Made by a program: the position numbers and the translations under genes. A stretch of DNA of 64,000 bases from Acidobacteriota bacterium (lineage in GTDB: Bacteria > Acidobacteriota > UBA4820 > DSQY01), in contig JAJYCJ010000001.1 of the NCBI GenBank assembly GCA_021778515.1, positions 4,396 to 68,395 of the forward strand. The letters are read 5' to 3'. Positions 1 to 64,000 of this stretch are shown here, piece by piece (positions within the stretch are counted from its first letter, which is position 1; each line of letters opens with the position of its first letter). The notes beneath the pieces were generated by a model. That model was given only the letters and a program-made list of their open reading frames with translations, was not told the origin of the DNA and made no database searches.

Positions 1-567
1 ATGCAGGCCTTCGACCGGCGCACCCTCTTCCGCATCCTCCTCGAGGTCCGTTCGAGGGGCGAAATGGAGCAGGCCAAACGCGAGGTGGTGCGGCTCCTCG
101 CCGAGCGCCACCACACACAGGACGTGACGGTCATCACCCAGGACGCAGTCCTCTCGGCCTTCTCGGCCATCCTGAACGCGCTCACCCTGGCGCTGGCCGG
201 CATCGCGGCCATCTCCCTGGCCGTGGCGGGGGTGGGGATCATGAACGTCATGCTCGTCTCGGTCTCCGAGCGGAGGGCCGAGGTGGGGCTCCTGAAGGCG
301 CTGGGGGCCACGGACGGGCAGGTCCTCGCGGCCTTCCTGGCGGAGGCATCGCTTCTGACGGGCGCCGGGGGTTTGGCGGGTCTGGGGGCCGGGCTCGCCG
401 CGGTGAAGATTCTGACGGCCGTCTACCCGGCCTTTCCCGCCTCACCGCCGGCCTGGGCCGTCGGCGCCTCCCTGGCCGTCTCCGTCCTGGTGGGGCTGAC
501 CTTCGGCCTCTGGCCCGCCTACCGAGCCACCCGCCTGGACCCCGTGAACGCCCTGATGCGGAGGTAG
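1..567 (+). CDS. ABC transporter permease, FtsX family (C-terminal part; 5' end outside window)
   Basis: ORF runs from the window edge; four-TM FtsX C-terminal domain (GIMNVMLVSVSERRAEVGLLKALGA...LWPAYRATRLDP); stop at 565-567. Confidence 0.8.
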   Translation: MQAFDRRTLFRILLEVRSRGEMEQAKREVVRLLAERHHTQDVTVITQDAVLSAFSAILNALTLALAGIAAISLAVAGVGIMNVMLVSVSERRAEVGLLKALGATDGQVLAAFLAEASLLTGAGGLAGLGAGLAAVKILTAVYPAFPASPPAWAVGASLAVSVLVGLTFGLWPAYRATRLDPVNALMRR

Positions 568-568
568 C

Positions 569-1771
569 GTGCGGTTCCTCGACCTGGCCAGGTTCGTCGC
601 GGGCGCCCTCACCGGCCACCGGCTCCGGTCGGCCCTATCCGCCCTGGGGGTGGCCATCGGAGTCGCCGCCGTGGTCCTGCTGACCTCGCTGGGTGAGGGG
701 ACGCGGCAGTACATCGTCTCGCAGTTCTCCCAGTTCGGGACCTCGCTCATCGGCATCTCTCCGGGGAAGGTCAAGACCTTCGGCGTCCCGGGGGTCTTCG
801 GCGGCACGACCCACCAGCTCACGCTCTACGACGCCGACTCCCTCGAACACCTGCCCGGCATCCAGAAGGTGGTCCCGGTGGTCTTCGGCCAGGCCCGCGT
901 GGAGGCAGGGGGCCTGGGCCGGGACGTCTACATCTACGGGGTGACGCACGACGCCAGCGCCGCATGGAAGTTCCCCGTGGCCGAGGGGAGCTTCCTCCCC
1001 GAGATGGATCCAGACCGGCGGGCCTCCCTCTGCGTGCTGGGCCCCAAACTTGCCCGCGAGATCTTCCAGGGGACTTCGCCCCTGGGAAAGAGGGTCCGCA
1101 TCGGCGGAGCGGGATTTCTCGTGGTCGGCGTGATGGAGCCGAAGGGGCAGTTCGTGGGCTTCGACCTGGACGACTCGGCCTACATCCCCGTGGCCTCCGC
1201 CATGGACCTCTTCAACCTCACGGAGCTCAACGAAATAGACGTTCTCGCGGCCTCCACCGGGGCCATCCCCGGGGTGGTGGAGGAGGTCCGCTCCGTGCTC
1301 ACGGCGCGCCACCGCGGGAACGACGACTTCACCATCACCACCCAGACGGAGATGCTGGACGTCTTCGGCCGCGTCATGGACATCATCACCGCCGCCGTCT
1401 CGGCCATCGCCGGGATCTCCTTGCTCGTGGGGGCCATCGGCATCCTCACCATCATGTGGATTTCGGTGAACGAGCGCACCGCCGAGATCGGGCTCCTGAG
1501 GGCCCTCGGGCTGACGCGCCAGGGCGTGGAGAGGCTCTTCCTGCTGGAGTCGGCCCTCCTGGCGGGCGCGGGCGGGCTGCTGGGGCTCCTTTGCGGCCTC
1601 GGCCTCGGAGCGATCCTGACCGCCGCGTTGCCCGGCCTCCCCTTCAAGACCTCCGCGGGGGCCGCCGTCGCGGCGGTGGCCATGAGCCTCCTCGTCGGCC
1701 TGGCCAGCGGGTGGTTCCCCGCCAGGCGGGCCTCCGGCCTTGATCCCGTGGAGGCCCTGAGGGCGGAGTGA
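569..1771 (+). CDS. ABC transporter permease, FtsX/MacB family
   Basis: 400 aa; N-terminal TM, MacB-like periplasmic domain, C-terminal FtsX 4-TM domain (ISVNERTAEIGLLRALG); GTG start 2 nt after the upstream stop. Confidence 0.85.
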   Translation: MRFLDLARFVAGALTGHRLRSALSALGVAIGVAAVVLLTSLGEGTRQYIVSQFSQFGTSLIGISPGKVKTFGVPGVFGGTTHQLTLYDADSLEHLPGIQKVVPVVFGQARVEAGGLGRDVYIYGVTHDASAAWKFPVAEGSFLPEMDPDRRASLCVLGPKLAREIFQGTSPLGKRVRIGGAGFLVVGVMEPKGQFVGFDLDDSAYIPVASAMDLFNLTELNEIDVLAASTGAIPGVVEEVRSVLTARHRGNDDFTITTQTEMLDVFGRVMDIITAAVSAIAGISLLVGAIGILTIMWISVNERTAEIGLLRALGLTRQGVERLFLLESALLAGAGGLLGLLCGLGLGAILTAALPGLPFKTSAGAAVAAVAMSLLVGLASGWFPARRASGLDPVEALRAE

Positions 1772-1930
1772 GGGCGGCGGCCCGCGCGGCGACCGCCCTC
1801 CGGCGCCGGGCCCGCGTCCCATCCGGCAACCTTCGCGGCGGACGCTGCGTAGACCCATCCCGGGAAGCGGTTCCAGAGGGGAGCCGGGTTCCCCGATCCG
1901 TCCCTAACCGATTCGGATGCGAGGTGATCC

Positions 1931-3952
1931 ATGCGAAGAGCCTCAATCGCCCTGGCCCTGCTGGCGGTGTGCGTCCTGGCCCTGGGCCAGGCGCCCCCGA
2001 AGCATCCCGTCACGCCCGAGGACATCGTGAAGATGACGCAGTACCGCGGCGGGACCATCTCCCCCGATGGAGCGCGGTTTCTCTACATCACGGCCCGCAC
2101 GGACTACCCCGCCTCCGACAAGACGGTGAGTCACATCTACCTCGTCCCCACCGCCGGTGGCGCCTCGCGGCAGATGACCGCCAGCGAGGCGGGCGAGTCC
2201 TCGCCGGCCTGGGCGCCCGACAGCCGGTCCTTCGCCTTCGTCTCCCGGCGCAATGGCTCCCCGCAGATCTTCCTCATGCCCGTGGACGGTGGTGAGGGGA
2301 TCCAGGTGGGCAAGCTCAAGGTGGCCCCCGCCTCGCCCTTGCGCTTCTCGCCCGACGGCAAAAAGATCGCCTTCCTGGCCGTTCCAGAGCCCACGGCGGA
2401 GCAGAAGGACCGCGATGAGAAGACCGGCGGCGCCGAGGTCATGGAGGCCCCGCGCGACATGACCCAGCTCTTCACGCTGGGCGTGCCCGGCGGCACGCTG
2501 GCCCAGGTCACCCCCGGCAGCTACAACGTGGCCGAGTTCGACTGGGCCCCGGACGGCCGCTCTTTCGCCCTCGTCACCGCCGCGAGCCAGCTCCTCTACG
2601 ACAACATGACCGAGGCCTCCGTGCGCGTGGTCAACCTCAAGGGCGAGACCCTCGCCCGCCTTTCGCCGAAGGCGGGCCCCATCCAGGGTGCAGCGATCTT
2701 CTCCCCCGACGGCACGCGGGTGGCCTGGCGCTACGCCACCGAGGGGCTGAGCGACATGAACGGCGTGGCGGTGGCCTCGGCGGACGGCAAGAGCTTCACC
2801 AACGCCGCCGCGAAGGTGGACTACGGCTTCTTCCAGATCGCCTGGATGGCCGGCGGCAGGAGCCTCATGGCCCTCACCATGGAGGGCACGCGCTCCTGCC
2901 TGCGCCGCCTGGACCTGGCCTCGGGCGAGGCCCGCCTCGTCTACGCCCCCGCGGGCGTGATCTGGGGCTTCCAGATGGACCGCGCGCGCCGCCGCCTCGT
3001 CTTCGCCTTCACCGACCCCCGGACCCCGCGCGACCCCTGGAGCATGAACACCGACGGCACCGACCCCGTCCAGCTCGCCGACGTCAACCCTCAGGTGAAG
3101 GACTGGATCCTGCCCAGGACCGAGCGCTTCTTCTACGAGTCGGCGAAGGGCGTGAAGATCGAGGCGCTCTTCGACCCGGCGGCCATCCCTCCCAAGGCAG
3201 GCATCGCCCCACTCATGGTCATGCCCCACGGCGGCCCCGACTGGATGGACCAGGAGGGCTTCGACCCCTGGGTGGCCTACTTCGCCGGCCAGGGCTACGG
3301 CGTCCTGCGCGTGAACTTCAGGGGCAGCCTCGGCTACGGCATGGCCTTCTACGCCTCCAACCGCGGCAAGGAGGGCTTCGTGGACTACGACGACATCATG
3401 GCCGGCGTGGACACCCTCATCGCCCGCAAAATGGCCGACCCGCAGAAGCTCGTCATCGGCGGCTGGTCGTACGGCGGCTGCATGACCGAGTGGGCCATCT
3501 GCCGGACCGACCGCTTCAAGGCCGCCGTCGTGGGCGCGGGCGTGTCCGACTACATTTCCAACTACGCCCAGTCCGACGTCAACCACGGCCTGGCCGGCGA
3601 GTGGGAGTTCCTCGGCAATCCCTACGACGACCCCGAGGCCTACACGAAGGACTCGGCCGTATTCCACATCCGGTCCGTGAAGACCCCCGTCCTCATCCTC
3701 CACGGCACCGCCGACGAGCGCGTCCCCTACGCCCAGGGCCTCGAGCTCTACCGCGCGCTCAAGACCACGGGCAAGCAGGTGGAGATGGTCTCCTACCCTG
3801 GAGAGGGCCACGGCTTCCGCAAACCCGCCCACGATATCGACCGCCTCAACCGCTGGCTCGCCTTCTACAATAAGGCCCTGGGAATCGGCCCGAAGACGCC
3901 TGAGAAGCCGACCCCAGGTGGGGAGGAGGCATCCCCGCCGAACCCCAGGTAG
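1931..3952 (+). CDS. S9 family serine peptidase (prolyl oligopeptidase / acylaminoacyl-peptidase type) with N-terminal beta-propeller
   Basis: Signal peptide (MRRASIALALLAVCVLALG); repeated SPDG propeller motifs; nucleophile motif GGWSYGG and an alpha/beta-hydrolase C-terminus; RBS GAGGTGA before ATG 1931. Confidence 0.85.
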   Translation: MRRASIALALLAVCVLALGQAPPKHPVTPEDIVKMTQYRGGTISPDGARFLYITARTDYPASDKTVSHIYLVPTAGGASRQMTASEAGESSPAWAPDSRSFAFVSRRNGSPQIFLMPVDGGEGIQVGKLKVAPASPLRFSPDGKKIAFLAVPEPTAEQKDRDEKTGGAEVMEAPRDMTQLFTLGVPGGTLAQVTPGSYNVAEFDWAPDGRSFALVTAASQLLYDNMTEASVRVVNLKGETLARLSPKAGPIQGAAIFSPDGTRVAWRYATEGLSDMNGVAVASADGKSFTNAAAKVDYGFFQIAWMAGGRSLMALTMEGTRSCLRRLDLASGEARLVYAPAGVIWGFQMDRARRRLVFAFTDPRTPRDPWSMNTDGTDPVQLADVNPQVKDWILPRTERFFYESAKGVKIEALFDPAAIPPKAGIAPLMVMPHGGPDWMDQEGFDPWVAYFAGQGYGVLRVNFRGSLGYGMAFYASNRGKEGFVDYDDIMAGVDTLIARKMADPQKLVIGGWSYGGCMTEWAICRTDRFKAAVVGAGVSDYISNYAQSDVNHGLAGEWEFLGNPYDDPEAYTKDSAVFHIRSVKTPVLILHGTADERVPYAQGLELYRALKTTGKQVEMVSYPGEGHGFRKPAHDIDRLNRWLAFYNKALGIGPKTPEKPTPGGEEASPPNPR

Positions 3953-4057
3953 GGGCACGAGTTCCCCGTTGCAGATTGGAAGGTTGGAAGGTTGAAAGGA
4001 TGCGGACGCCCAAGCGTGACGCAGCTGAAGGTCCGTTGGCGGCGGCGCACCCCTGGA

Positions 4058-4134
4058 GGGCGACATTCTCGCCCCCCCGGGTGCTTTGCTCACCCCCCCG
4101 GCGGGGAGGGCCTAGAGGGGTGACATTTCTCGCC
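4058..4134 (+). promoter_or_regulatory. Duplicated 16-18-nt motif (GGGCGACATTCTCGCC / GGGGTGACATTTCTCGCC) upstream of slyD
   Basis: Two near-identical copies about 60 nt apart, each followed by a C7 tract, about 90-170 nt upstream of the slyD ATG; also a tandem ggaaggtt x3 at 3986-4008. Confidence 0.3.
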
Positions 4135-4223
4135 GGACGCGGTAAGGTTCCAACGTTGGGGTGCGGGGTCCCGGGGGTCCGGTGCCGTTGGTGCGCAAGC
4201 CCCGAGAAGGAGCGCGTCGCGCC

Positions 4224-4715
4224 ATGGCCGAACCCATGAAGATCTCCCAGAATTGCGTGGTGACCATCGACTACACCCTCACCGACGACGCCGGCGCCGT
4301 CATCGACAGCAGCTCGGACGGCGAGCCCCTCACCTACCTCCACGGCCACTCCCAGATCATCCCCGGCCTCGAAAAGGCGCTCGAGGGGAAGGTCAAGGGC
4401 GAGAAGCACAAGATGCACGTCCCGGCCGCCGAAGGTTACGGCGACCACGATCCCGAGAAGGTCTTCACCGAGCCGCGCGACCGCTTCGACTTCGAGGTGG
4501 AGCCCGGCCAGATCCTGCAGGCCCACAGCGAGGACGGCGAGACCCTCACCTTCCAGGTCGTCGAGGTCAGCGACCAGGGGGTGAAGCTCGACGGAAACCA
4601 TCCCCTGGCCGGCAAGAACCTCAACTTCGACGTGACCGTCATCGAGGTCCGCGCCGCCGCCGCCGAGGAGCTGGAGCACGGCCACGCCCACTCGGGCGAC
4701 GGCCACCACCACTGA
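4224..4715 (+). CDS. slyD: FKBP-type peptidyl-prolyl cis-trans isomerase SlyD
   Basis: MKISQNCVVTIDYTLTDD...IPGLEKALEGK..VTVIEV plus a His-rich C-terminal tail (HGHAHSGDGHHH) typical of SlyD; RBS GAAGGAG 12 nt upstream of ATG 4224. Confidence 0.85.
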   Translation: MAEPMKISQNCVVTIDYTLTDDAGAVIDSSSDGEPLTYLHGHSQIIPGLEKALEGKVKGEKHKMHVPAAEGYGDHDPEKVFTEPRDRFDFEVEPGQILQAHSEDGETLTFQVVEVSDQGVKLDGNHPLAGKNLNFDVTVIEVRAAAAEELEHGHAHSGDGHHH

Positions 4716-4726
4716 GGGAGCCCGCG

Positions 4727-5521
4727 ATGAGCGCCCCGCCTCTGCGCATCCCCTTCTACCAGGTGGACGCCTTCACGAGCCGCCTCTTCGGGGGCAACCC
4801 GGCGGGCGTCTGCCTGCTCGAGAACTGGCTCCCAGCGGAGGTCATGCAGGCCGTCGCCGCCGAGAACAACCTCTCGGAGACGGCCTTCCTCGTGAAGGAG
4901 GGCGACGGCTGGGGCCTGCGCTGGTTCACCCCCGAGGTGGAGGTGGACCTGTGCGGCCACGCCACCCTGGCGAGCGGATTCGTGCTGCTGAAGGCCCTGG
5001 GCGTGGCGGCGGGTACGGTCCGCTTCTCCACGCAGAGCGGCCCCCTCGCCGTGAACGAGGAGGGGAATCTCCTCTCCATGGACTTCCCCTCCCGGCCGGG
5101 CGAGCCCTGCCAGGCGCCCCCGAGCCTCCCGGAGGGGCTCGGCATCGCCGCCGCGGAGGTGAGGCGCTCGCGGGACTACCTGGTGGTGGTGGAGAGCGAG
5201 GAGCAGGTCCGCGCTCTGCGCCCGGACATGGGCCGACTGGCCGGTCTGGATGCCCTCGGAGTTATCGTGACGGCCCCGGGACGCACCTGCGACTTCGTCT
5301 CGCGCTTCTTCGCCCCCGGCGCGGGCGTCCCGGAGGACCCGGTCACCGGCTCGGCTCACTGCACCCTCGTCCCCTACTGGTCGCACCGCCTGGGGAAGAA
5401 GCGGCTGCACGCCCTCCAGGTCTCCGCCCGAGGCGGCGAGCTCTTCTGTGAAGACCGAGGCGACAGGGTCTCCATCGCAGGAACCGCCGCCCTCTACCTC
5501 CAGGGCCACATCCTGCTCTGA
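4727..5521 (+). CDS. PhzF family phenazine-biosynthesis-like isomerase
   Basis: MSAPPLRIPFYQVDAFT..GNPAGVC...ETAFL...LRWFTP..EVDLCGHATLAS...TGSAHC: PhzF/YddE fold signature; in-frame ATG 12 nt after the slyD stop. Confidence 0.8.
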   Translation: MSAPPLRIPFYQVDAFTSRLFGGNPAGVCLLENWLPAEVMQAVAAENNLSETAFLVKEGDGWGLRWFTPEVEVDLCGHATLASGFVLLKALGVAAGTVRFSTQSGPLAVNEEGNLLSMDFPSRPGEPCQAPPSLPEGLGIAAAEVRRSRDYLVVVESEEQVRALRPDMGRLAGLDALGVIVTAPGRTCDFVSRFFAPGAGVPEDPVTGSAHCTLVPYWSHRLGKKRLHALQVSARGGELFCEDRGDRVSIAGTAALYLQGHILL

Positions 5522-5550
5522 AGCCGAAGGGCGCCGGGGGTTGACCAATT

Positions 5551-5566
5551 GCGCTCCGCAGAGCGC
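5551..5566. terminator. Hairpin GCGCTC-cgca-GAGCGC between convergent PhzF-family and ALDH genes (possible bidirectional terminator)
   Basis: 6-bp perfect stem with 4-nt loop in a 100-nt convergent intergenic spacer; no strong U-tract. Confidence 0.3.
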
Positions 5567-5624
5567 TCCTACAGCTGTGGGACCCCGTGCCGGAAGCGAG
5601 CGGGATTGTAGGAACAGCCCCTCC

Positions 5625-7250
5625 CTACAAGATGAAGTCCGTGGAGATGAAGTTGGAGCGGTGGTCCCGCACGATATCCTCCACGATGGCCTTGTTAGGC
5701 TCCGTGGTCTTGGCCGCCACGATGGTTCGGATGGAGAAGACCCGCAGCGCGTCCGACACGGAGAGCGTCCCCTCCGCCGAATCCTTCCGGCCGCAGAACG
5801 GGAAGGTGTCCGGCCCCCTTTGGCACTGGCTGTTGATGTTCACCCGGCAGACCTGGTTCACCAGCGGGTCCACCAGCCTCCCGATGACCTCCGGGTCGCT
5901 GCCGAACAGGCTGACCTGCTGGCCGTAGTTCGAGTCGATGACGTAGCGGATGGGCCTCTCGATGTCGTCGAAGGAGGCCACCGGGATGATCGGCCCGAAC
6001 TGCTCCTCGTGATAGACGCGCATGGTCTCGTTCACCGGATAGAGCACGGCGGGATGGAAGAAGGTGCCCGCCACGGCGCCGCCTCCCGGGTTCATCACCT
6101 TGGCCCCCTTGGCTTCGGCGTCCTCCACCAGCTCGCGGAGGTAGCGCGTCTTGTCCAGCTCGGGCATGGGCGTCACCCTGACCCCCTCCTCCCAGGGCAT
6201 GCCCATCCTGAGGTCCGTCACGGCGCGGGAGAGCTTGTCCAGGAAGACGCCCGCGATCTCCGAGTGCACCCAGAGCATCTTGAGGGCCGTGCAGCGCTGG
6301 CCGTTGTAGGAGAGGGCGCCGAGCACGCACTCGGGAACGGTGAGATCCAGGTCGGCGTCCCTGAGGATGATGGCGGCGTTCTTCGCCTCCAGCCCCAGCA
6401 CGCTCCGGAGCCGGTGGGGCTTGGGATGCTGCTTCTTCAGCAGGTCCGCCGCCCTGCTGGAGCCTATGAAGGCCAGCACGTCCACCTTCCCCGTGCCCAT
6501 CAGGGGATGGACCACCTGCTGTCCACGCCCGAAGACCGTGTTCACGACGCCCCGGGGGAAGGAATCGCGGAAGGCCTCCAGCAGCGGGAAGTGCAGCAGG
6601 ACTCCCAGGCGCGGCGGCTTGAAGATCACCGCATTCCCCATGATGAGGGCCGGGATGAGCGTGGTGAAGGTCTCGTTGAGCGGGTAGTTGTGGGGTCCCA
6701 TGCAGAGCACGACGCCCAGGGGACCGCGTCGGATCTGGCCGATGATCCCCTTCTGGATCACGAAGCGGGAGGAGACCCGGTCCAGCTCCTTAAGGGCGTC
6801 CACCGTGTCGCGGATGTACTCGACCGTGCGGTCGAACTCGTTGGCGGCGTCCGCGTGGGTCTTGCCGATCTCCCACATGAGGAGCTTCACCACCTCGTCC
6901 CGCTTCTCGCGCATGCGGAAGGTGAAATCCTCCACGTACTTGATGCGCTGGCGCACGGACATGGTGGGCCAGAGGCCCCGCCCGTGGTCGTAGGCGCGCA
7001 CGGCCGCCTCCAGCGCCTCCAGCGAGGTCGGTTCGTCCATGAGCGGGTAGCGCCCCAGCAGCTTCTGGTCCAGCGCCTCGCCGTCCCGGGTGCAGACCGG
7101 CGAGAGGACGTCCCGCATCGGGCCCTCCCAGCGGCGAAGCTCGCCGTCCACCAGGTACCGGTCGCACACTACGGGGCCATCCAGGCTGAACTCCGCGGGC
7201 ACCTCGCCAGCGGCCGGAAACATCCGCCGGATTTTTTCTTCGAATTCCAT
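5625..7250 (-). CDS. Aldehyde dehydrogenase family protein, GapN-like (non-phosphorylating glyceraldehyde-3-phosphate dehydrogenase type)
   Basis: ALDH catalytic Cys motif YNGQRCTALK, Glu motif LGLEAKNA, C-terminal PFCGRKDSAEGT; start chosen at MEFEEKIRRMF with RBS AAAGGAGG 7 nt upstream (the ORF finder extends 18 aa further). Confidence 0.7.
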   Translation of the reverse strand: MEFEEKIRRMFPAAGEVPAEFSLDGPVVCDRYLVDGELRRWEGPMRDVLSPVCTRDGEALDQKLLGRYPLMDEPTSLEALEAAVRAYDHGRGLWPTMSVRQRIKYVEDFTFRMREKRDEVVKLLMWEIGKTHADAANEFDRTVEYIRDTVDALKELDRVSSRFVIQKGIIGQIRRGPLGVVLCMGPHNYPLNETFTTLIPALIMGNAVIFKPPRLGVLLHFPLLEAFRDSFPRGVVNTVFGRGQQVVHPLMGTGKVDVLAFIGSSRAADLLKKQHPKPHRLRSVLGLEAKNAAIILRDADLDLTVPECVLGALSYNGQRCTALKMLWVHSEIAGVFLDKLSRAVTDLRMGMPWEEGVRVTPMPELDKTRYLRELVEDAEAKGAKVMNPGGGAVAGTFFHPAVLYPVNETMRVYHEEQFGPIIPVASFDDIERPIRYVIDSNYGQQVSLFGSDPEVIGRLVDPLVNQVCRVNINSQCQRGPDTFPFCGRKDSAEGTLSVSDALRVFSIRTIVAAKTTEPNKAIVEDIVRDHRSNFISTDFIL

Positions 7251-7702
7251 GACCGTGGACCTCCTTTCAGGTTGTCCGTTCCCTTCCCTGTCGTCCTCCA
7301 CCATAGGTCATCGCCGCGCCCGCTTCCACACCCGGCCCCGCGCACAACCCCTCCTCTTCCTCCAAAGCCCTTCCCGCACGGCCCGCCGCGCCGCGGTTCC
7401 GATCCCACGGGAACGGGCCGGGGGGGCAGCCATCCTGTCACCAGATCGTTACAGGCTGTCTCTTGAAAGATCCAAACCAATGGGGCACCCGCTTCCCAGG
7501 AGAGCGGGGCCTGACGGAATCCAAGATCACGTTCTTCCTGTAAAGTTATGATCATTTTCCCCCACGTTCCGGACCCGTGCCGGCTTGGCAGGGCTCTTGC
7601 TGGTTGGTTGTTATTTCGTGTCGGCGGAGGTGTGCAGTGGTGCCCAGGCGGAAGGCCCAGGACTCGAAAGCCCGCGATGAAGGCGGCTTCGCCCGCCTGG
7701 CC

Positions 7703-10108
7703 ATGGAGCGCTCCCCGCTCTCCGCCATGGTGCTCGACGAAGAGGGACTCATCCTCTACGCCTCCCCCGGCGCGGCACGCCTATTCGGGCGCCCGGTGGA
7801 TGAGCTGCCGGGCCGGCGCTTCACCGATTTCCTACCGCCGGAGGACATCCTGGAGTGGATCCGCGTGACCGCGGAGGGCATCCCCGGCAGGTGCATCCGC
7901 CACCGGATCGTGGCGGCGGACCGCAAGCTGGTGGAGCTGGAGTCCACCCTCGCGGAAGCCGGCCCAGGCCAGGCAACCGCGCACGTCCTGGTCTTTTCGA
8001 GGGAGGCCCGGCCCTTGGCCGCGGCGCCCGGCGAGGGTCCGCAATGGCTCCTGAGCGCCATTGAGCAGTTGGAAGAGTCTGTCCTGATCACCGACCTCGA
8101 TGGCACCATCGAATACGTCAACGCCGCCTTCGAGCGGGTGACGGGCTACACGCGGCAGGAGGTCATCGGCAAGACCCCGAGGATCCTGAAGTCGGGCCAC
8201 CACGACGAGGCCCTGTACGACCAGCTCTGGCGGGCTCTGTTGACCGGCGATTCCTTCCGTGGGGTGATCATCAACCGGCGGAAGGACGGCACGCTCTACC
8301 ACGAGGAGAAGACCATCTCCCCGGTGCGGGACCGCTCGGGGGCCGTCCACCACTTCTTGGCCACGGGAGTGGACGTCACCCAGAGGCGGATCGCGGAGGA
8401 GCGGCTTGTTCAGGGGGCGGAGAGCTTCGCCCTCTCCATCCGGGGCGCCAACGACGGGCTCTGGGACTGGGATTTCCGCACCAACAAGCTCTCCCTCTCG
8501 CGCCGGTGGAAGGCCATGCTCGGCTACGACGACGACGACCTGGGCGACCGGCCCGACCATTGGTTCCGCCTGGTCCACCCCGACGATCTGGCCGAGCTGA
8601 AGAAGCGCATGCGCGCCCACGTGGAGGGCCGGGAAGCCCATTTCGAGTGCGAACACCGGATGCTCTGCAAGAGCGGGGAATACCGCTGGGTCCTCACCCG
8701 GGGCATGGCGGTCAGGGACGGCCGGGGCAAGACCTTCCGCATGGCCGGCTCGCAGACCGAGATCACCACCCGCAAGCTGGCCGAGGAGCAGCTCCAGCAC
8801 GACGCCCTCCACGATCCCCTCACCGGTCTGCCCAACCGCATCCTCTTCCTGGACCGGCTGGGGCTGGCCATGGCGAGAGCCCAGCGCTACGCGGAGTACC
8901 GGTTCGGCATCCTTTTCGTGGACCTGGACCGGTTCAAGCTCATCAACGACAGCATGGGCCACCTCTCGGGCGACGAACTCCTGATGGAGGTCTCCAACCG
9001 CCTGGTCCGCTGCCTGCGGTCCTCGGACACGGTGGCGCGGCTGGGAGGCGACGAGTTCGCCGTGCTCCTGGACAACATTCCCAACGTGGAGACGGCGGTG
9101 CGCTTCGCCGAGCGGATACAGGAGCAGATCGCCGAGCCCTGCCGGCTGAGCGGGCGCGAGGTGTACAGCAGCGGGAGCATCGGCGTCGCCTTCTGGGCGC
9201 CCCACTACGAGAGGCCCGACGAGATGATCCGGGACGCGGACACGGCCATGTACGAGGCCAAGCGCCAGGGGCGGGGCTGCCACGCGGTCTTCGACCACGC
9301 CATGCGCACGAAGGTTCTGCGGCTGCTCGAGATGGAGACGGACCTCCGCCAGGCGGTGGCGGACAAGCGCCTGGCCATGTTCTACCAGCCCATCGTGAAC
9401 CTGGGGTCGGGGAAACTCGTCGGCTTCGAGGCGCTCCTGAGGTGGCGGCACCCGGAGCACGGGGTGGTGACGCCGGGCGATTTCCTGGAGGTGGCCGAGG
9501 AGAACGGCCTGATCCTGCCCATCGGGCAGTTCACCATCCGGGAGGCGTCGCGGCACCTGCGGCTGTTGCAGGACCTGCGCCGCGGAGAGCCGCCCCTGGT
9601 CATGTGCATCAACCTCTCCACTTCGCAGTTCGCCCAGCGGGACCTTGCGGAGCAGCTCCGCCAGGCCGCCTCGGAATTCCGGCTCGATCCGAGCTGGCTG
9701 CGGCTGGAGATCACCGAGAGCACGCTCCTTCACCACAGCGACGTGGCGGACGCCACCCTCTCCCAGCTCAAGGCGCACAACCTGCGTCTCTGCGTCGACG
9801 ACTTCGGGACGGGCTACGCCTCGCTGAGCAACCTTCGCCGGTACCCCATCGATGCGGTAAAAATCGACCACTCCTTCGTGGGAACCATCTGCGAGGATGA
9901 GGGAAACCGCGACTTCGTCCGGACCACCATCGCCTTGGCGCAGACGCTCAAGTTGCAGGCGGTGGCCGTAGGCATCGAGAGGCCGGACCAGATCGAGATG
10001 CTGCGCTCCATGGGATGCCCGTACGGGCAGGGCTACTACTTCGCCCGGCCCATGGAGGAGGAGGACTCCGTGGCCTTCCTGCAGTCGTTTCCCGGCGCCC
10101 CTCACTAG
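7703..10108 (+). CDS. Sensory PAS/PAC-GGDEF-EAL protein (putative bifunctional diguanylate cyclase/phosphodiesterase)
   Basis: Three PAS/PAC-like repeats, GGDEF active site (RLGGDEFAVLL), EAL motifs (EALLRW, DDFGTGYASL); start set at MERSPLSAMVLDEEG, because the 42 aa upstream in the ORF are Arg/Cys-rich and not protein-like. Confidence 0.85.
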   Translation: MERSPLSAMVLDEEGLILYASPGAARLFGRPVDELPGRRFTDFLPPEDILEWIRVTAEGIPGRCIRHRIVAADRKLVELESTLAEAGPGQATAHVLVFSREARPLAAAPGEGPQWLLSAIEQLEESVLITDLDGTIEYVNAAFERVTGYTRQEVIGKTPRILKSGHHDEALYDQLWRALLTGDSFRGVIINRRKDGTLYHEEKTISPVRDRSGAVHHFLATGVDVTQRRIAEERLVQGAESFALSIRGANDGLWDWDFRTNKLSLSRRWKAMLGYDDDDLGDRPDHWFRLVHPDDLAELKKRMRAHVEGREAHFECEHRMLCKSGEYRWVLTRGMAVRDGRGKTFRMAGSQTEITTRKLAEEQLQHDALHDPLTGLPNRILFLDRLGLAMARAQRYAEYRFGILFVDLDRFKLINDSMGHLSGDELLMEVSNRLVRCLRSSDTVARLGGDEFAVLLDNIPNVETAVRFAERIQEQIAEPCRLSGREVYSSGSIGVAFWAPHYERPDEMIRDADTAMYEAKRQGRGCHAVFDHAMRTKVLRLLEMETDLRQAVADKRLAMFYQPIVNLGSGKLVGFEALLRWRHPEHGVVTPGDFLEVAEENGLILPIGQFTIREASRHLRLLQDLRRGEPPLVMCINLSTSQFAQRDLAEQLRQAASEFRLDPSWLRLEITESTLLHHSDVADATLSQLKAHNLRLCVDDFGTGYASLSNLRRYPIDAVKIDHSFVGTICEDEGNRDFVRTTIALAQTLKLQAVAVGIERPDQIEMLRSMGCPYGQGYYFARPMEEEDSVAFLQSFPGAPH

Positions 10109-10163
10109 AGCACAAGCACTCGCACGCCAGGGGCGAGCCGCACTCCGCCCCGGCCTGCCGCTC

Positions 10164-12878
10164 TCACATCGGCGCCCCCTCGGGGCTCACGAGTGCCGGC
10201 TCCGGAAATCCGGCCGCCCTGAGCTGCGGCAGAACCGCCGCCCTGTCGCCCACCAGCACCACCAGCAGCTTGCTCCAGTCGAAGAGCCCCGAGGACGCAA
10301 TCGCATTGACTCCGGAGAGATGCGCGCGGTCCAGTGCCGCGATCTCCCGTCCCACCGAATCCAGGGGGCGGCCCTCCGCGATGATCTCCCCGAGCGTGTC
10401 CGAAAGGCCCGAAGCGGTGGCCGCCGAGCTCACGAGGTCGAAGCGGACCGTCCGGGTGGCCTTCGCGAGCTCATCGGCGGTGACGTTGCCCGAGGCGATG
10501 GCGTCGAACTCGCGCTTGAACTCCGCCAGCGCCGCCCCCGTCACGGCGGTCTGAACCGACGACGAGGCTCCCAGCATGAATTGGTCGGCCTCCCGCCACA
10601 GGCTGCTGCGAGCGCCGTAGGAGTAGCCGTGCTTTTCACGGATGTTCTGCATGAGGCGGCTCGTGAAGGCGCCTCCGAAGAGGGTGTTGAGGCTGTCCCT
10701 CAGCGCCTCCCCATCGGGCCCGCCGGTAGCCTCCACCGGGCGCATCACGTAGAGGACCGTTTGGGGTGCCCCGGGGCGGTCCACCAGCACAAGCCTCCCG
10801 GGCGCCGGCTGGATCAGCGGTTCCAGAGGAGGCGGGAGGTTCTCGGCGGGAGGCCGCCAGCCGCCGAGGCGCCGGTCGAGGGCGGCCTTCAGCGCTTCAC
10901 ACTCGAAGTCTCCGACGAAGACGAGGCTCGCGCCGGCGGGACGGAGCAGGCGCGGCAGGCACTCTCTCACGTCTTTCAGCTCGATGGCCTGTACACTCGC
11001 CGCGTAGCCAGCCCGCGGACGCCCGCGGGGGTCGTCCCGGCCGAAGATCATGGCCCGCGACGCCATGACGGCCACGACCTCGGGCCGTTCCACCCTGGAT
11101 CGGATGCCGGCCAGGGCGAGCTCCTTCTCCCGCGAGAAGTCCTTCTCCGAGAGCGTGGGCCGGAGCACCGCGTCGGCGAAGAGATCGAGCGTGGGAGCGA
11201 GCTGGGAGGAGAGCCCGTCGACCCTCACGGTGAAGGCGTGCCAGCTGCTCCCCGCTTCGATGGACGCCCCGAGCGAGGCGGCGGCCTCGGCAAAGCCCTC
11301 GGCGTCCAGGGAGCCCGCGCCGTCGGTCAGGAGCGATGCGGTGAGGGCGGCGAGGCCGGCCTTCTCCTTGGTAACGAGCCTCTCCCCGCCGTCCACCACG
11401 AGCACTCCCGAGAAGAGGCCGGTCCCGGGGCGGCTCACCACGTAGAGCTTCATCCCGTTGGCGAGGGTCATGGCTTCTGGCACCGGGGGATGCACCGGGG
11501 CGGGCGGGAAATCGGCCGGGCGCCGGGAGAGGTCCGCGCCGGGGCTCGCCGCCCCCCCGGGCAGGATGCGCAGGTCCAGCCTGCCCTCCCCGAGCACCTT
11601 GCTGGCCCAGCTCTTCAGTGAATCGGCGCTCGCGGAGGTGGTGGCGGCGAGGTCGCGCCGGAAGCCGTCGGGATCGCCGAAGGCGTGGTAGTAGGCGTTG
11701 AGCATGTCCGCCCGCTCCTGCAGGTCTTCCACCCTCCGCAGAAAGTGCGACTGAGCCGAGGCCTTCACCCGCTTCAGCTCGGCCTCGCTCGGTCCCTCCC
11801 GTTTGTAGCGATCGATCTCCTCCAGGATGGTCCTCTTGATCCTCTCCAGGTCGGCCCCTTCGGCGGCCCGCACCTGCACCGTGAACTCGGAGCCGAGATC
11901 CCTGGAGTGCTGGTAGACCGCCACGCTCTGGGCGGTCCGGTCCTGAAGGACCAGCCTCTGGTACAGCCGGCCGGCGTTGTCGGCCGAGAGGATGGCGGCC
12001 GTCAGGTTCATCTCGGCGTCGCCTGGATCGAAGGCCCTGGGCGAGGGCCAGACCAGCCAGAGCATGGGGTAGCGGACCTTGTCCGTGGCCATGCGGCGGA
12101 TCTCCCGGTCCAGCACCACGGGGGCCGCCGAGCGGTGCTCGGGAAGCGGCTGGGCCGGCACCGCGCCGAAGGTCTCGGCGACGATCTTCTTCACGGCCGC
12201 CCGATCGAAGTCTCCGGCCACGACCAGGCTGGCGTTTCCCGGGACGTAATAGGCGGCGAAGAAGTCCTTGACGTCTTTCAAGGTGGCCGCCTCCAGGTCC
12301 TCGTGGCTCCCGATGACCGGGTGGTGGTAGGGGTGACCCTCTGGGTAGAGGGCCTCAGGGATCATGAGCCACGCCTTGGCGTACGGCTGGTTCTCGTAGC
12401 TCTGCCTGCGTTCGTTGCGGACCACGCTGCGCTGGAGGTCCAGCTTCTCCTGGGTCATGGCCTTGCCCAGGCCCTCCATGCGGTCCGCGTCCAGCCAGAG
12501 AAGAGTCGGAAGAAGGGTGCTCGGGCCCCAGCTGTAGTAATTGGTGCGGTCCTCGGCGGTGGAGGCGTTGTTGGCCCCGCCTCCGCCCTCCATGATCCGG
12601 TCGAACTGGCCCTGCGGCACCCGATCGGTGCCCATGAACATGAGGTGCTCGAAGAGGTGGGCGAAGCCCGTCCGGCCCTCCGCCTCGTCCTTGGCCCCCA
12701 CGGCGTACCAGAGGTTGACGGCCACCTGAGGCAGCCGGTGATCCTCATGGAGGATGACCGTGAGGCCGTTGGGCAGCGTGTAGGTCTCCGCCGGAACGTC
12801 CTGGGACCGAACCGGCAGGGCGATCCCCAGCACCACCATCACCAAGCCCGCGCAGAACAAGCCAAGGCGCTTGTGCAT
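10164..12878 (-). CDS. M16 family zinc peptidase (two fused M16 units, pitrilysin/PqqL-like), secreted
   Basis: Inverted zincin motif HLFEHLMFMGT...E; about 900 aa two-copy architecture; signal peptide MHKRLGLFCAGLVMVVLGIALP; RBS GGAGGAGGGGAAG before ATG at 12878. Confidence 0.85.
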   Translation of the reverse strand: MHKRLGLFCAGLVMVVLGIALPVRSQDVPAETYTLPNGLTVILHEDHRLPQVAVNLWYAVGAKDEAEGRTGFAHLFEHLMFMGTDRVPQGQFDRIMEGGGGANNASTAEDRTNYYSWGPSTLLPTLLWLDADRMEGLGKAMTQEKLDLQRSVVRNERRQSYENQPYAKAWLMIPEALYPEGHPYHHPVIGSHEDLEAATLKDVKDFFAAYYVPGNASLVVAGDFDRAAVKKIVAETFGAVPAQPLPEHRSAAPVVLDREIRRMATDKVRYPMLWLVWPSPRAFDPGDAEMNLTAAILSADNAGRLYQRLVLQDRTAQSVAVYQHSRDLGSEFTVQVRAAEGADLERIKRTILEEIDRYKREGPSEAELKRVKASAQSHFLRRVEDLQERADMLNAYYHAFGDPDGFRRDLAATTSASADSLKSWASKVLGEGRLDLRILPGGAASPGADLSRRPADFPPAPVHPPVPEAMTLANGMKLYVVSRPGTGLFSGVLVVDGGERLVTKEKAGLAALTASLLTDGAGSLDAEGFAEAAASLGASIEAGSSWHAFTVRVDGLSSQLAPTLDLFADAVLRPTLSEKDFSREKELALAGIRSRVERPEVVAVMASRAMIFGRDDPRGRPRAGYAASVQAIELKDVRECLPRLLRPAGASLVFVGDFECEALKAALDRRLGGWRPPAENLPPPLEPLIQPAPGRLVLVDRPGAPQTVLYVMRPVEATGGPDGEALRDSLNTLFGGAFTSRLMQNIREKHGYSYGARSSLWREADQFMLGASSSVQTAVTGAALAEFKREFDAIASGNVTADELAKATRTVRFDLVSSAATASGLSDTLGEIIAEGRPLDSVGREIAALDRAHLSGVNAIASSGLFDWSKLLVVLVGDRAAVLPQLRAAGFPEPALVSPEGAPM

Positions 12879-12998
12879 CTTCCCCTCCTCCCCTATCGGC
12901 ATGATGGGCATTCCCCCGTTTCCCGGGCCCCGAACCGGGACCAACCACCCCAGATGGCACGGCTACCCGGCGAGGGGCCGACCGCCTGGTTGAAGGCT

Positions 12999-13397
12999 TC
13001 ATACGGGACCGCGGCCTGCGGGGTTTATCCCCCCGATTCCCGCAGGCCCGATTTCTCGTTCGGCCGGCCGATCCTCCGGCGGCTGCAGAGCGATGCCCAG
13101 GGCATCCAGCTTGCGCGCCATCCCCTCCGGGGTGTTGAGCGTGTGGACCGCGGTTCCGTCCTCCCGCTCGTAGGCGATGAGGCCTCCGCCCTCCAAGAAC
13201 GCCACGGCCACCCCGTCGCGCAGGCCGGGCACGGTGACGCGAAGGACCCCCACACCCTCTCCCGCCAGCTCCTCCACCGTCAGCCTGCGGGGCCCTCCCG
13301 CGAGCACGAAGCGCCCAGGGCAGTGGCGGATGGGCCGCCAGGGCCACGACGCCAGGAGTTCCCGAACGCTCCGACCCGGCTCTCTGACCTCGGCCAC
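12999..13397 (-). CDS. Hypothetical protein (132 aa), translationally coupled to the upstream metallophosphoesterase
   Basis: GTG start 8 nt after the phosphoesterase stop, with GAAGGAG embedded in the upstream C-terminal codons; high GC3; no recognisable family. Confidence 0.45.
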   Translation of the reverse strand: MAEVREPGRSVRELLASWPWRPIRHCPGRFVLAGGPRRLTVEELAGEGVGVLRVTVPGLRDGVAVAFLEGGGLIAYEREDGTAVHTLNTPEGMARKLDALGIALQPPEDRPAEREIGPAGIGGINPAGRGPV

Positions 13398-13404
13398 GGG
13401 CCCG

Positions 13405-13875
13405 TCACTCCTTCAGTACCACCAGCCGGTGGCTCACCCGCCCACCCTCCACCGTCAGGACGGCCGCCGAGACGGGCAGGGAAAAGCGGCGAGGGCCGGC
13501 GCTCCCGGGGTTGAGGTGGAGGACACCGCGCCGCACCTCGGCCGATGGGCGGTGCGAGTGGCCGGAGACGATCACCCCCACGCCCGCGGCGGCAGGGTCC
13601 AGGTCCAGATCACCGATGTCGTGGATCAGGTAGATCAGCACACCCTCGACCTCGACGGCGTCGGTGAGGGGAAGGCCCTCGGCCCACTCTCCCCCGTCCA
13701 CGTTGCCGCGGACGGCCCGCACCGGCGCCATCGCCCCGAGCCCTTCCAGCACCGCGGGCGAGCCGACGTCCCCGGCGTGCAGGATGAGGCGGCTCCCCCG
13801 CATGGCCTCCAGGGCCTCCGGCCTCAGCAGGCCGTGGGTGTCGGAGAGGACTCCGATCCTGATCTTGCTTCCCAT
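13405..13875 (-). CDS. Metallophosphoesterase, YfcE/MJ0936 family
   Basis: MGSKIRIGVLSDTHG...ILHAGDVG...RGNVD...VSGHSHRP: calcineurin-like phosphoesterase motifs; start chosen at MGSKIRIG (the ORF finder extends 103 aa upstream with G/R-rich sequence). Confidence 0.8.
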   Translation of the reverse strand: MGSKIRIGVLSDTHGLLRPEALEAMRGSRLILHAGDVGSPAVLEGLGAMAPVRAVRGNVDGGEWAEGLPLTDAVEVEGVLIYLIHDIGDLDLDPAAAGVGVIVSGHSHRPSAEVRRGVLHLNPGSAGPRRFSLPVSAAVLTVEGGRVSHRLVVLKE

Positions 13876-14130
13876 GAACACCGCCTCGCCTTGGAGTTCA
13901 TCCCTTCCCCGTTCTTCAGGGGCCGGGTGGTCCGAGGCAGATTGTATCAGCACCACCGGCCGCGCGGCGCCCGAGGTTGTTCGGAAGGAGTCGAATAGTC
14001 CCGGCGCAAACGGGGTTAAAAGGTAGAGAGCGGGCCATCGTCCTGCCGCCCGAGGAGGAGTTCCCTGGACCCGATCGAAGCGCTGCTCAACCGTCTCATC
14101 GACTACGCCGGCCTCTTTCCGCCCGCCGGA

Positions 14131-14420
14131 TTGACCATGGCCGATGCCGTGTCGAACTACGCGGCCTACCTCCGCGGCCCTCATGCCTGGATGCTGGGCC
14201 GGTTCGTCGTTCCCGCGGCCCGCCTGCGGGAGCTGGAGGCCGCAGTGGCGGGACTGACGTCCGCTGAAAGCGCCGCTGTGTGGCGGTTGTGCGTGCTGGC
14301 CTCCCCGCCGTGGGAGGATGCATCCCGGAGAATTGGCGCCCTGGGCCCCGAGGAAGGTCAGCCACTCCGCCTTCTCGCGGTGGAGGCCGTGGACATAAGG
14401 GTGGAGCGGCCCGGAGGAGG
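14131..14420 (+). CDS. Hypothetical protein, 5' segment (frame 1); appears frameshifted into, or interrupted before, the downstream ORF
   Basis: High-GC3 protein-like reading (MADAVSNYAAYLRGPHAWMLGRFVVPAARLRELEAAV...) that becomes G/R/P-rich nonsense after about 14420 without a stop; frame 2 becomes the coding frame at 14423. Confidence 0.3.
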
Positions 14421-14422
14421 TA

Positions 14423-14959
14423 ATGACGGCGAGGGAGGCCTTTGCGCTAACGCCGGAGTTCTACGTGGAACCTCCCCTCCACGCTTCGCCGGAGCCTTTC
14501 CTGACGGCCATGGCGGCGGCCGGGGTGCGCGCCAAGATCCGCACCGGTGGAGTCTCTCCCGACCAGATCTCCGGAGCCGAGTCCCTCGTCTGGTTCATGA
14601 CGGCGGCCCGATCCGCCGGCGTCTCCTTCAAAGCCACGGCTGGCCTGCATCATGCGCTCCGCTCCGTGCGGCCCCTCACTTACGGACCCGACGCCCCCAC
14701 GGGATTGGTGCACGGCTTCCTCAACCTGTTCCTGGCCGCCGCGCTCATCCGAAGCCTCGACGCGGGAGCCGCGGAGGCCCTCCGCCTCATCGAGGAGCGG
14801 TCCTCCTCCGTCCTCCGCCTGGATTCCCGGGGAGTCTCCTGGTCAGGCCGCCGATTGGGTTCCGAGGAGCTCGCTCTTGGCCGGACCTTTGCCCTGTCCT
14901 TCGGCTCCTGCTCCTTCCTGGAGCCGGTGGCTGACCTGAAGGAGATGCGATGGCTGTGA
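14423..14959 (+). CDS. Hypothetical protein (178 aa), overlapping the fahA start by 10 nt
   Basis: ATG preceded by GGAGGAGG; protein-like composition (MTAREAFALTPEFYVEPPLHASPEPFLTAMAAAG...); the stop overlaps the fumarylacetoacetase start. Confidence 0.6.
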   Translation: MTAREAFALTPEFYVEPPLHASPEPFLTAMAAAGVRAKIRTGGVSPDQISGAESLVWFMTAARSAGVSFKATAGLHHALRSVRPLTYGPDAPTGLVHGFLNLFLAAALIRSLDAGAAEALRLIEERSSSVLRLDSRGVSWSGRRLGSEELALGRTFALSFGSCSFLEPVADLKEMRWL

Positions 14960-16290
14960 TTCGGATTGACGAGACCCACCGTCCTGATCTGCGCTCCTTC
15001 GTGGCGTCGGCCAATGAGGCCGGCTCCGACTTCCCAATCCAGAACCTTCCCTTCGGGGTCTTCAGGCGCCGGGGCTCGACCGGCGCCCCCAGGATCGGGG
15101 TCGCCATCGGGAACGAGATCCTGGACCTGTCCGCCTGCGCCGCCCTCGGGCTCCTCGATCCCGCGGGGCCCGCCGTGGCGGCCGCCTGCCTCGCGCCCGC
15201 CCTCAATCCCCTCATGGCCCTCGGCCGGGAAGCCTGGCGCGGCCTCCGCCTCGCGCTCAGCCACCTCCTCGCCGAGGATTCACCCGCCGTCCGCAGGGAT
15301 CCCGGGCTGAGGGAGCGGATCCTCCTGCCCATGACCGAGGCGGATCTCCTCCTGCCTGCCCAGGTGGGCGACTACACCGACTTCTACGCCTCCCTGCACC
15401 ATGCAACCAACGTGGGCAGTATGTTCCGGCCCGACAACCCCCTCCTGCCCAACTACAAACACGTACCCATCGGCTATCACGGCCGGGCCTCCTCGCTGGT
15501 GCCGAGCGGGACGCCCGTGCCCCGCCCCTCGGGACAAATCCTGCCGGAGGGCGCCTCCTCCCCCCGGTTCGAGCCCACGAGGCAGATGGATTACGAATGC
15601 GAGGTGGGTGCCTTCGTCGGAGCGGGCAACGTGCTGGGCCACCCCATCCCGCTCGCGGAGGCCGAGGAGCACCTCTTCGGCCTCTGTCTGGTGAACGACT
15701 GGTCCGCCCGGGACGTGCAGAGATGGGAGTATCAGCCCCTCGGGCCCTTCCTCGCCAAGAGCTTCGCCACGAGTCTCTCTCCCTGGGTTGTGACTTTCGA
15801 CGCCCTGGCCCCCTTCAGGGCTCCGCCTTCCGCGCGGGGGGAAGGCGATCCCCCTCTTCTTCCTTACCTGGACGCCGAGGAGGACCGGCTGAACGGCGCC
15901 ATCGACCTGACCGTGGAGGTCCACCTGAGCACGCGGCGGATGAGGGAGTCGGGAGCGGCACCCGTCAGGCTCAGCCGAGGCCGGTTCAGGGAGTTGTATT
16001 GGACCATGGCGCAGATGCTGGCCCACCACGCGAGCAACGGGTGCAACCTGAGGCCTGGCGACCTCCTGGCCAGCGGCACCCTTTCCGGCCCGGAACGGGA
16101 GAACCGCGGCTGCCTTCTGGAGCTGACCTGGCGGGGACGGGAGCCCGTCCCGCTTCCCACGGGGGAGAGCCGCACCTTCCTGGAGGACGGCGACGCGGTG
16201 ACCTTGCGGGGCGCCTGCGAACGGGAGGGTTTCGCGCGCATCGGCTTCGGCGAGTGCACGGGTACGATCGTCGCCGGTCAGACCCGTTGA
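14950..16290 (+). CDS. fahA: Fumarylacetoacetase (fumarylacetoacetate hydrolase, eukaryote-type, with N-terminal domain)
   Basis: 446 aa; FAH N-terminal domain plus catalytic domain with conserved motifs (YTDFYAS, HVPIGYHGRASS, DYECEVGAFVG, FGLCLVNDWSARD, LASGT.SGPE); RBS GAAGGAG before ATG. Confidence 0.85.
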   Translation: MAVIRIDETHRPDLRSFVASANEAGSDFPIQNLPFGVFRRRGSTGAPRIGVAIGNEILDLSACAALGLLDPAGPAVAAACLAPALNPLMALGREAWRGLRLALSHLLAEDSPAVRRDPGLRERILLPMTEADLLLPAQVGDYTDFYASLHHATNVGSMFRPDNPLLPNYKHVPIGYHGRASSLVPSGTPVPRPSGQILPEGASSPRFEPTRQMDYECEVGAFVGAGNVLGHPIPLAEAEEHLFGLCLVNDWSARDVQRWEYQPLGPFLAKSFATSLSPWVVTFDALAPFRAPPSARGEGDPPLLPYLDAEEDRLNGAIDLTVEVHLSTRRMRESGAAPVRLSRGRFRELYWTMAQMLAHHASNGCNLRPGDLLASGTLSGPERENRGCLLELTWRGREPVPLPTGESRTFLEDGDAVTLRGACEREGFARIGFGECTGTIVAGQTR

Positions 16291-16303
16291 GCCGGGAGCG
16301 GTC

Positions 16304-16741
16304 TCAGCCCCCCGGGGTTGCGCCGATGGGCTGGTCGTGTGTGACGGGGACGAAGGTGAAGGACAGGACCTCGCGCTCCTCCGCCAACGTGCTGAAGGTC
16401 AGGATGGCGTCCACGTATCCCTTCTCGAAGGTGCAGAGCACGTGGATGCGCCAATGCTCGCCCTCCAGGTCAGCGGCCGTATAGCGGCGGCCCTGGAACC
16501 GGCCGTATTTCCGCGTGAGATCGCCCCACCGCCGCTTGAGCTGCTCCACCGTGGCATCGCCGCGCTGATTGGCGGGAAGGCACTGGGCCGCCCTGAAGAA
16601 ATCCCCCGCCGCAAGAAGGTCCACAAAGTTGAGGGCCGCGTCGTAGGGCGCGTCCCCGAAGACGCCCGGAGCGGGCGGGAGCTGACTCGCCGCCGGAAGA
16701 GCAATCAAAAGCAGAATACCGAGACACCACCACCACCTCAC
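16304..16741 (-). CDS. Secreted hypothetical protein (145 aa) with signal peptide
   Basis: MRWWWCLGILLLIALPAASQ signal peptide; balanced composition; lies downstream of serC on the same strand. Confidence 0.6.
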   Translation of the reverse strand: MRWWWCLGILLLIALPAASQLPPAPGVFGDAPYDAALNFVDLLAAGDFFRAAQCLPANQRGDATVEQLKRRWGDLTRKYGRFQGRRYTAADLEGEHWRIHVLCTFEKGYVDAILTFSTLAEEREVLSFTFVPVTHDQPIGATPGG

Positions 16742-16857
16742 GTTCGGACTCCTTCTCTCGTTTCAACGTAATCCCCGGTGGGGCGTGCGGCAAGGGCCAG
16801 GAAAGGAAAAGGCCGCCCGCGCGGTTCAGCGGGCGGCCAAGGCATTCGTGAGCGGTA

Positions 16858-17955
16858 TCAGCCGTTGCGGCGAATGAACTCTTCCATGAAGGAGACGAGG
16901 GTCTCGATCTGCAGCACGGTGACGGCGTTGTACATGGAGACGCGGATCCCGCCCAGGTCGCGGTAGCCCTTGAGGCCCACCATGCCGTTCTGCTTGGCCT
17001 CGGCGATGAACTTCGCCGTGAGCTCCTCGGTGGGGAGGAAGAAGTCCACGTTCATGGCGGAGCGGTCCTCCTTGACGGTGACCCACGGCCTGTAGAAGCC
17101 CGAGTGCTGGTCGATGCACCCGTAGAGGAGCTCGGCCTTCTTGAGGTTGTTCTTGTGGATGACGCCGAGTCCGCCGATCTGCTTGTTGTAGCTGAGGACG
17201 TTGCGCAGGATGTAGATGGAGAAGCAGGGGGGGGTGTTGTAGAGGCTGTTCTTCTCGGCGTGGATCTTGTAGCGCAGCATGGTGGGCAGCTTGTCGCTGC
17301 ACATCTCCAGAAAATCGTCCCGGATGAGCGCCAGCACCAGGCCGGAGGGACCGAGGTTCTTCTGGGCTCCGGCGTAGATGAAGCCGAAGGGCTTCACGTC
17401 GAAGGGGCGCCACATGAAGTCGCTGGACATGTCGGCTACGAGCGGGATGTTCCCGGTCTGCGGGAAGGTCTTCCACTGGGTGCCGTAGATGGTGTTGTTT
17501 GAGCAGATGTGGACGTAGGCCGCGTGGGAGTTGACCTTGATCTCCTCGGGACGCGGCAGGCGGCAGAACCTCTCGCTCTCCGTGGAGGCGATGCAGCGGG
17601 CGTCCTCGCCGGCCACGATGACCGCCTCCTTGTAGGCCTTCTTGGCCCAAGAGCCCGTCACGATGTAGTCCGCCTTGCGCCCCGAGTGGAGGATGTTCAT
17701 GGGCAGCATGGCGAACTGCATGTTGCCCCCGCCCTGGAGGAAGAGAACCTTGTAGTTGTCGGGGACGTTGAGGAGCTCCTTCACGAGGGCGATGGCCTCG
17801 TTGTGCACCGCGTCGTACTCCTTGGCGCGGTGGGAGATCTCCATCACCGACATGCCCGTGCCTTCGAAGTCCAGCATCTCCGCCTGAGCCCGCTCGAGGG
17901 CCGGGAGCGGCAGGCCCGCAGGACCAGCGTAGAAGTTGATCACCCGTTTGGCCAT
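16858..17955 (-). CDS. serC: Phosphoserine aminotransferase
   Basis: 365 aa; INFYAGPAGLP, PLP-binding region and the class V aminotransferase fold typical of SerC. Confidence 0.9.
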   Translation of the reverse strand: MAKRVINFYAGPAGLPLPALERAQAEMLDFEGTGMSVMEISHRAKEYDAVHNEAIALVKELLNVPDNYKVLFLQGGGNMQFAMLPMNILHSGRKADYIVTGSWAKKAYKEAVIVAGEDARCIASTESERFCRLPRPEEIKVNSHAAYVHICSNNTIYGTQWKTFPQTGNIPLVADMSSDFMWRPFDVKPFGFIYAGAQKNLGPSGLVLALIRDDFLEMCSDKLPTMLRYKIHAEKNSLYNTPPCFSIYILRNVLSYNKQIGGLGVIHKNNLKKAELLYGCIDQHSGFYRPWVTVKEDRSAMNVDFFLPTEELTAKFIAEAKQNGMVGLKGYRDLGGIRVSMYNAVTVLQIETLVSFMEEFIRRNG

Positions 17956-18038
17956 GCATCTCTCCTTCGGGAAGTCGAAACCGGTCGGCCGCGGGGCGAG
18001 GTTTTTTCAGCTCGCCGCCGTGCCGTTGCCTCGTCTGT

Positions 18039-18911
18039 TCACCTTCTCTTTTCCAGAATCTCCACGACGATGTCGCCGATCCTCAGCAGGTTCTCTTTCG
18101 ACGAAGCCCCGATGTGGGGCGTCATGAGCACGTTCGGGGCGGAGAGGAGCGGGCTGGAGGGATCGGGCGGATCCGAAGCCCAGACGTCCGTGCCGTACGC
18201 GCGCACCTTGCCCGACCGGAGGGCTTCGGCCAGGTCCTCCTCGACCATGACCTTGCCGCGGCTCGTGTTGATGAGGATCACCCCGTCCTTCATCTTGGCG
18301 AAGGCCGCCTTGTTCAACATGCCGCGGGTCTGATCCGTCAGCGGGGTGTGGATGCTGAGGTAGTCGGCCTCCTTCAACACGTCGTCCACGGAGGGCTTGA
18401 GCTGGGCGAAGTCGTGGTTCAGCACGAAGGGGTCGTAGGCGATGACCTTCATGCCGAAGGCCTTCGCGCGCTTGGCCACCTCCGTACCGATGAGTCCGAT
18501 CCCCAGCAGGCCCAGGGTCTTCTCGAAGAGCTCGGTGCGCTTGAGCTCCTTCTTGAGCCACTTCCCCTCCTTCATGGAGGTGTGGGCCTCCACGAGGCGG
18601 TTGGGGATGGCGAGCATGAGGGCCATGGCGAGCTCGGCCACCGCCACGGAGGAGGCCTGGGGCGTGTTCCTGACCTCGATCCCCTTCGCCTTGCAGGCCT
18701 CCTTGTCGATGTTGTCGGTGCCCACCCCGCCCCGAATCACGAGCTTCAGGTTGGGGGCGCCATCGACCACCTCTCGCGTGACCTTGGTCTTGCTGCGGAC
18801 GAGCAGGACTTCGGCTTCGCCGAGCCTCCCCACGTCCTCGTACACCTCGCCGAAAGCGGCGAGCCGCTTGGGCAGGGACGCGTCGAAGGCGTCCGCGATC
18901 AGGATCTTCAT
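18039..18911 (-). CDS. serA: D-3-phosphoglycerate dehydrogenase-like 2-hydroxyacid dehydrogenase (short form, no ACT domain)
   Basis: 290 aa; Rossmann motif GLLGIGLIGTEVAKRA; catalytic R...E...H (MTPHIGASS); adjacent to serC; lacks a C-terminal regulatory ACT domain. Confidence 0.75.
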   Translation of the reverse strand: MKILIADAFDASLPKRLAAFGEVYEDVGRLGEAEVLLVRSKTKVTREVVDGAPNLKLVIRGGVGTDNIDKEACKAKGIEVRNTPQASSVAVAELAMALMLAIPNRLVEAHTSMKEGKWLKKELKRTELFEKTLGLLGIGLIGTEVAKRAKAFGMKVIAYDPFVLNHDFAQLKPSVDDVLKEADYLSIHTPLTDQTRGMLNKAAFAKMKDGVILINTSRGKVMVEEDLAEALRSGKVRAYGTDVWASDPPDPSSPLLSAPNVLMTPHIGASSKENLLRIGDIVVEILEKRR

Positions 18912-19007
18912 TGGGATTCCTCCTCTCGAAAGGGAGAATGACCGAAGGGGAAGAGCCGATCCACCGCCTGGCCCTGACTCTCTTGGCCCCCTCTCCTCCC
19001 TGAGTCC

Positions 19008-20246
19008 TCAGTCTTCAATCAACCTCACCAGCAGGCCCGACCGCAGCTTGGGCTCGAACCACGTGGATTTGGGCGGCATGACCTGACCGGCGTCCGCCAC
19101 GGCCATGAGCTGGGTCAGGGAGGTCGGATAGAGGGAGAAGGCCACCGCCCATCCCTGCCCCACCCTCTTTTCCAGCTCGGCGGTCCCGCGGATGCCGCCC
19201 ACGAAATCGATGCGCTTGTCGGTCCGGGGATCGGCGATGCCGAGAACCGGGCCGAGCAGGTTGTCTTGAAGGATGGAGACGTCCAGCCCCCTCACGGGGT
19301 CTTCGGCGGGGAAGGTCCCCGGCTTGGCCGTCAGCCGGTGCCACTTACCACCGAGAAACATGCCGAACTGCCGGGGCGCCGACGGTTTGGGGGCAGGCGC
19401 CGGAGCCACCTCGAAGGCCGCCCGAACCTTTTCGAGGAACGCCTCGGGAGTGAGGCCCTTCAAATCCTTTACCACCCGGTTGTAGTCCATGATCTGGAGC
19501 TGATCGTGGGGGAAGACCACGGCCATGAAGGATTCGAAGGGCTCTTCCCCGGTGTGGGTGGCGCTCTTGGCCCTCAGGGCCTGCCCCGTGCGGACCGCGG
19601 CCGCGGTCCGGTGGTGGCCGTCGGCGACGTAGAGGGCGGGAAGCTCACCGAAGAGCCGCGTGAGGTCGGCCATATCGTCCTGATCGGCAACCACCCAGAC
19701 CGTGTGGCCGATGCCGTCCTCCGTCACGATGTCGTAGACGGGATCGCAGGAGCGGACCTTCTCCACGATCTCATCGATTTCCGTGCGGGCCCTGTAGGCC
19801 AGGAAGACGGGTTCCGCGTTGGCGTTCTGTTCGGAGACGTGGCGGGTGCGGTCGTCCTCCTTGTCCTTGCGCGTGAATTCGTGACGCTTGATGAGGCCCT
19901 CCTCGTACTCCTTCACCGAACAGAGGCACACCAGGCCCGCCTGAACGTGCGAGCCCATGCGCTGCTGATAGACGTAATAGCAGGGCTGCGCCTCCTTGAG
20001 GAGGACGCCGTCCGCGATGTAACGCTGCAGGTTCTCTCTGCCCTTGGCGTAGACCCTGTCGTCGTAAAGCGGCACGGAGGGGTCCAGGTCGATCTCGGGT
20101 TTTCCCACGTGCAGGAAGGTGTACGGGTTTCCCTTCGCCAGCTCCCTGGCCTCTTCGGAACTGATGACGTCGTAAGGAAAGCTCGCCACCCGCGCGGCGA
20201 GGCCGGCCTCAGGACGATAGGCGCGAAACGGCTTGATCTTCGACAT
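19008..20246 (-). CDS. DUF1015 domain-containing protein
   Basis: 412 aa; MSKIKPFRAYRP...ADGHHR motif characteristic of DUF1015; this family is recurrently found beside serA/serC. Confidence 0.8.
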   Translation of the reverse strand: MSKIKPFRAYRPEAGLAARVASFPYDVISSEEARELAKGNPYTFLHVGKPEIDLDPSVPLYDDRVYAKGRENLQRYIADGVLLKEAQPCYYVYQQRMGSHVQAGLVCLCSVKEYEEGLIKRHEFTRKDKEDDRTRHVSEQNANAEPVFLAYRARTEIDEIVEKVRSCDPVYDIVTEDGIGHTVWVVADQDDMADLTRLFGELPALYVADGHHRTAAAVRTGQALRAKSATHTGEEPFESFMAVVFPHDQLQIMDYNRVVKDLKGLTPEAFLEKVRAAFEVAPAPAPKPSAPRQFGMFLGGKWHRLTAKPGTFPAEDPVRGLDVSILQDNLLGPVLGIADPRTDKRIDFVGGIRGTAELEKRVGQGWAVAFSLYPTSLTQLMAVADAGQVMPPKSTWFEPKLRSGLLVRLIED

Positions 20247-20870
20247 GTTGCCCCCTTCTCGAGATGAGACTGTTACCGGATGCCCTCGCCGCCTCCCCGC
20301 CCCCGTGAGGTGGCCTAAAGTTCAGCATAGTCCAAGGAAGGGACGCATTCAACACGGCTGGGGCCGCTTCGGCCTCTCCTTATCCCCAAATTCCGCGATT
20401 GAAATACGGGTGGCTTCGGCCAGGTTTCGGACACACGGGGGAAAGGCATTGTCTCTTGGACGGGGAGGGTCATGGGCTTCCTCCTGCGATTCGCAGGCCA
20501 AGCCTGACGAATCGTCGTGTTGCCCTCCGGGGCCCCGCCCCACGGGCAAAGCCCGTTGGGGCCCCACCCCACCCTTGGGGCTTCCTCGCCCGGCCTGGGC
20601 CGGGTTCGGAGGCCACCCAAATCCCTTCGCGGGTGAAGACCGTCTTTCACGGGAACTACCCTCCATCTGCCTTTCGGAGCCACTCCCATGTCCAATCGCG
20701 GGATTTGGGTTTTTGTTGCGGGCGCCCCGACAGAAACCGCAGCCGGCCATCCGAACCTTTCAGCGCACGGCACCGGTCGAGAGACGCGGGCGTGGTGGCC
20801 CGCTGGGCCATTTGGCTCATTCGGGAGGCACCGCGGCGGATGGGCCTGTTCCACTGCCCTTCCGAGGGGG

Positions 20871-20879
20871 TGCTATAAT
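20871..20879 (+). promoter_or_regulatory. Extended -10 promoter element TGCTATAAT upstream of the proline dehydrogenase gene
   Basis: Perfect TGnTATAAT about 45 nt upstream of the ATG; RBS GGAGGAG follows. Confidence 0.4.
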
Positions 20880-20923
20880 GCCGCCTCGCGGGCATCCGTC
20901 CGCGGTTCCTGGAGGAGCAGCTC

Positions 20924-21832
20924 ATGTCCATGCTTGCCGTGAGAAGGTCCGTGGCCAACGCCATCCCTGGCCGGCTGGTTCGGGTGTTCGCCTCCCCTTA
21001 CGTATCGGGGGATTCGATGGAAAAGGGACTGCGCGCGGCCGACGAGCTTCACCAAATGAAGGGGATCGAATCCACGATGGACGTGTTGGGCGAGGCCGAA
21101 AAAACCGAGGCCAAGGTCCGTCACGCCGTCGATCTCTACCTGAAGACGCTGGACGCCCTGAAGGAGAGGCCCCACTGCACCATTTCGGTCAAGCCGGGCC
21201 ATTTCGGGTACTACGTGAACTCCGATCTTTGCCGGCGCAACATCGAGGAGATGGCCGCCGCATGCCAGAAGGCGGGCCGTGGCCTGACCATCGACATGGA
21301 GGACACGGACCTCACCGACTTCACCCTCCAGCTCTACAGGGAGCTCAAGCCCAAGTACCCCGTTCTGGGGACGGTCCTCCAGGCCCGCCTCCACCGCACC
21401 CTCGACGACATCGACAGCCTCGATGGCATGCAGGCCCATGTCCGCGCCTGCATCGGCATCTACAATGTCCCCGAACCGCTGGCGACCCAGAACCGTCGGG
21501 AGATGAAAGAAAATCTCCTCCGGATGATCCGCAAGCTGTTCGAGCGCGGCCACTACGTCTGCATCGCCACCCACGACGTGGAGTACATCGGCAAGGCCAG
21601 GGCCATCATCGCCGAGATGAAAATCCCCAGGGAGCGGTACGAATTTCAGATGCTCCTCGGCGTTCCGCGGGAAAAGATCCAGCGCGAGCTCGTGGCCGCC
21701 GGAGAAAAGGTGCGCCTCTACCTTCCCTTCGCCGTGGACTGGGACGACGCCATCGCCTACCTCAGGCGGCGCATGGTGGAAAGCCCGTCCATGACCGCCC
21801 TGGTCCTGAAGAATATCATCAAGCGGGGCTGA
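20924..21832 (+). CDS. Proline dehydrogenase (monofunctional PutA-like PRODH domain)
   Basis: 302 aa TIM-barrel PRODH family pattern (TISVKPGHFG...LTIDMEDTDLTD...CIATHD...YEFQMLLGV); RBS GGAGGAG before ATG; extended -10 TGCTATAAT at 20871-20879. Confidence 0.85.
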   Translation: MSMLAVRRSVANAIPGRLVRVFASPYVSGDSMEKGLRAADELHQMKGIESTMDVLGEAEKTEAKVRHAVDLYLKTLDALKERPHCTISVKPGHFGYYVNSDLCRRNIEEMAAACQKAGRGLTIDMEDTDLTDFTLQLYRELKPKYPVLGTVLQARLHRTLDDIDSLDGMQAHVRACIGIYNVPEPLATQNRREMKENLLRMIRKLFERGHYVCIATHDVEYIGKARAIIAEMKIPRERYEFQMLLGVPREKIQRELVAAGEKVRLYLPFAVDWDDAIAYLRRRMVESPSMTALVLKNIIKRG

Positions 21833-21922
21833 GGGGATCCCCACCGGCGAGGCCTCGGCGGCCTCTCCCGCGGCCGTGAGCGCCCCCCTCGTCCTCATGG
21901 TGGAGGGCGCTTACGCCGACAC

Positions 21923-21950
21923 TTGACGTTTGAGCAGCAAGGACTTATCT
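21923..21950 (+). promoter_or_regulatory. Sigma-70-like promoter candidate (TTGACG-16 nt-TTATCT) in an AT-rich island
   Basis: -35 TTGACG at 21923-21928, -10 TTATCT at 21945-21950; the only clearly AT-rich stretch in this intergenic region. Confidence 0.4.
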
Positions 21951-22113
21951 TACTTAAAGATGAATCGGTGGTAACGGACCTCGGGGAAGGTGGGCTTTGC
22001 CCGGCGGACCCCGTGGAGAGTGTACAGACGAGCGGGACGGGTGAGATTCAGTGCGGAAAAGCCCGTATCGTTCGCTGACCCTCCCTTACATCCATTTCCC
22101 CTCTTCACTCTAA

Positions 22114-22140
22114 GGGCCCAATCGGGCCCGCTTCTTTTGG
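22114..22140 (+). terminator. Intrinsic terminator / attenuator hairpin inside the leader upstream of the Xaa-Pro aminopeptidase gene
   Basis: GGGCCC-aatc-GGGCCC followed by GCTTCTTTTGG; lies about 165 nt downstream of a sigma-70-like promoter and about 105 nt upstream of the start codon. Confidence 0.5.
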
Positions 22141-22244
22141 CGGTAGGCGGTTCCGGCGTGATAGACTTCGGTCGTGCGGGGCCAGCATCCGCACACCCCA
22201 TGGGCACGGGCGCACGAAGCGCCCTCCACGAAAGGAGTCCAGCC

Positions 22245-23447
22245 ATGGCCCACGACCTCGCTCCCAAAGAGATCATCGCCGAGAAGCTCGACCAGGCGGC
22301 GCGGAAGATTAAGGAGCAAGCCATCGACCTGTGGGTGACCTTCGTCCAGGAGACGAGCGCCGGGGTGGAGCGAGTCTTCTCCTATGTTTCTCCCGGCCAC
22401 CTGACCTGGGAGAGCGTGATCGCCGTAACCCCCGGGGGGGAACGGTTCGTCATCTGCGGGAAGTTCGACCAGCAGGACTTCGAGGAGTCAGGCCTTTTCA
22501 CCGAGGTCTACACCTACGTGGAGGATTTCAAGGAGCCCTTTGGGCGCCTCCTCCAGCGGGTGAAGCCCGGCAGGGTCGCCCTCAACTTCTCGTTCAACGA
22601 CCCCACGGCGGACGGCATCAGCCACGGCAAGTTCGTCTTTCTTCAGGGGCTCCTCAAGGAAATGGTTCCAACCGCGCAGGTGGTCTCGGCCGAGGCGGTG
22701 GTCCTCTCGCTCATCTCCAGCAAGAGCCCCATCGAGCGCTCCGCCATCCAGGAGGGGGTGGATCTCACCGTCAAGATCTTCGGAGAGATCGACGCCTTCC
22801 TCAGGCCGGGCCTGACGGAGAAAGAGATCTACGGCTTCATCCAGGAGCGCATCCTATCCTACGGCGTCACCCCGAGCTTCCAGACCCTCGTCTTCACGGG
22901 CGACCGAGGGGCCGGATCGGGCCACGGCAGCGCGACCGAGAACCCGGTGCAGCCGGGCGATCTGGTGCACGTCGATATGGGCGTCTTCGTGCGAGGGTAC
23001 GCCTCTGACATGCAGCGCACCTGGTATGTGCTCAAGCCAGGTGAGGACCGCGCACCCGAGCCGGCCCAGAAGGGCTTCGACACCATCGTCCTCTCCATCG
23101 AGGCCTCGGGCAGGGCCCTCAAGCCGGGAGCCAAGGGCATCGAACTGGACACCATCGCCCGCAAGGTGGTGACCGACGCCGGCTATCCCGAATATCCCCA
23201 CGCCCTCGGCCACCAGATCGGCCGGCACGTCCACGACGGTGGAGCGCTCCTGGGCCCCGCCTGGGCCCGCTACCGGAACACCCCCTTCCTGGTTCTGGAG
23301 GCGGGGCAGATCTTCACCCTGGAACCCTCGCTGACCGTTCCGGGCTTTGGAGCGGTAGGTATCGAGGAGGATGCGATCGTCACGCGGGATGGTGCGCGTT
23401 ACATGGCACCGCCCCAGCGCAAGCTCTGGATGGTGAGAGGGAAGTAG
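22245..23447 (+). CDS. M24 family Xaa-Pro aminopeptidase / prolidase
   Basis: 400 aa; creatinase N-domain plus M24 pita-bread domain with metal ligands (HVDMGV...DMQRT..., HALGHQIGRHVHD, LEPSLTVPGFGAVGIEED); RBS AAAGGAG before ATG 22245. Confidence 0.85.
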   Translation: MAHDLAPKEIIAEKLDQAARKIKEQAIDLWVTFVQETSAGVERVFSYVSPGHLTWESVIAVTPGGERFVICGKFDQQDFEESGLFTEVYTYVEDFKEPFGRLLQRVKPGRVALNFSFNDPTADGISHGKFVFLQGLLKEMVPTAQVVSAEAVVLSLISSKSPIERSAIQEGVDLTVKIFGEIDAFLRPGLTEKEIYGFIQERILSYGVTPSFQTLVFTGDRGAGSGHGSATENPVQPGDLVHVDMGVFVRGYASDMQRTWYVLKPGEDRAPEPAQKGFDTIVLSIEASGRALKPGAKGIELDTIARKVVTDAGYPEYPHALGHQIGRHVHDGGALLGPAWARYRNTPFLVLEAGQIFTLEPSLTVPGFGAVGIEEDAIVTRDGARYMAPPQRKLWMVRGK

Positions 23448-23504
23448 CGTTTTGCCGGACTGGAGCGGTCCTGCAGCCGCCCCGTTCCCGAGGAGGAATC
23501 CGCC

Positions 23505-24041
23505 ATGAGGCCGAGAGCCGTCCTTCTGCTGGTCGCCGCCCTTTCCTCGCTGCTCTTGGCGGCCTGCGGCCCCAGCAAGGCGGAGGTGGCCGCGCGCGAG
23601 GCCGCCCGAAAGGCGGCGGACCTGGCCGCCTTTCAGGCGCGCGTCAAGGCCATGGAGGAGGCGTCCAAGCCCCCCGTCCTCACGGCCCGAGACACCGTGG
23701 TCAAAGGCCCCAAGGGGCTTCAATTCGTGGACATGAAGATGGGGACGGGCAGGGAGGCTGCGGACGGGTGTACCGTCACGGTCGATTTCATCGGGTGGGC
23801 GGACGGCGTCAAGATCGACAGCTCATCGGACAGGGGCAAGCCCTTCTCCTTCGTGCTCGGCTCCGGCGCCGTCATTCCGGGTTGGAACGTCGGCATCCAG
23901 GGCATGCGCGAGGGGGGCACCCGCCTCCTGATCATCCCGCCCGGGTTGGCCTACGGGAAGCAGGGCAAACCGGGTTTCGTGGGGCCCGACAAGACCCTCT
24001 GGTACAGGATCGAACTGCTGAAGGTCTACCCACCGCTGTGA
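23505..24041 (+). CDS. FKBP-type peptidyl-prolyl cis-trans isomerase, lipoprotein
   Basis: Signal peptide with lipobox (LLLAAC); FKBP domain (GLQFVDMKMGTGREAADGCTVTVDFIGWADGVKIDSS...FVLGSGAVIPGWNVGIQGMREGGTRLLIIPPGLAYG). Confidence 0.85.
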   Translation: MRPRAVLLLVAALSSLLLAACGPSKAEVAAREAARKAADLAAFQARVKAMEEASKPPVLTARDTVVKGPKGLQFVDMKMGTGREAADGCTVTVDFIGWADGVKIDSSSDRGKPFSFVLGSGAVIPGWNVGIQGMREGGTRLLIIPPGLAYGKQGKPGFVGPDKTLWYRIELLKVYPPL

Positions 24042-24167
24042 GCCCGCCTGCAATAGGGCATCGGCGGGCGGCGTTTTTCCGGGTGTGTTGAATCGAGGCG
24101 ACCGACCAGTCCGGGCGGCGAGCAATGGCGCCAGCGCCGGGCGGGATGCCTTCTCTGGGAGGGTCTC

Positions 24168-24608
24168 ATGGATACCGTCAAGCGGATCTTGGAAGAAAAG
24201 GGCACGGAGGTTTTCTCCGTCTCTCCGGAGACCACGGTCATGGACGCCGCCCGCCTGATGTCGGAGCACCGCATCGGGGCCGTGTTGGTCATGGCTGCGG
24301 GCCACGTCCGCGGGATCTTCAGCGAGAGGGACCTCCTGCAGCGGGTCCTGTTGAGGGGAAGCAATTCCGAGTCCCTGCCCGTGAGCGAGGTGATGTCCAC
24401 GGACATGGTGTACGTGACGCCCGACACGCCGGTTCGCGAGGCCATGGCCGTCATGACCGAGCGCCGCTGCCGTCACCTTCCCGTGATGGAGGAGGGGCGC
24501 CTCTGCGGCATGGTCTCCATCGGGGACTGCACCCGCTGGGTCTCACACGATCAGGATTTCACCATCCGCCACCTGACGGACTACATCGCCAACAAGTATC
24601 CGGCGTAG
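24168..24608 (+). CDS. CBS domain pair protein
   Basis: 146 aa; two CBS motifs (VFSVSPETTVMDAARLMSEHRIGAVLV; VTPDTPVREAMAVMTERRCRHLPV). Confidence 0.8.
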   Translation: MDTVKRILEEKGTEVFSVSPETTVMDAARLMSEHRIGAVLVMAAGHVRGIFSERDLLQRVLLRGSNSESLPVSEVMSTDMVYVTPDTPVREAMAVMTERRCRHLPVMEEGRLCGMVSIGDCTRWVSHDQDFTIRHLTDYIANKYPA

Positions 24609-24691
24609 GGTGGAAGTGAGGAGGGAGAGACGCCGGAGGGCCGGCCACCGCCCCTGAGCTTGGGTTTCTTTCGTACCCCTTGCACATGCTG

Positions 24692-24745
24692 CTCTTCTGT
24701 CTCCCTGTTTCCCTGTCTCCCCGTCCCCCTGTCTCCATCTTTTCC
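24692..24745. repeat. Pyrimidine-rich degenerate tandem repeat (ctgtctcc-like units)
   Basis: ctgtctccctg tttccctg tctccccg tccccctg tctccatc: about 6 imperfect 8-9-nt units between convergent CBS and rtcB genes. Confidence 0.4.
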
Positions 24746-26218
24746 CTATCCCTTCAGCACCGCCAGCGGCCGCATCTTGGCCACCACCCTTGCAAGGCCT
24801 GAGGCCGTCACCGCCTCGATGACGGCTTCGATGTCCTTGTAGGCCTGCGGGGCCTCCTCCTTGATCGTGCGACGGTTCTCGCAGAGGAGAGTGATCCCCT
24901 CCATGGCCGCCCGGAACTCGTCGTCGGAGATCAGGCCCGGCCTGACGATCCTGCCGCCGCGGCGGTTCACCTTGCCGGCCGCCGCCGTTCGGCTCATCCG
25001 CCTCCCCGCACCGTGGTTGGCCGAGCAGAGCGCCCGCTCGTTCTCGGGAACGCCGGTGAGGATGTAGGAGGAGGACCCCATGGAGCCGGGGATGAGGACG
25101 GGCTGGCCCGTGTCCTCGAAGGGGCTCCCGGCCATGCGGTCCGAGGTGAAAGCCCTGGTGGCGCCCTTTCTGTGGACCCAGAGCAGTCGCCCGCCGTGGC
25201 GCTCCAGCTTGGCCATGTTGTGGGGCACGTCGTAGAGGAGCGTCAGGGCCGTGCCGGGGTAGTGGTAGAGCACGTTCTTGCACACCAGCGCCGCCATGAG
25301 GTGCCGATTGGCGAAGGCCAGGTTGGCTCCCGCGTGCATGGCGCCGAGGTAGGCGCGTCCCTCCCTGGAGTCCACGGGCATGTAGCAGAGCTCGCGCGAG
25401 GGGTGGGGCTCTGTGTAGGTGCGGGAGCGGGCCAGCGCCATGAATTCCTCCCCCACCTGGTGGCCGAAGCCCCTGCTGCCCGAGTGGATCATGATCACCA
25501 GCTGACCATCAAAGAGCCCCCATGACGCGGCGCGCAGAGGGTCTTCGATACCGACCACCTCCTGGAGCTCGATGAAGTGGTTGCCGCCTCCCAGCGTGCC
25601 GAGCTGATATTGGCCGCGCTCGATGGCGCGTGCCGAGAGGACGGCTGGATCGCCCGGCATGGAGCCCCCCTCCTCGATGTGGCTCCAGGTCTCCGGTTCC
25701 TGCACGGGGTTAAGGTAGTCCCACACGGGATGGTCCCGCCGATGGATGTCACCAAGGGCCGGAACACCTCGGGCGAGCACCGCCATGAACTCCTCCCCGC
25801 TGAGGGGGACGTTGCGCTTCCCCTCGCCCAGCGGGATGTCGCGGCGTATGGATCCCGCGAGGAGGGCCGCGTCCGTGTCAATCGCCCGGCGGCCCGTGGT
25901 CAGCAGCCGCATGCCGCAGTTGATGTCGTACCCGACGGCGGCGGGGATGATGACGTCCGAGGTCGCCACCACGCTTCCGATGGGGACGCCATACCCCACG
26001 TGGATGTCCGGTGTCGCGATGACCCGCTCGACGCTCGGGATGCGACAGGCGTCCCTGAGCTGCCTGAGGGCGCCGGCCTCCACCGGAAGGCCGGGGTGGG
26101 TGAAGAGGGTCGCGCCGACCCTCATGCCGCCTTCCCGCGAAAGCTCCCGCACAAAGCCAGCCACGGCGGCCCTCCCTGACCAAAACGTAGGATTGCTGGG
26201 ATTGCGCCGCAAGTCCAT
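24746..26218 (-). CDS. rtcB: RtcB family RNA 3'-phosphate ligase
   Basis: 490 aa; conserved RtcB motifs (DIHVGYGVPIGSV, GYDINCGMR, HSGSRGFGHQV, NHGAGR). Confidence 0.9.
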   Translation of the reverse strand: MDLRRNPSNPTFWSGRAAVAGFVRELSREGGMRVGATLFTHPGLPVEAGALRQLRDACRIPSVERVIATPDIHVGYGVPIGSVVATSDVIIPAAVGYDINCGMRLLTTGRRAIDTDAALLAGSIRRDIPLGEGKRNVPLSGEEFMAVLARGVPALGDIHRRDHPVWDYLNPVQEPETWSHIEEGGSMPGDPAVLSARAIERGQYQLGTLGGGNHFIELQEVVGIEDPLRAASWGLFDGQLVIMIHSGSRGFGHQVGEEFMALARSRTYTEPHPSRELCYMPVDSREGRAYLGAMHAGANLAFANRHLMAALVCKNVLYHYPGTALTLLYDVPHNMAKLERHGGRLLWVHRKGATRAFTSDRMAGSPFEDTGQPVLIPGSMGSSSYILTGVPENERALCSANHGAGRRMSRTAAAGKVNRRGGRIVRPGLISDDEFRAAMEGITLLCENRRTIKEEAPQAYKDIEAVIEAVTASGLARVVAKMRPLAVLKG

Positions 26219-26284
26219 CGCAAAGCCTCCAGACCCCCTCTTTCCTCGGTCACCCTCCTGCCGGGAGCCTTTTCCTCCTCCCGA

Positions 26285-26312
26285 AGGAAAGCGGCCGCCC
26301 TTGGGCGGCCGC
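26285..26312 (-). terminator. Putative intrinsic terminator after cydB
   Basis: Palindrome GCGGCCGCCC-ttg-GGCGGCCGC about 60 nt downstream of the cydB stop, followed on the minus strand by TTTCCTT. Confidence 0.45.
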
Positions 26313-26369
26313 CGTTGTCATCCCGAAATCCCGTCCCCAGAGGGAGGGAGGAAGGACGCGCTGCTCCCC

Positions 26370-27392
26370 TCAGTAGCTGTGGGCGTCCAGCCTCACCCTG
26401 CCCCTGAAGACCCAGTAGATGCTGGCGGTGTAGGCCAGCACCAGGGGCACTCCGATGCACGCGATGATCAGCATGATGCCGAGCGTCTTCTGCGAGGAGG
26501 CCGCGTTGTAGAGCGTGAGGCTGTTGGCGGGGTTGGGCCTGGAGAAGACGATGTTCGGAAAGAGCCCCACGCCGAAGAGCGCCATGAGGGCCGCCATGGA
26601 GGCGCAGGAGGAGAGGAAGGCCCGCAGGTCCCGGCCGTGGTAGATCTCGCGGGGGATGTTGGCGATGGCCAGCATGTTGAGGACCGGCAGCAGGAAGAAG
26701 ATGGGGTGGGCCTTGATGGTCTCGGTCATGTGGGGCACGTAGAGCAGCGTCGTGAAGGTCGTGAGGGCGTAGCAGATGATGAAGAAGATGATCGCGTTGT
26801 TCACCCAGCCGCGCACCTTGTTGTGCATGGCCCCCTCCGTCTTCAGGACCATGTAGATCGAGCCGTGCATCATGAAGAGGGCGAGCGTCGTCACGCCCAC
26901 GAGCAGGGGGTAGGGGTGGAGCAGCCCGAGAAAGGTGCCGGCGAATTCATAGTGGGCGTCCAGCGGTACGCCCCAGGCGATGTTGCCCAGGGCGGCGCCG
27001 AGCAGGAGGCTCGACAGGATGCTGGATGCCGAAAAGCTGACGTCCCACATCTGGCGCCACCACGCGTGCTCCTGTTTGCTCCGGAACTCGATGGCCACGG
27101 CCCTGAAGATCAGCCCCACCAGGAGGAGCACCAACGCCAGATAGAAGCCCGAGAAGACGGTGGCATAGACCATGGGGAAGGCCGCGAAGAGGGCGCCGCC
27201 GCCCGTGACCAGCCAGACCTCGTTGCCGTCCCAGACGGGGCCGATGGCGTTGATCATGGTGCGGCGCTCCTCGTCCGTGCGGGTCAGGAGGTGGAGCGCG
27301 CCCACGCCGAGGTCGAAGCCGTCCAGCATGGCGTAGCCCGTGAGCAGGACCCCCACCAGCAGAAACCAGATCACGTTCAGGTCGATGTTCAT
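26370..27392 (-). CDS. cydB: Cytochrome bd ubiquinol oxidase subunit II
   Basis: [31 protein letters not shown]... typical CydB; ATGA start/stop overlap with cydA; the ORF finder fused it with upstream nonsense because no in-frame stop intervenes. Confidence 0.9.
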   Translation of the reverse strand: MNIDLNVIWFLLVGVLLTGYAMLDGFDLGVGALHLLTRTDEERRTMINAIGPVWDGNEVWLVTGGGALFAAFPMVYATVFSGFYLALVLLLVGLIFRAVAIEFRSKQEHAWWRQMWDVSFSASSILSSLLLGAALGNIAWGVPLDAHYEFAGTFLGLLHPYPLLVGVTTLALFMMHGSIYMVLKTEGAMHNKVRGWVNNAIIFFIICYALTTFTTLLYVPHMTETIKAHPIFFLLPVLNMLAIANIPREIYHGRDLRAFLSSCASMAALMALFGVGLFPNIVFSRPNPANSLTLYNAASSQKTLGIMLIIACIGVPLVLAYTASIYWVFRGRVRLDAHSY

Positions 27393-28741
27393 GCCCTGTG
27401 TCCCTCCCCGATCACGTCCGCGTCCACCGGACCTTTCTTGATCTTCTGGTCCAGGAGATAGATGAACAGCGCGAAGAGCAGGATGTAGACGAAGGTGAAG
27501 AGGATGAGGGAGGCCAGCGTCTCCCCCGCAGTCACCACGGGCGACAGGGCGTCCTTCGTCCGGAGGAGCCCGTAGACGATCCACGGCTGGCGCCCCACCT
27601 CCGCCGATACCCAGCCGAGCTGGTTCGCCAGTTCCGGGAGCACCACGGCCACCACCAGGATCTTGAGGAACCAGCCCTTCTCGAAGAGGGTCTTTCGCCA
27701 CCAGAAAAAGACCCCGAGCACGCTGATGAGAATGAGCGCCATGCCGATGCCCACCATGGCGTGGTAGGTCTGGAAGACGATGTTGACGGGAGGGCGGTCC
27801 TCCGGCTTGAAGGCGTCGAGCCCCGTCACCGGCTTGCTGGCATCGCCGTAGACCAGCCAGCTCAACATGCCGGGCAGGGCCACCGAGAAGTCCACCTTCT
27901 GGCCCGATTCGTTGACCCAGCCGAAGAGGCTGAGGGGGGCGCGGGGTTCGGCCGCCGGAAAGATCCCCTCGTAGGCCGCCAGCTTGGCCGGCTGATATCG
28001 GGCCACGAGCCTCGCGCTGGTATCGCCGGTCACGAGCTGCAGCAGCGAGGCCACGATCGCCACCACCAGGGCGATTTTCATGGAGGCCTTGGCGAAATCC
28101 GTATGGCGCTTCTTCAACAGGTAGAAGGCGCTCACGCTGATGACGAGGAAGGCGCCCGTCTGAAAGGCCGCCACGAGCACGTGGCTCAACCGGTCCACGG
28201 TGGAGGGGTTGAAGACGACCTGCCAGAAATCGGTCACCTCCGCCCTTGTCCCGACGGCCGTCTGGACGATGTGGAATCCCGCCGGCGTCTGTTGCCAGGA
28301 GTTGGCCACGATGATCCAGAGGGCGCTGAAGATGGAGCCGAGCGACACCATCACGGTGGAGAAGAAGTGCATCCTCGGACTCACCCGGTCCCATCCGAAG
28401 AGGAGGATCGCCAGGAACCCCGATTCCAGGAAGAAGGCGAAGATTCCCTCCGCCGCCAGGGCGCTCCCGAAGACGTCGCCCACGTACCGGGAGTAAGCGG
28501 CCCAGTTCGTGCCGAACTGGAACTCCATCACGATGCCGGAGGCCACGCCGATGGCGAAGATCAGGCCGAAGACGCGGACCCAGAAGCGGGTCATCGCGTG
28601 GTAGACCGGACTGCGCGTCTTCAGGTACATCCCCTCCATGACCACCAGGATCAGCCCCAGGCCGATGGTGAGCGGAGGGAAGATGTAATGAAACGAGATC
28701 GTCCAGGCGAATTGGAGACGTCCCAGGGTCAAGACATCCAT
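27389..28741 (-). CDS. cydA: Cytochrome bd ubiquinol oxidase subunit I (short Q-loop)
   Basis: 450 aa; heme-ligand and Q-loop motifs ([31 protein letters not shown]). Confidence 0.9.
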
Positions 28742-28750
28742 CCAGACCTC

Positions 28751-29260
28751 CTATGTGATCTTCTGATCCTTCCCCGATCGGGCTGACCCGCCCTTCTCCG
28801 CGAGTTTCCGCCCACTCCTCGTTGGGCCGTGCTTTCCTCCGCCTCGCTGATTTCGGATGCTGGCTGCCAGGGCATCGAATCGGACGCCGTCCAGGTACTG
28901 GGACAGGTGCTGGGTCGCGCCGGCCCAGGACGCCTGCACGGGGCAGAGTTCGGCCAGCGGGCATGCACCAGCCTGCGTCAGGCAGGTGTTCATGGCGATG
29001 GGACCTTCCATCGCCTCGATCACCTCCCTGAGCGACACCCGCGACGGCGGCCTGGCCAGCGTCACCCCGCCCTTGTTGCCCCGCACGGTGATGAGGAGGC
29101 CCGCCGCCGAAAGCCGGCTCACGATGCGGCGGATGAAGGCGGGGGGGATGAGCCGGCTGGCGGCGATTTCGCGCGCCGTCACGCGGGTCCCCTCCTCCAG
29201 CGAAGCCAGGTGCAGCACGATACGCGCCGCGTAGTCCGTCTGCCGACCGATGACGATCAT
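28751..29260 (-). CDS. Rrf2 family transcriptional regulator (IscR/NsrR-like, three-Cys cluster motif)
   Basis: wHTH N-terminus (GRQTDYAARIVLHLAS...TAREIAASRLIPPAFIRRIVSRLSAAGLL) and Cys triad C-x6-C-x5-C (CLTQAGACPLAELC); its stop overlaps the cydA start by 11 nt. Confidence 0.85.
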   Translation of the reverse strand: MIVIGRQTDYAARIVLHLASLEEGTRVTAREIAASRLIPPAFIRRIVSRLSAAGLLITVRGNKGGVTLARPPSRVSLREVIEAMEGPIAMNTCLTQAGACPLAELCPVQASWAGATQHLSQYLDGVRFDALAASIRNQRGGGKHGPTRSGRKLAEKGGSARSGKDQKIT

Positions 29261-29626
29261 GAATCCCCCATGGTGCGAGATAGTAATGTTCCGCCTGGAG
29301 TCTCATTTGTCAAGTCCCCGGCGGGTGGAGCGTGGAGGGTGGGGCAGGCCGCCCGGGACGGTTCCACTCCCGCGCCGTGAGGTCCGCCTTCGGGAGAGAG
29401 CCTGAGGAAGGCGCGAGAGAGATCAGGCCAGCGTTTTCGGTTGATGATCAGGTCGCTTTCGGGCGGGAGGAGAGCCCAGCAGGAAGTGCGAAGGGAGGAA
29501 TGGGAGCGCGCCGGGCGGGAGGCGGCGGCGGGCGGCTCGCGATCCGGGAGGATCCACAGCCGTTCCGCCGTGTTAGACTGCGCCCTGCCCGGCCGACGGT
29601 CGGGCGTCTTTTTGGGAGTCTGCCCC

Positions 29627-30160
29627 ATGAACACTCGCCCCCTCCTGCTGGCGCTCTGCCTCCTCTTCCTGCCGATCGCCTCCATCCCGCTTCGCTCCGC
29701 CGCCGTGCCGCAGGACCGTCTCCCCGCGGCGATCCGCGGCCAGCTTGACGGGGCTTACCCGGGCTGGCGTCCGGCCACGGTTTCGGAGGAGGTCCGGGCC
29801 TTCTTCAAGGACGTGCGCCCCGACGCGGAGCCCTGGTGGATCGCCGGGGATTTCACGGGTTCCGGCCGGGAGGATTTCGCCGTGCAGATCGTAGTCCCGC
29901 TCGAGGGTCACGAGCGGCGCATCGTGGCCGCCTTTCTGGCGGACGGCGGGGAGGGGTACAGGCGCGTGGAACTGGAGAACGGGCAACCGGACCCGCGCGT
30001 CTATCTGTGGCTGCTGAAGCGGGGCCACGAGGACGTGGTGGCGCAGACGGGCAAGGCCATCACCTTCCCCCGCGACTCCGTCGGGGTGGAGAGCTCCGGC
30101 CCGAGCGTGGCCTACCTGTTCGAGCACGGCTCCTTCAAGCGGATCTGGCTCGGCATCTGA
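29627..30160 (+). CDS. Secreted hypothetical protein (177 aa)
   Basis: Signal peptide MNTRPLLLALCLLFLPIASIPLRSAAVP; RBS GGGAG before ATG; protein-like composition. Confidence 0.6.
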   Translation: MNTRPLLLALCLLFLPIASIPLRSAAVPQDRLPAAIRGQLDGAYPGWRPATVSEEVRAFFKDVRPDAEPWWIAGDFTGSGREDFAVQIVVPLEGHERRIVAAFLADGGEGYRRVELENGQPDPRVYLWLLKRGHEDVVAQTGKAITFPRDSVGVESSGPSVAYLFEHGSFKRIWLGI

Positions 30161-30192
30161 GCGGACCGGCCGGCTTGCGCCTGGACGATGCC

Positions 30193-30208
30193 GGCGAAGT
30201 CCTTCGCC
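30193..30208. terminator. Hairpin GGCGAAG-tcc-CTTCGCC between convergent secreted-protein gene and glyS
   Basis: 7-bp stem immediately adjacent to the glyS stop and 33 nt after the plus-strand gene stop. Confidence 0.3.
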
Positions 30209-32383
30209 CTACTTCCCGGCCTCTTTCTCCCGCGGCACGATCTCCGAGAAGTCCGCCACCCGGTCGAAGAGCGCCACGAGGCGCTGGAGGAGCGCCAGCC
30301 GGTTCTGCTGGAGCGCGGTCTTCTTCGGGTCCTTGCCCTGGGGATCGCACATCACCAGCACGTCGTCGAAAAAGCGGTCCACCGCGGGGCGCACCGTGGC
30401 CAAGCGGCGCAGGGCGCCGGCATAGTCCCGCCTATCCAGGAGGCGGCCCGCCTCGTCCTTGACGGCTTCGTAGGCTGCATACAGCAGCCGCTCGCCCGCC
30501 CCCTCCTTTTGGTCCTCGGACAAAAAGAGTTCGGGGGCCAATTCGTAGCGAGGGATGCCTTTCAGGATGTTCCGGACGCGCTTGAAGGCCACCGAGAGGT
30601 GGTCGAAATCCTCCGCGAACTCGTTGCGGATCGTGTGCAGGGCCGCGATCTTCCGGTGCGCTTCGGCGGGGTCGCCCAGACCGAATGCCAGCAAGGCGTT
30701 GGCTTCGTCATAGCCGTAGCCATGAACCTCCCAAAGGAAGCGCAGCCGGCCAGCAAGAAAATCCATCAGCCCTTCGGGGACTCCGCCCATCTCCTGGAGA
30801 AACGAGGGCAGATCCAGGGGACGCGCCTTCTCCGTGAGGATTCGCAGCAGGGCGACGGCCGCCCTCCTAAGGGCGAAGGGGTCTTTGGATCCCGTCGGGG
30901 CCTGGCCGGCAGTAAACATCTCGGACAGGGTGTCGAGCCGGTCGGCCACCGCCACGCAATCGCCCAGGACGCCTCGGGGGAGGGCATCCTCCGTGAAGAG
31001 CGGTCGGTAGTGGTCGTAGATCGCCTCGGCCACCTCGGCGGGCTGCCCTTGGGCTGCCGCGTAGAGGCCGCCGGCGATTCCCTGGAGCGTCGTGAACTCC
31101 TTCTCCTGGACGAGCAGTGAGACGAGGTCGCACTTGCAGTGCAGCGCGGCCCAGGCGGCGCCCTCGGCATTGGCGCCCCACAGGTCTGCCAGCCTCTTGG
31201 CCGTCCGCTCCAGCCGCTCCGACTTGTCGTAGTAGCTCCCCGCCTTGGCCTGGAACACAACTCCCTTCAGCGCCTCCAGCCGCTCTTCGATGGGCACCTT
31301 CACGTCCTGCTCGTAAAAGAACCGGGCATCGGAGAGGCGGGAGCGGGAGACGTTTTCGAGGCCTCTCCGGATGAAGCCCCTGGGATCGTCGGGGCCGTCC
31401 GTGACGGACAGAAAATGCGGCAGCACCGAGTCCTCGGCCCCTCGCACCACGAAGAAATTCTGGTGCTCCCTCAGGCAGGTCACCAAAATCTCAGAGGGAA
31501 GAGCCAGATACTCGGCGGGTATGCCGCCCGCGAGAACGGCGGGGAACTCGCACAGGTAGACCAGCTTCTCCAGGAGCTCGGGGTCGCCGGGCACGTGGCC
31601 GCCGAGGGCGGTCGCGCGCTGGCCGAGCTCGTCCTCGATCTTCCGTTTTCGGTCGGCCGGATCGGCCAGGACGCGCTCCCGCCGAAGCGTCTGGAAGTAA
31701 GCCAGGGCCGACGCGATCTCGACCTCCGCCGCCCCGTGGATCCTGTGGCCGCGGCTGATCCGCCCCGCCGCCACGCCTTTGATGGAGAGGGTCACGACCT
31801 GGTCATCGAGGAGCGCCACGACCCATCGCACGGGACGGACGAAGGTCTGGCTCCCGTTCCCCCAGTGCATGGCCTTGGGGAGGTAGAGGGCATCCACGGC
31901 CGCGGGAACGATCTCCGAGAGAATCTCCTCGGTGGGCCTGCCCTTGACCGTGCGCTCGAAGCCCACGCAGGGTCCCTTGGGGCCCTGGACCTGCCGGCAG
32001 TCGTCCAGGTCCACCCCCTGCTTGCGGGCGAATCCCTCGGCGGCCTTGGTCCACTGCCCGCCGGCATCGCGGGCCACGGCCATGGCGGGGCCCACCACCG
32101 TCTCGCTGCGATCGTCCTGGCGGGCGGGCAAGCCCGGAAGAAGGAAGCCGATGCGGCGCGGCGCGGCGATCATTTTCCCGCCGGGGATCTCTGAGAAAGG
32201 GTCGTGATCCGGATCAGGATCCAGATCGGCTCCGTTCCACAGATGATGTTCTCTAAGTGCTTCGATGATGCTCTGTGCGAGCCTCCACGGAAGGTCTTGT
32301 CTATTACCACCCATTCCGGAACGAAAGGAGAGCATCCCCGCCGGGATCTCCTCGGTGCCGATCTCCAGGAGGAAGTCAGCCAC
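30209..32383 (-). CDS. glyS: Glycine--tRNA ligase beta subunit
   Basis: 724 aa; N-terminal [12 protein letters not shown] and overall GlyS architecture; overlaps glyQ by 8 nt. Confidence 0.9.
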
Positions 32384-33245
32384 GGGCCACCTCCTGTGCG
32401 GGCTCGAACTGCTTCATGTAGGCCGCGGCGCAGGCGCAGGCCAGGCGGCGCACCCGCTTGATGTAGTCGGCGCGGGCCGCCACCGAGATGGCCCCCCGCG
32501 CGTCCAGGATGTTGAAGGCGTGGCTGGCCTTCAGGCAGAAGTCGTAGGCAGGGAGGTAGAGCTCTTTCTCCACCAGGCGCCGGCTCTCGGCCTCGTACTG
32601 GTCGAACCAGGCGGCCGTCAGGTCGGTCCTGGCCTCCTCGAAGTCGTAGACGGAGAACTGGCGCTCCGCCTCCCTCCGCATGTCCCCGTAGCTGAAATGC
32701 TCGTTCCACGGGATCTCGTAGACGTTCCCGATGTCGTTGAGGAACATGCAGAGCCGCTCGATGCCGTAGGTGATCTCCACCGTGATGGGCTTGAGCTCGA
32801 AGCCTCCCGCCTGCTGGAAGTAGGTGAACTGCGTGATTTCGGTGCCGTCCAGCATGACCTGCCAGCCCACGCCCCAGGCGCCGAGCGTGGGGGCCTCCCA
32901 GTTGTCCTCCTCGAACTTCAGGTCGTGCTCCCCGAGCACGATGCCGAAGGACTCCAAGCTCCGCAGGTAGCGCTCCTGGATGTCGTCGGGGCTGGGCTTC
33001 ATGATGACCTGGAACTGGTGGTGCTTCTCGACCCGCTGGGGATTCTCGCCGTAGCGCCCGTCCCGCGGCCGCCGGCACGGCTCCACGTAGGCGCTGGCGT
33101 AGGGCTGAGGCCCGAGCACGCGGAGGAAGGTCTCGGGGTTCATGGTCCCGGCCCCCTTCTCCAGGTCGTACGGCTCGGCGATGAGGCATCCCTCGCCGGC
33201 CCAGAAGTGCTTCATCCTCTCGATGAGTTCCTGCATGCTGACCAT
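32376..33245 (-). CDS. glyQ: Glycine--tRNA ligase alpha subunit
   Basis: Start chosen at [16 protein letters not shown] with RBS GGAAGCGGAGA; class II GlyQ motifs ([30 protein letters not shown]); the 85 upstream codons in the ORF are R/P/G-rich. Confidence 0.9.
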
Positions 33246-33300
33246 GGTCGTCTCCGCTTCCTTCCCGCGGTCCTGTCCCGTGGATCCCGCCGGCCACGGC

Positions 33301-34074
33301 TCAAGGCCCGGCCGCGCCCCCGAGGCTCTCGAGCGCCGGCCAGGTGGCCAACGGCCGTCCCAGATAGGCGGCGAGCGCCCAATATACCATACCCGACAGG
33401 GCTGAGAGGGCCTCCCGCGGGAACTCCCGCCGGGCCAGAGAAGCCAGGGGCGTCCGGAAGATCGCCTCCAGAAGGGAGGCCATGGGGCCCGTGAGAGCAC
33501 GTGCCTCGGCCGGCCGCGGCCGTTGGCAGCCGGGGCAGCGCCACTCCCCAGCCCCCAGGTCCAGCAGGAGCGGGTAGCTCTGGGCGCCGCAGGTCACGCA
33601 CCCCTCCGGCCTCGGGAAGACCCCGTGCAGCCGGAGAAGCCAGGCGGAGAAGTAGACCCAGGCCAGCAGGGGCGGCGCGCCAGCCCGCAGTCCCGCCAGC
33701 ACGGCGCCCAGGAGCCGGTAGCTCTCCTCCTCCGCGGCATGGGCGGGCAGGGCGCGCTCCAGGGTCTCGCCCAACCCCATGAGCACGACCGCCTCGGGCC
33801 AGCGGCCGTGGAGGTCCAGCGATCCCTCCAGCAGCTCGGCCGACCTGAGGGCTCCCAGCTCGCGCCCCTCCTTCAGCACCACCTCCACACGTACCCGGCT
33901 CAGCGGTTCGAGAGCACCGCGGAAGGGGGACGTGGTTCGCCTGGCCCCCTTGGCCACCGCCCGCACGACCCCCTCCTCGCGCGTGAAGAGGGTGACGATC
34001 CAGGAGGACTCGGTGAGAGGATGCCGCAGGAGGACGAAGGCCTCGCAAGTCACAAAGGGCATGAGACGGTGCAC
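33301..34074 (-). CDS. recO: DNA repair protein RecO
   Basis: 257 aa; OB-fold N-terminus and C4 zinc finger (CVTCG...CPGC); conserved recO-glyQ-glyS synteny. Confidence 0.85.
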
Positions 34075-35421
34075 TTACCCGGGCGCGTGCGATGGAGGCT
34101 GGGCTTCTCCCTGTTGGTTCAGGGCCAGTCCCACCAGGAAGAAGATGAGGGTCGCCACCTCGGCGTCCCCCACGTTGAATTCGAAGAAACCTCCCACGAG
34201 GATCGCTGTCAGGGCCGCCATGGCCCCATATCGCAAGACGGAGTCTGGCTGGGCAGCAATCCTGCGGAAAGCCGCTACCACGAAGGCGAAAAAGAGTATC
34301 AGCCCCAGAAGCCCCGACTGAATAGCGACCATAAGGTATATGTTGTGGGCGTGGCTCACGGTCTGAAACCCGATGTGGGTGGGGTAATGGATGAAGTGGG
34401 CATAGGGTGCCTTGTAGGGGCCGGCGGTCTCCTTGTAAATGCCGGGGCCCCATCCGATGAGGGGTTTGTCCTGCCACATGTGGAAGCCCGAAATCCACAA
34501 GTAGATACGTTCGGCAACGCTAGGGTTCCTCAGATTCCAGGCGTCGGCCAGGCGCTCTCGGACCCCAGGAGGCCCGGCCAGGAGCGTCACGACTCCTCCT
34601 ACCAACACCGCCACCACCACCGCCAGCACCGCCTTTTTCCCCTTCTTCCAGAATAGAACAGCCAAGGCCGGCAAGGCCGCCACAAAGTAGGTGCGGGCCA
34701 GGCTGAAAAAGAGACCCAGCGTCGAGAACCCGGCGGCCAGCCACCAAAACCAGGAGATCCGGAGAGAGGGCAAGAGCGAACCCAAGATGGATATTCCCCT
34801 CCGCGCCGGGGGAACCGGGTCCTTCAAGCCCGAAGACGACCTGATCGGATCCTTCCACGCGGCTTCTCCTCCGGCTTCCACCGCTTCGGTTCCGTTTCCG
34901 TAAAGGGCCCTGGCTCCGAAGAGGCAGAGGCAGACCGTGATGACCCCGGCGTAAGTCAAATGGGTGCTGAAGTAGCCGTAGGCATTGACTTGGCCGAAGG
35001 GGACGCGCTGGGAAAGGAGATGATGGTGAAAGTCGGTTCCCAGGAAGAATTCCGCAGCGGCCATGGGCACCGTCAGGAGGGCACCGGCGGCCAGGAAATC
35101 GATGTAGCGGCGGAAGTGTCTGCGCACCGCCCACGGCAGAGAGGCCCCCACGAAAAGGGCCGACCAGGACCAGTGGTTGAGAACACCCACGAGGGCCTCG
35201 TGGCGCAGGGGGCTGAAGAGCGCCGAGAGAACGTTGGTCGCCAGGTAGGCGATCAAAAGCCACTCAGGCGTGGTCGGCCGCCACCGGCCGCGGACCATCC
35301 GCCAGAGAAAGAAGAGGCTTAGCCCTCCCTGCCCCGCGTTGATGGCCGCCAGACTTAGGCAGGAGGCGGCTCCGAGAAAATAGAAAAAGAAGAGCTCAAG
35401 GGCTATCACGAAAGGCCTCAT
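34075..35421 (-). CDS. O-antigen ligase / Wzy_C family polytopic membrane protein
   Basis: 448 aa, about 11 TM helices, a periplasmic loop with conserved H/R (WGPGIYKE..HAHNIYLMVAIQSG) typical of the O-antigen ligase domain. Confidence 0.8.
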   Translation of the reverse strand: MRPFVIALELFFFYFLGAASCLSLAAINAGQGGLSLFFLWRMVRGRWRPTTPEWLLIAYLATNVLSALFSPLRHEALVGVLNHWSWSALFVGASLPWAVRRHFRRYIDFLAAGALLTVPMAAAEFFLGTDFHHHLLSQRVPFGQVNAYGYFSTHLTYAGVITVCLCLFGARALYGNGTEAVEAGGEAAWKDPIRSSSGLKDPVPPARRGISILGSLLPSLRISWFWWLAAGFSTLGLFFSLARTYFVAALPALAVLFWKKGKKAVLAVVVAVLVGGVVTLLAGPPGVRERLADAWNLRNPSVAERIYLWISGFHMWQDKPLIGWGPGIYKETAGPYKAPYAHFIHYPTHIGFQTVSHAHNIYLMVAIQSGLLGLILFFAFVVAAFRRIAAQPDSVLRYGAMAALTAILVGGFFEFNVGDAEVATLIFFLVGLALNQQGEAQPPSHAPG

Positions 35422-36538
35422 AGCGGGTCACGACGAACTCCTTCATCTCGCGGACGTACCGGTCGGCGTTGAAGCGCGCGGCCTTGGCGGTCATGGCGCT
35501 GGTCTGGAAGAGGTGCTGCTTGCGATCAAACTCGGCCATGGCCTGGGCCAGCGACTCCGCCGAGGGTTCTTCAAAGAAGAGTCCGGTCGCGGCGCCGAAA
35601 TCGGCTCCCTCGGGCGGGACCACGGTCTCCAGGGCGCCGCCCCTGGCGTAGGCGATCACCGGCGTCCCCGCCGCCTGCGCCTCCACGGGTGCGATGCCGA
35701 AATCCTCCTCGCCGCAGAAGAGCAGGGCCCTGGCTTGGGCCATCTCCTCGGCCACGGCCGCGTCCGGAAGGCGACCCAGGAAGGACACGGTGGGGCCGGC
35801 CAGCCGCTTCAGCCGCTCCATCTCGGGCCCGTCGCCCACCACGCGGAGCGGCAGCCCCAGCCGCGTGCAGGCCACGACGGCGAGATCCGTCCTCTTGTAC
35901 GGCACCATGCGCCCCACGACGAGGAAGGACTCACTCCGCCTCTCCGCGGGAGAGAAGCGCTCCACCTCCACGGGCGGGTAGATCACCGTCGCCTCCTTGT
36001 CGTAGATGCGCCGGATGCGGCGCGCCACGTTCCGCGAGTTCGCCGCATAGGCGTCCACCCTCCGGCCCGCCAGTGCGTCCCACTGGCGGATGTAGTGGAG
36101 CACGGCCCGGGCGGCCCACGACCGGGCACCTGTCGTTAGACCGCTCAGACGGAGGTATGGTTTATACAGATCCCAGGCGTAGCGCATAGGCGTGTGGCAA
36201 TAGCAGAGATGGAGGGCGTCGGAGCGCACCAGGGCCCCGTGGGCCACGCTGTGCGAGAAGGAGAGGACCACCTCCGCCTCGTCCAGATCGAGCTGCTCGA
36301 CGGCGAACGGGAAGAGGGCCAGGAAGGTCCGATACCGCTTCCGGAAGAGGGGCCGGTTCAGGAAGGTGGTGTGGATGATGCGGTCCCCGATGACCGAATT
36401 CTCGAACTGTCCGGGGTCATAGAAGAGCGTGTGGACCGGGGCCGCCGGGAAAAGGGTGCAGAGGAGTTCCAGGCAGCGCTCGGCCCCGCCGTAATCCACC
36501 AGCCAGTCCTGGACGAAGGCGATCTTCGGCTCAGTCAA
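35396..36538 (-). CDS. Glycosyltransferase family 4 (GT-B, WbuB-like)
   Basis: IAFVQDWLVDYGGAERCLELL N-terminus and an EX7E-type C-terminal GT4 domain; proposed TTG start overlaps the upstream GT4 stop by 8 nt (the ORF finder start at 36661 is preceded by non-protein-like sequence). Confidence 0.75.
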   Translation of the reverse strand: MTEPKIAFVQDWLVDYGGAERCLELLCTLFPAAPVHTLFYDPGQFENSVIGDRIIHTTFLNRPLFRKRYRTFLALFPFAVEQLDLDEAEVVLSFSHSVAHGALVRSDALHLCYCHTPMRYAWDLYKPYLRLSGLTTGARSWAARAVLHYIRQWDALAGRRVDAYAANSRNVARRIRRIYDKEATVIYPPVEVERFSPAERRSESFLVVGRMVPYKRTDLAVVACTRLGLPLRVVGDGPEMERLKRLAGPTVSFLGRLPDAAVAEEMAQARALLFCGEEDFGIAPVEAQAAGTPVIAYARGGALETVVPPEGADFGAATGLFFEEPSAESLAQAMAEFDRKQHLFQTSAMTAKAARFNADRYVREMKEFVVTRYEAFRDSP

Positions 36539-37667
36539 GGGCGAACTCCACGATCTCTCGGAGGCGGCGCTCCGGGTTGAAGAGCGTCTCCACCCGTCCC
36601 CGGCCCGCCTCTCCCATCCGCGCCCGGAGCACCGGGTCCGCCAGCAGGGGCTCCACGGCACCGCGAAGGGCCACGGCGTCCTTCTCCGCGTGGAAGCCGG
36701 TGACCCCGTGCTCCACGATCTCCGGCAGTCCGCCGCTCCGCGTGACCACCACCGGGAGGGTGCGGGCCATCCCCTCCACGGCCACCAGACCGAAGGGTTC
36801 CTCCCAGAGGGACGGTACCACCAAGACGTCCAGGGCGTCCAGAAAGGCCATGGATTCGACCATCCGCCCGGTGATGACCACCCTCGACGGGTCGGTGGCG
36901 GCCGCCGCCGCCCGCACCCGCGTCTCCTCGGCGGGGTCCTCGAAATCGGCCGCCCCGGCCACGAGCAGCTTGAGGCGGGGATAGGCCGGCAGCAGGGGAA
37001 GGAGGGCCTCCAGGAAGAGGCGCTGGCCCTTGGTCCGCGAGATACGCCCCAGGACGCCCACCGCCAGATCGTGCGGCAAGAGCCCGAAGCCCTGCCTGGC
37101 CGCGGCCCGCTCCGGGGGCTCCTTCAGGAACCGCGGGCTCACCCAGTAGAAGATGGTCCTGCCCTTGTCTCCGCAGAGGGCCCGAAAGGGGGCGGCCACC
37201 GCCGAGGAGCAGAAGACCACGTGGCGCACCTCGGGCCGCCCAAAGCACCAGTTCAGCAACCGGTGCTCCAGCCCCCGCTCGAAGATGAGGTGGAGGCCGC
37301 AGGTCACGGGCGTCCGGGTGTGCCGCGCGGCCAGCACGGCGGGGAGGAAGGTCCTGGGCGCGTTGGCGTAGATCAGGTCGGCCGCGTCAGCTTCCAGAAA
37401 TCGCCGCAGCACCTTCGCCGCCCGTCGGGCATGGATCGGATAGGCGAGCTTTTGTGAGATCGGCTTTCGGCCGGGTGTCATGTCGGGAATGGGAAGGGGC
37501 CGCACGGGAAATCCCGCCGATTCCAGGCTCTCCGACGCAGTGCCCCGCCCCGGAAGAAACACCGTGACCCGATGGCCGCCCTGGCGGAAGGCCTCGGCCA
37601 GGTCCATCAGGATGCGCTGCCCGCCGCCGAGACCTGCATACTGGTCCAGCAAGACCACGTGAGCCAT
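36531..37667 (-). CDS. Glycosyltransferase family 4
   Basis: Start chosen at MAHVVLLDQYAGLGGGQRIL; GT4 C-terminal domain (VVPSLWEEPFGLVAVEGMARTLPVVVTRSGGLPEIV); the 121 upstream codons in the ORF are not protein-like. Confidence 0.8.
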   Translation of the reverse strand: MAHVVLLDQYAGLGGGQRILMDLAEAFRQGGHRVTVFLPGRGTASESLESAGFPVRPLPIPDMTPGRKPISQKLAYPIHARRAAKVLRRFLEADAADLIYANAPRTFLPAVLAARHTRTPVTCGLHLIFERGLEHRLLNWCFGRPEVRHVVFCSSAVAAPFRALCGDKGRTIFYWVSPRFLKEPPERAAARQGFGLLPHDLAVGVLGRISRTKGQRLFLEALLPLLPAYPRLKLLVAGAADFEDPAEETRVRAAAAATDPSRVVITGRMVESMAFLDALDVLVVPSLWEEPFGLVAVEGMARTLPVVVTRSGGLPEIVEHGVTGFHAEKDAVALRGAVEPLLADPVLRARMGEAGRGRVETLFNPERRLREIVEFALD

Positions 37668-37902
37668 GGGTCCTAGGATACCCTGGCGGCAGGGCTCAGA
37701 ACAAGCACCCTGGGCGCCCCGATCCCGCGATGGCGCGCAGAAGGCGGTGGTGGGCGGAGGTGCAGGAGAACGGCAGATTCGGCGCCCGGGAGGCACTCGA
37801 CCTCTTCCATTCGAACGGAGCATGGCGCCCCCCCGGCCGCCGGGGGAACCAATCGGCCTCTTGCCGGTCTGACGATCCAGGTCAGGAGAAAGGAGGTGGC
37901 CC

Positions 37903-38604
37903 ATGTTCGAAACCGTCGTGGAGAGACCGAAGGGAGCCGTGACGAGGGGCATGAAGGCACTGCCCGCGGCGGTCATGGTCCACATGGCGCTGGCGGCCGC
38001 GCTTCTGCTCGCCGCCCTCCTGGCGCCCATCCACCTTCAGCCGCCGCCCTTCCAGTTGACGGGAGTCATCATCCCCGTGACGCTCGCGCCCGTGGGGAGC
38101 GCCAAGGCGCCTCCCGAGCGGCCGGCGATCCGCAAACCGGTCACCGAACCCCATGGGCTCACCGCCCCCGCCGAAGTCCCCAAGGGATTGTCCAAGGGCC
38201 TTGCCCCGGCGGATGAGGCCCCCGTCCAGGCCGGACAGGGCATCCCCGGTGGAGTGCCCGTCGAGTTTCTGGGCCAGGGCGGCCCTCCCGCCACGGCGCA
38301 ACCTCAAGCCCCCAAGATCCTGCCCGCCTGGGCCGTTACGGCGCCGCACCTGATCCGCCAGGTGCAGCCCCTCTACCCCGAAGCCGCGCGGGCCATGGGC
38401 TTGACGGGCAAGGTCCTGTTGCAAATCGTCGTGAACCAGGATGGACGGGTGGTGAGCGTGGAGGTCATGCAGACGAGCAACCCCATCTTCATCGATCCCG
38501 CCGTCGCCGCCGTGAAGCAGTGGCGCTACAGCCGGCCCATCGACGCCGGAGGCCAGTCCGTCGCCTGCTACGTCACCGTGCTGGTGAGCTTCACGATGGG
38601 CTGA
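37903..38604 (+). CDS. TonB family protein (energy transducer, C-terminal TonB domain)
   Basis: N-terminal TM, Pro-rich spacer, TonB_C motif (YPEAARAMGLTGKVLLQIVVNQDGRVVSVEVMQTS); RBS AAAGGAGGTG before ATG. Confidence 0.8.
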   Translation: MFETVVERPKGAVTRGMKALPAAVMVHMALAAALLLAALLAPIHLQPPPFQLTGVIIPVTLAPVGSAKAPPERPAIRKPVTEPHGLTAPAEVPKGLSKGLAPADEAPVQAGQGIPGGVPVEFLGQGGPPATAQPQAPKILPAWAVTAPHLIRQVQPLYPEAARAMGLTGKVLLQIVVNQDGRVVSVEVMQTSNPIFIDPAVAAVKQWRYSRPIDAGGQSVACYVTVLVSFTMG

Positions 38605-38659
38605 CGCCTGCCCTCCTCTGGATCCAGGCAGGGCCGGGGATTCTGGCGGCGGTTCTTCC

Positions 38660-39652
38660 TCAGTGGGCCAGGAGCGGGTCGAGACCGCAGGCGAGCATGA
38701 CGGCGAGGGCGAAGAGGTTGATCTGCATGAAGGCCCGACCGGGCGAGAAGCCCTCCCCTGCCGCGAGCAGTTTGCGCGAGGCCCACGCCAGCCAGGCGGC
38801 GCAGAGCACGAGCGCCACGACCGATGGGAGGGAGCGGACAACGCCGAAGAGGGGCAGGAGCAGGCTCGAAAAGGCGGTGGCCATCATCCAGACGCACGTG
38901 ATCCGCGAGAGCTGCCCCGGAGAAAACACCTGGGTGAGGGTGGGAAAGCCGGCCTGCTCGTACTGATCGCCGTACTTGAGCAACAGGAGCCAGAAGTGCG
39001 GGATCTGCCAGACGAAAAAGAAGAAGCTGAGCGCCAACAGACCGCCGTCCTCCAGGCGCCCGCCGCCGGCCACCCAGCCGATGGCCGGGGGGATGGCTCC
39101 GATGATGGAACCCGGAACCACCGCGAAGGCGGTGACCCTCTTGAGGGGCGTGTAGAGAAGATTGTAGGAGGCCACGGCGGCGGCTCCCAGGAGCGCGCAG
39201 AGAGCGCCGACTCCCAGCAGCAGGACCGCCTCGCCCCCCACCAGCAGAAGGAGCGAGACCAGGAGTCCGCCCGAGGGCGTGATCAGGCCCGCCGGGATGG
39301 GCCTCCTCCGCGTGCGCGCCATGAGTGCGTCGGTCTTCCACTCCTGCACCTCGTTGAGCGCCCCCGCTCCGCAGGAGAGCAGGAGGGTCCCCGCGAGGGC
39401 CACGAACATCTCCCAGTGGAGGGAGCGGGCCGCCAGCAGGTACCCCGTGGCCGCCGAGAAGGTGGAGAGGACGGCGATGTTGAACTTGGTCAGGACGCGG
39501 AGCAGGCCAAGGGAGCCCCGGACGTCCCGCGTCCGGCTGCTGGGCTGGCCCAGGCCCATCGCATCCGAAGGCCGAGCGGCATCCCTTCTGGGCGCCGCGG
39601 GAAGCGCCACCTCCCGGCTCCAGATCGCTGCCCTCGTCCTCACGTCGGCCAT
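38660..39652 (-). CDS. ctaB: Protoheme IX farnesyltransferase (heme O synthase), UbiA family
   Basis: Nine TM helices; UbiA Asp-rich region (NEVQEWKTDALMARTRRRP); RBS GGGAG before ATG; directly downstream of cox subunit II. Confidence 0.85.
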   Translation of the reverse strand: MADVRTRAAIWSREVALPAAPRRDAARPSDAMGLGQPSSRTRDVRGSLGLLRVLTKFNIAVLSTFSAATGYLLAARSLHWEMFVALAGTLLLSCGAGALNEVQEWKTDALMARTRRRPIPAGLITPSGGLLVSLLLLVGGEAVLLLGVGALCALLGAAAVASYNLLYTPLKRVTAFAVVPGSIIGAIPPAIGWVAGGGRLEDGGLLALSFFFFVWQIPHFWLLLLKYGDQYEQAGFPTLTQVFSPGQLSRITCVWMMATAFSSLLLPLFGVVRSLPSVVALVLCAAWLAWASRKLLAAGEGFSPGRAFMQINLFALAVMLACGLDPLLAH

Positions 39653-39663
39653 CGTGGCTCCCG

Positions 39664-40572
39664 CTACTTCAGGGTCTTGATATAGGCGATGAGGTCGTTC
39701 ACGTCCTGGGGCGTCAGGTCTTTCTGCACCGGCATGACGCTGGCGGGATAGCTCTGCACGATATCCGCGTTGGGGTCGAGGATGGACCGCTTCAGGTAGT
39801 CGTCATCGGCCTTGACGGTGCGCGTCTTGCCGTTGGTTGTCACGGTCACCTCGGAGTCGTAGAGCCCCTTCCAGGTGGGGCCCACGATCCTGATCCCGGT
39901 GATGCTGTGGCAACCGATGCAGCCCTTGGTCTTGTACAGGAGCTCGCCGTGGGCCGGACCTGTGGCGGCCTCCTGGGTGCTGTACCACTCCTTGAACTTG
40001 TCACCCGGCATGATGACCACGTTGGCCATCATCAGGGGGTGCCCCTGGCCGCAGTAGCTGGAACAGAGCAGGTCGTAGGTGCCCAGCTCGGTGGGGTCGA
40101 ACCAGGCGAAGTTGTGCTTGCCCGGCACCACGTCCTCCTTCACGCCGAAGGCCGGAATGAAGAAGCCGTGGATCACGTCCAGCGAGTGGAGGTCGCAGCG
40201 CACGGGGGTGTCGATGGGGAGCCGCAGCTCGCTGCTCACCTTGCCGTTCGGGTACTTGAACGACCAGGACCACTGACGCCCCGTCACCTCCACCTGCATG
40301 GCGTCGCGGGGCACCTCCCGCATCTGCTCCCAGCGCGTCCATCCGAAGTAGAACATGGAGAGGAACAGGAGGGTGGGGATGATGGTCCAGGTGGCCTCCA
40401 GGGCCACGTTGCCGTGGATGTCCTTGGGCTTGGGGTTCCTGCTCCGGCTGTAGCGGACGACGAAATAGATCATCGTCGCCGTGATGCCCACCAGGAAAAG
40501 GGCGGAGAGAGCTACGATGTAGATGAAGACGTGAGTGACGCTCTCGGTCAGGCTCGTGCTGGCTGGATTCAT
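39664..40572 (-). CDS. ctaC: Cytochrome c oxidase subunit II with C-terminal cytochrome c domain (caa3-type)
   Basis: Two N-terminal TMs; QWSWSFKYP; CuA site CSSYCGQGHPLM; C-terminal CIGCH heme c motif. Confidence 0.9.
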   Translation of the reverse strand: MNPASTSLTESVTHVFIYIVALSALFLVGITATMIYFVVRYSRSRNPKPKDIHGNVALEATWTIIPTLLFLSMFYFGWTRWEQMREVPRDAMQVEVTGRQWSWSFKYPNGKVSSELRLPIDTPVRCDLHSLDVIHGFFIPAFGVKEDVVPGKHNFAWFDPTELGTYDLLCSSYCGQGHPLMMANVVIMPGDKFKEWYSTQEAATGPAHGELLYKTKGCIGCHSITGIRIVGPTWKGLYDSEVTVTTNGKTRTVKADDDYLKRSILDPNADIVQSYPASVMPVQKDLTPQDVNDLIAYIKTLK

Positions 40573-40578
40573 GGACCG

Positions 40579-40884
40579 CTACCTCAAAGCCACGTCGAGA
40601 AAGGTCAGTCCGAGGAAGATGATGATGATGCACAGCGTCACCATCAGCATGATCCTGAAGAGGGTCTTCTCGTACTTCAGGTGCATGAAGAAGAAGACCA
40701 CGAGAGCCGCCTTGAGCGGGCTGATGATGAAGGCCGCCAAGGAGTTCCATCGCCCCCCGCCCATGTGGAGCAGGGAGATGGAGGAGAGCAGGAGCGTGAG
40801 CCCCACCAGGGCCGCCCACACCAGGGTGTAGGTGGTGTAGCTGACGACGTGGATCTCTTCGGTCGCTTCGTGAGCCACGGCCAT
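40579..40884 (-). CDS. Cytochrome c oxidase subunit IV (bacterial caa3-type small subunit)
   Basis: 101 aa, three predicted TM helices, positioned between subunits III and II. Confidence 0.7.
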   Translation of the reverse strand: MAVAHEATEEIHVVSYTTYTLVWAALVGLTLLLSSISLLHMGGGRWNSLAAFIISPLKAALVVFFFMHLKYEKTLFRIMLMVTLCIIIIFLGLTFLDVALR

Positions 40885-40890
40885 CCCCCC

Positions 40891-41526
40891 TTACGCCGCC
40901 AAATAGAAGAGCGGAAGCAGGAAGATCCAGATGATGTCCACGAGGTGCCAGTAAAGCGCGGCGTTCTCCAGGAAGACGAAGTGCTCCTGGGTGACCTTTC
41001 CGCGCGCCATCAGAATGAGCGCGGCGGTGAGCACGGCGATGCCGGCGATGACGTGCAGGCCGTGCAGTCCCGTCATGACATAGTAGAGCGAGAAGAAGAG
41101 CTGTTCCCCCGGCTTGCCCTGGAGCAGATGGGAATGCGGGAAGTAGCCTTGGCGGATGTGGCCGCTCCACTCCACGGCCTTGACAATCATGAAGGCCACG
41201 CCGGTCAGAATGGTCGTCCCCACGAGCCCCATGGCCAGCTTCCTTCTGCCCCGCTGGAGGGCCGTGATGGAGCTGGCCACGGCGAAGCTGCCCGTGAGCA
41301 GGACCAGCGTGTTGGCCACCCCCAGGATGGCGTCCATGTGGCTGCCGCCCGCGCTGAAGGCTCGCGGATGATCGGCCCTGTACATGGCGTACAGGACGAA
41401 CAGCCCGCCGAAGAGCATGCACTCCGAGAGGAGGAAGAGCCACATGCCGAGCTTGGCGCCCTCGTAGTCCCTGTGTTCCTCGTGGGCGTGTTCGGCCCGC
41501 CCCGCTTCCGCAGCCACGTCGCTCAT
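40891..41526 (-). CDS. ctaE: Cytochrome c oxidase subunit III
   Basis: 211 aa; conserved subunit III helices (GMWLFLLSECMLFGGLF...HGLHVIAG...LYWHLVD). Confidence 0.85.
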   Translation of the reverse strand: MSDVAAEAGRAEHAHEEHRDYEGAKLGMWLFLLSECMLFGGLFVLYAMYRADHPRAFSAGGSHMDAILGVANTLVLLTGSFAVASSITALQRGRRKLAMGLVGTTILTGVAFMIVKAVEWSGHIRQGYFPHSHLLQGKPGEQLFFSLYYVMTGLHGLHVIAGIAVLTAALILMARGKVTQEHFVFLENAALYWHLVDIIWIFLLPLFYLAA

Positions 41527-43154
41527 GATGCGAACGCTCCTTCGAAGTCATAGGCCTTTTCGGGGATCGTGGGGGGTTCCAGGAAGTTCTCGGTGGGCGG
41601 AGGCGAGGGGATCTGCCATTCGAGCGTCACGCCGCCCCACGGGTTGTCGCCGGCCTTTTCGCCCTTGAACACGGACACGATCAGGTTGGTGAAGACCACC
41701 AGGATACCCGCGATCATGATCCAGGAGCCCACCGTGGCGATCACCTGGGGCGTCTGAAACCGCGGGAGGTAGAAGGCATAGCGGCGGGGCATTCCCATGA
41801 CGCCGAGCACGAACATGGTGAAGTAGAGGAGGTTGAAGCCCGTGAACAGGAGGGCCCAGCCGATGTACGCCGCGCTCCGGTTGTACATCCGGCCGAACAT
41901 CTTGGGCAGCCAGTAGTGCAGGGCGCCGAAAAAGGCGAAGGCCGCCCCGCCGAAGATCACGTAATGGAAGTGGGCCACCACGAAGTAGGTATCGTGGAGC
42001 ATGACGTTCAAGGCCAGGGCGCCGAGAATCAACCCGGTGAGGCCGCCCACGGAAAAGAGAAAGATGAAGCTCAGGGCGTAGAGCATGGGCGGTTCGAGCG
42101 CGATGGAGCCCTTGTAGAGCGTCGCCGTCCAGTTGAAGACCTTGATGGCGCTGGGCACGGCGACCAGGAAGGTGAGGAGCGAGAAGACCGTGGCCGCCGC
42201 GTCGCTGAGGCCCGAGGTGAACATGTGGTGGGCCCAGACCAGGGAGCCCAGGAGCGCGATGCCCATGGAGGACCACACGATGGCGCCGTAGCCGAAGATG
42301 GTCCTGTGCGCGAAGGTGGGGATCATCTCCGAGATGAGGCCCATGGCGGGCAGGATCATGATGTAGACAGCGGGGTGGGAGTACATCCAGAACAGGTGCT
42401 GGTAGAGGAGCGGGTCGCCTCCCATGGCCGGGTTGAAGATCCCCACGTGAAAGATCCTCTCCACGAAGATCAGCAGCATGGTGATGCCGAGGACCGGCGT
42501 AGCCAGGACCTGCACCCACGAGGTGGCGTAGAGCGCCCACGGGAAGAGGGGCATCTTGAACCAGCCCATGCCCGGCGCCCGCATCCTGTGCATGGTCGTG
42601 ATGAAGTTGATTCCCGTGAGGATCGAGGAGAACCCCAGCACGAAGACGCCGAAGACCGCCATGGGGATGTCGGCGTGCGTCCTCAGGCTGTAGGGGGCGT
42701 AGAAGGTCCAGCCCGTGTCCGGCAGGCCGCTCCCGAAGAGGGAGGCGAGGGCGATGACGGCCCCGGTCACGTAGAGCCACCAGGAGAGCAGGTTGAGCCT
42801 CGGGAAGGCCACGTCCTTGGCGCCGATCATGATGGGCATGAAGAAGTTGCCCAGGGATCCGGGGACGGCCGGAATGATGAAGAGGAAGATCATGATCACG
42901 CCGTGCAGCGTGAACAGGGCGTTGTAGTAGTCCGCGTTCTTGAAGAGCTCGCCGTGGGGCGAGAGCATCTGCAAGCGCATGAGGAAGCCCAGCGACATCC
43001 CCACGAAGAAGAAGAACAGCGTGGAGACCAGGTAGAGGATTCCGATCCGCTTGTGGTCGGTGGAAAAGATCCAGCCGAAGATGCCGCTGAACCGGCCGTG
43101 ATCCTCAAGGTAGCTCGCCGCGCCCGCGCGCGGCGGCGCTTCGGAAGTCGTCAT
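41523..43154 (-). CDS. ctaD: Cytochrome c oxidase subunit I
   Basis: 543 aa from MTTSEAPP; heme/CuB ligand motifs (WFFGHPEVY-type region HPAVYIMILPAMG, HHMFTSG, VAHFHYV); 4-nt overlap with subunit III; the ORF finder fused it with SCO1-antisense sequence. Confidence 0.9.
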   Translation of the reverse strand: MTTSEAPPRAGAASYLEDHGRFSGIFGWIFSTDHKRIGILYLVSTLFFFFVGMSLGFLMRLQMLSPHGELFKNADYYNALFTLHGVIMIFLFIIPAVPGSLGNFFMPIMIGAKDVAFPRLNLLSWWLYVTGAVIALASLFGSGLPDTGWTFYAPYSLRTHADIPMAVFGVFVLGFSSILTGINFITTMHRMRAPGMGWFKMPLFPWALYATSWVQVLATPVLGITMLLIFVERIFHVGIFNPAMGGDPLLYQHLFWMYSHPAVYIMILPAMGLISEMIPTFAHRTIFGYGAIVWSSMGIALLGSLVWAHHMFTSGLSDAAATVFSLLTFLVAVPSAIKVFNWTATLYKGSIALEPPMLYALSFIFLFSVGGLTGLILGALALNVMLHDTYFVVAHFHYVIFGGAAFAFFGALHYWLPKMFGRMYNRSAAYIGWALLFTGFNLLYFTMFVLGVMGMPRRYAFYLPRFQTPQVIATVGSWIMIAGILVVFTNLIVSVFKGEKAGDNPWGGVTLEWQIPSPPPTENFLEPPTIPEKAYDFEGAFAS

Positions 43155-43156
43155 GT

Positions 43157-43990
43157 TCAGGACCTCGCCTCTCCATGCTTGGCCTTGCGGTTGGGGTTCG
43201 TGAACACCAGGAACGCCACGAAAGCGAGCGCTGACAAGATGACCGCCACGCCCGAGAGGGCCATGACCCTCGAAACGAGCACGCTGCCCTTGGGCCGGAT
43301 GCTGAAGCAGGAGAGGAGCTCGCCCACGATCCTGCCGCCCGTCTTCTCCTTGGCCGCGTCGGCGAGGGCCATCTGGAGGGCCGAGGGCACGTAACTGACG
43401 CCGTAGAGGTACTGGACCACCTTGCCCTTCGGGCTGAGCACGATGAGGGTGGCGGGGTGGATGTACATGTCCTCGTCCTTCTGGTAGCTGAAGCCCACCG
43501 CGTCGGTGACCTTGTCGATGTCGGCCTTGTCGCCGGAGAGGAAGAGCCAGTCCTGCGGCTGGATGGGCCTTTTGACGAGGGCCATGTAGTTGCGCTTCTT
43601 GTCCGCCAGGATCTGCGGGGTGTCCGTGGGGTCGAAGCTGATGGAGATGATCTGGTAGTCCTTGCCGGGATCGAGGGGCATCCGGTTCACAACGCCCGCC
43701 ACCCCCTCCAGCAGGCGCGGGCATATGCCGGCGCACCGAGAGTAGAAGAGGGCCAGGACCGTGGGCTTGGTCATGACCTGCCCGAGGGTGACCTCGCGGC
43801 CCTGCGAATCCGTGAACTTGGCGTCCAGGGGAACCTGGGCGCCCAGCTTCTCGGTCACGCCCTCGACGGTGATCTTGCCGGGGGTCTGGGCCATGACCGC
43901 GGCCGCCATCATGAGCCCGAGGCCCGCCGTCCATATCACCCGCAAGGCACCTCGGCCCGAACGCACCAATTTCCGTTCTTCTCTCTTCAT
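43157..43990 (-). CDS. SCO1/SenC family copper chaperone
   Basis: N-terminal TM, thioredoxin-like domain with CxxxC (CAGICP) and the conserved His region; immediately upstream of cox subunit I. Confidence 0.85.
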   Translation of the reverse strand: MKREERKLVRSGRGALRVIWTAGLGLMMAAAVMAQTPGKITVEGVTEKLGAQVPLDAKFTDSQGREVTLGQVMTKPTVLALFYSRCAGICPRLLEGVAGVVNRMPLDPGKDYQIISISFDPTDTPQILADKKRNYMALVKRPIQPQDWLFLSGDKADIDKVTDAVGFSYQKDEDMYIHPATLIVLSPKGKVVQYLYGVSYVPSALQMALADAAKEKTGGRIVGELLSCFSIRPKGSVLVSRVMALSGVAVILSALAFVAFLVFTNPNRKAKHGEARS

Positions 43991-44261
43991 GGTCCCAAAT
44001 CACCCAGGAATCACGCGTACGTCTCGTATATTTGGGGGACGGGCCGCCGCCGCCGGCGCCTCTTCGGGAAGGTCCGTTCTTCCCGCCCTGCCGTCCGATT
44101 CAACTCCCCGCGCCTGCGCTTGCGGGCCCGTTCCACTCCCTCTCCAATGCTTCAGGAGCGGCTCCCTCACCCTCCGCGGGGCTCGCATGGATAGTGAAAC
44201 AGCCGATGAACGAGATTATTCGCCCGCAGGGGGACAAAGGCGATCGCGCGCAGCCCCGCCC

Positions 44262-45194
44262 TCAAGTCCCCTCCCGGCGGGCCTGCGGCGGGGACCCCGC
44301 TCCCGTCGGGCCGGCCAGGCCCGCCAGCTCTTGCTGGAAGAGCTTCCACTGCCGGGCATCGAGCCCCGCCACGCCCGGGTCCAGGCCGTTGTTCGGCGGG
44401 TCCGCCACGGCCACGCGAACGAGGGCATCCAGATCGCTCTGCCAATCGGGGACCTGGGCCAGGACCCGCGCCGTGCGGCCCGGGTCCTTCACGAGCCGCC
44501 TGACGAGCCGCGCCCCCTGGCTGTCGTCTCCGGGAGGAGGCATGGGGATCGCGGGGGGCCGCTTGTAGTCGGCCGCCATGTGCTTCATGACCGTCGGGAC
44601 CGCCACCTTGCTGGGCGTCTCGCTCCCCTTCGAGAGGTTGAACTCCTTGTCCAGCGCCGCGATCTGCTGCGGCGTATCCTGGCCGTGGTCGAAGTGGCCG
44701 AGGGACTGCACGTAGTGGGCGAGAGCGAATCGGTCCATGGGCGTCAGGGTGTCGTAGGAGGCCATGCCCGTCCCCGCCACCCCTTTCGAGAGGGTCCGGT
44801 AGATGTCGGCGATGGTGTAGCCGTTGGTCCAGCCGTTGGGGCTCGTAAAATTGCGCGGCTTCGGATTGAAGGCCACGGCGGCCGGCCCGTTTCCCTGGCC
44901 AGCCGGGCCGTGGCAGGCCACGCAGTTGGCCTGGAAGAGCTTCTCTCCCTGGGCCACCGCCTTGGGCGTGGATTGGAAAGCGTCGTCCAGATCTACCCCA
45001 GGCTTCTGGTTGCCTTTCACGGTGGGAAAGATCGTGGGGTCCGAGGGGACCGCCGTGGCCTCCCTCCACTCCTTCTGCTGCTTGGAGATGAGGCCGCCCT
45101 TGGGCAGGAGCATGAAACCGAGGATCGCATAGAGGCCGGCCAGCACGAGGACCAGCGCTACCACGGAAAGGGCCTGCTGCTGCTTCTTGTTCAT
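44262..45194 (-). CDS. Membrane-anchored monoheme cytochrome c with about 130-aa C-terminal extension
   Basis: Start at MNKKQQQALSVVALVLVLAGLYAILG (TM anchor); class I cytochrome c domain with CVACHG; 16 nt downstream of actF. Confidence 0.75.
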   Translation of the reverse strand: MNKKQQQALSVVALVLVLAGLYAILGFMLLPKGGLISKQQKEWREATAVPSDPTIFPTVKGNQKPGVDLDDAFQSTPKAVAQGEKLFQANCVACHGPAGQGNGPAAVAFNPKPRNFTSPNGWTNGYTIADIYRTLSKGVAGTGMASYDTLTPMDRFALAHYVQSLGHFDHGQDTPQQIAALDKEFNLSKGSETPSKVAVPTVMKHMAADYKRPPAIPMPPPGDDSQGARLVRRLVKDPGRTARVLAQVPDWQSDLDALVRVAVADPPNNGLDPGVAGLDARQWKLFQQELAGLAGPTGAGSPPQARREGT

Positions 45195-45210
45195 CGGTCG
45201 CGCCTTTCGC

Positions 45211-46362
45211 TCAAAGCCTGAATTCCAGGCCCTCTTGCAGGAAGGGGTCGCCCACCGGTGTGTCCTCGCCCTTGGCCATGGCTGCACGGGCGGCGAGCAG
45301 GCCCAGCGGCAGGAAGAGGAGGGCGAAGGAGAGCTCGGGCCACCCCAGCCGGACCTTCGCACCCACCGCCGGGAAGATGAGCCAGTAGAGGTCGATCAGC
45401 ATGAAGGCCAGAACCCAGAGGGAGACCCACCGCAGGCGCTTGGGATTGGTCTTGGCCTTCCGGCTCACGAGAGCGAGGAACGGGACGAAGAAGTGGCCGA
45501 TGCCCAGGATGAGCGACAGCGCCAGCCAGCCCCCGGTGGTCCGCTGCTTGAACCAGAAGACCTCCTCCGGCATGTCCCCGTACCACATGAGCATGTACTG
45601 GGCGAAGGCGATGTAGCCCCAGAAGACCGTGAAGGCGAAGAGAAAGCCGCCCAGGTTGTAGAGATGGTCCTTCGTGATCCCGGGCAGTCGTCCGCGATTG
45701 TAAAGGTACAGCGTGCCCAGCGTGGTGGCGGCGAGTCCCGACAGGAAGGTCCCCGCGAAGAGGTAGACGCCGAAGATGTCGCTGTACCAGACGGGCTCCA
45801 GGCTGGAGATCCAGTCGAAGGCCACCGTGGTCAGCGTGAGGGCGAAGATGGCCAACACCAGGGGCGCGTAGCGCCGGAGGCGAACGGTGATCATGGGGTC
45901 CCTGCTTCGGTCCTGCTCGAAGGAGCGCTTCACCACGAGCCGGTAGGCGAGGAACCAGAGAGCCACGCAGGCCAGGGTCCGAATGATGAAAAACGGCGTA
46001 TTGAGCCATGCCGACTTGAGGACCACCGCCGGCACCGACGCGCCCTCGGGCCTCGCCCACGGATAGAGCACGGGCAGGCACAGGAGGGCAGCCACCACCA
46101 GGGGCGTGACCCACAGGGCCAGGCTGGAGAGGCGTTCGGGCACGCGCCTGAGAGGCACGCTCCAGACGGACTGGACCTGGTGCTCCAGGGCCACGATGAA
46201 GAGGCAGCCCAGGCCCACGGCGATGCCGAAGACCATCCAGACGAGCCAGTTGGCCCAGAAGCGCGCCGGCCCCTCGACGAAGTAGGTGGCCGCCGCTCCC
46301 GACAGGCCCACGGCGGAAAGAAGGAGGAGGTTTCTGACCATGGTCCCGCTTCCGCTGCTCAT
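45211..46362 (-). CDS. actF: Alternative Complex III subunit ActF (NrfD-like polytopic membrane subunit)
   Basis: 383 aa, about 10 TM helices, homologous in architecture to ActC; ATGA overlap with the actDE stop; the ORF finder fused it with upstream sequence. Confidence 0.8.
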   Translation of the reverse strand: MSSGSGTMVRNLLLLSAVGLSGAAATYFVEGPARFWANWLVWMVFGIAVGLGCLFIVALEHQVQSVWSVPLRRVPERLSSLALWVTPLVVAALLCLPVLYPWARPEGASVPAVVLKSAWLNTPFFIIRTLACVALWFLAYRLVVKRSFEQDRSRDPMITVRLRRYAPLVLAIFALTLTTVAFDWISSLEPVWYSDIFGVYLFAGTFLSGLAATTLGTLYLYNRGRLPGITKDHLYNLGGFLFAFTVFWGYIAFAQYMLMWYGDMPEEVFWFKQRTTGGWLALSLILGIGHFFVPFLALVSRKAKTNPKRLRWVSLWVLAFMLIDLYWLIFPAVGAKVRLGWPELSFALLFLPLGLLAARAAMAKGEDTPVGDPFLQEGLEFRL

Positions 46363-47489
46363 TGCACGTCCTCCGGCTCTGCGTGCTGGGAGCGCTGCAA
46401 GGCCCTGACGTAATCCACGATGGCCCACCGGTCGTTGGCCGACAGGTCCGCGGCGTAGCTGGGCATGGCTCCCTTTCCCGCGGCAATGACGTAGTAGATG
46501 TAGCCGTCGGGCGCCTCGCGGTAGGTGGAGGCCTGGAGGTCGGCCGGCTTGGCCGTGTAGGCCGAGGTCAGCCACGGCTTGCCCGTCCCCAGGCGGTCGT
46601 GGCAGACGGCGCAGTGGTTGTTGAACAGGTCGCGCCCGGCCTGAAGGACGGCCGGCGTGACCGGGAGGGGGTTGATCAGCTCCTTCCCCGCCTCCTCCGG
46701 GCTCTTGGCCAGCAGCGGCATGTACCCTCGGGCCACGGTCCCGACGGGGGGGAGCTGCATGCCGTGGCCGTCCGCGAAGAAGGAGTCGGCCTTCTGCGCG
46801 TCGAGCCTGGGCTGCACCTCCATGTGGACCATGGGCGGAAGGGTCGGGTAGATCTTGATGGCCCAGGCGGTGCCGAAGCCCGTCACCACGCAGGCGGCGG
46901 TGATGCCGGAGAGGGTCTTGAGCCACCAGCCCAGGCCGGGAGGCGTCGAATCGGGAGCCGCCAGCACCTCCACCTCGGAGCCGCCCGTCTCCAGGAGCGC
47001 CGCGCTCGCCGCCTCCACGTCCAGCACCCCTGCCTCCGGCATGATGAGGAGGCCGAACCTGTCCTTGGTGGTCCCGCGGATGGCCTTGGAACCGAGGATG
47101 GGACTGCCGAAGAAGGGCAGCTTGTTGAAGAGGAAGAGCATGGCCAGCCCGGCGGTGAAGGTGGCGAAGAGCACCGTCACCTCGAACATGACCGGGACGA
47201 AGGCCTGCCAGGAGTTGAAGGGCTTGCCGCCGATCACCAGCGGGTAGTCCACGGCGCTCGTCCACCATTCGAAGAGGAAGCCGCTCACGGCCCCCAGAAC
47301 GGCCATGATGAAGACCAGCGTGCCCAGCCGCGATTTCTTCAGGCCCAGCGCCGCTTCCATCCCGTGGACGGGGAAAGGCGTGTAGGCCTCCAGGCTGGAG
47401 AAACCCCTGGCCTTGATCCCGGGGATCGCATCCAGGAGGGCCTGCGCGGTGGGATAGAGGGCGAGGACTCCGAAGGGCGCCTCAGGCAT
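46359..47489 (-). CDS. Alternative Complex III ActD-ActE fusion (DUF3341 membrane subunit plus monoheme cytochrome c)
   Basis: N-terminal ActD-like domain with TM helices (about 170 aa), and a C-terminal class I cytochrome c with CAVCHD...MPSY; a single 376-aa ORF. Confidence 0.8.
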   Translation of the reverse strand: MPEAPFGVLALYPTAQALLDAIPGIKARGFSSLEAYTPFPVHGMEAALGLKKSRLGTLVFIMAVLGAVSGFLFEWWTSAVDYPLVIGGKPFNSWQAFVPVMFEVTVLFATFTAGLAMLFLFNKLPFFGSPILGSKAIRGTTKDRFGLLIMPEAGVLDVEAASAALLETGGSEVEVLAAPDSTPPGLGWWLKTLSGITAACVVTGFGTAWAIKIYPTLPPMVHMEVQPRLDAQKADSFFADGHGMQLPPVGTVARGYMPLLAKSPEEAGKELINPLPVTPAVLQAGRDLFNNHCAVCHDRLGTGKPWLTSAYTAKPADLQASTYREAPDGYIYYVIAAGKGAMPSYAADLSANDRWAIVDYVRALQRSQHAEPEDVQ

Positions 47490-48870
47490 GGCCCACCTCC
47501 GCTGCGTGTTCGGGCTGGGCGTGGGGCACGTCCATCTTCACCTCGCTCGTGGCGATGACCGGTAGCACGCGTGCGAACAGCAGCACCAGCGTGAAGAAGA
47601 GACCGAAGGAGCCCAGCAGGATTCCGAAGTCCACCAGGGTGGGGATGAACACCCCCCACGACGAGGGCAGGAAGCTGCGGTGGAGTGAGAGGACGATGAT
47701 GGTGTACCGCTCGAACCACATGCCCACCGTGACGCACGACGAGACGAACAACATCACGGGGAAGGAGCGCCTGAACCGGGGCACCCAGAGGAGCTGGGGA
47801 ATGATCACGTTGCAGGTGATGGTGATCCATCCCGCCCACCACTGGTCGCCGAAGACGTAGTTGTAGAAGGTGTACCGGATGTAGGTGTTGGAGCTGTACC
47901 AGGCCGTGAAGCCCTCCATCAGGTAGGAGTAGCCCATCAGGCAGGACATGGTGAGGATCATCTTGTTCATCATGTCCATGTGGGTCATGGTGATGAGGTT
48001 CTCCATGTGCATGGTCTTGCGCACCACGGAGAGCACCAGCACCACCATGGCGAAGCCCGCGAAGATGGCCCCCGCCACGAAGTAGGGCGGGAAGATGGTC
48101 ATGTGCCAGCCCGGCACCAGGGAGACGGCGAAGTCGAAGGAGACCACGCTGTGCACGCTCAGCACGAGGCCGGTGGCGAGGCCCGCCAGCAGGAGGTAGG
48201 CCCTCTCGTAGTGGAGCCAATTCCTCGCGGAGCCCACCCAACCGAGGCTGAGGACCCGATAGATGCCCTTCCGGAGCCTGCTCGTGGTCCGCTCGCGCAT
48301 GGAGGCCAGATCGGGCATGAGCCCCAGGTACCAGAAGAGCAGCGACACGCTGAAGTAGGTGCTGACGGCGAAGACGTCCCAGACCAGCGGGGAGCGGAAG
48401 TTGATCCAGAGGTCCCGCACGTTGGGATAGGGAAACAGCCAGTAGCCGAACCAGGGGCGGCCCACGTGGATCAGGGGGAAGATGCCCGCGCAGCAGAGGG
48501 CGAAGATGGTCATGGCCTCGGCCGCCCTGGATATGGCGTTGCGCCAGCGCTTCCTGAACATGAAGAGGATGGCTGAGATGAGGGTCCCGGCGTGGCCGAT
48601 CCCCACCCAGAAGACGAAGTTGATGATGGGGAAGCCCCATGCCACGGGGACGTTGTTGCCCAGCGTCCCGATGCCCTCGTAAACCAGATAGCCGATGCAC
48701 CCGAATCCCATGAGCATGATGAGGCTCGTGATGGTGATGGCGATGAACCATCCCCGGCCCGGCTTGGTCTCCGGCCACGCCAGCACCTGATCATCGAGGC
48801 TGCCGACGGTGACCGGCCCCTCCATCAGCGGCTGGTGGCGGATCGCTTCGGGAAGCAGAGCCTCAGGCAT
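47482..48870 (-). CDS. actC: Alternative Complex III subunit ActC (NrfD/PsrC-like quinol-interacting membrane subunit)
   Basis: 462 aa, about 10 TM helices, typical ActC N-terminus; 8-nt overlap with the actB stop. Confidence 0.85.
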   Translation of the reverse strand: MPEALLPEAIRHQPLMEGPVTVGSLDDQVLAWPETKPGRGWFIAITITSLIMLMGFGCIGYLVYEGIGTLGNNVPVAWGFPIINFVFWVGIGHAGTLISAILFMFRKRWRNAISRAAEAMTIFALCCAGIFPLIHVGRPWFGYWLFPYPNVRDLWINFRSPLVWDVFAVSTYFSVSLLFWYLGLMPDLASMRERTTSRLRKGIYRVLSLGWVGSARNWLHYERAYLLLAGLATGLVLSVHSVVSFDFAVSLVPGWHMTIFPPYFVAGAIFAGFAMVVLVLSVVRKTMHMENLITMTHMDMMNKMILTMSCLMGYSYLMEGFTAWYSSNTYIRYTFYNYVFGDQWWAGWITITCNVIIPQLLWVPRFRRSFPVMLFVSSCVTVGMWFERYTIIVLSLHRSFLPSSWGVFIPTLVDFGILLGSFGLFFTLVLLFARVLPVIATSEVKMDVPHAQPEHAAEVGHA

Positions 48871-51747
48871 TCTTGTCCTCCCCTGGGACGGCGGGGTTCT
48901 TGAGCTCGGCCATGTAGGTGATGGCCGGCCGCGTGCCCAGCTCCTCCAGAACCTTGAAGCGGCGGTCGCTGCGGGAGAGGTGGGCCACCCGGCTGTCCTT
49001 GTCGTTGAGGTCGCCGAAGACGATGGCGCTCGCGGGACAGGCCGCCTGGCAGGCCGGCACGATCTCCCCGTCGCGGAGCGGGCGGTGCTCGTCCTGGGCC
49101 ACGCGCCTGCCGTTGACGATGCGCTGCACGCAGAAGGTGCACTTCTCCATGACGCCCCGCGGCCTCACCGTGACCTCGGGATTGAAGGCCAGGTCCAGCG
49201 GGTCCTTGATGAAGCTCGTGTAGTCCAGGAAGTTGAAGCGGCGCACCTTGTAGGGGCAGTTGTTGGAGCAGTACCTCGTGCCGACGCAGCGGTTGTACAC
49301 CATCTGGTTCAGGCCGTCGGGGCTGTGGGTCGTGGCCGCCACGGGACAGACGTTCTCGCAGGGGGCGTCGTCGCACTGCTGGCAGAGCATGGGCTGGTGG
49401 ACCACCTTCGGGTTGCCCGCGTCCCCTTCGTAGTACTTGTCGATCCGGATCCACTGCATCTCCCGCCCCCTCGACACCTGCTCGGGGCCCACCACGGGGA
49501 TGTTGTTCTCGGACTGGCAGGCGATGACGCAGCCGTTGCACCCCACGCAAGCCGACATGTCGATGGCCATGCCCCACTTCTCTCCCGTGTAGGGGTGGCC
49601 CTTGTAGAGGGTCACCTCCTGCTCGCCCTGGGGGTGTGCCGCCTCCTTCTTGTACTCGTCGAGGTCCCACAGCCTGACGATGTCGCGGCCCTCCAGGGAG
49701 AAGTGTTTTTGAGTCCTGCACAGCTCGCGATGGCCTCTGGTCGGGATCACGGCCGCATCCGTGCGAAGGAACGGGGAGCCCCCGGAGGCCATGAGGGGGA
49801 AGGCGTTGACGCCGATTCCCGATGCGACCCTGCCCTCCGTGCGCCCGTACCCCAGGGGAAGGGTGAGGACTCCTTGGGCCTGGCCCGGCTGGACCAGCGC
49901 GGGTACCTCCAGGCTCTTGCCGCCCACCTCGATGCGCAGCAGATCTCCGTCCTGCACGCTCAGCCTCTGGGCATCGGCCGCCGAGATCAGCGCGGCGCAG
50001 CCCCAGGTGAGGTCGGTGACGGGTTCGGGCAGCTCCTGGAGCCAGCCGATGTTGGCGTAGCGTCCATCCCACAGCTTCAGGTCGCGCACGAGCACGAGGT
50101 CCATGCCTTGGCCCGCGGGAACCTTCGCCCTGTCAATCGCTTCGACCAGGGCCGCGCTCTTGGGCTGGCGGGGCGCCCTGGGCTCCACATCCAGCCTGAG
50201 CACGCCATCGTGCACCGCCCCGTTCCAGTAGGCCTCGAAGGGCACTGGCGAGGCGGCCGGGTAGACCTCCCTCCGCCAGCGCCCCATGACGTAGAGCCTG
50301 TAGTCCGTCTCCACGGGTGCGCCTATGGCCTTGGCCCACCGCAGCAGGACCTCCTCCGCCTGACGGGTCTGGTAGAGCGGGCGGATGAGGGGCTGCTGGA
50401 GGCTCAGCAGATCCGTTCCCGCCTCGAAGTCCCCCCAGGACTCCATCCAGTGATTCACGGGAAGGACCACCTGGCAGGTCTTGGCCGTCTCGTCTTCCCG
50501 GAGGCCCAGCCGCACCCTGAGGGGCACGCGGGAGAGACCCTGGACGAAGGAGCCCGCGTCGGGCTGGTCGTAGGCCGGGTTCGCACCCCATACAATGGCC
50601 GCCGCGTACACACCGGAGGCGAGGTCCTTGGCGAGTACGGCCATGTCCTCAGGGGCCGCGAGCTGCACGGGCGCAGGCGCGAAGCCGGCGTCCACCGTGC
50701 TGCCCTCGGCGCCCAGCATGGCGTTGAGCAGCGAGACGGCGGCGTGCGCCTCGTAGGGAAGGCTCGGCCCGGCTGCCACGAGGGCCGCAGGACCCGCCTT
50801 GGCGAGGTCGTCCACCATGACCCCGAGGAGATGGAGGTCCAGCCCCTGCGCCCTGGCCACCTCCTTGAGCGCGAAGGGCGCCAGGGTGCTCGACGCCAAT
50901 CCGTCCGGAAGGGCCAGATGGTGGCGCTCGTGGAGCTCCAGCGCCAGGGCGAAAGCCACCGCGGCCGCCGCGGAGGGACGCATGGGAAGGCGGTGGTCCG
51001 CCTTCGTACCCGTGAGCGTCAGCGTGCCCTCCAAGGCGTAGAGCCGGTTCATCGGCTCCGTCGGCGAGGAGAGCCGCCGGTTCGCGGCGAAGCCCCGGAT
51101 GGCCGGGACGGCCTGGTCCATCGTGCCCAGCAGGTCCGCCTCCAGCGCCACGATCACCTTGGCCTTTTCCAGGTGGTAACGCGGGCAGAGGGCCTCGCCG
51201 AACACGGCCTGGGCCGCCGCGCGCCCCGCATGGTCCGCCGCGGGCTCCCACGCGACGTGCCGAAGCGTGGGCAGCACCGATTTCAGGTCGTTCAGGACCG
51301 CCCGCTGGCTCGGGGAGATCACCGCGGGCGTCACCAGGAGCAAGGCCTTGCCGCCCGAGGCGGCCGCCTTCAGGGCCGCAACCACTCGGCTGTCCACCGC
51401 GGCCCAGTCGGCGGGGTGTCCGTCCATCACGGGCTGCCTGAGCCGGTCCGGGTCGTAGAGGCCGATCACCTCCGCCATGATCCGCGGCGAGGTCTTGCCC
51501 TCGAAGAGGGGGTGCTCGTCGTTGCCGTCGATGTGGATGGGCCTGCCCTCGCGGGTCTTGACCAGCACGCCGTAGGGCACGAGCCCCTCCTGGACGGTGC
51601 TGGCGTAGTAGTTGGCCACGCCGGGGATCACCTCCGAAGGCTTCTTGGTGTAGGGAACGATGGTGTCGCCTTCGGGCGCTTGACAGGCGGCCGTGGCGGC
51701 GAGGGCCGCCGAGGCCCCCATGAGGCCCAGGAAGCGCCGCCTGGCCA
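48863..51747 (-). CDS. actB: Alternative Complex III subunit ActB (fused molybdopterin-oxidoreductase-like B1 and 4Fe-4S ferredoxin B2 domains), Tat-exported
   Basis: Tat motif MARRRFLGLMGASAALAATAA with RBS AGGGAG 5 nt upstream of ATG 51747; C-terminal Cys clusters (CVGCNGCVIACQSENN, CQQCDDAPC, CPYKVRRFN); the ORF finder offers an alternative GTG start at 51889 that adds 47 aa. Confidence 0.85.
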
Positions 51748-51881
51748 TGGGCTCCCTGGGCGGCTCCATGGGAGTGAGACCGTTCGGGCTCTCACTGCCA
51801 TCCCATCCGCCCGGGGTCACCGCCGCGGCCTTTGGCGGGAGGACCTTCCAGAAGGCCCTCCGCTTTTCGTCCCTCTCCTCG

Positions 51882-52091
51882 TTAGCCACGGCGTTTCACC
51901 GAGTGGAGCGGGCCGGCCACCCTTCTCGATGGCAGCGGGCCCCTCTGAGCGGCTTCCTCGCCGGCACCGGCCGGTGCGGCCGGGCGGGGGTACTCCCCAC
52001 CCCGCCCCCAGAACCTGCGCCCCAGGGCGAGGTTCCCCAGGAAGGCCGCGAGCATGCCCGCCAGGACCTTTCGACGACTCGTACCGGTCAT
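51882..52091 (-). CDS. Small hypothetical membrane/Tat-like protein (69 aa) between actA and actB
   Basis: ATG 33 nt after the actA stop with RBS GGAGAG; MTGTSRRKVLAGMLAAFLGNLALG hydrophobic N-terminus with an SRRxxL Tat-like motif; high GC3; the upstream part of the listed ORF 51882..52712 is the alternate frame of actA. Confidence 0.3.
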   Translation of the reverse strand: MTGTSRRKVLAGMLAAFLGNLALGRRFWGRGGEYPRPAAPAGAGEEAAQRGPLPSRRVAGPLHSVKRRG

Positions 52092-52123
52092 GGACACTCT
52101 CCTCTGCATCCTTGCCTCGGCTC

Positions 52124-52687
52124 TCATCGGTGACAGGCGTTGCAGTTGGTGGGTCCGGCCTGGATCGGCGAGCCCGGCGGGAGATAGCGCCTCGGGTCCC
52201 GGTGGCAGGCCAGGCAGTGGCCCATCCGCATGTTCATGACGCGCCTCACCCGGTCCATGTCCTGCACGTCGCCGTGGCAGCTCTGGCATGCGATGCCTGA
52301 GTTCACGTGCGGCCGGTGGTCGAAATAGACGTGGTCGGGGAGCTCGTAGATCCGCTTCCAGAGCAGCGGCTTGTTCGATTCGTAGATGGCCGTGAGCTCT
52401 TTGATGTACACGTTGTTGGTCTTGGCATAGCGATGACAGTTCATGCAGGTCTGGACCGCCGGAACGGTGGCGTGCCGAGAGCGCGTCGCGTTCGTATGGC
52501 AGTAGAGGCAGGGGATCCTCATCTGTCCGGCGTGAAGGCGGTGAGAGAAGGGGATGGGCTGTTTCGGGGCATAGCCAAGGACGAATCGGTCCGGCTCCGC
52601 GACCCATCCCACCGTGATCATGGTGATGAGGACGGCCGTTGCGCCGATGGGAATCGCGAACCGGAACAGACGGTCTAGCGGATGCAT
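52124..52687 (-). CDS. actA: Alternative Complex III subunit ActA (pentaheme cytochrome c)
   Basis: Five CxxCH motifs (CLYCH, CMNCH, CQSCH, CLACH, CNACH); N-terminal TM; start at MHPLDRLF with RBS GGGAGGAGG. Confidence 0.85.
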   Translation of the reverse strand: MHPLDRLFRFAIPIGATAVLITMITVGWVAEPDRFVLGYAPKQPIPFSHRLHAGQMRIPCLYCHTNATRSRHATVPAVQTCMNCHRYAKTNNVYIKELTAIYESNKPLLWKRIYELPDHVYFDHRPHVNSGIACQSCHGDVQDMDRVRRVMNMRMGHCLACHRDPRRYLPPGSPIQAGPTNCNACHR

Positions 52688-52960
52688 AAACCTCCTCCCA
52701 ATGGGGCCGCACAATTCTCTCTGCCTGGTTCCATCACGGCCTACTATCCCACAAGACTATCGTGAAATGGAATGTGAACGTGCCTCATCCATCCAAATCC
52801 TCTCGTGTAACCGGGCCCCGTTTTCGATTATTCCCCGCCGCCGCGGCCGTCCGTGAGGGGCCGATAGGGCCACGCGGTCCGTCGGCCACGGCAAGAAGAA
52901 AGCGCGCCTCGCGCGCGGGGTGGCTCGGCGTGCGGCCTGAGCCGGCGCCGGGGCCCGTCG

Positions 52961-54256
52961 TTACGGATAGAGCCGGTAGAGCATGCGCGGATAGGGAATG
53001 GTCTCCCGGACGTGGTTCAGGCCACAGAGCCAGGCCACCGTCCGCTCGAGGCCGATTCCGAAACCGCCGTGCTTCACGGTTCCGTACCTGCGGATGTCCA
53101 GGTACCACTGGAAGGCCTCTACCGGGAGGCCGTGCTCCTGGATGCGCGAGAGGAGCAGGTCGTGGTCGTGGATGCGCTCCGAGCCGCCGACGATCTCGCC
53201 GTAGCCCTCCGGGGCGAGCACGTCCACGCAGAGGGCGAGGCTCGGGTCTTCGGGATCGGGCTCCATGTAGAAGGCCTTCACCGACGCCGGGTAGCGGTGG
53301 ACCATGATGGGCCGGTCGTACTGCTGGGTGAGGATGGTCTCGTCGTCGCCGCCGAAGTCGTCGCCGTACTTCAGGTCGCTGCCCAGCTCGTGGAGCTGCC
53401 GCACGGCGTCCTTGTACTGCACGCGAGGGAAGGGCTTCTGCACCTTCTCCAGCTTGCTTGTGTCCCGCTCCAGGATCTTCAACTCCTCGGGGCAGCGGTC
53501 CAGGATCCGCGAGACGACGCTGACGAGGAAGTCCTCCGAAAGGGCCATCACGTCGTCGAGGCCCGCGAAGGCCATCTCCGGTTCGAGCATCCAGAATTCC
53601 ATGAGGTGCCGGCGCGTCTTGCTCTTCTCGGCCCGGAAGGTGGGGCCGAAACAGTAGACCTTCCCCAGCGCCATGCAGGCGGGCTCGAGGTAGAGCTGGC
53701 CGGACTGGCTGAGGTAGGCCTTCTCTCCGAAGTAGTCGGTCTCGAAGAGCGTGGTCGTCCCCTCGCAGGCCGCCGGCGTCAGGATGGGGCTGTCGATGAG
53801 GGTGAAGCCGCTCTCGTAGAAGTAGTCCCGGAAGGCCTGTTCGATCTCGGAGCGCACCCGCAGGATGGCCACCTGCCGGGAGGAGCGCAGCCACAGGTGC
53901 CGGTTCTCCATGAGGAAGCCCGTGCCGTGCTCCTTCTTGCCGATGGGGTACTCCTCGGCCATGTGGTGCAGAACCAGGCCGGAGAGGGAGAGCTCCACCC
54001 CGCCTGGCGCCCGCTGGTCGATCCGCACCGTTCCCTCCACCGTGACGGAGGACTCCAGGGTCGCGCGGTCCATGAGCTCGAAGACCTCGGGCGGAACATC
54101 CCGGACGAAGGCCACGCACTGGAGGTAGCCCGAGCCGTCCCGCAGGATGAGGAACCGGACCTTGCCGGAGGAGCGCTTGTTGTAGACCCAGCCGTCGAGG
54201 GTCACCTTCTCCCCGTCGTGGGCCGCCAGTTCCTTCACGGTGAGCTTGTGCAGCAT
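52961..54256 (-). CDS. asnS: Class IIb aminoacyl-tRNA synthetase, asparagine--tRNA ligase type
   Basis: 431 aa; N-terminal OB anticodon-binding domain; class II motifs ([33 protein letters not shown]-terminus); start at [11 protein letters not shown] with RBS AGGAG; archaeal-type AspRS cannot be fully excluded. Confidence 0.8.
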
Positions 54257-54409
54257 GGGGGCATCTCCTGACCGAGGGCTGGAATTATAGACAATTCGGG
54301 GCTTCCGGGCAATAGGGGGCGGTCGAAATGGCGAAATCAGGGAACCGCGCCGGGCCCGGCCCACCATCCAGTCGCGGCTGCCTCTCGCCTCGCGCCACTC
54401 TTGCCCGGC

Positions 54410-55690
54410 TCAATTCAGCCGCTTCTGCTCCCTGCGGAACTGGAACTCGCACTGGCCGGCCCTGATGGTCGACCCGGCCTTGAGCTCCTTGAGAGTGACG
54501 CGCTCGCCGTCCAGGAAGGTTCCGTTGGTGGACTGGAGGTCGGCGAGGTAGTAGGTGCCCTCCTTGGGGACGATCCGGAAGTGCTGTCCCGAGAGGGTCT
54601 GGTCGGCGATGCAGAGCGTGTTCACCTTGTCGCGTCCCACGGAGACCACCTGGTCAGGCGGGAGCTGGAAGACGCGCGGGGGATTTTTGCCGCGATGCAG
54701 AACCAGCACCGGGACCTCGTCCAGGACGAGGGTGTGCTCCAGGGCGTCCGAGCTGGGCCCCTTCTGGAGCAGGGCCGGATCGAGTTCGGGCACGGACTCG
54801 GCGGCCACGGCCTGCGTCGCCGCGCCCAGGTTGGTGATGGAGAGCTTCTTGGCCAGGCACACGGGACATTCGGCCTCCCAGAGATTGAGCGGGCGTCCGC
54901 ACTGCTCGCACGCCCGCGCCTCCTGGACCTTCGTCCGCTTCAACAGGACCACGACCCCGTAGGCCACGACGGCCAGCCCCGCGGCCAGCGCCAGGAAAAG
55001 GACCCACACCCATGCCCTGGAGGCCGGCGGCGGAGGAGGGGGGGGCTGGGGTTTGGCTTGAGGCGGCGCCGCCGGTTGGAGCTGCGGCGGAGCGGGCGGG
55101 CGCATGGGCGCCAGGGCGAGGCTGACCTTGGACCAATCGCTTGCGACGTCCCCGGGCGTCACGCCCGAGAAGGGGCCGGCGTATTCCCCCCCCGTGAGCG
55201 CGGCGATGCGCCTGAGCACCTTCAGGTCCTCCGCGCCCATCCCCACGGCAACCACGGCCACGTGCGCCCGAGCGGCGCGCGAGGCCGCATCCTCCAGGGT
55301 CACCGCCGAGTTTTCGTCCTTCCCGTCCGTGAAGAGGAGGACCACGCCCTCGCTGTTCTGCCCTTCCACGGCCTTGACCGCGGAAAAGAGGCAATCGTAG
55401 AGCAGGGTGTAGCGTCCCCCCTGTTCCAGCTTACCGATGGCCGATTTCAGGGCCTCGGGGTCGCGGGTGAAGGCCTGAACCTCCACGGGTGCGTCGTTGA
55501 ACCCGTAGATGGCCACGGGCCCCTTCTCGGCCAGCGTGGGGGCGAGTCCCTCCAGCATGGACTTGGCCGCCTCGAACTGCGAGGGCGGTATGGACCGGCT
55601 GGTGTCCACCAGCACGGCCGTGGGCGAAGCCGACAGGACGACCGGCGCGAGGAGCACCGTCAGGACGATGGCAGCGGCGAATCGGCGCAT
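54410..55690 (-). CDS. Transmembrane signalling protein: signal peptide-vWA domain-Pro-rich linker-TM-zinc ribbon-FHA domain
   Basis: Start at MRRFAAAIVLTVLLAPVVLSASP with RBS GGAGGAGG; vWA/MIDAS-like motif (VLVDTSRS...LLFTDGKDENS); PPPPPPP linker; TM WVWVLFLALAAGLAVVAYGVVVLL; CEQCGRPLN...CPVC; FHA (VSVGRD..NTLCIAD.TLSGQHFRIV...YYLADLQSTNGTFLDGERV). Confidence 0.75.
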   Translation of the reverse strand: MRRFAAAIVLTVLLAPVVLSASPTAVLVDTSRSIPPSQFEAAKSMLEGLAPTLAEKGPVAIYGFNDAPVEVQAFTRDPEALKSAIGKLEQGGRYTLLYDCLFSAVKAVEGQNSEGVVLLFTDGKDENSAVTLEDAASRAARAHVAVVAVGMGAEDLKVLRRIAALTGGEYAGPFSGVTPGDVASDWSKVSLALAPMRPPAPPQLQPAAPPQAKPQPPPPPPPASRAWVWVLFLALAAGLAVVAYGVVVLLKRTKVQEARACEQCGRPLNLWEAECPVCLAKKLSITNLGAATQAVAAESVPELDPALLQKGPSSDALEHTLVLDEVPVLVLHRGKNPPRVFQLPPDQVVSVGRDKVNTLCIADQTLSGQHFRIVPKEGTYYLADLQSTNGTFLDGERVTLKELKAGSTIRAGQCEFQFRREQKRLN

Positions 55691-55853
55691 GGCAGCCTCC
55701 TCCCCTTCGGAACACCCGGTTATTATAAGGACTGATGCGCCGGCGCCGCAATAGACGGGGCCGCCACGTTGCCCGGCCCATGTCGCTGTGGGAGAATCTC
55801 CCGAGGCGGCGTCAGCCACAGGGCCGCGGTGCATCCCGGAAAGGAGTCCATGC

Positions 55854-57299
55854 ATGCTGAATCTGGAACCCAAGAAGGTGTGGGAACACTTCGAGAAGCT
55901 CAGCGCCATTCCTCGTCCCTCCAAGCACGAGAAGGCCGCCGGCGATTACGTGGTTTCGGTGGCGAAGGCCCGCGGAATGGAGTGGGAGCGGGACGAGGTC
56001 GGCAACATCGTGATCCGGGTCCCCGCCACGAAGGGCCGCGAGAAGGCCGCCATCACGATCCTTCAGGGCCACCTCGACATGGTGTGCGAGAAGAACTCGG
56101 GCACCGTGCACGATTTCTTGAAGGATCCCATCCGCCTGCGAGTCGAGGGAAAGGTCGTCAAGGCCGATGGCACGACCCTCGGGGCCGATAACGGAATCGG
56201 CGTGGCCATGAGCCTGGCCCTCCTGGATGAGCCCCAATCGGTCCACGGCCCCCTGGAACTGCTCTTCACGATCGACGAGGAGACGGGCCTGAACGGCGCC
56301 AACAACCTCAAGCCGGGCTTCGTGAAGGGGCTGCGGATGTTGAACCTCGACACGGAGGAGGACGCCCAGCTCTACGTCGGCTGCGCCGGGGGCATCGACA
56401 CCCTCATGGACCTGCGGGTGGGGCGCCGGCGCCAGAAGAGCCGCCAGCCGGCCTTCAGGGTCTCTGTCACCGGTCTGCGCGGAGGCCATTCGGGCGGCGA
56501 CATCCACGAGGGCCGCGGCAACGCGAACCGGATCCTCGTCCGCCTCCTCCAGGAGATGGACCGCCTGTCCCTCGGCTACGAGCTGGTGGCCTTCCAGGGC
56601 GGCTCCAAGCGCAACGCCATACCCCGGGAGGCCTTCGCGCTCCTGCACCTGAAGAAGGCGGTCGTGGCGGAGGCCTTCGACTCAGTGAAAGCGTTCCAGG
56701 ACATGATCCGAGAGGAGCTCAGGGGGCTGGAGGACGGCGTGACGGTCACCCTGGAGGAGGCCCGAAGCGACATGGCTCCCCTCTCCCCCGGCAGCCAGAA
56801 GAAGACCGTGCGGCTTTTGGGAGCCGTGCCCCACGGCCTCATCGCCTACAGCCGTGAGATCCACGGCCTCGTGGAGACCTCCACCAATTTCGCCATCGTG
56901 ACCACGACCCAGGGCAAGGTCCAGGTGGCGACCTCCCAGCGCTCCAGCGTGGCCTCGCAGCTCGCCTGGGCGGCCCAGTGGGTGGCCAATGTGGGACTCC
57001 TGGCGGGTGCCCGGATCGTCCAGTCCGACGGCTATCCGGGATGGAAGCCCGACCTGGACTCCCCCATCCTGAAGGCCGCGCAGAAGACCTTCCTGCGGGT
57101 CACCGGCGAGGAGCCTCAGCCCAAGGCGATCCACGCCGGGCTTGAGTGCGGCATCATCGGCGCCAAGTACCCCGGCATGGATATGGTCTCCCTCGGACCG
57201 GAAATCCGCAACGCGCACTCGCCCGACGAGGAGGTCCACATCGACTCGGTCAAGAGGACCTATTCCGTCCTCCTGGAGCTGCTGAAGGACCTGGCCTAG
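55854..57299 (+). CDS. pepD: Aminoacyl-histidine dipeptidase (Xaa-His dipeptidase, M20C family)
   Basis: 481 aa; MLNLEPKKVWEHFEKLSAIPRPSKHEK typical PepD N-terminus; metal ligands in M20 motifs (GHLDMV, ADNGIG, TIDEETG); RBS AAGGAG. Confidence 0.85.
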   Translation: MLNLEPKKVWEHFEKLSAIPRPSKHEKAAGDYVVSVAKARGMEWERDEVGNIVIRVPATKGREKAAITILQGHLDMVCEKNSGTVHDFLKDPIRLRVEGKVVKADGTTLGADNGIGVAMSLALLDEPQSVHGPLELLFTIDEETGLNGANNLKPGFVKGLRMLNLDTEEDAQLYVGCAGGIDTLMDLRVGRRRQKSRQPAFRVSVTGLRGGHSGGDIHEGRGNANRILVRLLQEMDRLSLGYELVAFQGGSKRNAIPREAFALLHLKKAVVAEAFDSVKAFQDMIREELRGLEDGVTVTLEEARSDMAPLSPGSQKKTVRLLGAVPHGLIAYSREIHGLVETSTNFAIVTTTQGKVQVATSQRSSVASQLAWAAQWVANVGLLAGARIVQSDGYPGWKPDLDSPILKAAQKTFLRVTGEEPQPKAIHAGLECGIIGAKYPGMDMVSLGPEIRNAHSPDEEVHIDSVKRTYSVLLELLKDLA

Positions 57300-57444
57300 A
57301 GAGAACTTGGCTTGGGGATTTGGGGACTGGTGTATTGGGAAAGGTGGGAGTGGGAGGCGCCATGCGGCCTCCTGCTCTCCCCTACTCGAGAATCCCCATT
57401 CGAATCCCTGGCCCCATCAAGTAGAGTGGCCCCTCATACAACAC

Positions 57445-57490
57445 GGGCGGGGAGATCTCTTCAGCTCCCCGCCCCTTTCTCGCGTTTTCC
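57445..57490 (+). terminator. Rho-independent terminator downstream of pepD (may act bidirectionally for the convergent lipoprotein gene)
   Basis: Perfect 10-bp GC stem GGGCGGGGAG/CTCCCCGCCC with a 10-nt loop followed by CTTTCTCGCGTTTTCC. Confidence 0.6.
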
Positions 57491-57499
57491 TCTGGCTCC

Positions 57500-58315
57500 C
57501 TACTGCCGGATGTTGACCCAGTCCTTCTCGATCTTGTCGAAGAGCGCCCCCTCGTCCTTGCCCAGCCGTGGCAGCCAGTAGGCGTAGAAGAGCTGGAAGT
57601 CGGGGTTGCTCATCTTCTTCAGGAAGGTGACGAACTCCTCGTGGCCCCCCATCGGGTCCCCCTGCTTCCGTTTGATCTGGGCCATGTAGAACCAGGCGTC
57701 CCTCATGGTGTAGGGAGTGTCCCCAAGGAAATCGCTCCCCTTGTCGCACCTTGCGATGGCCGATTCGAAGGACTTCGCCGCCTCGGCGTAATTTCCCTGG
57801 TCGTAGAGGATCCGGCCCGTCAGGTAGTCGGCGATCTTGTCCCCGTCGATCCCCTTCTGGGTGCGGATCCAGCGGATCCAGGCCATGGCCGGCGGGTAGT
57901 CGCGCATCAGGCGGTACATGGTCACCTCGCCGATCACGTCCGCCAGCGGTCGGGCGGTTCGCGAGCGGGCGGCGTCGAAGTAACGCAAGGCCTCCTTGTA
58001 GTTGCCCTCGTCCCAGTAGGTCTGGGCGATGGCGGCCGGCGGTTCGTCGGATTCCGGGCGCAGGGCCCACGCCCGCAGCAGGTAGAAACGGCGGGCCTCG
58101 GGAAGGGTGGTCAGCTTGCTGGGGAGCGGCTCGCAGCAGAACATCCCCCGCTGCAGGATCTGGATGGACTTCTCGTCGGTCAGCCGTGTGGCGCAGTCCA
58201 TCTCCTTCTTGTAGTGCTCGGCCTTCGATTGGAAGGCTCCGCAGCAACCCCCGAGGGCGAGGAGCATGAGCGGCACAAGGATCCGAAAGGGTCTAGGCCT
58301 CACCTGAACCTCCAT
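57500..58315 (-). CDS. Hypothetical lipoprotein (about 270 aa), aromatic-rich
   Basis: Start chosen at MEVQVRPRPFRILVPLMLLALGGC (lipobox LALGGC); coordinates derived from ORF-table arithmetic; the 25 codons upstream in the ORF begin at a GTG. Confidence 0.55.
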   Translation of the reverse strand: MEVQVRPRPFRILVPLMLLALGGCCGAFQSKAEHYKKEMDCATRLTDEKSIQILQRGMFCCEPLPSKLTTLPEARRFYLLRAWALRPESDEPPAAIAQTYWDEGNYKEALRYFDAARSRTARPLADVIGEVTMYRLMRDYPPAMAWIRWIRTQKGIDGDKIADYLTGRILYDQGNYAEAAKSFESAIARCDKGSDFLGDTPYTMRDAWFYMAQIKRKQGDPMGGHEEFVTFLKKMSNPDFQLFYAYWLPRLGKDEGALFDKIEKDWVNIRQ

Positions 58316-58503
58316 GCAGCCATTGTAGGGACCCGACCCGTCCCCGGCAAGCGTCTTCACCTCGGCCGGCCTCCCGTGCGGCGACGGCACCTCGCCCCGC
58401 GCCCCGGCGGCCGTCGCCTGGCGCGGGACGTTGTGCTAGGATGACGGGCCGAACCCGAAAGCCGGACGGCTCGGGAGGGCATGCGCCCAGGGGGATCGTT
58501 TCA

Positions 58504-59601
58504 ATGGAACGCTATGACGTGGTCATTGTCGGGGCAGGATTCGCCGGGGCGGCCACGGCGTGGTGGCTCCGCCGGTTCGGCGTGGATAGCGTCCTCCTTC
58601 TCGAACAGGAGCAGGTCCCGGGCGCCCACGCCTCGGGAAAGAACGCGGGCATGGCCCGCCAGGCCGTCCCCGAACCCATCCAGTGCCTCCTGGCTGCCCG
58701 GAGCGTCTCCTTCTTCAAGGCGCCACCGGACGGCTTCACACAGACCCCCCTCTTCGCCGAGAACGGCGGCCTCTTCCTGGGTCCGGAACCGGACGATCCC
58801 AGGCTGGAGCAGCTCCGGCACAACGCCATGGCCTCAGGGGTCTTCACCTATTTCGGCGAGCGGCTGGAGGCCATCGAGAGGGCCCCCGTTCTCCAGGATG
58901 CGCCCTTTCATTCGGCTCTCATCTGCCCGACCGACGGCCTCGTGGACATCCACTCCCTGCTCTCGGCCTTTCTGCGGGGAAGCGCGTTGAGGACGGGCGT
59001 GCGGGTGCAAGGATTCGAGTCCTCGGGCGGAAGGCTTACGGCCGTGAAGACGGGCGCTGGCTCCATCCGGTGCGAGCACGTCGTCTTAGCGGCGGGTGCT
59101 TGGTCGCGCCAGCTCGGCGGCCTCGCCGGGGGGCTCCCCGTTCCCGTCACCCCCAGGCGGCGCCACCTCATCCACTCGGGCCCCATCCCATGGGCCGACC
59201 CCTTGTGGCCCTACGTCTGGTGCCTGAATCCCGAAGTCTACTTCCGGCCGGAGAGCGGCGGCTTTCTCCTCTCCCCCTGCGACGAGGCGGTCTTCCAGCC
59301 GGGATCGCCCCCAACCGATCCCGAGGCACCCCTCTGGCTCGCCTCCCGCCTCTCCGAGGCCGTTCCCCGCATGAGCTCCATCCCCGTGGCCCGGAGCTGG
59401 AGCGAGCTCCGCAGTTTCACGCCCGACGGCGAGTTCTGCATCGGTCCCGATCCGATGCGCCCCAACCTGTTCTGGGTCTGCGGCCTGGGCGGCCACGGCA
59501 TGACCACCTCGGCCGCCGTGGGCGAGCTGGCCGCCCAGCTCATCACGGGTTCCGATCCCTTCCTCGATCCGGTCCCCATGGCGCCGGGGCGATTCGCCTG
59601 A
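58504..59601 (+). CDS. FAD-dependent oxidoreductase (DAO/glycine oxidase-like family)
   Basis: Start at MERYDVVIVGAGFAGAATAW (GxGxxG dinucleotide motif); DAO-family C-terminal region (PDGEFCIGP...GLGGHGMT). Confidence 0.8.
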   Translation: MERYDVVIVGAGFAGAATAWWLRRFGVDSVLLLEQEQVPGAHASGKNAGMARQAVPEPIQCLLAARSVSFFKAPPDGFTQTPLFAENGGLFLGPEPDDPRLEQLRHNAMASGVFTYFGERLEAIERAPVLQDAPFHSALICPTDGLVDIHSLLSAFLRGSALRTGVRVQGFESSGGRLTAVKTGAGSIRCEHVVLAAGAWSRQLGGLAGGLPVPVTPRRRHLIHSGPIPWADPLWPYVWCLNPEVYFRPESGGFLLSPCDEAVFQPGSPPTDPEAPLWLASRLSEAVPRMSSIPVARSWSELRSFTPDGEFCIGPDPMRPNLFWVCGLGGHGMTTSAAVGELAAQLITGSDPFLDPVPMAPGRFA

Positions 59602-59625
59602 TCGGCGGGGGGAAGCGGTCGGGGG

Positions 59626-60168
59626 CTAGGGCTCTTCCCGAACGGGCGGTTGTTTCTGCGTCTGCTGGAGAAGGATGAGGCAGGATGGGGCTCCGCGTCC
59701 CATGGCCTCGCGGACTTCGGTGCTCCAGATGGTGCCCGGCAGGATGACCTCCAGCCACGAGGCCCAGACCTGCTGGCAGGCGACGCACGGCGTGTCGGGG
59801 CGCAGACCCGCCTTCGCCGCTCCCTCCTGGGGGAAGCATCGGGTGACGCGGACCTCCAGGCCCCACTCTCGAACGATCCACTGGGCCGCCATCCCCTCGT
59901 CGAGGAAAATGCGGTTGTAGCCGTCGAGGAGTTGGACGGCCTCCTCCACCGACGCCGCCGGAGGGCGGTCGAGGGCCTTCAGGTACTCCCGAATCTCGAT
60001 CCTCCCGAAGCTCGCCCTGACCCTCGCGTTGAGCTCCACGGCCTTGGGCAGCCCGCACGCCTGTGCGACCTTCAGGAACCATTGGCCGTCCCAGGCCAGC
60101 ATGAGCCGCCCCAGAAGGCGTCGCGCCTCTTCCTCGGAGAGCTGGATTTCGGGCCTGCGTTCTTTCAT
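59626..60168 (-). CDS. Hypothetical protein (180 aa)
   Basis: Protein-like composition (MKERRPEIQLSEEEARRLLGRLMLAWDGQWFLKVAQ...), CVAC pair; convergent with the FAD oxidoreductase; no family recognised. Confidence 0.55.
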   Translation of the reverse strand: MKERRPEIQLSEEEARRLLGRLMLAWDGQWFLKVAQACGLPKAVELNARVRASFGRIEIREYLKALDRPPAASVEEAVQLLDGYNRIFLDEGMAAQWIVREWGLEVRVTRCFPQEGAAKAGLRPDTPCVACQQVWASWLEVILPGTIWSTEVREAMGRGAPSCLILLQQTQKQPPVREEP

Positions 60169-60459
60169 GGTCCTCTCCCGCCGGGCATTTTACAGCGCTC
60201 GGGTGCCCGCGTGAAGCGCAGAAGGAGGGCGGAGCCAACCCTGCAGCGGACCTTCGCAGGTGTGTCCCCCATGGCTGAGAGCCTCGGGAGAGGGCCGCGC
60301 AGGCCAGAAGCCGTGCCTCAGAAGGTTTCCGCCCGGCCATGATTCCGATCCCGCGTTGACAGGGGATCGCCGCTGTGGCAAGGTCGGAGCAGAATTCTTC
60401 GCCGGTGCTGCCACGCGGCTTGGCGTGGCCCGCGAGGGAGGCTGCGGGAAGGGGAGAGG

Positions 60460-61833
60460 ATGGACGATTCGGGGGTTCTGCTATTTCGCTGTACCTCGTG
60501 TGGAAGGGAATACCAGCTGGCCCTGGCCAAGGTGCCTCCCGGCGGGGCCTCCGGCCCATGCAAGACCTGCGGACAGATCATCGGGGTCCATCCCGACGGC
60601 TCCCTCGCGGGGGCACGGCGGATCTCCACGCCGGCCGCCCCTGAACAGCACGCCGGCGCAGGCCCGCCAACCGCCCGGCCGGCGGTCGATCCCGGGGCGG
60701 CCCCCTGCCCCCCGGCCTGGGAGATCCAGACCGAAGGTCAGAGCCTGGGACCTTTCGGGCCCGACGAGATGCGCGAGCTGATCGCCTCCGGGCGGCTCTC
60801 CAAGGAGCGCTTGGTCCGTTCGCCGGGGGGGGAGTGGGCCCCCGCCGGCTCCCTGCCTGCCCTGGCGGGGTTCTTTCCCGCCGAGGCGCCGCTGCAGCCC
60901 GAGGCGGACGAGGGGCCCATCGGGAGCGAGGGGGGTTGTTATGCCCATCCCTCGGCCCCGCCTGCCTTTCAATGCTCGCAGTGCATGCGCTACCTGTGTG
61001 AATCTTGCGTGGTTCAGAAGGCCCTGACCAATGTGAACCAACCGGTCAAGGTCTGCAGAGCCTGCGGGGGGACGGTCACGGCCCTTCTGCGGAAACCCCG
61101 ATGGACTCCGTTCTACAGGGACATGCCCAGGGTCCTCACGGCCCCGCTGCGAGGCACCGACGGGCTTCTGGCGCTCGGTGTGATGGCCCTGCTCCAGGTG
61201 CTCAAGATCCCCTGCCGTATGGCGGGCATGGCCGGCCTGGCTGGGGTCCTCATCCTCACCGTCTTTCAAACGGCCTTTTACCTTCACCTGATCCGGGAGG
61301 TGGCGAACGGTTCCTACGACTTCCCGGAGTGGCCGGAGATGAGCCAGTTCCTGGACATGTTTTTCTCGTTCCTGAAGGTCCTCTTCGTGACCATCTACTC
61401 CCTGGTGCCAGCCTTCTGCCTCGTCCTGGTGCCCGGAGCCAGCGCCATGAATCTCCTGCTGGGGCCGCGGGGTATGGGACACGGGGCCGTGGCGGCTCCC
61501 GCCCTTGTCCTCGCCGGCGTCGTGATGCTCTGCTACGCCTTCTACCTGCCCATCTGCATCGCCATCGTGGCCGTCTTCGAGACGGTCCTGCCCGCCCTCA
61601 ATCCCGTCCTGATTGTCAGAATTATCGCCAGGATCGGGATGCCCTACCTGGCCGCCGTGGCCCTTTTCATCTCCCTCATGGTGATCGCCCGGGGCGTCAT
61701 AGCGGCGCTGGGACACCTCCCCATGGCCGGAGCGGTGAGCGAGGCCGTCCTCACGGTCTACGGAGAGCTCGTGAGCGCCTACATCCTGGGCAGGGTCATC
61801 TACGAAAACGAGGAGAGCATCGCCTGGCGGTGA
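60460..61833 (+). CDS. Multi-domain membrane protein: N-terminal zinc ribbon, GYF-like (DUF4339) domain, B-box-like Cys cluster, about 7-TM C-terminal domain
   Basis: CTSCGREYQ...CKTCGQ; GYF-like WEIQTEGQSLGPFGPDEMRELIASGRLSKERLVRSPGGEWAP; CSQCMRYLCESC...CRACGG; then hydrophobic helices to the C-terminus. Confidence 0.7.
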   Translation: MDDSGVLLFRCTSCGREYQLALAKVPPGGASGPCKTCGQIIGVHPDGSLAGARRISTPAAPEQHAGAGPPTARPAVDPGAAPCPPAWEIQTEGQSLGPFGPDEMRELIASGRLSKERLVRSPGGEWAPAGSLPALAGFFPAEAPLQPEADEGPIGSEGGCYAHPSAPPAFQCSQCMRYLCESCVVQKALTNVNQPVKVCRACGGTVTALLRKPRWTPFYRDMPRVLTAPLRGTDGLLALGVMALLQVLKIPCRMAGMAGLAGVLILTVFQTAFYLHLIREVANGSYDFPEWPEMSQFLDMFFSFLKVLFVTIYSLVPAFCLVLVPGASAMNLLLGPRGMGHGAVAAPALVLAGVVMLCYAFYLPICIAIVAVFETVLPALNPVLIVRIIARIGMPYLAAVALFISLMVIARGVIAALGHLPMAGAVSEAVLTVYGELVSAYILGRVIYENEESIAWR

Positions 61834-61921
61834 GCCCATCGTTCGCCCGCGGGACCCGGCGGACTGGACCTCGTCGGGCCGCCGTCCGCCATCATCCAAC
61901 AGGCGTCCGTGCGGCCCGCCC

Positions 61922-63340
61922 TCACACGTCGAAGTAGAGCGCCACCTCGTACGGGTGGGGCCTGTTTCTGACGCCGTAGTACTCCTCGTATTTGACCTTG
62001 ATCCACTCGGCGATCTGCCCCTCGTCGAAGACGCCGCCGGCCAGGAGGAAATCGTGGTCCCGCTCGAGGGCGTCGAGGGCCTCCCGCAGAGTCGAGGGCA
62101 GGGGCTTGACGGAGGCCCTGCGCTTCTCGTCCCAGGCGAAGATGTTCTCGTCGAAGGGGCCGAAGCCCAGGGCGCCGGGATCCAGCTTTCGGCGGATCCC
62201 GTCGAGGCCGGCCATGAGCTGCGCCGCGAGGGCCAGGTAGACGTTGCACGTGGCATCCGGCGGGCGGAACTCGAACCGCACGGTCTCGGGCTGGTCCGCG
62301 TACTTGGGGACCCTGATCGCCGCGCTGCGGTTGCCCAGCGAGAAGAACGTGTTCACGGGCGCCTCGAAGCCCGGCACCAGCCGGCGGTAGGAGTTGGAGG
62401 AGGGGTTGGTGAGAGCCAGGACGGCCGGCCCGTGCAGCAAGAGCCCGGCGATGTAAGAGAGCGCCGTACCGCTGAGGTGGCCGTAACCGTCGGGGTCGTA
62501 GAAGAGGTTCCGGTCCCCGTCGAAGAGGTGCTGGTGGAAGTGCATCCCGCTGCCCGCCTCGCCATAGAGCGGCTTGGGCATGAAGGTGGCGGTCTGATTT
62601 CGCGCGTGGGCCACCATCTTGGTCACGTACTTCACCATCTGCGTGACGTCCCCGCTGCGCACCAGGCCCATCATCGGGGTCTCGATCTCGCACTGCCCGG
62701 GACCGCCCACCTCGTGGTGGTGGTACTTGATGGGGATGCCCATCTCCTCCAGCACCACCGACATTTCGCTCCTGAGGTTGAAGAGCTGGTCCTTGGGCGG
62801 AATGACATGGTAGCCGCCGTGCAGCGGGATGAGGTGGCCGTGCCCCCCCTTGGCGCTCTGCCAATCGGCCTCCCGGCTGTCCAGCCTGTAGGAGGCCTCG
62901 TTCACTCCGTTCTGGAAGGCGACGCTGTCGAACACGTAGAACTCGAACTCCGGGCCCCACAGGCTCCGCTCTCCCGCCCCGAACTCGCGGAGGGTCTCCT
63001 CGGCTCTCAGCGCTATGTTTCGGGGATCGCGCATGAAGGGCTGTTTGCTGTCCGCCTCGAAGGCCGAGCAGATGAAGCTCAGCGTGGGGAAGTCCCAGAA
63101 GGGATCGCGGAAGGCGGTGGCGAGATCGGGGATCAGGACCATGTCGCCGGACTTGACCGACTTGAGCCCCACGGAGGAGCCGTCGAAGCCGACGCCGTCC
63201 CTCATGAGGCGCTCGTCGAACTGGCTGGCGGGCACCGTGACGTGGTGCCAGCGGCCCGCCAGGTCGGTGAACTTCAGGTCCACCATCCTGTAGCCCTTTT
63301 CCCGGATGTGGCTCTTCGCTTCTTCGATTCCACCGAGCAT
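61922..63340 (-). CDS. glnA: Glutamine synthetase, type I
   Basis: 472 aa from MLGGIEEAKSHIREKGYRMVDLKFTDLAGRWHH; GS motifs (KPLYGEAGSGMHFHQ, NPSSNSYRRL, SLGNRSAAIRVP); RBS AGGAGG 5 nt upstream. Confidence 0.9.
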   Translation of the reverse strand: MLGGIEEAKSHIREKGYRMVDLKFTDLAGRWHHVTVPASQFDERLMRDGVGFDGSSVGLKSVKSGDMVLIPDLATAFRDPFWDFPTLSFICSAFEADSKQPFMRDPRNIALRAEETLREFGAGERSLWGPEFEFYVFDSVAFQNGVNEASYRLDSREADWQSAKGGHGHLIPLHGGYHVIPPKDQLFNLRSEMSVVLEEMGIPIKYHHHEVGGPGQCEIETPMMGLVRSGDVTQMVKYVTKMVAHARNQTATFMPKPLYGEAGSGMHFHQHLFDGDRNLFYDPDGYGHLSGTALSYIAGLLLHGPAVLALTNPSSNSYRRLVPGFEAPVNTFFSLGNRSAAIRVPKYADQPETVRFEFRPPDATCNVYLALAAQLMAGLDGIRRKLDPGALGFGPFDENIFAWDEKRRASVKPLPSTLREALDALERDHDFLLAGGVFDEGQIAEWIKVKYEEYYGVRNRPHPYEVALYFDV

Positions 63341-63602
63341 GCCGCCCTCCTCATGAAGTGATGGCCGAGCGAATCGCAGCGTGAGCCCCGCCTGCAATCC
63401 CTCGTTGCGAACACCCGCGGCCCCATGAATCTCTGCCCTCGCACCATCCCGACCCGAAAAACCTCATCCGCCAATGTTTTCGGCCTCCACGCCACCCTGG
63501 AGAATTCATGCCATCTCCGCGGGCCCCGCACACCGAGCCACAAGGGGAAAAAGAAGGGGCCCTCGCGGGCCCCTCTCGTGTGTCAGGATCGCTGGGCTGG
63601 GC

Positions 63603-64000
63603 CTACGGCCACTGCCAGATGACGGTGAGCTCGCTGCCGTCCGGGTTTACGAAGCGGAATTGCGTGGGCACGTTCATGGGGACCACCGTCTGGAGCGAGT
63701 TTCCGCCGTTGAGGATCAGCTTGTAGGTGTTCTTCCAGGTGATGTTCCCCCACTGCATACCGTTGATGTACACCTGCACGCCGTACTGCAAATTGGTGCC
63801 GTGCACCACGATGCGGAAGGGGCTTCCCATCTTCTTGATCCAGGCGAGGGTGATGGGCTTGACGCCGATGGCGATGCTGCCGCTGCGCGTGCAGGTCAGG
63901 CCGGCCGCCGACACCGTCATGGTCCAGGTGTAGGTTCCGGCCTTGGCGTAGACGTGGGTCGGGTACTGGCTGGTTGAGGTGGACCCGTCTCCAAAGGCCC
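63603..64000 (-). CDS. PKD-domain-containing secreted protein, C-terminal part (5' end beyond window)
   Basis: Reading frame open to the window edge; AGTYTWTMTVSAAGLTCT matches the PKD-domain core; stop at 63603. Confidence 0.55.
   Translation of the reverse strand, partial: AFGDGSTSTSQYPTHVYAKAGTYTWTMTVSAAGLTCTRSGSIAIGVKPITLAWIKKMGSPFRIVVHGTNLQYGVQVYINGMQWGNITWKNTYKLILNGGNSLQTVVPMNVPTQFRFVNPDGSELTVIWQWP

Follow-up and report, generated by a model that had tools for sequence, protein, structure and literature searches.

Between actA and actB in the window (the whole stretch of 64,000 nucleotides that was analysed), there is room for a short ORF. The questions raised by this locus are whether the ORF is a gene, where actB begins if it is, and what its product might contribute to the ACIII encoded by the surrounding operon.

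The act operon

The genes of the operon are as follows.

52124..52687, minus strand: actA, pentahaem cytochrome c with an N-terminal TM helix, 187 aa, five CxxCH motifs (from domain matches)
51882..52091, minus strand: the small ORF ('actX'), 69 aa plus TAA, read as a conserved protein-coding gene
48863..51889, minus strand: actB, 1008 aa, fused molybdopterin-like B1 and 4Fe-4S B2 domains (from PDB matches)
46359..48870, minus strand: operon context downstream of actB, comprising actC and the actD-cytochrome c fusion
47482..48870, minus strand: actC (NrfD)
46359..47489, minus strand: actD-cytochrome c fusion

The domain matches of ActA are to Cytochrome_C7 (E=1.3e-14) and to a QrcA-like family (E=1.4e-24), and its homologues, of 187-189 aa, are encoded upstream of the small ORF at all loci checked. 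ActB matches PDB chains 8k9e_B, 6f0k_B, 6btm_B and 6lod_B. Farther downstream are a cytochrome c gene and then caa3-type oxidase genes. The gene order of the act operon is repeated at two further loci, L102 and L103, and at every locus where the small ORF was examined it lies between actA and actB and overlaps the actB start, which places it in the ACIII operon. No promoter and no terminator are predicted in the actA-actB spacer, the actA-actB region has no Rfam match, and RNA folding around the actB start yields a stability like that of shuffled sequences (z=0.04), without a sequestering hairpin. With no promoter, terminator, Rfam match or unusual RNA structure between them, actA, the small ORF and actB form a single predicted transcription unit.

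Position and start of the small ORF

The signals at the two ends of the small ORF are listed here.

52097..52104, minus strand: SD-like GAGGAGAG, 5 nt 5' of the small-ORF ATG
51896..51900, minus strand: GGTGA, SD-like element for actB, within the S-V-K codons of the small ORF and 6 nt before GTG 51889
51882..51889, minus strand: 8-nt overlap GTGGCTAA, in which the actB GTG (51889..51887) falls within the last two codons of the small ORF and is followed by TAA

The ORF had been proposed in a sequence-only reading of this DNA, and most of its description holds. It runs on the minus strand from ATG 52091 to TAA 51884..51882 with exactly the translation that was quoted, its putative RBS is the SD-like element at 52104..52097, its 3' end overlaps GTG 51889 by 8 nt, and a table of ORFs shows it solely as the tail of a 276-aa ORF (51882..52712). 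The gap to actA, given as 33 nt, is 32 nt, as the actA stop TGA is at 52126..52124. High GC3 had also been cited, and the in-frame value is indeed 0.81, but this is weak evidence when the other frames have 0.75 and 0.68; it is also lower than that of actA (0.85), actB (0.92) and actC (0.94). Two additional in-frame ATGs are found 5' of the start, at 52127 (81 aa), which overlaps the actA stop as ATGA, and at 52109 (75 aa). Matching purine-rich SDs (taGGAGcggcga-ATG and gaAGAGGAGtcacgag-ATG) precede the ORF at loci L004-L012.

The GC content of the window is 67%, at which an ORF of 69 codons is unremarkable, and long spurious ORFs are frequent within the window. The small ORF is rated above chance because it is conserved elsewhere, and not because of the ORF itself.

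Distribution among ACIII loci

The earlier reading had suggested that absence of the ORF from the same position in related ACIII loci would count against it. The opposite was found. The ORF is in the same place in 11 of the 12 genome loci whose ActB is related (51-94% identity), with ten clear copies and one degenerate copy in an Elusimicrobia MAG (L009). The other carriers are Acidobacteriota, Myxococcota-type, Ignavibacteria and Bacteroidota contigs, in which homologues of 59-89 aa lie between actB and a pentahaem actA of ~187 aa. Homologues were recovered as 12 clusters in a search of 5.8 G proteins and as 27 representatives in a search of 1.8 G, and a second subfamily includes 74 clusters from Bacteroidota and Ignavibacteria. 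The homologues are 55-89 aa long, and every named database copy is called 'hypothetical protein'. All nine of the distant members whose surroundings were inspected have a cytochrome c7-like ActA on one side and, on the other, a large gene with which they share 4-11 nt, and for two of these nine the full actC, actD-cytochrome c and actF context is visible.

In a metagenome scan, where loci were picked by ActA similarity alone, the ORF was found at 25 of 69 evaluable loci using an HMM that contained 20 sequences from that very sample; an independent HMM found it at 11 of 80 loci of the ActA-based sample at E<1e-3. Of the related loci, 64% lack the ORF, among them close relatives in which actB abuts actA, and hence it cannot be essential. 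Where it has been lost, the actA-actB spacer shrinks to 0-30 nt. A core subunit would be present in all ACIII clusters; the small ORF is not, and its product is therefore at most accessory, like ActG and ActH.

Selection on the encoded peptide

In the frame of the small ORF, dN/dS is 0.1-0.8, while the other frames are mostly >1 in the second group and ambiguous in the first group. Among close relatives, pN=0 and pS=0.19 over the last 15 codons (pN/pS 0.00), compared with pN/pS of 0.87 for the linker (residues 26-54) and 0.67 for the N-terminus. Within the C-terminal SVKR, the K and R codons vary at their third positions alone. Across loci, the S (TCG/GCG) and V (GTG) codons hardly vary at their third positions, which suggests a dual constraint, from the peptide and from the SD of actB. 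The C-terminal motif is also retained where it is displaced from the actB start (L008 and L017) and in the low-GC versions from Bacteroidota and Ignavibacteria. Selection at the peptide level is thus shown by the codon comparisons, and on this sequence evidence the small ORF is a real, conserved protein-coding gene and not a chance high-GC ORF.

Junction with actB and the actB start

An ATG or GTG within the last codons of the small ORF is found in the same layout in 19 of the 19 loci compared, and in the distant members gene callers put the actB start 4-11 nt ahead of the small-ORF end. The last two residues of the small protein are set by the overlapping ATG or GTG. This constant overlap of the small-ORF stop with the actB start points to translational coupling of the two genes.

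The start of actB had been regarded as ambiguous between GTG 51889 and an internal ATG at 51747 preceding MARRRFLGL. The ambiguity can be resolved, and GTG 51889 is favoured. The internal ATG is in fact at 51748, with a further in-frame ATG at 51769, and although the AGGGAG sequence described as its strong RBS is present, it is just 3 nt from ATG 51748. In all homologous loci a start codon, ATG or GTG, overlaps the small ORF at the corresponding position, and Met41 and Met48 of the window ActB are Ile in relatives. Codons 2-47 of actB have a pN/pS of 0.34 among close relatives. The motif FW(K/R)xL in the n-region, of the FW[KR]SLxE type, aligns with Chloroflexus ActB (8k9e_B) in an alignment that begins at residue 6 and spans residues 6-47, and the ActB of L006 and L012 matches that of the window from residues 5-6. 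Starting at the GTG gives an extended signal.

51686..51889, minus strand: ActB signal peptide, residues 1-68, predicted extended Tat/lipoprotein signal

This signal has an n-region of residues 1-47 (with FWKVL), the twin-arginine sequence M48-A-R-R-R-F-L, an h-region and a lipobox (ATAA/C69) whose Cys codon is at 51685..51683. Mature F. johnsoniae ActB begins at a Cys that aligns with C69. ActB signal peptides of 74 aa in R. marinus and 73 aa in Roseiflexus have been documented (PMC5928083, PMC7439408). There is no notable difference between these and the window ActB, and the long signal is already known biology. A settled actB start removes an annotation ambiguity of 47 residues.

Architecture of the small protein

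Members of the family share a layout of three parts, namely a Tat-like N-terminus, a fast-evolving basic linker and a conserved C-terminal motif.

52020..52091, minus strand: residues 1-24, Tat-signal-like region, T-S-R-R-K-V-L followed by a 16-residue uncharged A/G/L-rich stretch
51930..52019, minus strand: residues 25-54, variable basic Pro/Ala/Gly-rich linker, predicted disordered
51885..51929, minus strand: residues 55-69, SRRVAGPLHSVKRRG, conserved C-terminal motif

The Tat-like motif and hydrophobic stretch that had been pointed out are present, as T-S-R-R-K-V-L (RR codons at 52076..52071), and the RR is kept in the family, where the N-terminus takes the form S/T-R-R-x-(F/V/L)-(L/F) followed by 15-20 uncharged residues. 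RR is found in 34 of the 34 members retrieved by HMM. Among 20 syntenic ORFs, 14 have RR, five have RK and one has a single R, and Tat dependence may therefore not be universal. Locus L039, a close relative of the single-R ORF, has the identical single R. The median uncharged run of the h-region is 16 residues, with a mean KD value over the best 15 residues of ~2.0, and R or K directly follows the uncharged stretch as a basic c-region (e.g. LALG-RRFWGR). The signal end is variable, with A-x-A in P0014, P0025 and P0017, Pro at +1 in others (LLAGA-P) and no consistent AxA; a lipobox Cys at this position was not found in any of the family members inspected.

In the AF2 prediction, residues 6-28 are helical and the tail is disordered, with confidence rising a little at the C-terminus. 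Block averages of pLDDT in the linker are 51-64, and residues 41-44 score below 50. Across the family the tail is strongly basic (median charge +7), and by the positive-inside rule this would favour a cytoplasmic tail if insertion were not by Tat. The family C-terminal core is (I/V)-x-(I/V)-x-P-x-x-(S/A)-V-x-R.

Comparison with known proteins

Pfam and NCBIfam scans of the ORF and 46 family members identified no significant family. Sub-threshold matches were solely to other Tat-signal entities, namely MelC1, TIGR02811 and the Rieske/PetC anchor. A profile search of all PDB chains (E<=10) returned noise and generic Tat-signal matches only, and the family profile matches no chain of the solved ACIII structures 6btm, 6f0k, 6lod and 8k9e, which are from four other organisms. 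A motif HMM found no fusion of the C-terminal motif to ActA, ActB or other large ORFs. No indel in the first ~350 mature residues of ActB tracks the presence or absence of the ORF, and its presence is not correlated with an extended ActB n-region.

The papers on ACIII structures and on the Melioribacter genome and multi-omics name no gene between actA and actB; in Melioribacter, Mros0045 and Mros0044 are annotated as adjacent. A literature search on small Tat-anchored subunits yielded general Tat background only. Published ACIII structures include six core subunits, ActH and one unidentified periplasmic density (PMC5928083, PMC7439408).

Among the closest parallels are ActH (Rmar_1979) and ActG of Rhodothermus marinus and Chloroflexus, which are small, lineage-restricted and non-catalytic additions to ACIII, as the small protein is proposed to be. 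ActG is a predicted single-TMH protein that is missing from many act clusters, and R. marinus ActH is an accessory subunit that was found only through MS and cryo-EM and has a long loop in the ActA/ActB/ActE cleft (PMC5928083). However, ActH is a three-helix bundle whose loop is made up of the final ~50 residues, its homologues are confined to close relatives, and it is identified only by a locus tag, which is read as lying outside the act cluster (PMC5928083). The small-protein family, in contrast, consists of proteins of 55-89 aa, always encoded between actA and actB with overlap of the actB start, in several phyla. The small-protein profile returned no 6f0k chain among all PDB chains at E<=10, and homology to ActH is not indicated.

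TIGR02811 ('formate dehydrogenase region TAT target') describes proteins of <=70 aa that carry a twin-arginine signal and, at the C-terminus, a conserved motif, and that are encoded beside subunits of a molybdopterin-family (CISM) enzyme. The match of the small proteins to this model is sub-threshold (best E=0.079, 2 of 34 members; 0 of 12 in the second subfamily) and is put down to the Tat-like N-terminus that both have; they differ in C-terminal motif and in partner enzyme. The weak HMM matches to PF25471, PF10399 and NF047833 (Rieske/PetC anchor and MelC1 families) recall the Rieske/PetC anchor and the tyrosinase chaperone MelC1, in which an RR and an uncleaved or escorting signal deliver or anchor a redox partner. 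However, those proteins carry folded cofactor or chaperone domains, whereas the small protein has a predicted disordered basic tail of ~45 residues, and its presumed partner ActB also has its own Tat signal.

Possible roles of the small protein

The suggestion that the ORF encodes an extra ACIII subunit is upheld as far as the gene is concerned: synteny, conservation across phyla and purifying selection at the codon level make it a real ACIII-linked gene. Membership of the complex is only putative. Our preferred reading, to which we give about an even chance, is that the small protein is a Tat-targeted, optional accessory or stabilising subunit, or an assembly factor, of one ACIII subtype, namely that with a 187-aa ActA and an ActD-cytochrome c fusion. 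Translation would start at ATG 52091 and be coupled to that of actB via the 8-nt overlap. The N-terminus would direct the peptide to the Tat pathway, possibly along with the FeS-loaded precursor of ActB, a product of the same mRNA, and would then be kept as a membrane anchor or cleaved. The C-terminal motif could dock, extended or as a beta-strand, on the periplasmic ActA/ActB module. We infer Tat export, the membrane topology, binding to ACIII and stoichiometric coupling with ActB from the features described above.

Alternatively, the product may be a small trans-acting biogenesis factor that is not periplasmic, either membrane-anchored or with a cytoplasmic tail. During assembly or Tat targeting, its basic tail would bind either the ActB precursor (e.g. 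the long, partly acidic n-region) or ActC, ActD or ActF on their cytoplasmic side. The tail net charge of ~+7 fits the positive-inside rule, the extended ActB n-region is unusual and D/E-rich in Bacteroidota-type loci, and the gene is optional and coupled translationally to actB. However, L034 and L009 have the ORF with a short ActB n-region, L031, L035, L044 and L046 have a long n-region without the ORF, and the RR with a moderately hydrophobic A/G-rich stretch is better read as a Tat signal with its N-terminus inside. We regard this role as unlikely.

A cis-acting role would liken the small ORF to SecM, MifM and VemP. In each of these, a small ORF encodes a targeting signal at the N-terminus, a variable spacer and a conserved motif at the C-terminus, and lies directly before a gene whose product relies on a translocation pathway. 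Here, the main role of a Tat-substrate leader peptide would be to control or localise actB translation. The signal-like N-terminus would be just exposed when the ribosome reaches the stop, with the C-terminal motif still in the exit tunnel, and the ribosome would pause at the SD and start of actB until contact is made between the N-terminus and the membrane or Tat, after which termination-reinitiation would yield ActB. Several features are consistent with this, namely a targeting signal followed by a near-neutral linker and, 3-10 residues short of the stop, a conserved motif; an actB SD inside the small ORF and a stop that constantly overlaps the actB start; the weak GTG start of actB in the window; a fairly constant distance from the RR to the C-terminus (~54-63 residues in eight members, measured by hand) with an n-region of varying length; and dispensability of the ORF in many lineages. 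Against it, the C-terminal core is unlike any known arrest motif, including those of SecM, MifM and VemP, Tat is post-translational and has no known pull on nascent chains, and a stall at this position would hide rather than free the actB SD, which lies within the ORF and not in a hairpin that could sequester it. A conserved peptide is also not needed for simple coupling, and L008 and L017 keep the motif though the stop/start junction has moved. A leader function is judged improbable, and its specific form as a Tat 'monitoring' leader, which would pause until the twin-arginine N-terminus is engaged and so gate or localise the synthesis of FeS-loaded ActB, is a long shot.

That the ORF is non-functional, either a chance ORF in a GC-rich spacer or a decaying duplicate of the ActB signal with conservation due to nucleotide constraints from the actB SD and start, is extremely improbable: long spurious ORFs are common in the window, the GC3 contrast is weak, the S and V third positions make the SD-like GGTGA, the overlapping ATG or GTG dictates the last two residues and the N-terminal third has a dN/dS of only 0.67 among close relatives, but architecture and length are kept from AT-rich genomes (L056, L060 and L062) to the 67% GC of the window, the Bacteroidota/Ignavibacteria subfamily retains the motif 8-10 codons away from the actB SD, L008 and L017 retain it in a displaced position, there is no Rfam match or RNA structure, and the frame-specific dN/dS, the absence of nonsynonymous change in the motif and the collapse of the spacer on loss of the ORF all favour a gene. 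The earlier suggestion of a remnant of a duplicated signal peptide fails for the further reason that it is the C-terminal motif, not the signal-like part, that is most conserved and under strong purifying selection.

Implications

ACIII stands in for the cytochrome bc1 complex in many bacteria, and its subunit list has already been revised by structures, as ActH and the unidentified density surfaced only in cryo-EM. The small gene described here is conserved and sits within the operon of a widespread ACIII subtype; annotation pipelines overlook it or call it 'hypothetical'. With the family defined by an N-terminal RR, the C-terminal motif and a position between actA and actB, >100 protein clusters can be annotated. 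If the small protein were a translocation sensor of the SecM/MifM type, it would be the first for Tat. If it is a true subunit or helps in assembly, this ACIII subtype is incompletely modelled, and heterologous expression without the small gene, or from an actB that begins at the internal ATG, may fail.

The small ORF between actA and actB

The act operon, which encodes alternative complex III (ACIII), is on the minus strand of the window. The features at the actA-actB junction are as follows.

ATG 52687 to TGA 52126..52124, minus strand: actA, 187 aa, with five CxxCH motifs
52104..52097, minus strand: SD-like GAGGAGAG, with a 5-nt spacer before ATG 52091
ATG 52091 to TAA 51884..51882, minus strand: small ORF, 69 codons
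GTG 51889, minus strand: opening of the actB frame, overlapping the small ORF by 8 nt (GTGGCTAA)

The 69-aa translation matches exactly the sequence quoted in the sequence-only reading, which had also correctly reported the RBS and the 8-nt overlap. The small ORF is downstream of actA as stated there, but the distance from the actA stop to ATG 52091 is 32 nt rather than 33 nt. The high GC3 that had been claimed is indeed highest in frame (0.81 vs 0.75 and 0.68 in the other two frames), but this contrast is a weak signal taken alone. Spurious long ORFs are numerous in the window, and the mere presence of the small ORF therefore proves nothing. An antisense ORF of 1163 aa (48809..52300, plus strand) opposite actB and the small ORF was read as the usual high-GC antisense-frame artefact and not as a gene. 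Two further in-frame ATGs are found upstream, at 52127 (81 aa, overlapping the actA stop as ATGA) and 52109 (75 aa), and some gene callers have chosen the 81-aa version in close relatives (database entries P0113 and P0121). As neither start is conserved beyond the close clade, ATG 52091 with its SD is preferred.

Conservation and distribution

The small ORF is a conserved part of the act operon. When the DNA upstream of actB was read in 12 genome loci, an ORF of 66-89 aa was clear at the equivalent place in 10, from Acidobacteriota, Thermoanaerobaculia, a 'delta proteobacterium' and Myxococcales. Only L011 among the 12 lacks it. Upstream of actB in L009, from an Elusimicrobia MAG, is a degenerate, divergent 48-aa version, MPAIVSRLDFLKSCLL...PRDSVKRHE*, in which R-L replaces R-R and the start overlaps the actA end; it still has the SVKR motif at its C-terminus and still overlaps the ATG of actB.

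A profile search of 5.8 G proteins recovered 12 clusters of the family. Searched exhaustively with HMMER, 1.8 G representatives yielded 27 at E<1e-3, with lengths of 64-89 aa throughout. For seven distant members the contigs were located. Six of them have the ORF directly behind a cytochrome c7-like ActA of 182-189 aa, the exception (L020) being a 520-bp contig too short to show the upstream ActA. In six, the ORF overlaps the large downstream gene by 4-11 nt, the exception (L019) being a contig that ends before this gene.

An unbiased sample of 80 metagenome loci, picked by ActA similarity alone, brought out a second subfamily, more divergent than the first, in Bacteroidota/Ignavibacteria-type loci of low GC. 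This subfamily adds 74 protein clusters, none of which contains a Pfam domain; those named by their source are all 'hypothetical'. Two of its members were found in full operons (actA, small ORF, actB, actC, actD-cytochrome c, actF). The small ORF is present in 25 of the 69 evaluable ActA-related loci, as detected with a final HMM built with 20 of those same sequences, and an independent first HMM detected it in 11/80 loci at E<1e-3. The sequence-only reading had counted a lack of conservation at this position against the ORF; both the genome and the metagenome loci show it conserved.

In loci without the small ORF, close relatives included, the actA-actB spacer is just 0-30 nt or the genes overlap. 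Because it is missing even in close relatives, the small ORF must have come or gone more than once in evolution, and it is accessory. Metagenome locus L033 (about 2064..2316) has a 251-nt spacer with a degenerate His/Ala-rich version ending in ...DSVNRHGQT*, and L036, closely related to it, lacks the spacer entirely; the two look like snapshots of decay and loss.

Anatomy of the protein family

A variable n-region of 2-20 residues precedes S/T-R-R-x-(F/V/L)-(L/F). The RR pair is found in 34/34 HMM-retrieved members, and the 20 syntenic ORFs have RR (14), RK (5) or a single R (1). Next comes an uncharged, A/G/L-rich run of about 16 residues, usually with basic residues after it, in agreement with the Tat-like N-terminus described earlier. 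AF2 predicts a helix at residues 6-28. The linker (about 25 residues) is basic, poorly conserved and predicted to be disordered, and the tail is very basic (net charge +7). The C-terminal motif has a family-wide core, (I/V)-x-(I/V)-x-P-x-x-(S/A)-V-x-R, seen as PSR-x-V-x-P-x-P-H-S-V-K-R-(H/R)-G-stop in the Acidobacteria-type and, for example, as KVKINPLAVSRTKK followed by 5-8 more residues in the Bacteroidota/Ignavibacteria-type.

Selection on the peptide

pN/pS among four close genomes
Small ORF, N-terminal 25 codons: 0.67
Small ORF, linker: 0.87
Small ORF, C-terminal 15 codons: 0.00 (pS 0.19)
actA: 0.08
Mature actB: 0.19

Conservation of the C-terminus is partly nucleotide-level, as the final two positions, (H/R/N)-(G/A/V), are dictated by the overlapping start of actB (CAT-GGn and CGT-GGn contain ATG-G and GTG-G) and the S-V codons (TCG GTG A), whose third positions hardly vary, make an SD-like GGTGA 6 nt before it. 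However, the K and R codons of SVKR vary at synonymous third positions only, L008 and L017 retain SVKR though the junction has shifted 4-6 codons away, and in the second subfamily, where the DNA is AT-rich, 8-10 codons separate the motif from the downstream actB SD. Together with the regional pN/pS values, this shows that selection acts on the peptide too. Over the whole small ORF, in-frame dN/dS is 0.1-0.8; in the second clade, the other frames are mostly >1. The spacer is not accounted for by any Rfam family, RNA structure, promoter or terminator. On these observations, the small ORF is a protein-coding gene.

The actB start

The start of actB had been considered ambiguous between GTG 51889 and an internal ATG reported at 51747, which is in fact at 51748; a second internal in-frame ATG is at 51769. 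Five lines of evidence favour GTG 51889. An ATG or GTG occupies the equivalent position in every homologous locus, and is the position gene callers use. Relatives (L004, L005 and L012, for example) have Ile in place of Met41 and Met48 of the window, which rules out either internal ATG as the conserved start. Codons 2-47 have a pN/pS of 0.34. Residues 6-47, including the FWKVL motif, align to the n-region of Chloroflexus ActB (8k9e_B), and mature F. johnsoniae ActB (6btm_B) starts at a Cys aligned to C69, after a lipobox-like ATAA. Finally, long ActB signal peptides are on record, 74 residues in R. marinus and 73 in Roseiflexus (PMC5928083, PMC7439408). On this evidence, GTG 51889 is the actB start and gives a predicted 68-residue Tat/lipoprotein signal; such an extended ActB signal is already known biology.

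In L032 (about 2254..2593), the ActB Tat signal has a His/Asp repeat, HGHAHGHDHDHDHGHDHDHGHDHDHGHDHGHDHG, inserted in its n-region immediately ahead of an FWRTLEE motif. This stretch is later cleaved off, and the repeat may be an expansion of low complexity or one that binds metal.

Operon context

The genes were assigned using Pfam and NCBIfam.

actA, minus strand: cytochrome c7/QrcA-like
actB, minus strand: fused QrcB-like and QrcC-like domains, 1008 aa
actC, minus strand: NrfD family
46359..47489, minus strand: actD-cytochrome c fusion, ActD domain (PF11821, E=9e-53) plus cytochrome c domain
Farther downstream: a cytochrome c, COX1, COX3 and COX2

On gene content, the locus is a genuine ACIII-caa3 operon. 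The nearest genomes by ActB are Acidobacteriota MAGs (93-94% identity). A GC-rich, terminator-like hairpin (GCGCGC-GAG-GCGCGC, then a T-rich tail; 52902..52916, minus strand) just upstream of actA is probably where the transcription unit before it stops and where the act operon has its 5' boundary.

The C-terminal mono-haem cytochrome c domain on ActD makes an ActD-ActE-like fusion. The ActD-cytochrome c fusion is also found in small-ORF-bearing Ignavibacteria/Bacteroidota loci (L102, 12639..13802; L103, 12619..13758), and the small ORF thus seems to mark one ACIII operon subtype, which appears to comprise a 187-189-aa ActA, the small ORF, ActB, ActC, ActD-cytochrome c and ActF.

Possible function

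As the end of the small ORF overlaps the actB start and holds the actB SD, translation of actB, which starts with a weak GTG in the window, is almost certainly coupled to it. The extra small ACIII subunit that had been proposed is real as an ACIII-linked gene that is conserved, syntenic and under peptide-level selection; its function as a subunit we infer. Our preferred reading, to which we give an even chance, is a Tat-targeted, optional stabilising or assembly subunit of ACIII. The RR-bearing N-terminus would serve as a Tat signal or signal anchor, and the peptide would be exported, possibly along with ActB, which has to fold and take up its four FeS clusters before Tat can export it. The linear motif at the C-terminus would dock on the periplasmic ActA/ActB module. 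A precedent is R. marinus ActH, a late-recognised accessory with a loop that fills the ActA/ActB/ActE cleft (PMC5928083). No match to the family was found in solved ACIII structures. Further weak points of this reading are that many lineages do without the gene, that some members lack RR and that the small-protein family has no clear cleavage site.

Unless insertion is by Tat, the tail charge of +7 would point to the cytoplasm, and a membrane-anchored factor with a cytoplasmic tail is an unlikely but conceivable alternative. Slightly less probable again is a leader or arrest peptide acting in cis to gate translation of actB. Suggestive as its architecture is, this reading has both the geometry and the post-translational nature of Tat against it. 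A non-functional ORF or remnant was rejected given the peptide-level selection and conserved C-terminal motif. The remnant of a duplicated signal peptide suggested earlier is not supported either, as the C-terminal motif (pN/pS of 0.00 over the last 15 codons) is better conserved than the signal-like part.

Relationship to known families

The small-protein family has no match among Pfam and NCBIfam families or PDB chains. Sub-threshold matches were only to Tat-signal-bearing entities, namely MelC1, the Rieske/PetC anchor and TIGR02811, the formate-dehydrogenase-region TAT target. TIGR02811 is similar in being a small Tat-signal protein beside a CISM-type enzyme, and ActG and ActH in being accessory ACIII subunits, but the family was found to belong to none of these. 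It was therefore filed as a new, unnamed family, putatively of the kind 'small accessory protein of a respiratory complex'. The ACIII literature consulted lists ActA-F, ActG, ActH and one unidentified density, and in the Melioribacter papers actA and actB are annotated as direct neighbours. A new principle would be established only if the leader peptide reading were true. For a respiratory complex with structures from four organisms, the family is an addition that is concrete and can be tested, and an annotation fix for the actB start also follows.

Follow-up and report, generated by a model that had tools for sequence, protein, structure and literature searches.

Gene and genomic setting

In the window, which is the whole 64-kb stretch of DNA analyzed here, the minus strand carries at positions 54410–55690 a gene for a protein that combines a VWA domain, a TM helix, a zinc-ribbon motif, and an FHA domain. 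This open reading frame is confirmed as a real gene. It comprises 426 codons and a stop codon (54410–54412), giving a product of 426 amino acids, and it starts with an ATG at 55690 with the ribosome-binding site GGGGAGGAGG just upstream. The GC3 of 0.86 is typical for genes of the window, the identical protein call is carried by 11 public contigs, and 71 full-length homologues have 30–95% identity to the product.

Directly downstream, on the same strand, lies asnS (52961–54256, minus strand), and pepD (55854–57299, plus strand) is divergent, both as described in a first-pass annotation of this DNA. In the subgroup of 21 genomes with at least 42% identity, asnS follows the gene in 18, with gaps of 9–359 nucleotides, a conserved adjacency that does not imply a functional link. 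Between the gene and asnS, a sigma-70-like promoter is present at 54312–54284, and no terminator was found. An Rfam search around the gene at E values up to 0.1 returned no regulatory RNA or attenuator and one chance snoRNA match inside the coding sequence (20.7 bits versus 42).

The surroundings are those of a core genome, with housekeeping genes (asnS, alr, dnaB, nrdJ) and no accessory island. The lack of an adjacent kinase or phosphatase, remarked on previously, extends over the whole window, in which no kinase, phosphatase (PP2C), or other FHA partner was found. A motif scan of the ±10-kb flanks of about 75 related loci shows only two kinases, at L061 and L078. Of four PP2C-like “DGMGG” matches, some fall in a DnaB homologue (loci L008 and L023) and the others in small, unannotated open reading frames. 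The candidate at L078, a 547-residue homologue beside a kinase, is really two genes, a VWA gene and that of an Rv1747-like ABC transporter with two FHA domains. At a Hydrogenedentota locus, a VWA gene, a gene for an ABC transporter with two FHA domains, and a kinase gene stand in a row. When the open reading frames of 81 loci and the window were clustered in a search for partners, the only widely shared neighbors were lineage-specific housekeeping genes, namely asnS, nrdJ, and nrdR with ntrY/ntrX and an LPG-synthase-like gene. The pilMNO-secretin genes seen 3–10 kb from the gene at L008 are lineage-specific. With no kinase or PP2C gene in the window and only two kinases in the flanks, guilt by association yields nothing.

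Domain architecture, topology, and family

The product begins with a signal peptide, which is followed by a VWA domain and a proline-rich spacer; beyond a single TM helix come a CxxC-x10-CxxC zinc-ribbon motif and, last, an FHA domain. Each motif quoted in the first-pass annotation is found in the translation where it had been placed. Of the three domains named there, VWA and FHA are recovered by HMM searches above their Pfam cut-offs, whereas the zinc ribbon (DZR) is not. The architecture and topology that had been claimed are otherwise well supported by HMMs, AF2 models, hydropathy and charge, and conservation; for the zinc ribbon, the support is the motif and its conservation, not an HMM.

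Residues 1–21, MRRFAAAIVLTVLLAPVVLSA (55628–55690, minus strand), are predicted from hydropathy and the family pattern to form a Sec-type signal peptide, or at least an N-in signal anchor. Hydropathy peaks at 2.34 at residues 4–22 with two Arg residues ahead of the peak, and a pattern of M-R/K-R/K, a hydrophobic core, and small residues (A-x-A) is seen throughout an alignment of 34 sequences. The second hydrophobic segment is a single TM helix, residues 226–253 (54932–55015, minus strand), which has a hydrophobic core at 230–248 and a hydropathy of 2.64, is modeled as a helix by AF2, and is followed by KRTK. One Lys/Arg stands before this helix and three stand after it, a bias that is shared by most of the 34 members, with 2–5 Lys/Arg after the helix and mostly 0–1 (at most 3) before. 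Because the two hydrophobic segments flank the VWA domain and positive charges are placed at the extreme N terminus and after the second segment, hydropathy and charge rules predict a periplasmic VWA domain and a cytoplasmic Cys4 motif and FHA domain. The four Cys residues would then lie on the reducing side of the membrane. A type I inner-membrane protein is the best explanation of these sequence features.

The predicted periplasmic VWA domain comprises residues 24–192 (55115–55621, minus strand) and is identified by Pfam, AF2, and Foldseek. It scores 53.3 bits against PF00092 (gathering threshold 23.8) and 39 bits against VWA_2 (27). AF2 models the domain with pLDDT >90 as a Rossmann-like α/β fold, for which Foldseek matches CMG2, TEM8, BatB, and integrin I-domains. 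The best matches among solved structures are the anthrax-toxin receptors CMG2 and TEM8, with target-normalized TM-scores of 0.74–0.80, whereas BatB reaches about 0.66. The MIDAS is complete: VLVDTSRS supplies D29-x-S31-x-S33, and T95 and D122, the latter in TDG, supply the rest. All five residues are invariant in the 34-sequence alignment. In a set of 170 sequences with 25–95% identity, T95 is conserved in 98% and D122 in 100%; D29, S31, and S33 were fixed by the filter that selected this set. The family motif of the VWA domain is DG-x-DE-x-S, and D66, D99, D125, and D134 are further invariant acidic residues. The domain is probably a subtype related to the Acidobacterial VWFA domain proteins (TIGR03436) that falls short of membership, with a partial match (model positions 66–220 of 324) of 52.3 bits versus a cut-off of 81.25.

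Between the VWA domain and the TM helix, residues 193–225 (55016–55114, minus strand) constitute a periplasmic spacer of 33 residues, 48% of which are Pro. AF2 confidence is low here, with pLDDT values of 50–66 that drop below 50 at residues 207–215. Across the family, the spacer has a median length of 37 residues (10–90% range, 30–55) and a median Pro fraction of 0.26.

Following the TM helix, the juxtamembrane C-x2-C-x10-C-x2-C motif occupies residues 261–278 (54857–54910, minus strand), with C261, C264, C275, and C278 in CEQCGRPLNLWEAECPVC. The DZR model (PF12773) scores 15.1 bits (E = 0.026) and does not reach its gathering threshold of 27.3, and AF2 models the region as two short hairpins with a pLDDT of only ~70. 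All four Cys residues are invariant among 60 aligned closer members. Family-wide, 123 of 168 members (73%) have the motif, and a distant subgroup (~27%) lacks it. Since the zinc ribbon lies below the Pfam threshold and is absent from about 27% of the family, it appears not to be essential to the core mechanism. The motif leads into a linker, residues 279–322 (54725–54856, minus strand), that AF2 indicates to be mostly disordered, with pLDDT <50 at residues 283–303 and 312–317. The linker contains a semi-conserved PE-L-DP-x-L motif, and its end is marked by Thr320 (codon 54731–54733), just before the FHA domain. Thr320 is found in the context E-x-T-hydrophobic-V-L, with Leu at +3, and is 100% conserved in the 170 sequences, whose selection filter did not cover this position.

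The predicted cytoplasmic FHA domain, residues 323–424 (54419–54724, minus strand), is likewise identified by Pfam, AF2, and Foldseek, with 60.1 bits against PF00498 (gathering threshold 20.7) at residues 349–412 and a pLDDT of 90–97. The motif GRD...SGQHF...TNGTF supplies the canonical pThr pocket, with Gly-Arg (G352, R353) for the β3–β4 loop, Ser-x-x-His (S367, H370) for the β4–β5 loop, and Asn (N389) for the β6–β7 loop. All five residues are invariant in the 34-sequence alignment and line up with GR...SxxH...NG in GarA and OdhI. The modeled domain adopts the eleven-strand β-sandwich fold of FHA domains, with target-normalized Foldseek TM-scores of 0.87–0.92 to the FHA domains of CT664, FhaA, GarA, and OdhI. 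The complex of the FhaA FHA domain with the intracellular domain of MviN (Rv3910) is among the top structural matches, with a target-normalized TM-score of 0.92, and the FHA structure of ArnA (5a8i) is also a fold match. The closest PDB sequence match is an FHA domain of Rv1747 (E = 3e-6). From conserved residues, we infer metal binding by the VWA domain, zinc binding by the Cys4 motif, and pThr binding by the FHA domain. The invariance of the MIDAS and pThr-pocket residues speaks for canonical ligand binding having been retained by both domains.

The protein belongs to a large, unnamed family with more than 300 clusters at 90% identity in a profile search. The architecture is present in about 100 of the best 150 representatives at 50% identity, and the series of VWA domain, one TM helix, optional zinc ribbon, and FHA domain is kept in 99 of the 113 top representatives of suitable length. 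Its retention in 99 of 113 representatives and over more than 300 clusters indicates that the architecture is selected as a unit. Members with taxon names are all Acidobacteriota (Thermoanaerobaculia, Vicinamibacteria, and Holophagae); for distant representatives, cluster look-up gave few taxon names, and the labels contributed by the profile search were limited to Vicinamibacteria and Acidobacteria. All members come from uncultured organisms, and no studied member of the family was found. Source names are generic or inconsistent, and one member is named “predicted component of type VI protein secretion system” in its JGI record. Among NCBIfam equivalogs, OdhI, GltG, EspA, and others match the FHA part only, far below their cut-offs. 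The product is a real, conserved yet unstudied membrane protein of Acidobacteriota.

Proposed role and alternative readings

Signaling by bacterial Ser/Thr phosphorylation is known mainly from Actinobacteria, Firmicutes, Myxococcus, and the regulation of T6SS, and very little is known of it in Acidobacteriota, a phylum that is among the most abundant in soil and rich in Hanks-type kinases. We propose that the protein is a trans-envelope type I adaptor that couples a periplasmic MIDAS ligand to cytoplasmic Ser/Thr-phosphorylation signaling, a reading to which we give a probability of roughly 55% and whose signaling role we infer as a whole. After cleavage or anchoring of the signal peptide, the exported VWA domain, with its intact MIDAS, would reside in the periplasm and be kept off the membrane by the proline-rich spacer of ~35 residues. 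In the cytoplasm, the Cys4 zinc ribbon would lie beside the membrane, followed by the flexible linker and the FHA domain with its intact pThr pocket. Through its MIDAS metal, the VWA domain may bind an envelope protein at an acidic residue, or some other ligand, and the FHA domain would bind a partner that has been threonine-phosphorylated by a Hanks-type Ser/Thr kinase from another genomic locus. The adaptor could thereby couple the phosphorylation state of the cytoplasmic partner to a periplasmic binding event, outside-in or inside-out, with the zinc ribbon probably offering a second surface for protein contact or self-association. Precedents for parts of this scheme are PpkA, ArnA/ArnB, the linked Deinococcus genes DRA0331–0334, the zinc ribbons of GltJ and ZitP, and the Hydrogenedentota locus.

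A bolder, self-contained form of signaling can be envisaged at long odds, in which an orphan Hanks kinase phosphorylates Thr320 and the FHA domain of a neighboring molecule binds this pThr in trans. The receptors would then cluster with help from the zinc ribbon, altering the avidity or conformation of the MIDAS VWA domain (inside-out), or ligand-driven clustering would drive an FHA-pThr lattice (outside-in). If true, such an integrin-like switch would give bacteria an equivalent of integrin-type bidirectional signaling, conserved across the Acidobacteriota classes found here.

The adaptor reading can be narrowed to a regulator of cell-envelope growth or division like FhaB/FipA and FhaA, with the FHA domain docked on a phosphorylated division or peptidoglycan-synthesis protein and the VWA domain in contact with the periplasmic wall-synthesis machinery. 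The housekeeping, core-genome setting is consistent with such a role, as are the match to the FhaA–MviN complex and the fairly constant spacer length (median 37 residues), which is expected of a domain that reaches a fixed envelope layer. The top NCBIfam match is also FhaB/FipA Rv0019c (NF049868), but its 62.2 bits are far under the cut-off of 125 and cover the FHA domain only (model positions 67–156), neither FhaB nor FhaA has a VWA domain, and the fhaA-fhaB-pstP-rodA-pbpA-pknAB context is absent. Moreover, no ftsZ, ftsQ, murJ, rodA, pbpA, pknA/B, or pstP gene is adjacent in any lineage, and we regard this narrower role as rather unlikely. The FHA domain could alternatively act independently of phosphorylation, in protein–protein contacts or ring building like T3SS YscD and PrgH, making the protein a structural part of a trans-envelope machine. 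The layout of YscD, with its FHA fold in the cytoplasm, single TM segment, and periplasmic domain, is indeed similar, and the Yop-YscD_cpl model (PF16697) passes its cut-off (48.1 bits versus 33.2, residues 333–421). That match, however, overlaps the stronger canonical FHA match, and R353, S367, H370, and N389 of the pThr pocket are invariant, which to our knowledge is not a feature of YscD-type domains. Secretion, pilus, or motility genes are not consistently adjacent in related loci, and a structural role of this kind is improbable. Identity with a T3SS YscD/PrgH-type ring protein was rejected; a VWA domain makes up the periplasmic part, and the window contains no T3SS genes.

Still weaker is the case for a reversed topology, or for both domains being cytoplasmic, whereby the protein would be a membrane-tethered fusion of an ArnA/ArnB pair or of TerY-type vWA-kinase-phosphatase modules, and the FHA domain would read a phosphosite on its own or a neighboring VWA domain. 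In the cytoplasm of Sulfolobus, vWA, zinc-finger, and FHA modules do cooperate (PMC5007285), these domain types are operon-linked in Deinococcus, and the FHA domain of ArnA is matched in structure. The charge placement around the two hydrophobic segments in most of the 34 members and the resemblance of the N-terminal segment to a cleavable signal peptide speak against this arrangement, which we hold to be very unlikely. There is a similarly slim chance that the VWA domain senses divalent cations (Mg2+, Ca2+, or Mn2+) instead of a protein, with metal occupancy altering clustering or conformation and hence FHA recruitment. The MIDAS is complete and invariant, and the additional acidic residues D66, D99, D125, and D134 could form more metal sites, but neither structure nor gene context supports cation sensing, and in VWA domains that have been characterized, the metal of the MIDAS forms a bridge to a carboxylate of the ligand and is not itself the signal. 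As a last alternative, the protein would belong to a conflict, defense, or secretion-associated system, be it as part of a vWA-MoxR ternary system, as a TagH/Fha accessory of a T6SS, or as a threat sensor of the Esr kind. Combinations of vWA, FHA, and kinase occur in such systems (PMC7159879, PMC13622651), and one family member carries the type VI name in its JGI record. This association is largely refuted by gene context and keeps only a marginal probability. PADLOC gives 0 matches in a stable core-genome setting. No T6SS genes were found in the window or related loci, MoxR is missing among the scanned window genes and the annotated conserved neighbor clusters, and Esx or effector genes are absent from the window and not conserved in related loci. 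Membership in a known family such as the TagH type, which the first-pass annotation had raised as a possible objection, does not hold, with TIGR03354 matching the FHA part only at 34.3 bits versus 120.25.

Comparison with known systems

The principle of the proposed adaptor is not new, as FHA readers anchored in the membrane and VWA sensors in the periplasm are each already known. The closest analogue is PpkA of P. aeruginosa, with a reader (FHA) in place of the kinase. In PpkA, a TM segment joins the cytoplasmic Ser/Thr kinase to an extracytoplasmic VWA sensor, and the protein signals to the FHA protein Fha1 (PMC1262709, PMC3224232). Similar to the architecture predicted here, PpkA crosses the membrane once and links a VWA domain on the outer side with a signaling domain for Ser/Thr phosphorylation in the cytoplasm, in a pathway that uses an FHA reader. 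The differences are that the order is opposite, with an N-terminal kinase and a C-terminal VWA domain, that PpkA carries the writer and this protein the reader, and that PpkA is encoded in a T6SS cluster (pppA, tagR, fha1; the H1-T6SS threonine-phosphorylation pathway), whereas the gene described here lacks such neighbors and encodes an added zinc ribbon. The resemblance is functional only, and no Pkinase match is found in the product at E values up to 1.

In Sulfolobus acidocaldarius, ArnA, which contains a zinc finger and an FHA domain, binds phosphorylated ArnB, a vWA protein (PMC5007285). The same three modules cooperate there, as two separate soluble cytoplasmic proteins that act on archaellum gene transcription and not as one polypeptide. 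Because the VWA and FHA domains of the protein described here are predicted on opposite sides of the membrane, its FHA domain, unlike that of ArnA/ArnB, would be unable to read its own VWA domain. In Deinococcus, the VWA, FHA, kinase, and PP2C genes DRA0331–0334 are linked.

The FHA domain finds its best matches in sequence and structure among the mycobacterial proteins FhaB/FipA (Rv0019c), FhaA (Rv0020c), and Rv1747, which are membrane-associated readers of marks made by Hanks kinases. They have no VWA domain or zinc ribbon, however, and either adjoin kinase and phosphatase genes or form a fusion with an ABC transporter. In Rv1747, PknF is reported to phosphorylate Thr residues of the linker between the FHA domains (PMC8339232).

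Among eukaryotic type I receptors, CMG2, TEM8, and the integrin I-domain proteins share the layout of a signal peptide, an extracellular MIDAS VWA domain, one TM helix, and a cytoplasmic signaling tail. Sequence identity is only 16–19%, and the tails have neither FHA domain nor zinc ribbon. This resemblance is one of design, with no evidence of common descent beyond the VWA fold.

Myxococcus GltJ/GltG and Caulobacter ZitP are inner-membrane proteins of a trans-envelope machine, with a zinc ribbon in GltJ and ZitP and a cytoplasmic FHA domain in GltG. The periplasmic parts of GltJ and GltG are TonB-C-like, not VWA. In further contrast, these domains are split between proteins, the GltG model matches the FHA part only (24 bits versus a cut-off of 650), and Agl-Glt genes are absent here. 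In the membrane proteins GltJ and ZitP, the cytoplasmic zinc ribbon serves as a switch module that binds proteins (PMC11135422).

Set beside these systems, the family provides a clean handle, as one protein that spans the inner membrane would present a predicted ligand-competent VWA domain outside and a predicted pThr-competent FHA domain inside. Naming both ligands would expose an envelope-to-kinase pathway in Acidobacteriota and would reveal, too, whether a single mechanism underlies the repeated evolutionary association of VWA, zinc finger, FHA, and kinase in ArnA/ArnB, PpkA, and Deinococcus DRA0331–0334.

The VWA-FHA gene and predicted topology of its product

The open reading frame at window positions 54410–55690 (minus strand) is a real gene. 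It comprises 426 codons, carries GGGGAGGAGG just 5′ of its ATG, and has a GC3 of 0.86, similar to that of other genes in the window (GC content ~67%). Gene calls on 11 public contigs, among them those of the MAGs GCA_027388675.1 and GCA_027388695.1, give the identical protein. The mechanical ORF runs on to 55924, its additional 5′ part overlapping the start of the divergent pepD gene. All of the motifs quoted in the first-pass annotation are found in the translated protein: VLVDTSRS, which contributes D29-x-S31-x-S33 to the metal site (MIDAS) of the VWA domain; FTDG, with D122; a proline-rich linker of 33 residues (48% proline); a single hydrophobic helix between this linker and the Cys4 motif; the four-Cys zinc-ribbon motif CEQCGRPLNLWEAECPVC (C261, C264, C275, and C278); and the FHA pocket, GRD...SGQHF...STNGT (G352, R353, S367, H370, and N389).

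Topology was judged from the hydropathy and charge of segments. The protein has exactly two hydrophobic segments, residues 4–22, which follow MRR and resemble a signal peptide, and residues 230–248, which are preceded by one Lys/Arg in ten residues and followed by three (KRTK). Most of 34 aligned homologues likewise begin with M-(R/K)-(R/K), a hydrophobic core, and small AxA-like residues before the first VWA strand, and their strong transmembrane segment is followed by two to five Lys/Arg compared to mostly zero or one (maximum three) before it. The signal-peptide-like N terminus and the Lys/Arg bias at the transmembrane segment predict a periplasmic VWA domain and a cytoplasmic Cys4-FHA part, the cytoplasm being the side on which a zinc-thiolate site and a phosphothreonine (pThr) reader would make chemical sense.

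Domain assignment and family conservation

Domain searches uphold two of the three proposed domains: VWA (residues 26–164) scores 53.3 bits against a Pfam cut-off of 23.8 and FHA (residues 349–412) 60.1 bits against 20.7, with VWA_2 also above its cut-off, whereas the double zinc ribbon model, at 15.1 bits, is under its cut-off of 27.3. No NCBIfam model reaches its cut-off on the protein. Among the identities rejected are FhaB/FipA (62 versus a cut-off of 125), acidobact_VWFA (52 versus 81), and TagH (34 versus 120, FHA part only), the last of which the first-pass annotation had named as a known family that might account for the protein. The NCBIfam models of FHA proteins (FhaB/FipA, TagH, OdhI, GltG, and others) align to the FHA part alone. 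The protein falls into none of the named equivalog families, and its own family is undescribed; a literature search found no publication on it.

An AlphaFold2 model built on the 34-sequence alignment comprises an α/β VWA fold (residues 24–192, pLDDT >90), a helix (residues 226–253), and a β-sandwich (residues 323–424, pLDDT ~86–94), joined by linkers of low confidence (residues 193–225 and 283–317). In a second model of residues 249–426, built with 60 sequences, the FHA domain reaches a pLDDT of 93–97 and the Cys4 segment adopts two short hairpins (pLDDT ~70). A Foldseek search of the PDB matches the FHA domain to CT664, FhaA, GarA, and OdhI (TM-scores of 0.87–0.92, normalized to the target), to EmbR, and, with lower scores (~0.7), to Rv1747 and ArnA; the FHA domain of Rv1747 is the top PDB match by sequence (E = 3e-6). 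The VWA domain matches the anthrax-toxin receptors CMG2 and TEM8 (0.74–0.80) as well as BatB and integrin I-domains.

A word-indexed search yielded 71 full-length homologues (385–460 residues, 30–95% identity), all with VWA and FHA Pfam matches. An exhaustive profile search of 1.84 billion representatives yielded 1986 proteins at E ≤ 1e-30; among hits of 370–560 residues from the top 150, the order MIDAS, one transmembrane segment, FHA is found in 99 of 113. A second profile search gave more than 300 clusters at 90% identity. All named sources are Acidobacteriota MAGs: Thermoanaerobaculia (some labelled “Aminicenantes”), Vicinamibacteria, and Holophagae. Names in the source records are generic or inconsistent (“FHA domain-containing protein”, “hypothetical protein”, and others), and the automatic JGI names of four profile-search members (P0225, P0237, P0298, and P0328) clash: YegL, UPF0148 Zn finger protein, a single “predicted component of type VI protein secretion system”, and Mg-chelatase ChlD. 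This is annotation noise that could mislead context-based searches.

The unfiltered 34-sequence alignment shows no variation at D29, S31, S33, or the FHA pocket residues; in a larger set of 170 sequences these positions are partly fixed by the selection filter. In the latter, D122, D384, and G412 are 100% and T95 98% conserved. Of the members, 73% have the zinc ribbon, which is invariant in the closer 60 sequences and missing from a distant subgroup. The periplasmic spacer is proline-rich, with a median of 37 residues (10–90%: 30–55). The predicted single-pass architecture is conserved, and both globular domains retain all residues required for canonical ligand binding. Thr320 (codon 54731–54733, minus strand), outside the selection filter, is also 100% invariant among the 170 members, as strongly conserved as the metal-binding and pThr-pocket residues. 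It sits three residues before FHA strand β1 in the context (E/D)-x-T-hydrophobic-V-L, and GarA seemingly lacks a Thr at the equivalent place in the PDB alignment. Thr320 could serve as a site for phosphorylation by a kinase or as a structural cap. An integrin-like bidirectional switch, in which Thr320 phosphorylation and FHA binding in trans drive self-clustering, seems quite improbable.

Genomic setting

The window is core chromosome, with glyQS, asnS, glnA, rtcB, peptidases, and respiratory genes. The latter cluster on the minus strand at 38660–52714 and comprise alternative complex III genes (multihaem cytochrome, ActB, NrfD-like, ActD, and cytochrome c subunits), cytochrome c oxidase genes (a COX2-cytochrome c fusion, COX4, COX3, and COX1), and a UbiA-family prenyltransferase, possibly haem O synthase; cytochrome bd subunit I and an Rrf2 regulator lie at 27389–29260. 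The longest COX1 ORF (41523–44003, minus strand) encodes 826 residues, with the COX1 domain beginning at residue 319; the gene product either carries a long extension or fusion at its N terminus or is translated from a start codon lying more 3′. A 1163-residue ORF (48809–52300, plus strand) antisense to the 1008-residue ActB-like molybdopterin/Fe-S subunit (48863–51889, minus strand) was rejected as a shadow ORF of the kind common in high-GC DNA. Some 5 kb away from the VWA-FHA gene, a 457-residue protein (60460–61833, plus strand) combines a GYF_2 domain with a DUF4013 region; in bacteria, GYF membrane proteins are frequently paired with zinc ribbons (PMC11135422). A large PAS-PAS-GGDEF-EAL protein of cyclic-di-GMP turnover (7577–10108, plus strand) is the only obvious signalling protein in the annotated parts of the window.

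The neighbours reported by the first-pass annotation are correct, with asnS downstream (52961–54256, minus strand) and pepD divergent, and its remark that no kinase or phosphatase is adjacent extends to the whole 64 kb, where no Hanks kinase, PP2C, MoxR, T6SS, or T3SS gene was found. Across 81 fetched loci, synteny is lineage-specific only. In the subgroup of at least 42% identity, 18 of the 21 species-level genomes have asnS directly downstream in the same orientation (gaps of 9–359 nt), and the upstream neighbour varies (pepD, alr, or hypE). No functional link between the two genes is evident in these loci (L008–L029). In the window, asnS has a σ70-like promoter site of its own (TTGCCC-17-TATAAT, 54312–54284); no terminator was found between the two genes, and one lies 3′ of asnS at ~52902–52917. 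Ribonucleotide-reduction genes adjoin the homologue in two more distant subgroups. In a Thermoanaerobaculia subgroup (~35% identity), a class II ribonucleotide reductase gene, nrdJ, is directly upstream on the same strand (L030, L031, L033, and L037). Vicinamibacteria-type loci have ntrY/ntrX divergent upstream and nrdR convergent downstream, the latter annotated directly in L009 and assigned by ORF cluster in L049, L050, L062, and L064. These adjacencies may be left over from an ancestral gene order. Two kinases came out of a motif scan covering all flanks. One is in a Hydrogenedentota MAG (L078:9695–15392), in which successive genes on one strand encode a free-standing VWA protein, an Rv1747-like ABC transporter bearing two N-terminal FHA domains, and a Hanks-type kinase; here the same domains are split over several genes, and a kinase accompanies them.

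Proposed role and comparison with known systems

The VWA-FHA protein would couple an envelope binding event to phosphothreonine signalling, in either direction. The periplasmic VWA domain would bind a carboxylate-bearing ligand through the MIDAS metal, kept at a set distance from the membrane by the proline-rich spacer, and the cytoplasmic FHA domain would dock onto a partner that has been phosphorylated by a Hanks kinase with its gene elsewhere in the genome; kinases are abundant in Acidobacteria. The zinc ribbon next to the membrane probably offers a further surface for protein contact or self-association, as do the zinc ribbons of GltJ and ZitP (PMC11135422).

A narrower role in envelope growth or division, like that of FhaB/FipA or FhaA, is plausible and fits the core-genome context, although none of the adjacent genes is a division gene. 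A phospho-independent, YscD-like structural role for the FHA domain is disfavoured by the invariant pThr pocket and the lack of T3SS genes, and an all-cytoplasmic, ArnA/B-like fusion by the two hydrophobic segments and their charge bias. A defence or T6SS accessory protein is contrary to the gene context, and PADLOC returned no match. A VWA domain acting as a cation sensor finds its sole support in the MIDAS itself.

There are known examples of membrane-anchored FHA readers and of VWA sensors in the periplasm that are coupled to Ser/Thr signalling. The closest functional precedent for the proposed coupling is PpkA of P. aeruginosa, in which a transmembrane segment joins a cytoplasmic kinase to an extracytoplasmic VWA sensor and which passes its signal to an FHA protein (PMC1262709, PMC3224232). 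The VWA-FHA protein carries a reader where PpkA has the writer, and its domains run in the opposite order. That vWA, zinc finger, FHA, and kinase or phosphatase modules are repeatedly linked, as in ArnA/ArnB of Sulfolobus (PMC5007285), DRA0331–0334 of Deinococcus, and the vWA-MoxR and Esr systems, supports a functional connection between them. In all of these systems, the vWA protein is cytoplasmic, unlike the predicted periplasmic VWA domain described here.

Follow-up and report, generated by a model that had tools for sequence, protein, structure and literature searches.

The locus and its gene

The window, meaning the whole 64-kb stretch of DNA that was analysed, carries on its forward strand an open reading frame (60460-61833) of 457 codons plus stop. 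The ORF list places an ATG at its start, as had been stated earlier, and the purine-rich stretch GGGGAGAGG lies immediately upstream of this start. The features of the 457-aa product, and the DNA coding for them, are distributed as follows:

60460..61833, + strand: whole gene; zinc ribbon (ZnR), linker, GYF, linker, B-box and six-helix DUF4013 body
60475..60588, + strand: putative N-terminal zinc ribbon of Zn_ribbon_4/MJ0042 type, GltJ-ZnR-like (aa 6-43; C11, C14, C34, C37)
60589..60717, + strand: disordered Pro/Ala-rich linker (aa 44-86; 23% Pro, 26% Ala)
60718..60870, + strand: GYF_2 domain (aa 87-137)
60937..61083, + strand: predicted B-box-type binuclear zinc finger, directly before the membrane (aa 160-208; eight ligands)
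61102..61152, + strand: basic juxtamembrane segment (aa 215-231; WTPFYRDM…APL) that includes a short amphipathic helix
61153..61305, + strand: predicted membrane hairpin 1 (aa 232-282; AlphaFold2 and hydropathy), formed by helices 232-254 and 257-282 around a 2-residue turn
61306..61338, + strand: predicted cytoplasmic loop motif N-G-S-Y-D-F-P-E-W-P-E (aa 283-293; alignments)
61339..61578, + strand: predicted membrane hairpin 2 (aa 294-373; AlphaFold2 models), formed by long helices 294-333 and 341-373
61579..61638, + strand: predicted cytoplasmic-face segment T-V-L-P-A-L-N-P-V-L-I-V-R-I-I-A-R-I-G, short helices (aa 374-393)
61639..61806, + strand: predicted membrane hairpin 3 (aa 394-449; AlphaFold2 models), formed by helices 394-416 and 421-449
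61792..61830, + strand: predicted cytoplasmic C-terminal motif G-R-V-x-Y-E-N-E-E-x-I-x-W (aa 444-457)

This order of zinc ribbon, GYF domain, B-box-like cluster and membrane domain is that of the original prediction, and all four parts are present. Because the protein has 22 homologues (identity 42-91%, almost full-length) and two Pfam domains above their gathering cut-offs, 60460-61833 is a real gene, and a chance high-GC ORF is excluded. The full-length relatives (~20) derive from Acidobacteriota/Thermoanaerobaculia MAGs, and close relatives are named 'GYF domain-containing' or 'DUF4013 domain-containing' protein by NCBI. Within the 64-kb window the ZnR, GYF or core HMMs match no other ORF, and no paralogues of the protein were found there.

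The gene 59626-60168 on the reverse strand, which scores 25.2 bits against DUF6125 (cut-off 27), is present in divergent orientation. This arrangement had been singled out as a feature, but it is not conserved; an 89%-identical copy (L002) has a different upstream gene. Since the DUF6125-like gene is common to the nearest relatives only, operon-based inference of function was dropped. No recurring neighbour gene was found across the nine contexts of family members examined, which were drawn from the close relatives L001-L006 and the distant members L017, the P0181 contig, L019, L020 and L021. A role in a defence system was also discarded, with zero PADLOC matches for the protein, its divergent neighbour and two relatives. 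The gene is stand-alone in the genome.

The N-terminal zinc ribbon, linker and GYF domain

An MJ0042-type double CxxC zinc ribbon had been proposed at the N-terminus, and both of its pairs are present (C11-x2-C14 … C34-x2-C37). Against Zn_ribbon_4 (PF13717; cut-off 30.3) the 457-aa protein alone falls short with 22.2 bits, and its relatives pass with 35-46 bits. The family profile of this region matches the solved GltJ ZnR (7zok) with an E value of 7.7e-8, and AlphaFold2 models it as four beta-strands with a pLDDT of ~80-85. The zinc finger of ZitP is also among the matches to the head, in both the profile search and Foldseek. In the linker that follows, residues 58-83 have a pLDDT below 50. 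Most relatives have a second zinc ribbon at the linker position, which is absent from the lineage of the 457-aa protein (alignment columns 101-170).

The GYF-like (DUF4339) domain that had been expected next is likewise borne out. Residues 89-135 score 37.4 bits against GYF_2 (PF14237; formerly DUF4339), above the gathering cut-off of 25.8, and belong to this family. The GYF profile matches the GltJ GYF domain (7z3c; E 6e-8), and Foldseek comparison of the modelled domain recovered the GYF domains of GltJ, GIGYF and Smy2 (probability ~1.0). The head had been described as serving 'nucleic-acid or protein recognition', of which only protein recognition is supported: for both head domains the closest relatives of known structure are protein binders, and nothing indicates nucleic acid.

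The B-box zinc finger

The second cysteine cluster of the original prediction is real, but its description was incomplete, the first ligand pair (C-x2-H) having been missed. The full pattern is C160-x2-H163-x8-C172-x2-C175-x4-C180-x2-C183-x15-C199-x2-C202, and none of the eight ligands is retained in fewer than 134 of 142 diverse family members. The 457-aa protein alone matches zf-B_box (PF00643) weakly, at 15.3-16 bits against a cut-off of 24.1, while its relative P0040 exceeds this cut-off (29.5 bits) and 43/47 core-only members match the Pfam model (best E 2e-6). Furthermore, the family profile matches the B-boxes of TRIM2 (E 4.7e-5) and TRIM3 (E 1.1e-3). Judged by these profile comparisons, the identity of the domain as a B-box appears confirmed at family level.

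The DUF4013 membrane body and its topology

The full protein scores 30.1 bits against DUF4013 (PF13197) over residues 263-417, above the gathering cut-off of 26.9, and its C-terminal part alone scores 31.6 bits; DUF4013 is also matched by 38 of the 96 longer relatives. The body is thus a DUF4013 member, and the earlier view that the protein could not be placed in a known family does not hold; the combination of ZnR, GYF and membrane module has, moreover, already been described. The hydrophobic half spans residues ~232-449. In the AlphaFold2 models it consists of six long helices arranged as three hairpins, with additional short amphipathic helices. These models and the K+R distribution replace the earlier count of about seven helices. 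The body is the best-conserved part of the protein, with a mean column identity of 63% vs 50% for the whole protein.

The residues of the body that are conserved family-wide are Pro, Gly, Tyr and one Asn. In the juxtamembrane segment, of which residues 222-230 are modelled as a helix, F218 and P229 are family-conserved. In the loop 283-293, which has a fixed length of 14-17 aa among the 142 members, G284 and P289 are almost invariant. Hairpin 2 has P317, Y362 and P364 conserved, and its 7-residue outer turn is the sole variable loop, with a long acidic insertion at the tip in 18/142 relatives. N381 and P382 are conserved in the segment 374-393, while Y396, Y434 and G444 of hairpin 3 are invariant or almost so. 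The C-terminal motif takes the family-wide form L-G-x-x-Y-x-x-N-x-x-x-L-x-W, with G444 in 142/142 and W456 in 115/142 members; in the close clade R445, E449, N450, E451 and W456 are invariant. Residues of the body that are specific to the clade include H276, R445 and E449-N450-E451. An enzyme or peptidase body was rejected, as residues of catalytic type are not conserved family-wide.

Positive charge is strongly biased towards one side of the body. Across the 142 members the mean number of K+R is 3.98, 1.32, 1.89 and 1.88 in the cytoplasmic segments vs 0.03, 0.24 and 0.29 in the outer turns. The average of ~4 K+R in the juxtamembrane segment marks this segment as cytoplasmic, and the outer turn of hairpin 1 has ~0. 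Zinc fingers need the reducing cytoplasm. On account of both this bias and the zinc fingers, an N-in/C-in topology is predicted, with the soluble domains and the conserved body motifs all facing the cytoplasm; the earlier picture, in which an integral membrane body bears a recognition head in the cytosol, is supported. The outer turns are 2-7 residues long, and therefore no extracytoplasmic sensor is expected.

A B-box–DUF4013 family with interchangeable heads

The protein is an inner-membrane member of a large B-box–DUF4013 family, and as such of a catalogued kind and not new. A profile of B-box plus body matched 2051 cluster representatives with E ≤ 1e-3, of which 784 reached E ≤ 1e-10; core-only proteins of 280-320 aa make up many of these matches. 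Among the 142 sampled members, about a third (46/142) consist of the core only (B-box and body, ~290 aa), and the heads found among the 96 longer members include Zn_ribbon_4 (30), GYF_2 (25), FHA (22) and TPR (~7). The DUF4013 unit has the B-box as an obligate component, and the ZnR, GYF, FHA and TPR heads, all of them protein-interaction modules, are swapped on this core. As to taxonomic range, a contig scan with clade-specific patterns gave 10 Acidobacteriota/Thermoanaerobaculia loci only, and a homologue search with a diverse core alignment mostly recovered the close clade again. The cluster names in the family are few, and refer to Acidobacteriota and one Verrucomicrobia MAG. No experimental work on any DUF4013 protein was found in the literature, the single paper carrying the name being irrelevant. 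The gene itself is ordinary, and databases already list it as a 'GYF/DUF4013 domain-containing protein'. What the re-analysis contributes is the obligate B-box, the predicted exposure of all conserved parts to the cytoplasm, the interchangeable heads and a predicted fold nearest to CysZ and CTL/PNS1.

Possible functions of the protein

The protein is most likely a cytoplasm-facing membrane module controlled via peptide-binding adaptor domains. The best explanation as a whole, which is put forward tentatively and with a little less than even confidence, is that of a B-box–DUF4013 membrane core bearing a GltJ-type peptide-binding head. The obligate core comprises a binuclear B-box joined directly to a six-helix, three-hairpin membrane domain, to which the Acidobacteriota lineage has added the GltJ-type head of zinc ribbon, Pro/Ala-rich disordered linker and GYF domain. 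By homology, the head modules would serve as peptide-binding adaptors. As in GltJ, a proline-rich sequence would be the ligand of the GYF domain, and the ZnR would engage either its own linker or a helix of a partner. While the analysis itself shows the domain identities, the topology, the head-swapping structure of the family and the stand-alone status of the gene, we infer these ligand types, the coupling of head to body and any transport activity.

A pure membrane-anchored scaffold, in which the DUF4013 body anchors and perhaps oligomerises, the ZnR, GYF and B-box recruit cytosolic partners and nothing is transported, is possible but rather doubtful. It would accord with the adaptor nature of every module added in the family (ZnR, GYF, FHA, TPR), with the structural character of the conserved Pro, Gly and Tyr residues of the body, and with the precedents of GltJ and ZitP, both of which recruit proteins. 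The authors of the CTL/PNS1 structures judged that the fold appears incompatible with transport (PMC13160678). Against a scaffold stand the 46/142 sampled members with B-box and body and no adaptor head, as a result of which the body itself must carry function. Furthermore, a single TM helix suffices for GltJ and ZitP, whereas here a six-helix body is the best-conserved part, and polar motifs on the cytoplasmic side of this body are invariant.

Burroughs, Iyer and Aravind (2011) reportedly proposed that B-box, AN1 and LIM domains of prokaryotes act together with membrane-associated peptidases, and the protein could by analogy be a partner or regulator of such peptidases in membrane-protein processing or quality control. 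M20 and S9 peptidase genes do occur within a few genes in some contexts; however, no peptidase family recurs in the nine contexts, the peptidases found are soluble and differ in family, and the body has no conserved catalytic residues, which makes this role improbable. A head that recognises nucleic acid, with zinc ribbon and B-box tethering DNA or RNA to the membrane, is very improbable, as the ZnR and the GYF domain both have protein binders as their closest homologues of known structure (GltJ and ZitP for the ZnR), B-boxes are protein-interaction modules, and the alternative FHA and TPR heads of the family are peptide binders. What speaks for it is that some zinc ribbons do bind nucleic acids (PMC11135422). 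Finally, it is extremely improbable, and at the sequence level largely refuted, that the protein is a true divergent CysZ/EI24 member that imports sulfate. Alignment of the family profile with CysZ by hhalign gave a probability of 1.6%; Pfam EI24 did not match even at E ≤ 1, a profile search of the PDB gave zinc-finger matches only, CysZ was not recovered by Foldseek, and sulfur-assimilation genes were not seen nearby. The CysZ signature motifs GLR (sulfate site), ExVE and QYxDYPxDNHK (PMC5967866) are absent from the 457-aa protein, and DNHK and Y.DYP occur in 0/142 relatives.

Beyond the favoured combination of a B-box–DUF4013 core with a GltJ-type head, the family might represent a widespread, signal-controlled prokaryotic branch of the fold class of CysZ and the eukaryotic CTL/SLC44 proteins, with the B-box coupling the body to interchangeable inputs that gate a conduit or trigger higher-order assembly. 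FHA heads would then provide a phospho-threonine input, and ZnR-GYF heads one of proline-rich or small-GTPase type, on the model of GltJ. Such a branch is unlikely. The resemblance of the body fold to CysZ/CTL was obtained with one method and a predicted model (pLDDT 79, pTM 0.69); Foldseek on the same body model returned nothing significant, the best TM-score being 0.32 to PNS1 and CysZ lying outside the top 50. Conserved polar residues able to line a pore are few family-wide. If this placement were true, the family would offer a tractable bacterial model for CTL function, and bacteria would have a new form of signalling output. If both the fold link and the coupling of head and body are real, a signal-regulated membrane module would be present in hundreds of lineages, and the disputed function of the CTL fold might become accessible through bacteria.

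Comparison with known systems

GltJ of Myxococcus xanthus has the same head, with ZnR, disordered linker and GYF domain at the cytoplasmic N-terminus of a membrane protein, and its ZnR and GYF domains are the best PDB sequence matches of the head domains (E ~1e-7). GltJ continues from ZnR-GYF through a single TM helix into a periplasmic domain. The two proteins differ in the C-terminal two-thirds, which here comprise the B-box plus DUF4013, GltJ having neither a B-box nor a DUF4013 body. Orthology with GltJ was rejected, the NCBIfam equivalog gliding_GltJ (NF033761) giving 20.9 bits against a cut-off of 450 and covering residues 9-91 only. A role in gliding motility was rejected together with it, and neither the genes flanking this one most closely nor the contexts of its relatives contained any gliding-motility gene. 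The GYF domain of GltJ binds a proline-rich sequence of AglZ, and its ZnR switches between its own linker and MglB (PMC11135422). ZnR, GYF and membrane module form a common bacterial architecture, an adjacent ZnR occurring in ~44% of bacterial GYF proteins, then mostly with a membrane module (PMC11135422).

The eukaryotic B-boxes of TRIM proteins share B-box2 spacing with the first six ligands of the family (C-x2-H-x8-C-x2-C-x4-C-x2-C). In contrast to the TRIM B-box, the last ligand pair of the family is C-x2-C after a 15-residue spacer and is not His-based, and the domain adjoins a membrane domain, with no RING or coiled-coil partners.

CysZ (PDB 3tx3, 6d79, 6d9z) is without zinc-finger or adaptor domains. 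It is reported to be a dual-topology hexamer (PMC5967866), whereas here the size of the cytoplasmic head and the marked positive-inside bias would allow one orientation only. CTL1/SLC44A1 and yeast PNS1 (PDB 7wwb, 9f63) have 7-9% identity to the body, and Pfam Choline_transpo gave no cross-match, which leaves the protein outside SLC44/CTL. The CTL proteins, found in eukaryotes, are of greater size and have additional helices as well as a large extracellular domain. Their own function is disputed (PMC13160678). The 457-aa protein has in common with the 142 members of the B-box–DUF4013 family the eight B-box ligands, the Pro/Gly/Tyr positions of the body and the order of elements, and differs from the core-only members in adding the ZnR-linker-GYF head.

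Gene assignment and domain organisation

The open reading frame at 60460-61833 (+) begins with ATG, directly preceded by a purine-rich stretch, and encodes 457 aa. The high GC content of the DNA (~67%) gives rise to many spurious long ORFs. Despite this background, the 60460-61833 (+) frame is the coding one, since its product has twenty-two database homologues (42-91% identity, essentially full length) and two domains above the Pfam cut-offs, GYF_2 (37.4 bits; cut-off 25.8) and DUF4013 (30.1 bits; cut-off 26.9), which bears out the gene originally predicted here. When all ORFs of the window were compared with family HMMs for the zinc ribbon, GYF domain and core (B-box plus membrane body), this ORF was the sole match. 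It is overlapped by an antisense ORF:

60481-62256 (-), 591-aa ORF covering nearly the whole 60460-61833 gene

Its translation is Arg/Gly/Pro-rich, a composition typically seen where high-GC DNA is read in a non-coding frame, and none of the three HMMs matches it. This ORF is probably spurious.

Features of the 457-aa protein (all on the + strand)
aa 6-43 (+), predicted zinc ribbon, ligands C11-x2-C14 … C34-x2-C37
aa 44-86, 60589-60717 (+), disordered linker, 23% Pro, 26% Ala
aa 87-137 (+), GYF domain, matching Pfam GYF_2
aa 160-208 (+), predicted binuclear zinc finger of the B-box type, C-x2-H-x8-C-x2-C-x4-C-x2-C-x15-C-x2-C
aa 232-254/257-282 (+), hairpin 1 (AlphaFold2)
aa 283-293 (+), fixed-length loop NGSYDFPEWPE, joining hairpins on one side
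aa 294-333/341-373 (+), hairpin 2 (AlphaFold2)
aa 374-393 (+), short-helix segment TVLPALNPVLIVRIIARIG, joining hairpins on the same side as loop 283-293
aa 394-416/421-449 (+), hairpin 3 (AlphaFold2)
C-terminal tail (+), conserved GRVxYENEExIxW (alignment and models)

Family membership and core

DUF4013 proteins with a B-box form a catalogued but uncharacterised family, of which the 457-aa protein is a member. Its head is of a type already described, resembling the zinc ribbon-GYF arrangement of the Myxococcus motility protein GltJ. The original prediction, which had recognised the domains and placed them in no known family, thus stands as an observation but was only partly right as an interpretation. 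A profile of the B-box and body, searched against 1.84 billion cluster representatives, yielded 2051 matches at E ≤ 1e-3, 784 at E ≤ 1e-10 and 30 at E ≤ 1e-30. In an aligned set of 142 sequences (the window protein and 141 of the best 150 matches), forty-six members of ≤340 aa comprise an N-terminal B-box and the body and nothing else, which makes this unit the family core. The ninety-six longer members add Zn_ribbon_4 (30), GYF_2 (25), FHA (22) or C-terminal TPR repeats (~7), all of which are protein-interaction modules. The order zinc ribbon, GYF, B-box and DUF4013 also occurs in more distant subfamilies (P0040, P0050, P0054). Few members have a named source: those of the close clade come from MAGs of Acidobacteriota and Thermoanaerobaculia, and one core-only member comes from a Verrucomicrobia MAG.

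Zinc-binding and GYF domains

The B-box scores weakly on the window sequence alone (15-16 bits), and its assignment is supported at the level of the family: each of the eight ligands is present in at least 134 of the 142 diverse members, 43/47 core-only relatives match Pfam zf-B_box, and the family profile matches the B-boxes of TRIM2 (E 4.7e-5) and TRIM3 (E 1.1e-3) in the PDB. The second cysteine cluster reported originally is thus present, although its first C/H pair had been overlooked and one spacer miscounted. The N-terminal CxxC pairs and the GYF-like domain were read correctly. Both CxxC pairs of the putative zinc ribbon are present and it is modelled as a beta-ribbon (pLDDT ~80-85); the window protein alone scores 22.2 bits against Zn_ribbon_4, under the cut-off of 30.3 that its relatives exceed, while the family profile finds the structure of the zinc ribbon of GltJ (7zok) at E 7.7e-8. 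The GYF domain matches that of GltJ (7z3c; E 6e-8) and is superposed by Foldseek on the GYF domains of GltJ, GIGYF and Smy2. Among solved structures, the head has sequence relatives only in the two N-terminal domains of GltJ, apart from a weak match to the zinc finger of ZitP, another protein-binding zinc ribbon.

Most relatives carry a tandem pair of zinc ribbons, the second lying between the first and the GYF domain (e.g. P0003, P0004, P0006-P0010, P0012-P0017, P0020). It is absent from the sub-clade of the window protein, P0001, P0002 and P0005, where only the Pro/Ala-rich linker is found (60589-60717; columns 101-170 of A1, the alignment with close relatives). The aligned sequences suggest that the domain was lost in this lineage.

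Membrane body and topology

In both of two AlphaFold2 runs (pTM 0.69 for the core; pLDDT 77-79 overall, ~85-90 in helices), aa ~232-449 form six long helices in three hairpins, rather than the approximately seven helices originally counted. Across the 142 members, Lys+Arg residues average 3.98 before TM1 and 1.32, 1.89 and 1.88 after TM2, TM4 and TM6, respectively, as against 0.03, 0.24 and 0.29 in the three hairpin turns, whose mean lengths are 2, 4.4 and 5.7 residues. This distribution, together with the three predicted zinc-binding domains in the N-terminal part, gives an N-in/C-in topology, with all soluble domains and conserved motifs facing the cytoplasm and practically nothing outside. 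Body positions conserved family-wide are P229, G284, P289, P317, P364, P382, Y396, Y434, G444, W456 and N381, and no enzyme-type His/Asp/Glu/Ser/Cys constellation is retained family-wide in the body; the many polar invariants of the close clade, such as H276, R445 and E449-N450-E451, are specific to it.

In 18/142 members, including P0117, P0041, P0082, P0156, P0043 and P0042 (family alignment A3), at least 100 residues separate the conserved TM3 Pro and TM4 Tyr, compared to 46 in the window protein. The extra sequence is strongly acidic, of low complexity and Glu/Asp/Gln-rich, and is inserted where hairpin 2 has its tip, corresponding to aa 334-340 of the window protein (nt 61459-61479), the only place on the outer face where the family tolerates an insertion.

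Genomic context

The 60460-61833 gene stands alone among its neighbours:

57500-58390 (-), 296-aa TPR-repeat protein, N-terminal …LMLLALGGCCG… resembling a lipoprotein signal peptide
59626-60168 (-), 180-aa divergent neighbour, DUF6125 25.2 bits (under the cut-off of 27)
61922-63397 (-), glutamine synthetase, downstream

The divergent arrangement described originally exists, and the window's divergent neighbour has no NCBIfam or PADLOC match. Among the relatives, such a neighbour is found beside the gene in the closest ones alone (loci L001 and L003); upstream of the 89%-identical copy in L002 a sigma-70/efflux cluster is found instead. In place of the glutamine synthetase, all three loci carry a 1071-aa gene of no assigned function and an RHS/YD-shell gene, so that synteny breaks at both gene ends among 89%-identical copies (window 59626-60459 and 61834-63397). 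Six further contexts of more distant members share no common neighbour, and PADLOC returned no matches for the protein, its divergent neighbour or two relatives.

The TPR-repeat gene lies beside an FAD oxidoreductase (58441-59601), an adjacency kept in L001. Asparagine-synthase-like genes (GATase_7 and Asn_synthase) occur within one to two genes of the distantly related P0003 (L006 4145-6022 (-)) and P0181, and are absent from the other seven contexts; this proximity could be a coincidence. In locus L004 (16383-17542), approximately 7-8 kb downstream of the family member P0007, there are three genes: one of 247 aa with no annotation, one with a STAS domain and one of 335 aa that weakly matches the Ras family. 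They are of possible interest because the head of GltJ, a homologue of the head here, functions together with MglA, a Ras-like GTPase.

Proposed function and comparison with known systems

The family thus presents a six-helix membrane module facing the cytoplasm, in which the juxtamembrane B-box is obligate and the peptide-binding heads are interchangeable. A cytosolic ligand would bind the head, a proline-rich segment at the GYF domain and a helix or linker peptide at the zinc ribbon, and the B-box may pass this binding on to the body as a change in its conformation or assembly. A pure membrane scaffold is the main rival, against which it can be argued that about a third of the sampled members lack any head and that the body is the best-conserved part (mean column identity of 63% in alignment A2 versus 50% for the whole protein). 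Both points indicate that function resides in the core. Prokaryotic B-boxes have reportedly been tied by others to membrane-protein folding, stability and proteolysis; a peptidase-partner role is nevertheless less likely.

As judged from the models, CysZ, a permease, would be the nearest structural neighbour of the body with demonstrated activity. The CysZ/CTL-like fold is graded only as probable, with serious caveats, because the query was a predicted body and not a solved structure, Foldseek returned nothing significant for either model (best TM-score PNS1, 0.32; CysZ not among the matches listed), hhalign of the family profile against a CysZ alignment gave a probability of 1.6%, and the CysZ motifs GLR, ExVE and QYxDYPxDNHK are absent. 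The same results do not support membership of the CysZ or choline-transporter-like (CTL) family, and a true CysZ role is likewise less likely than the ligand-responsive module proposed here.

The protein is not a GltJ orthologue (20.9 bits; equivalog cut-off 450). Its head follows a recognised pattern, as a zinc ribbon adjoins the GYF domain in ~44% of bacterial GYF proteins, followed in most by a membrane module (PMC11135422). In GltJ, the GYF domain binds the proline-rich sequence of AglZ via its beta-sheet face, and the zinc ribbon acts as a switch, with the linker of GltJ itself and the C-terminal helix of MglB as alternative ligands (PMC11135422). By analogy, the 23%-Pro linker of the window protein might serve as an auto-inhibitory ligand.
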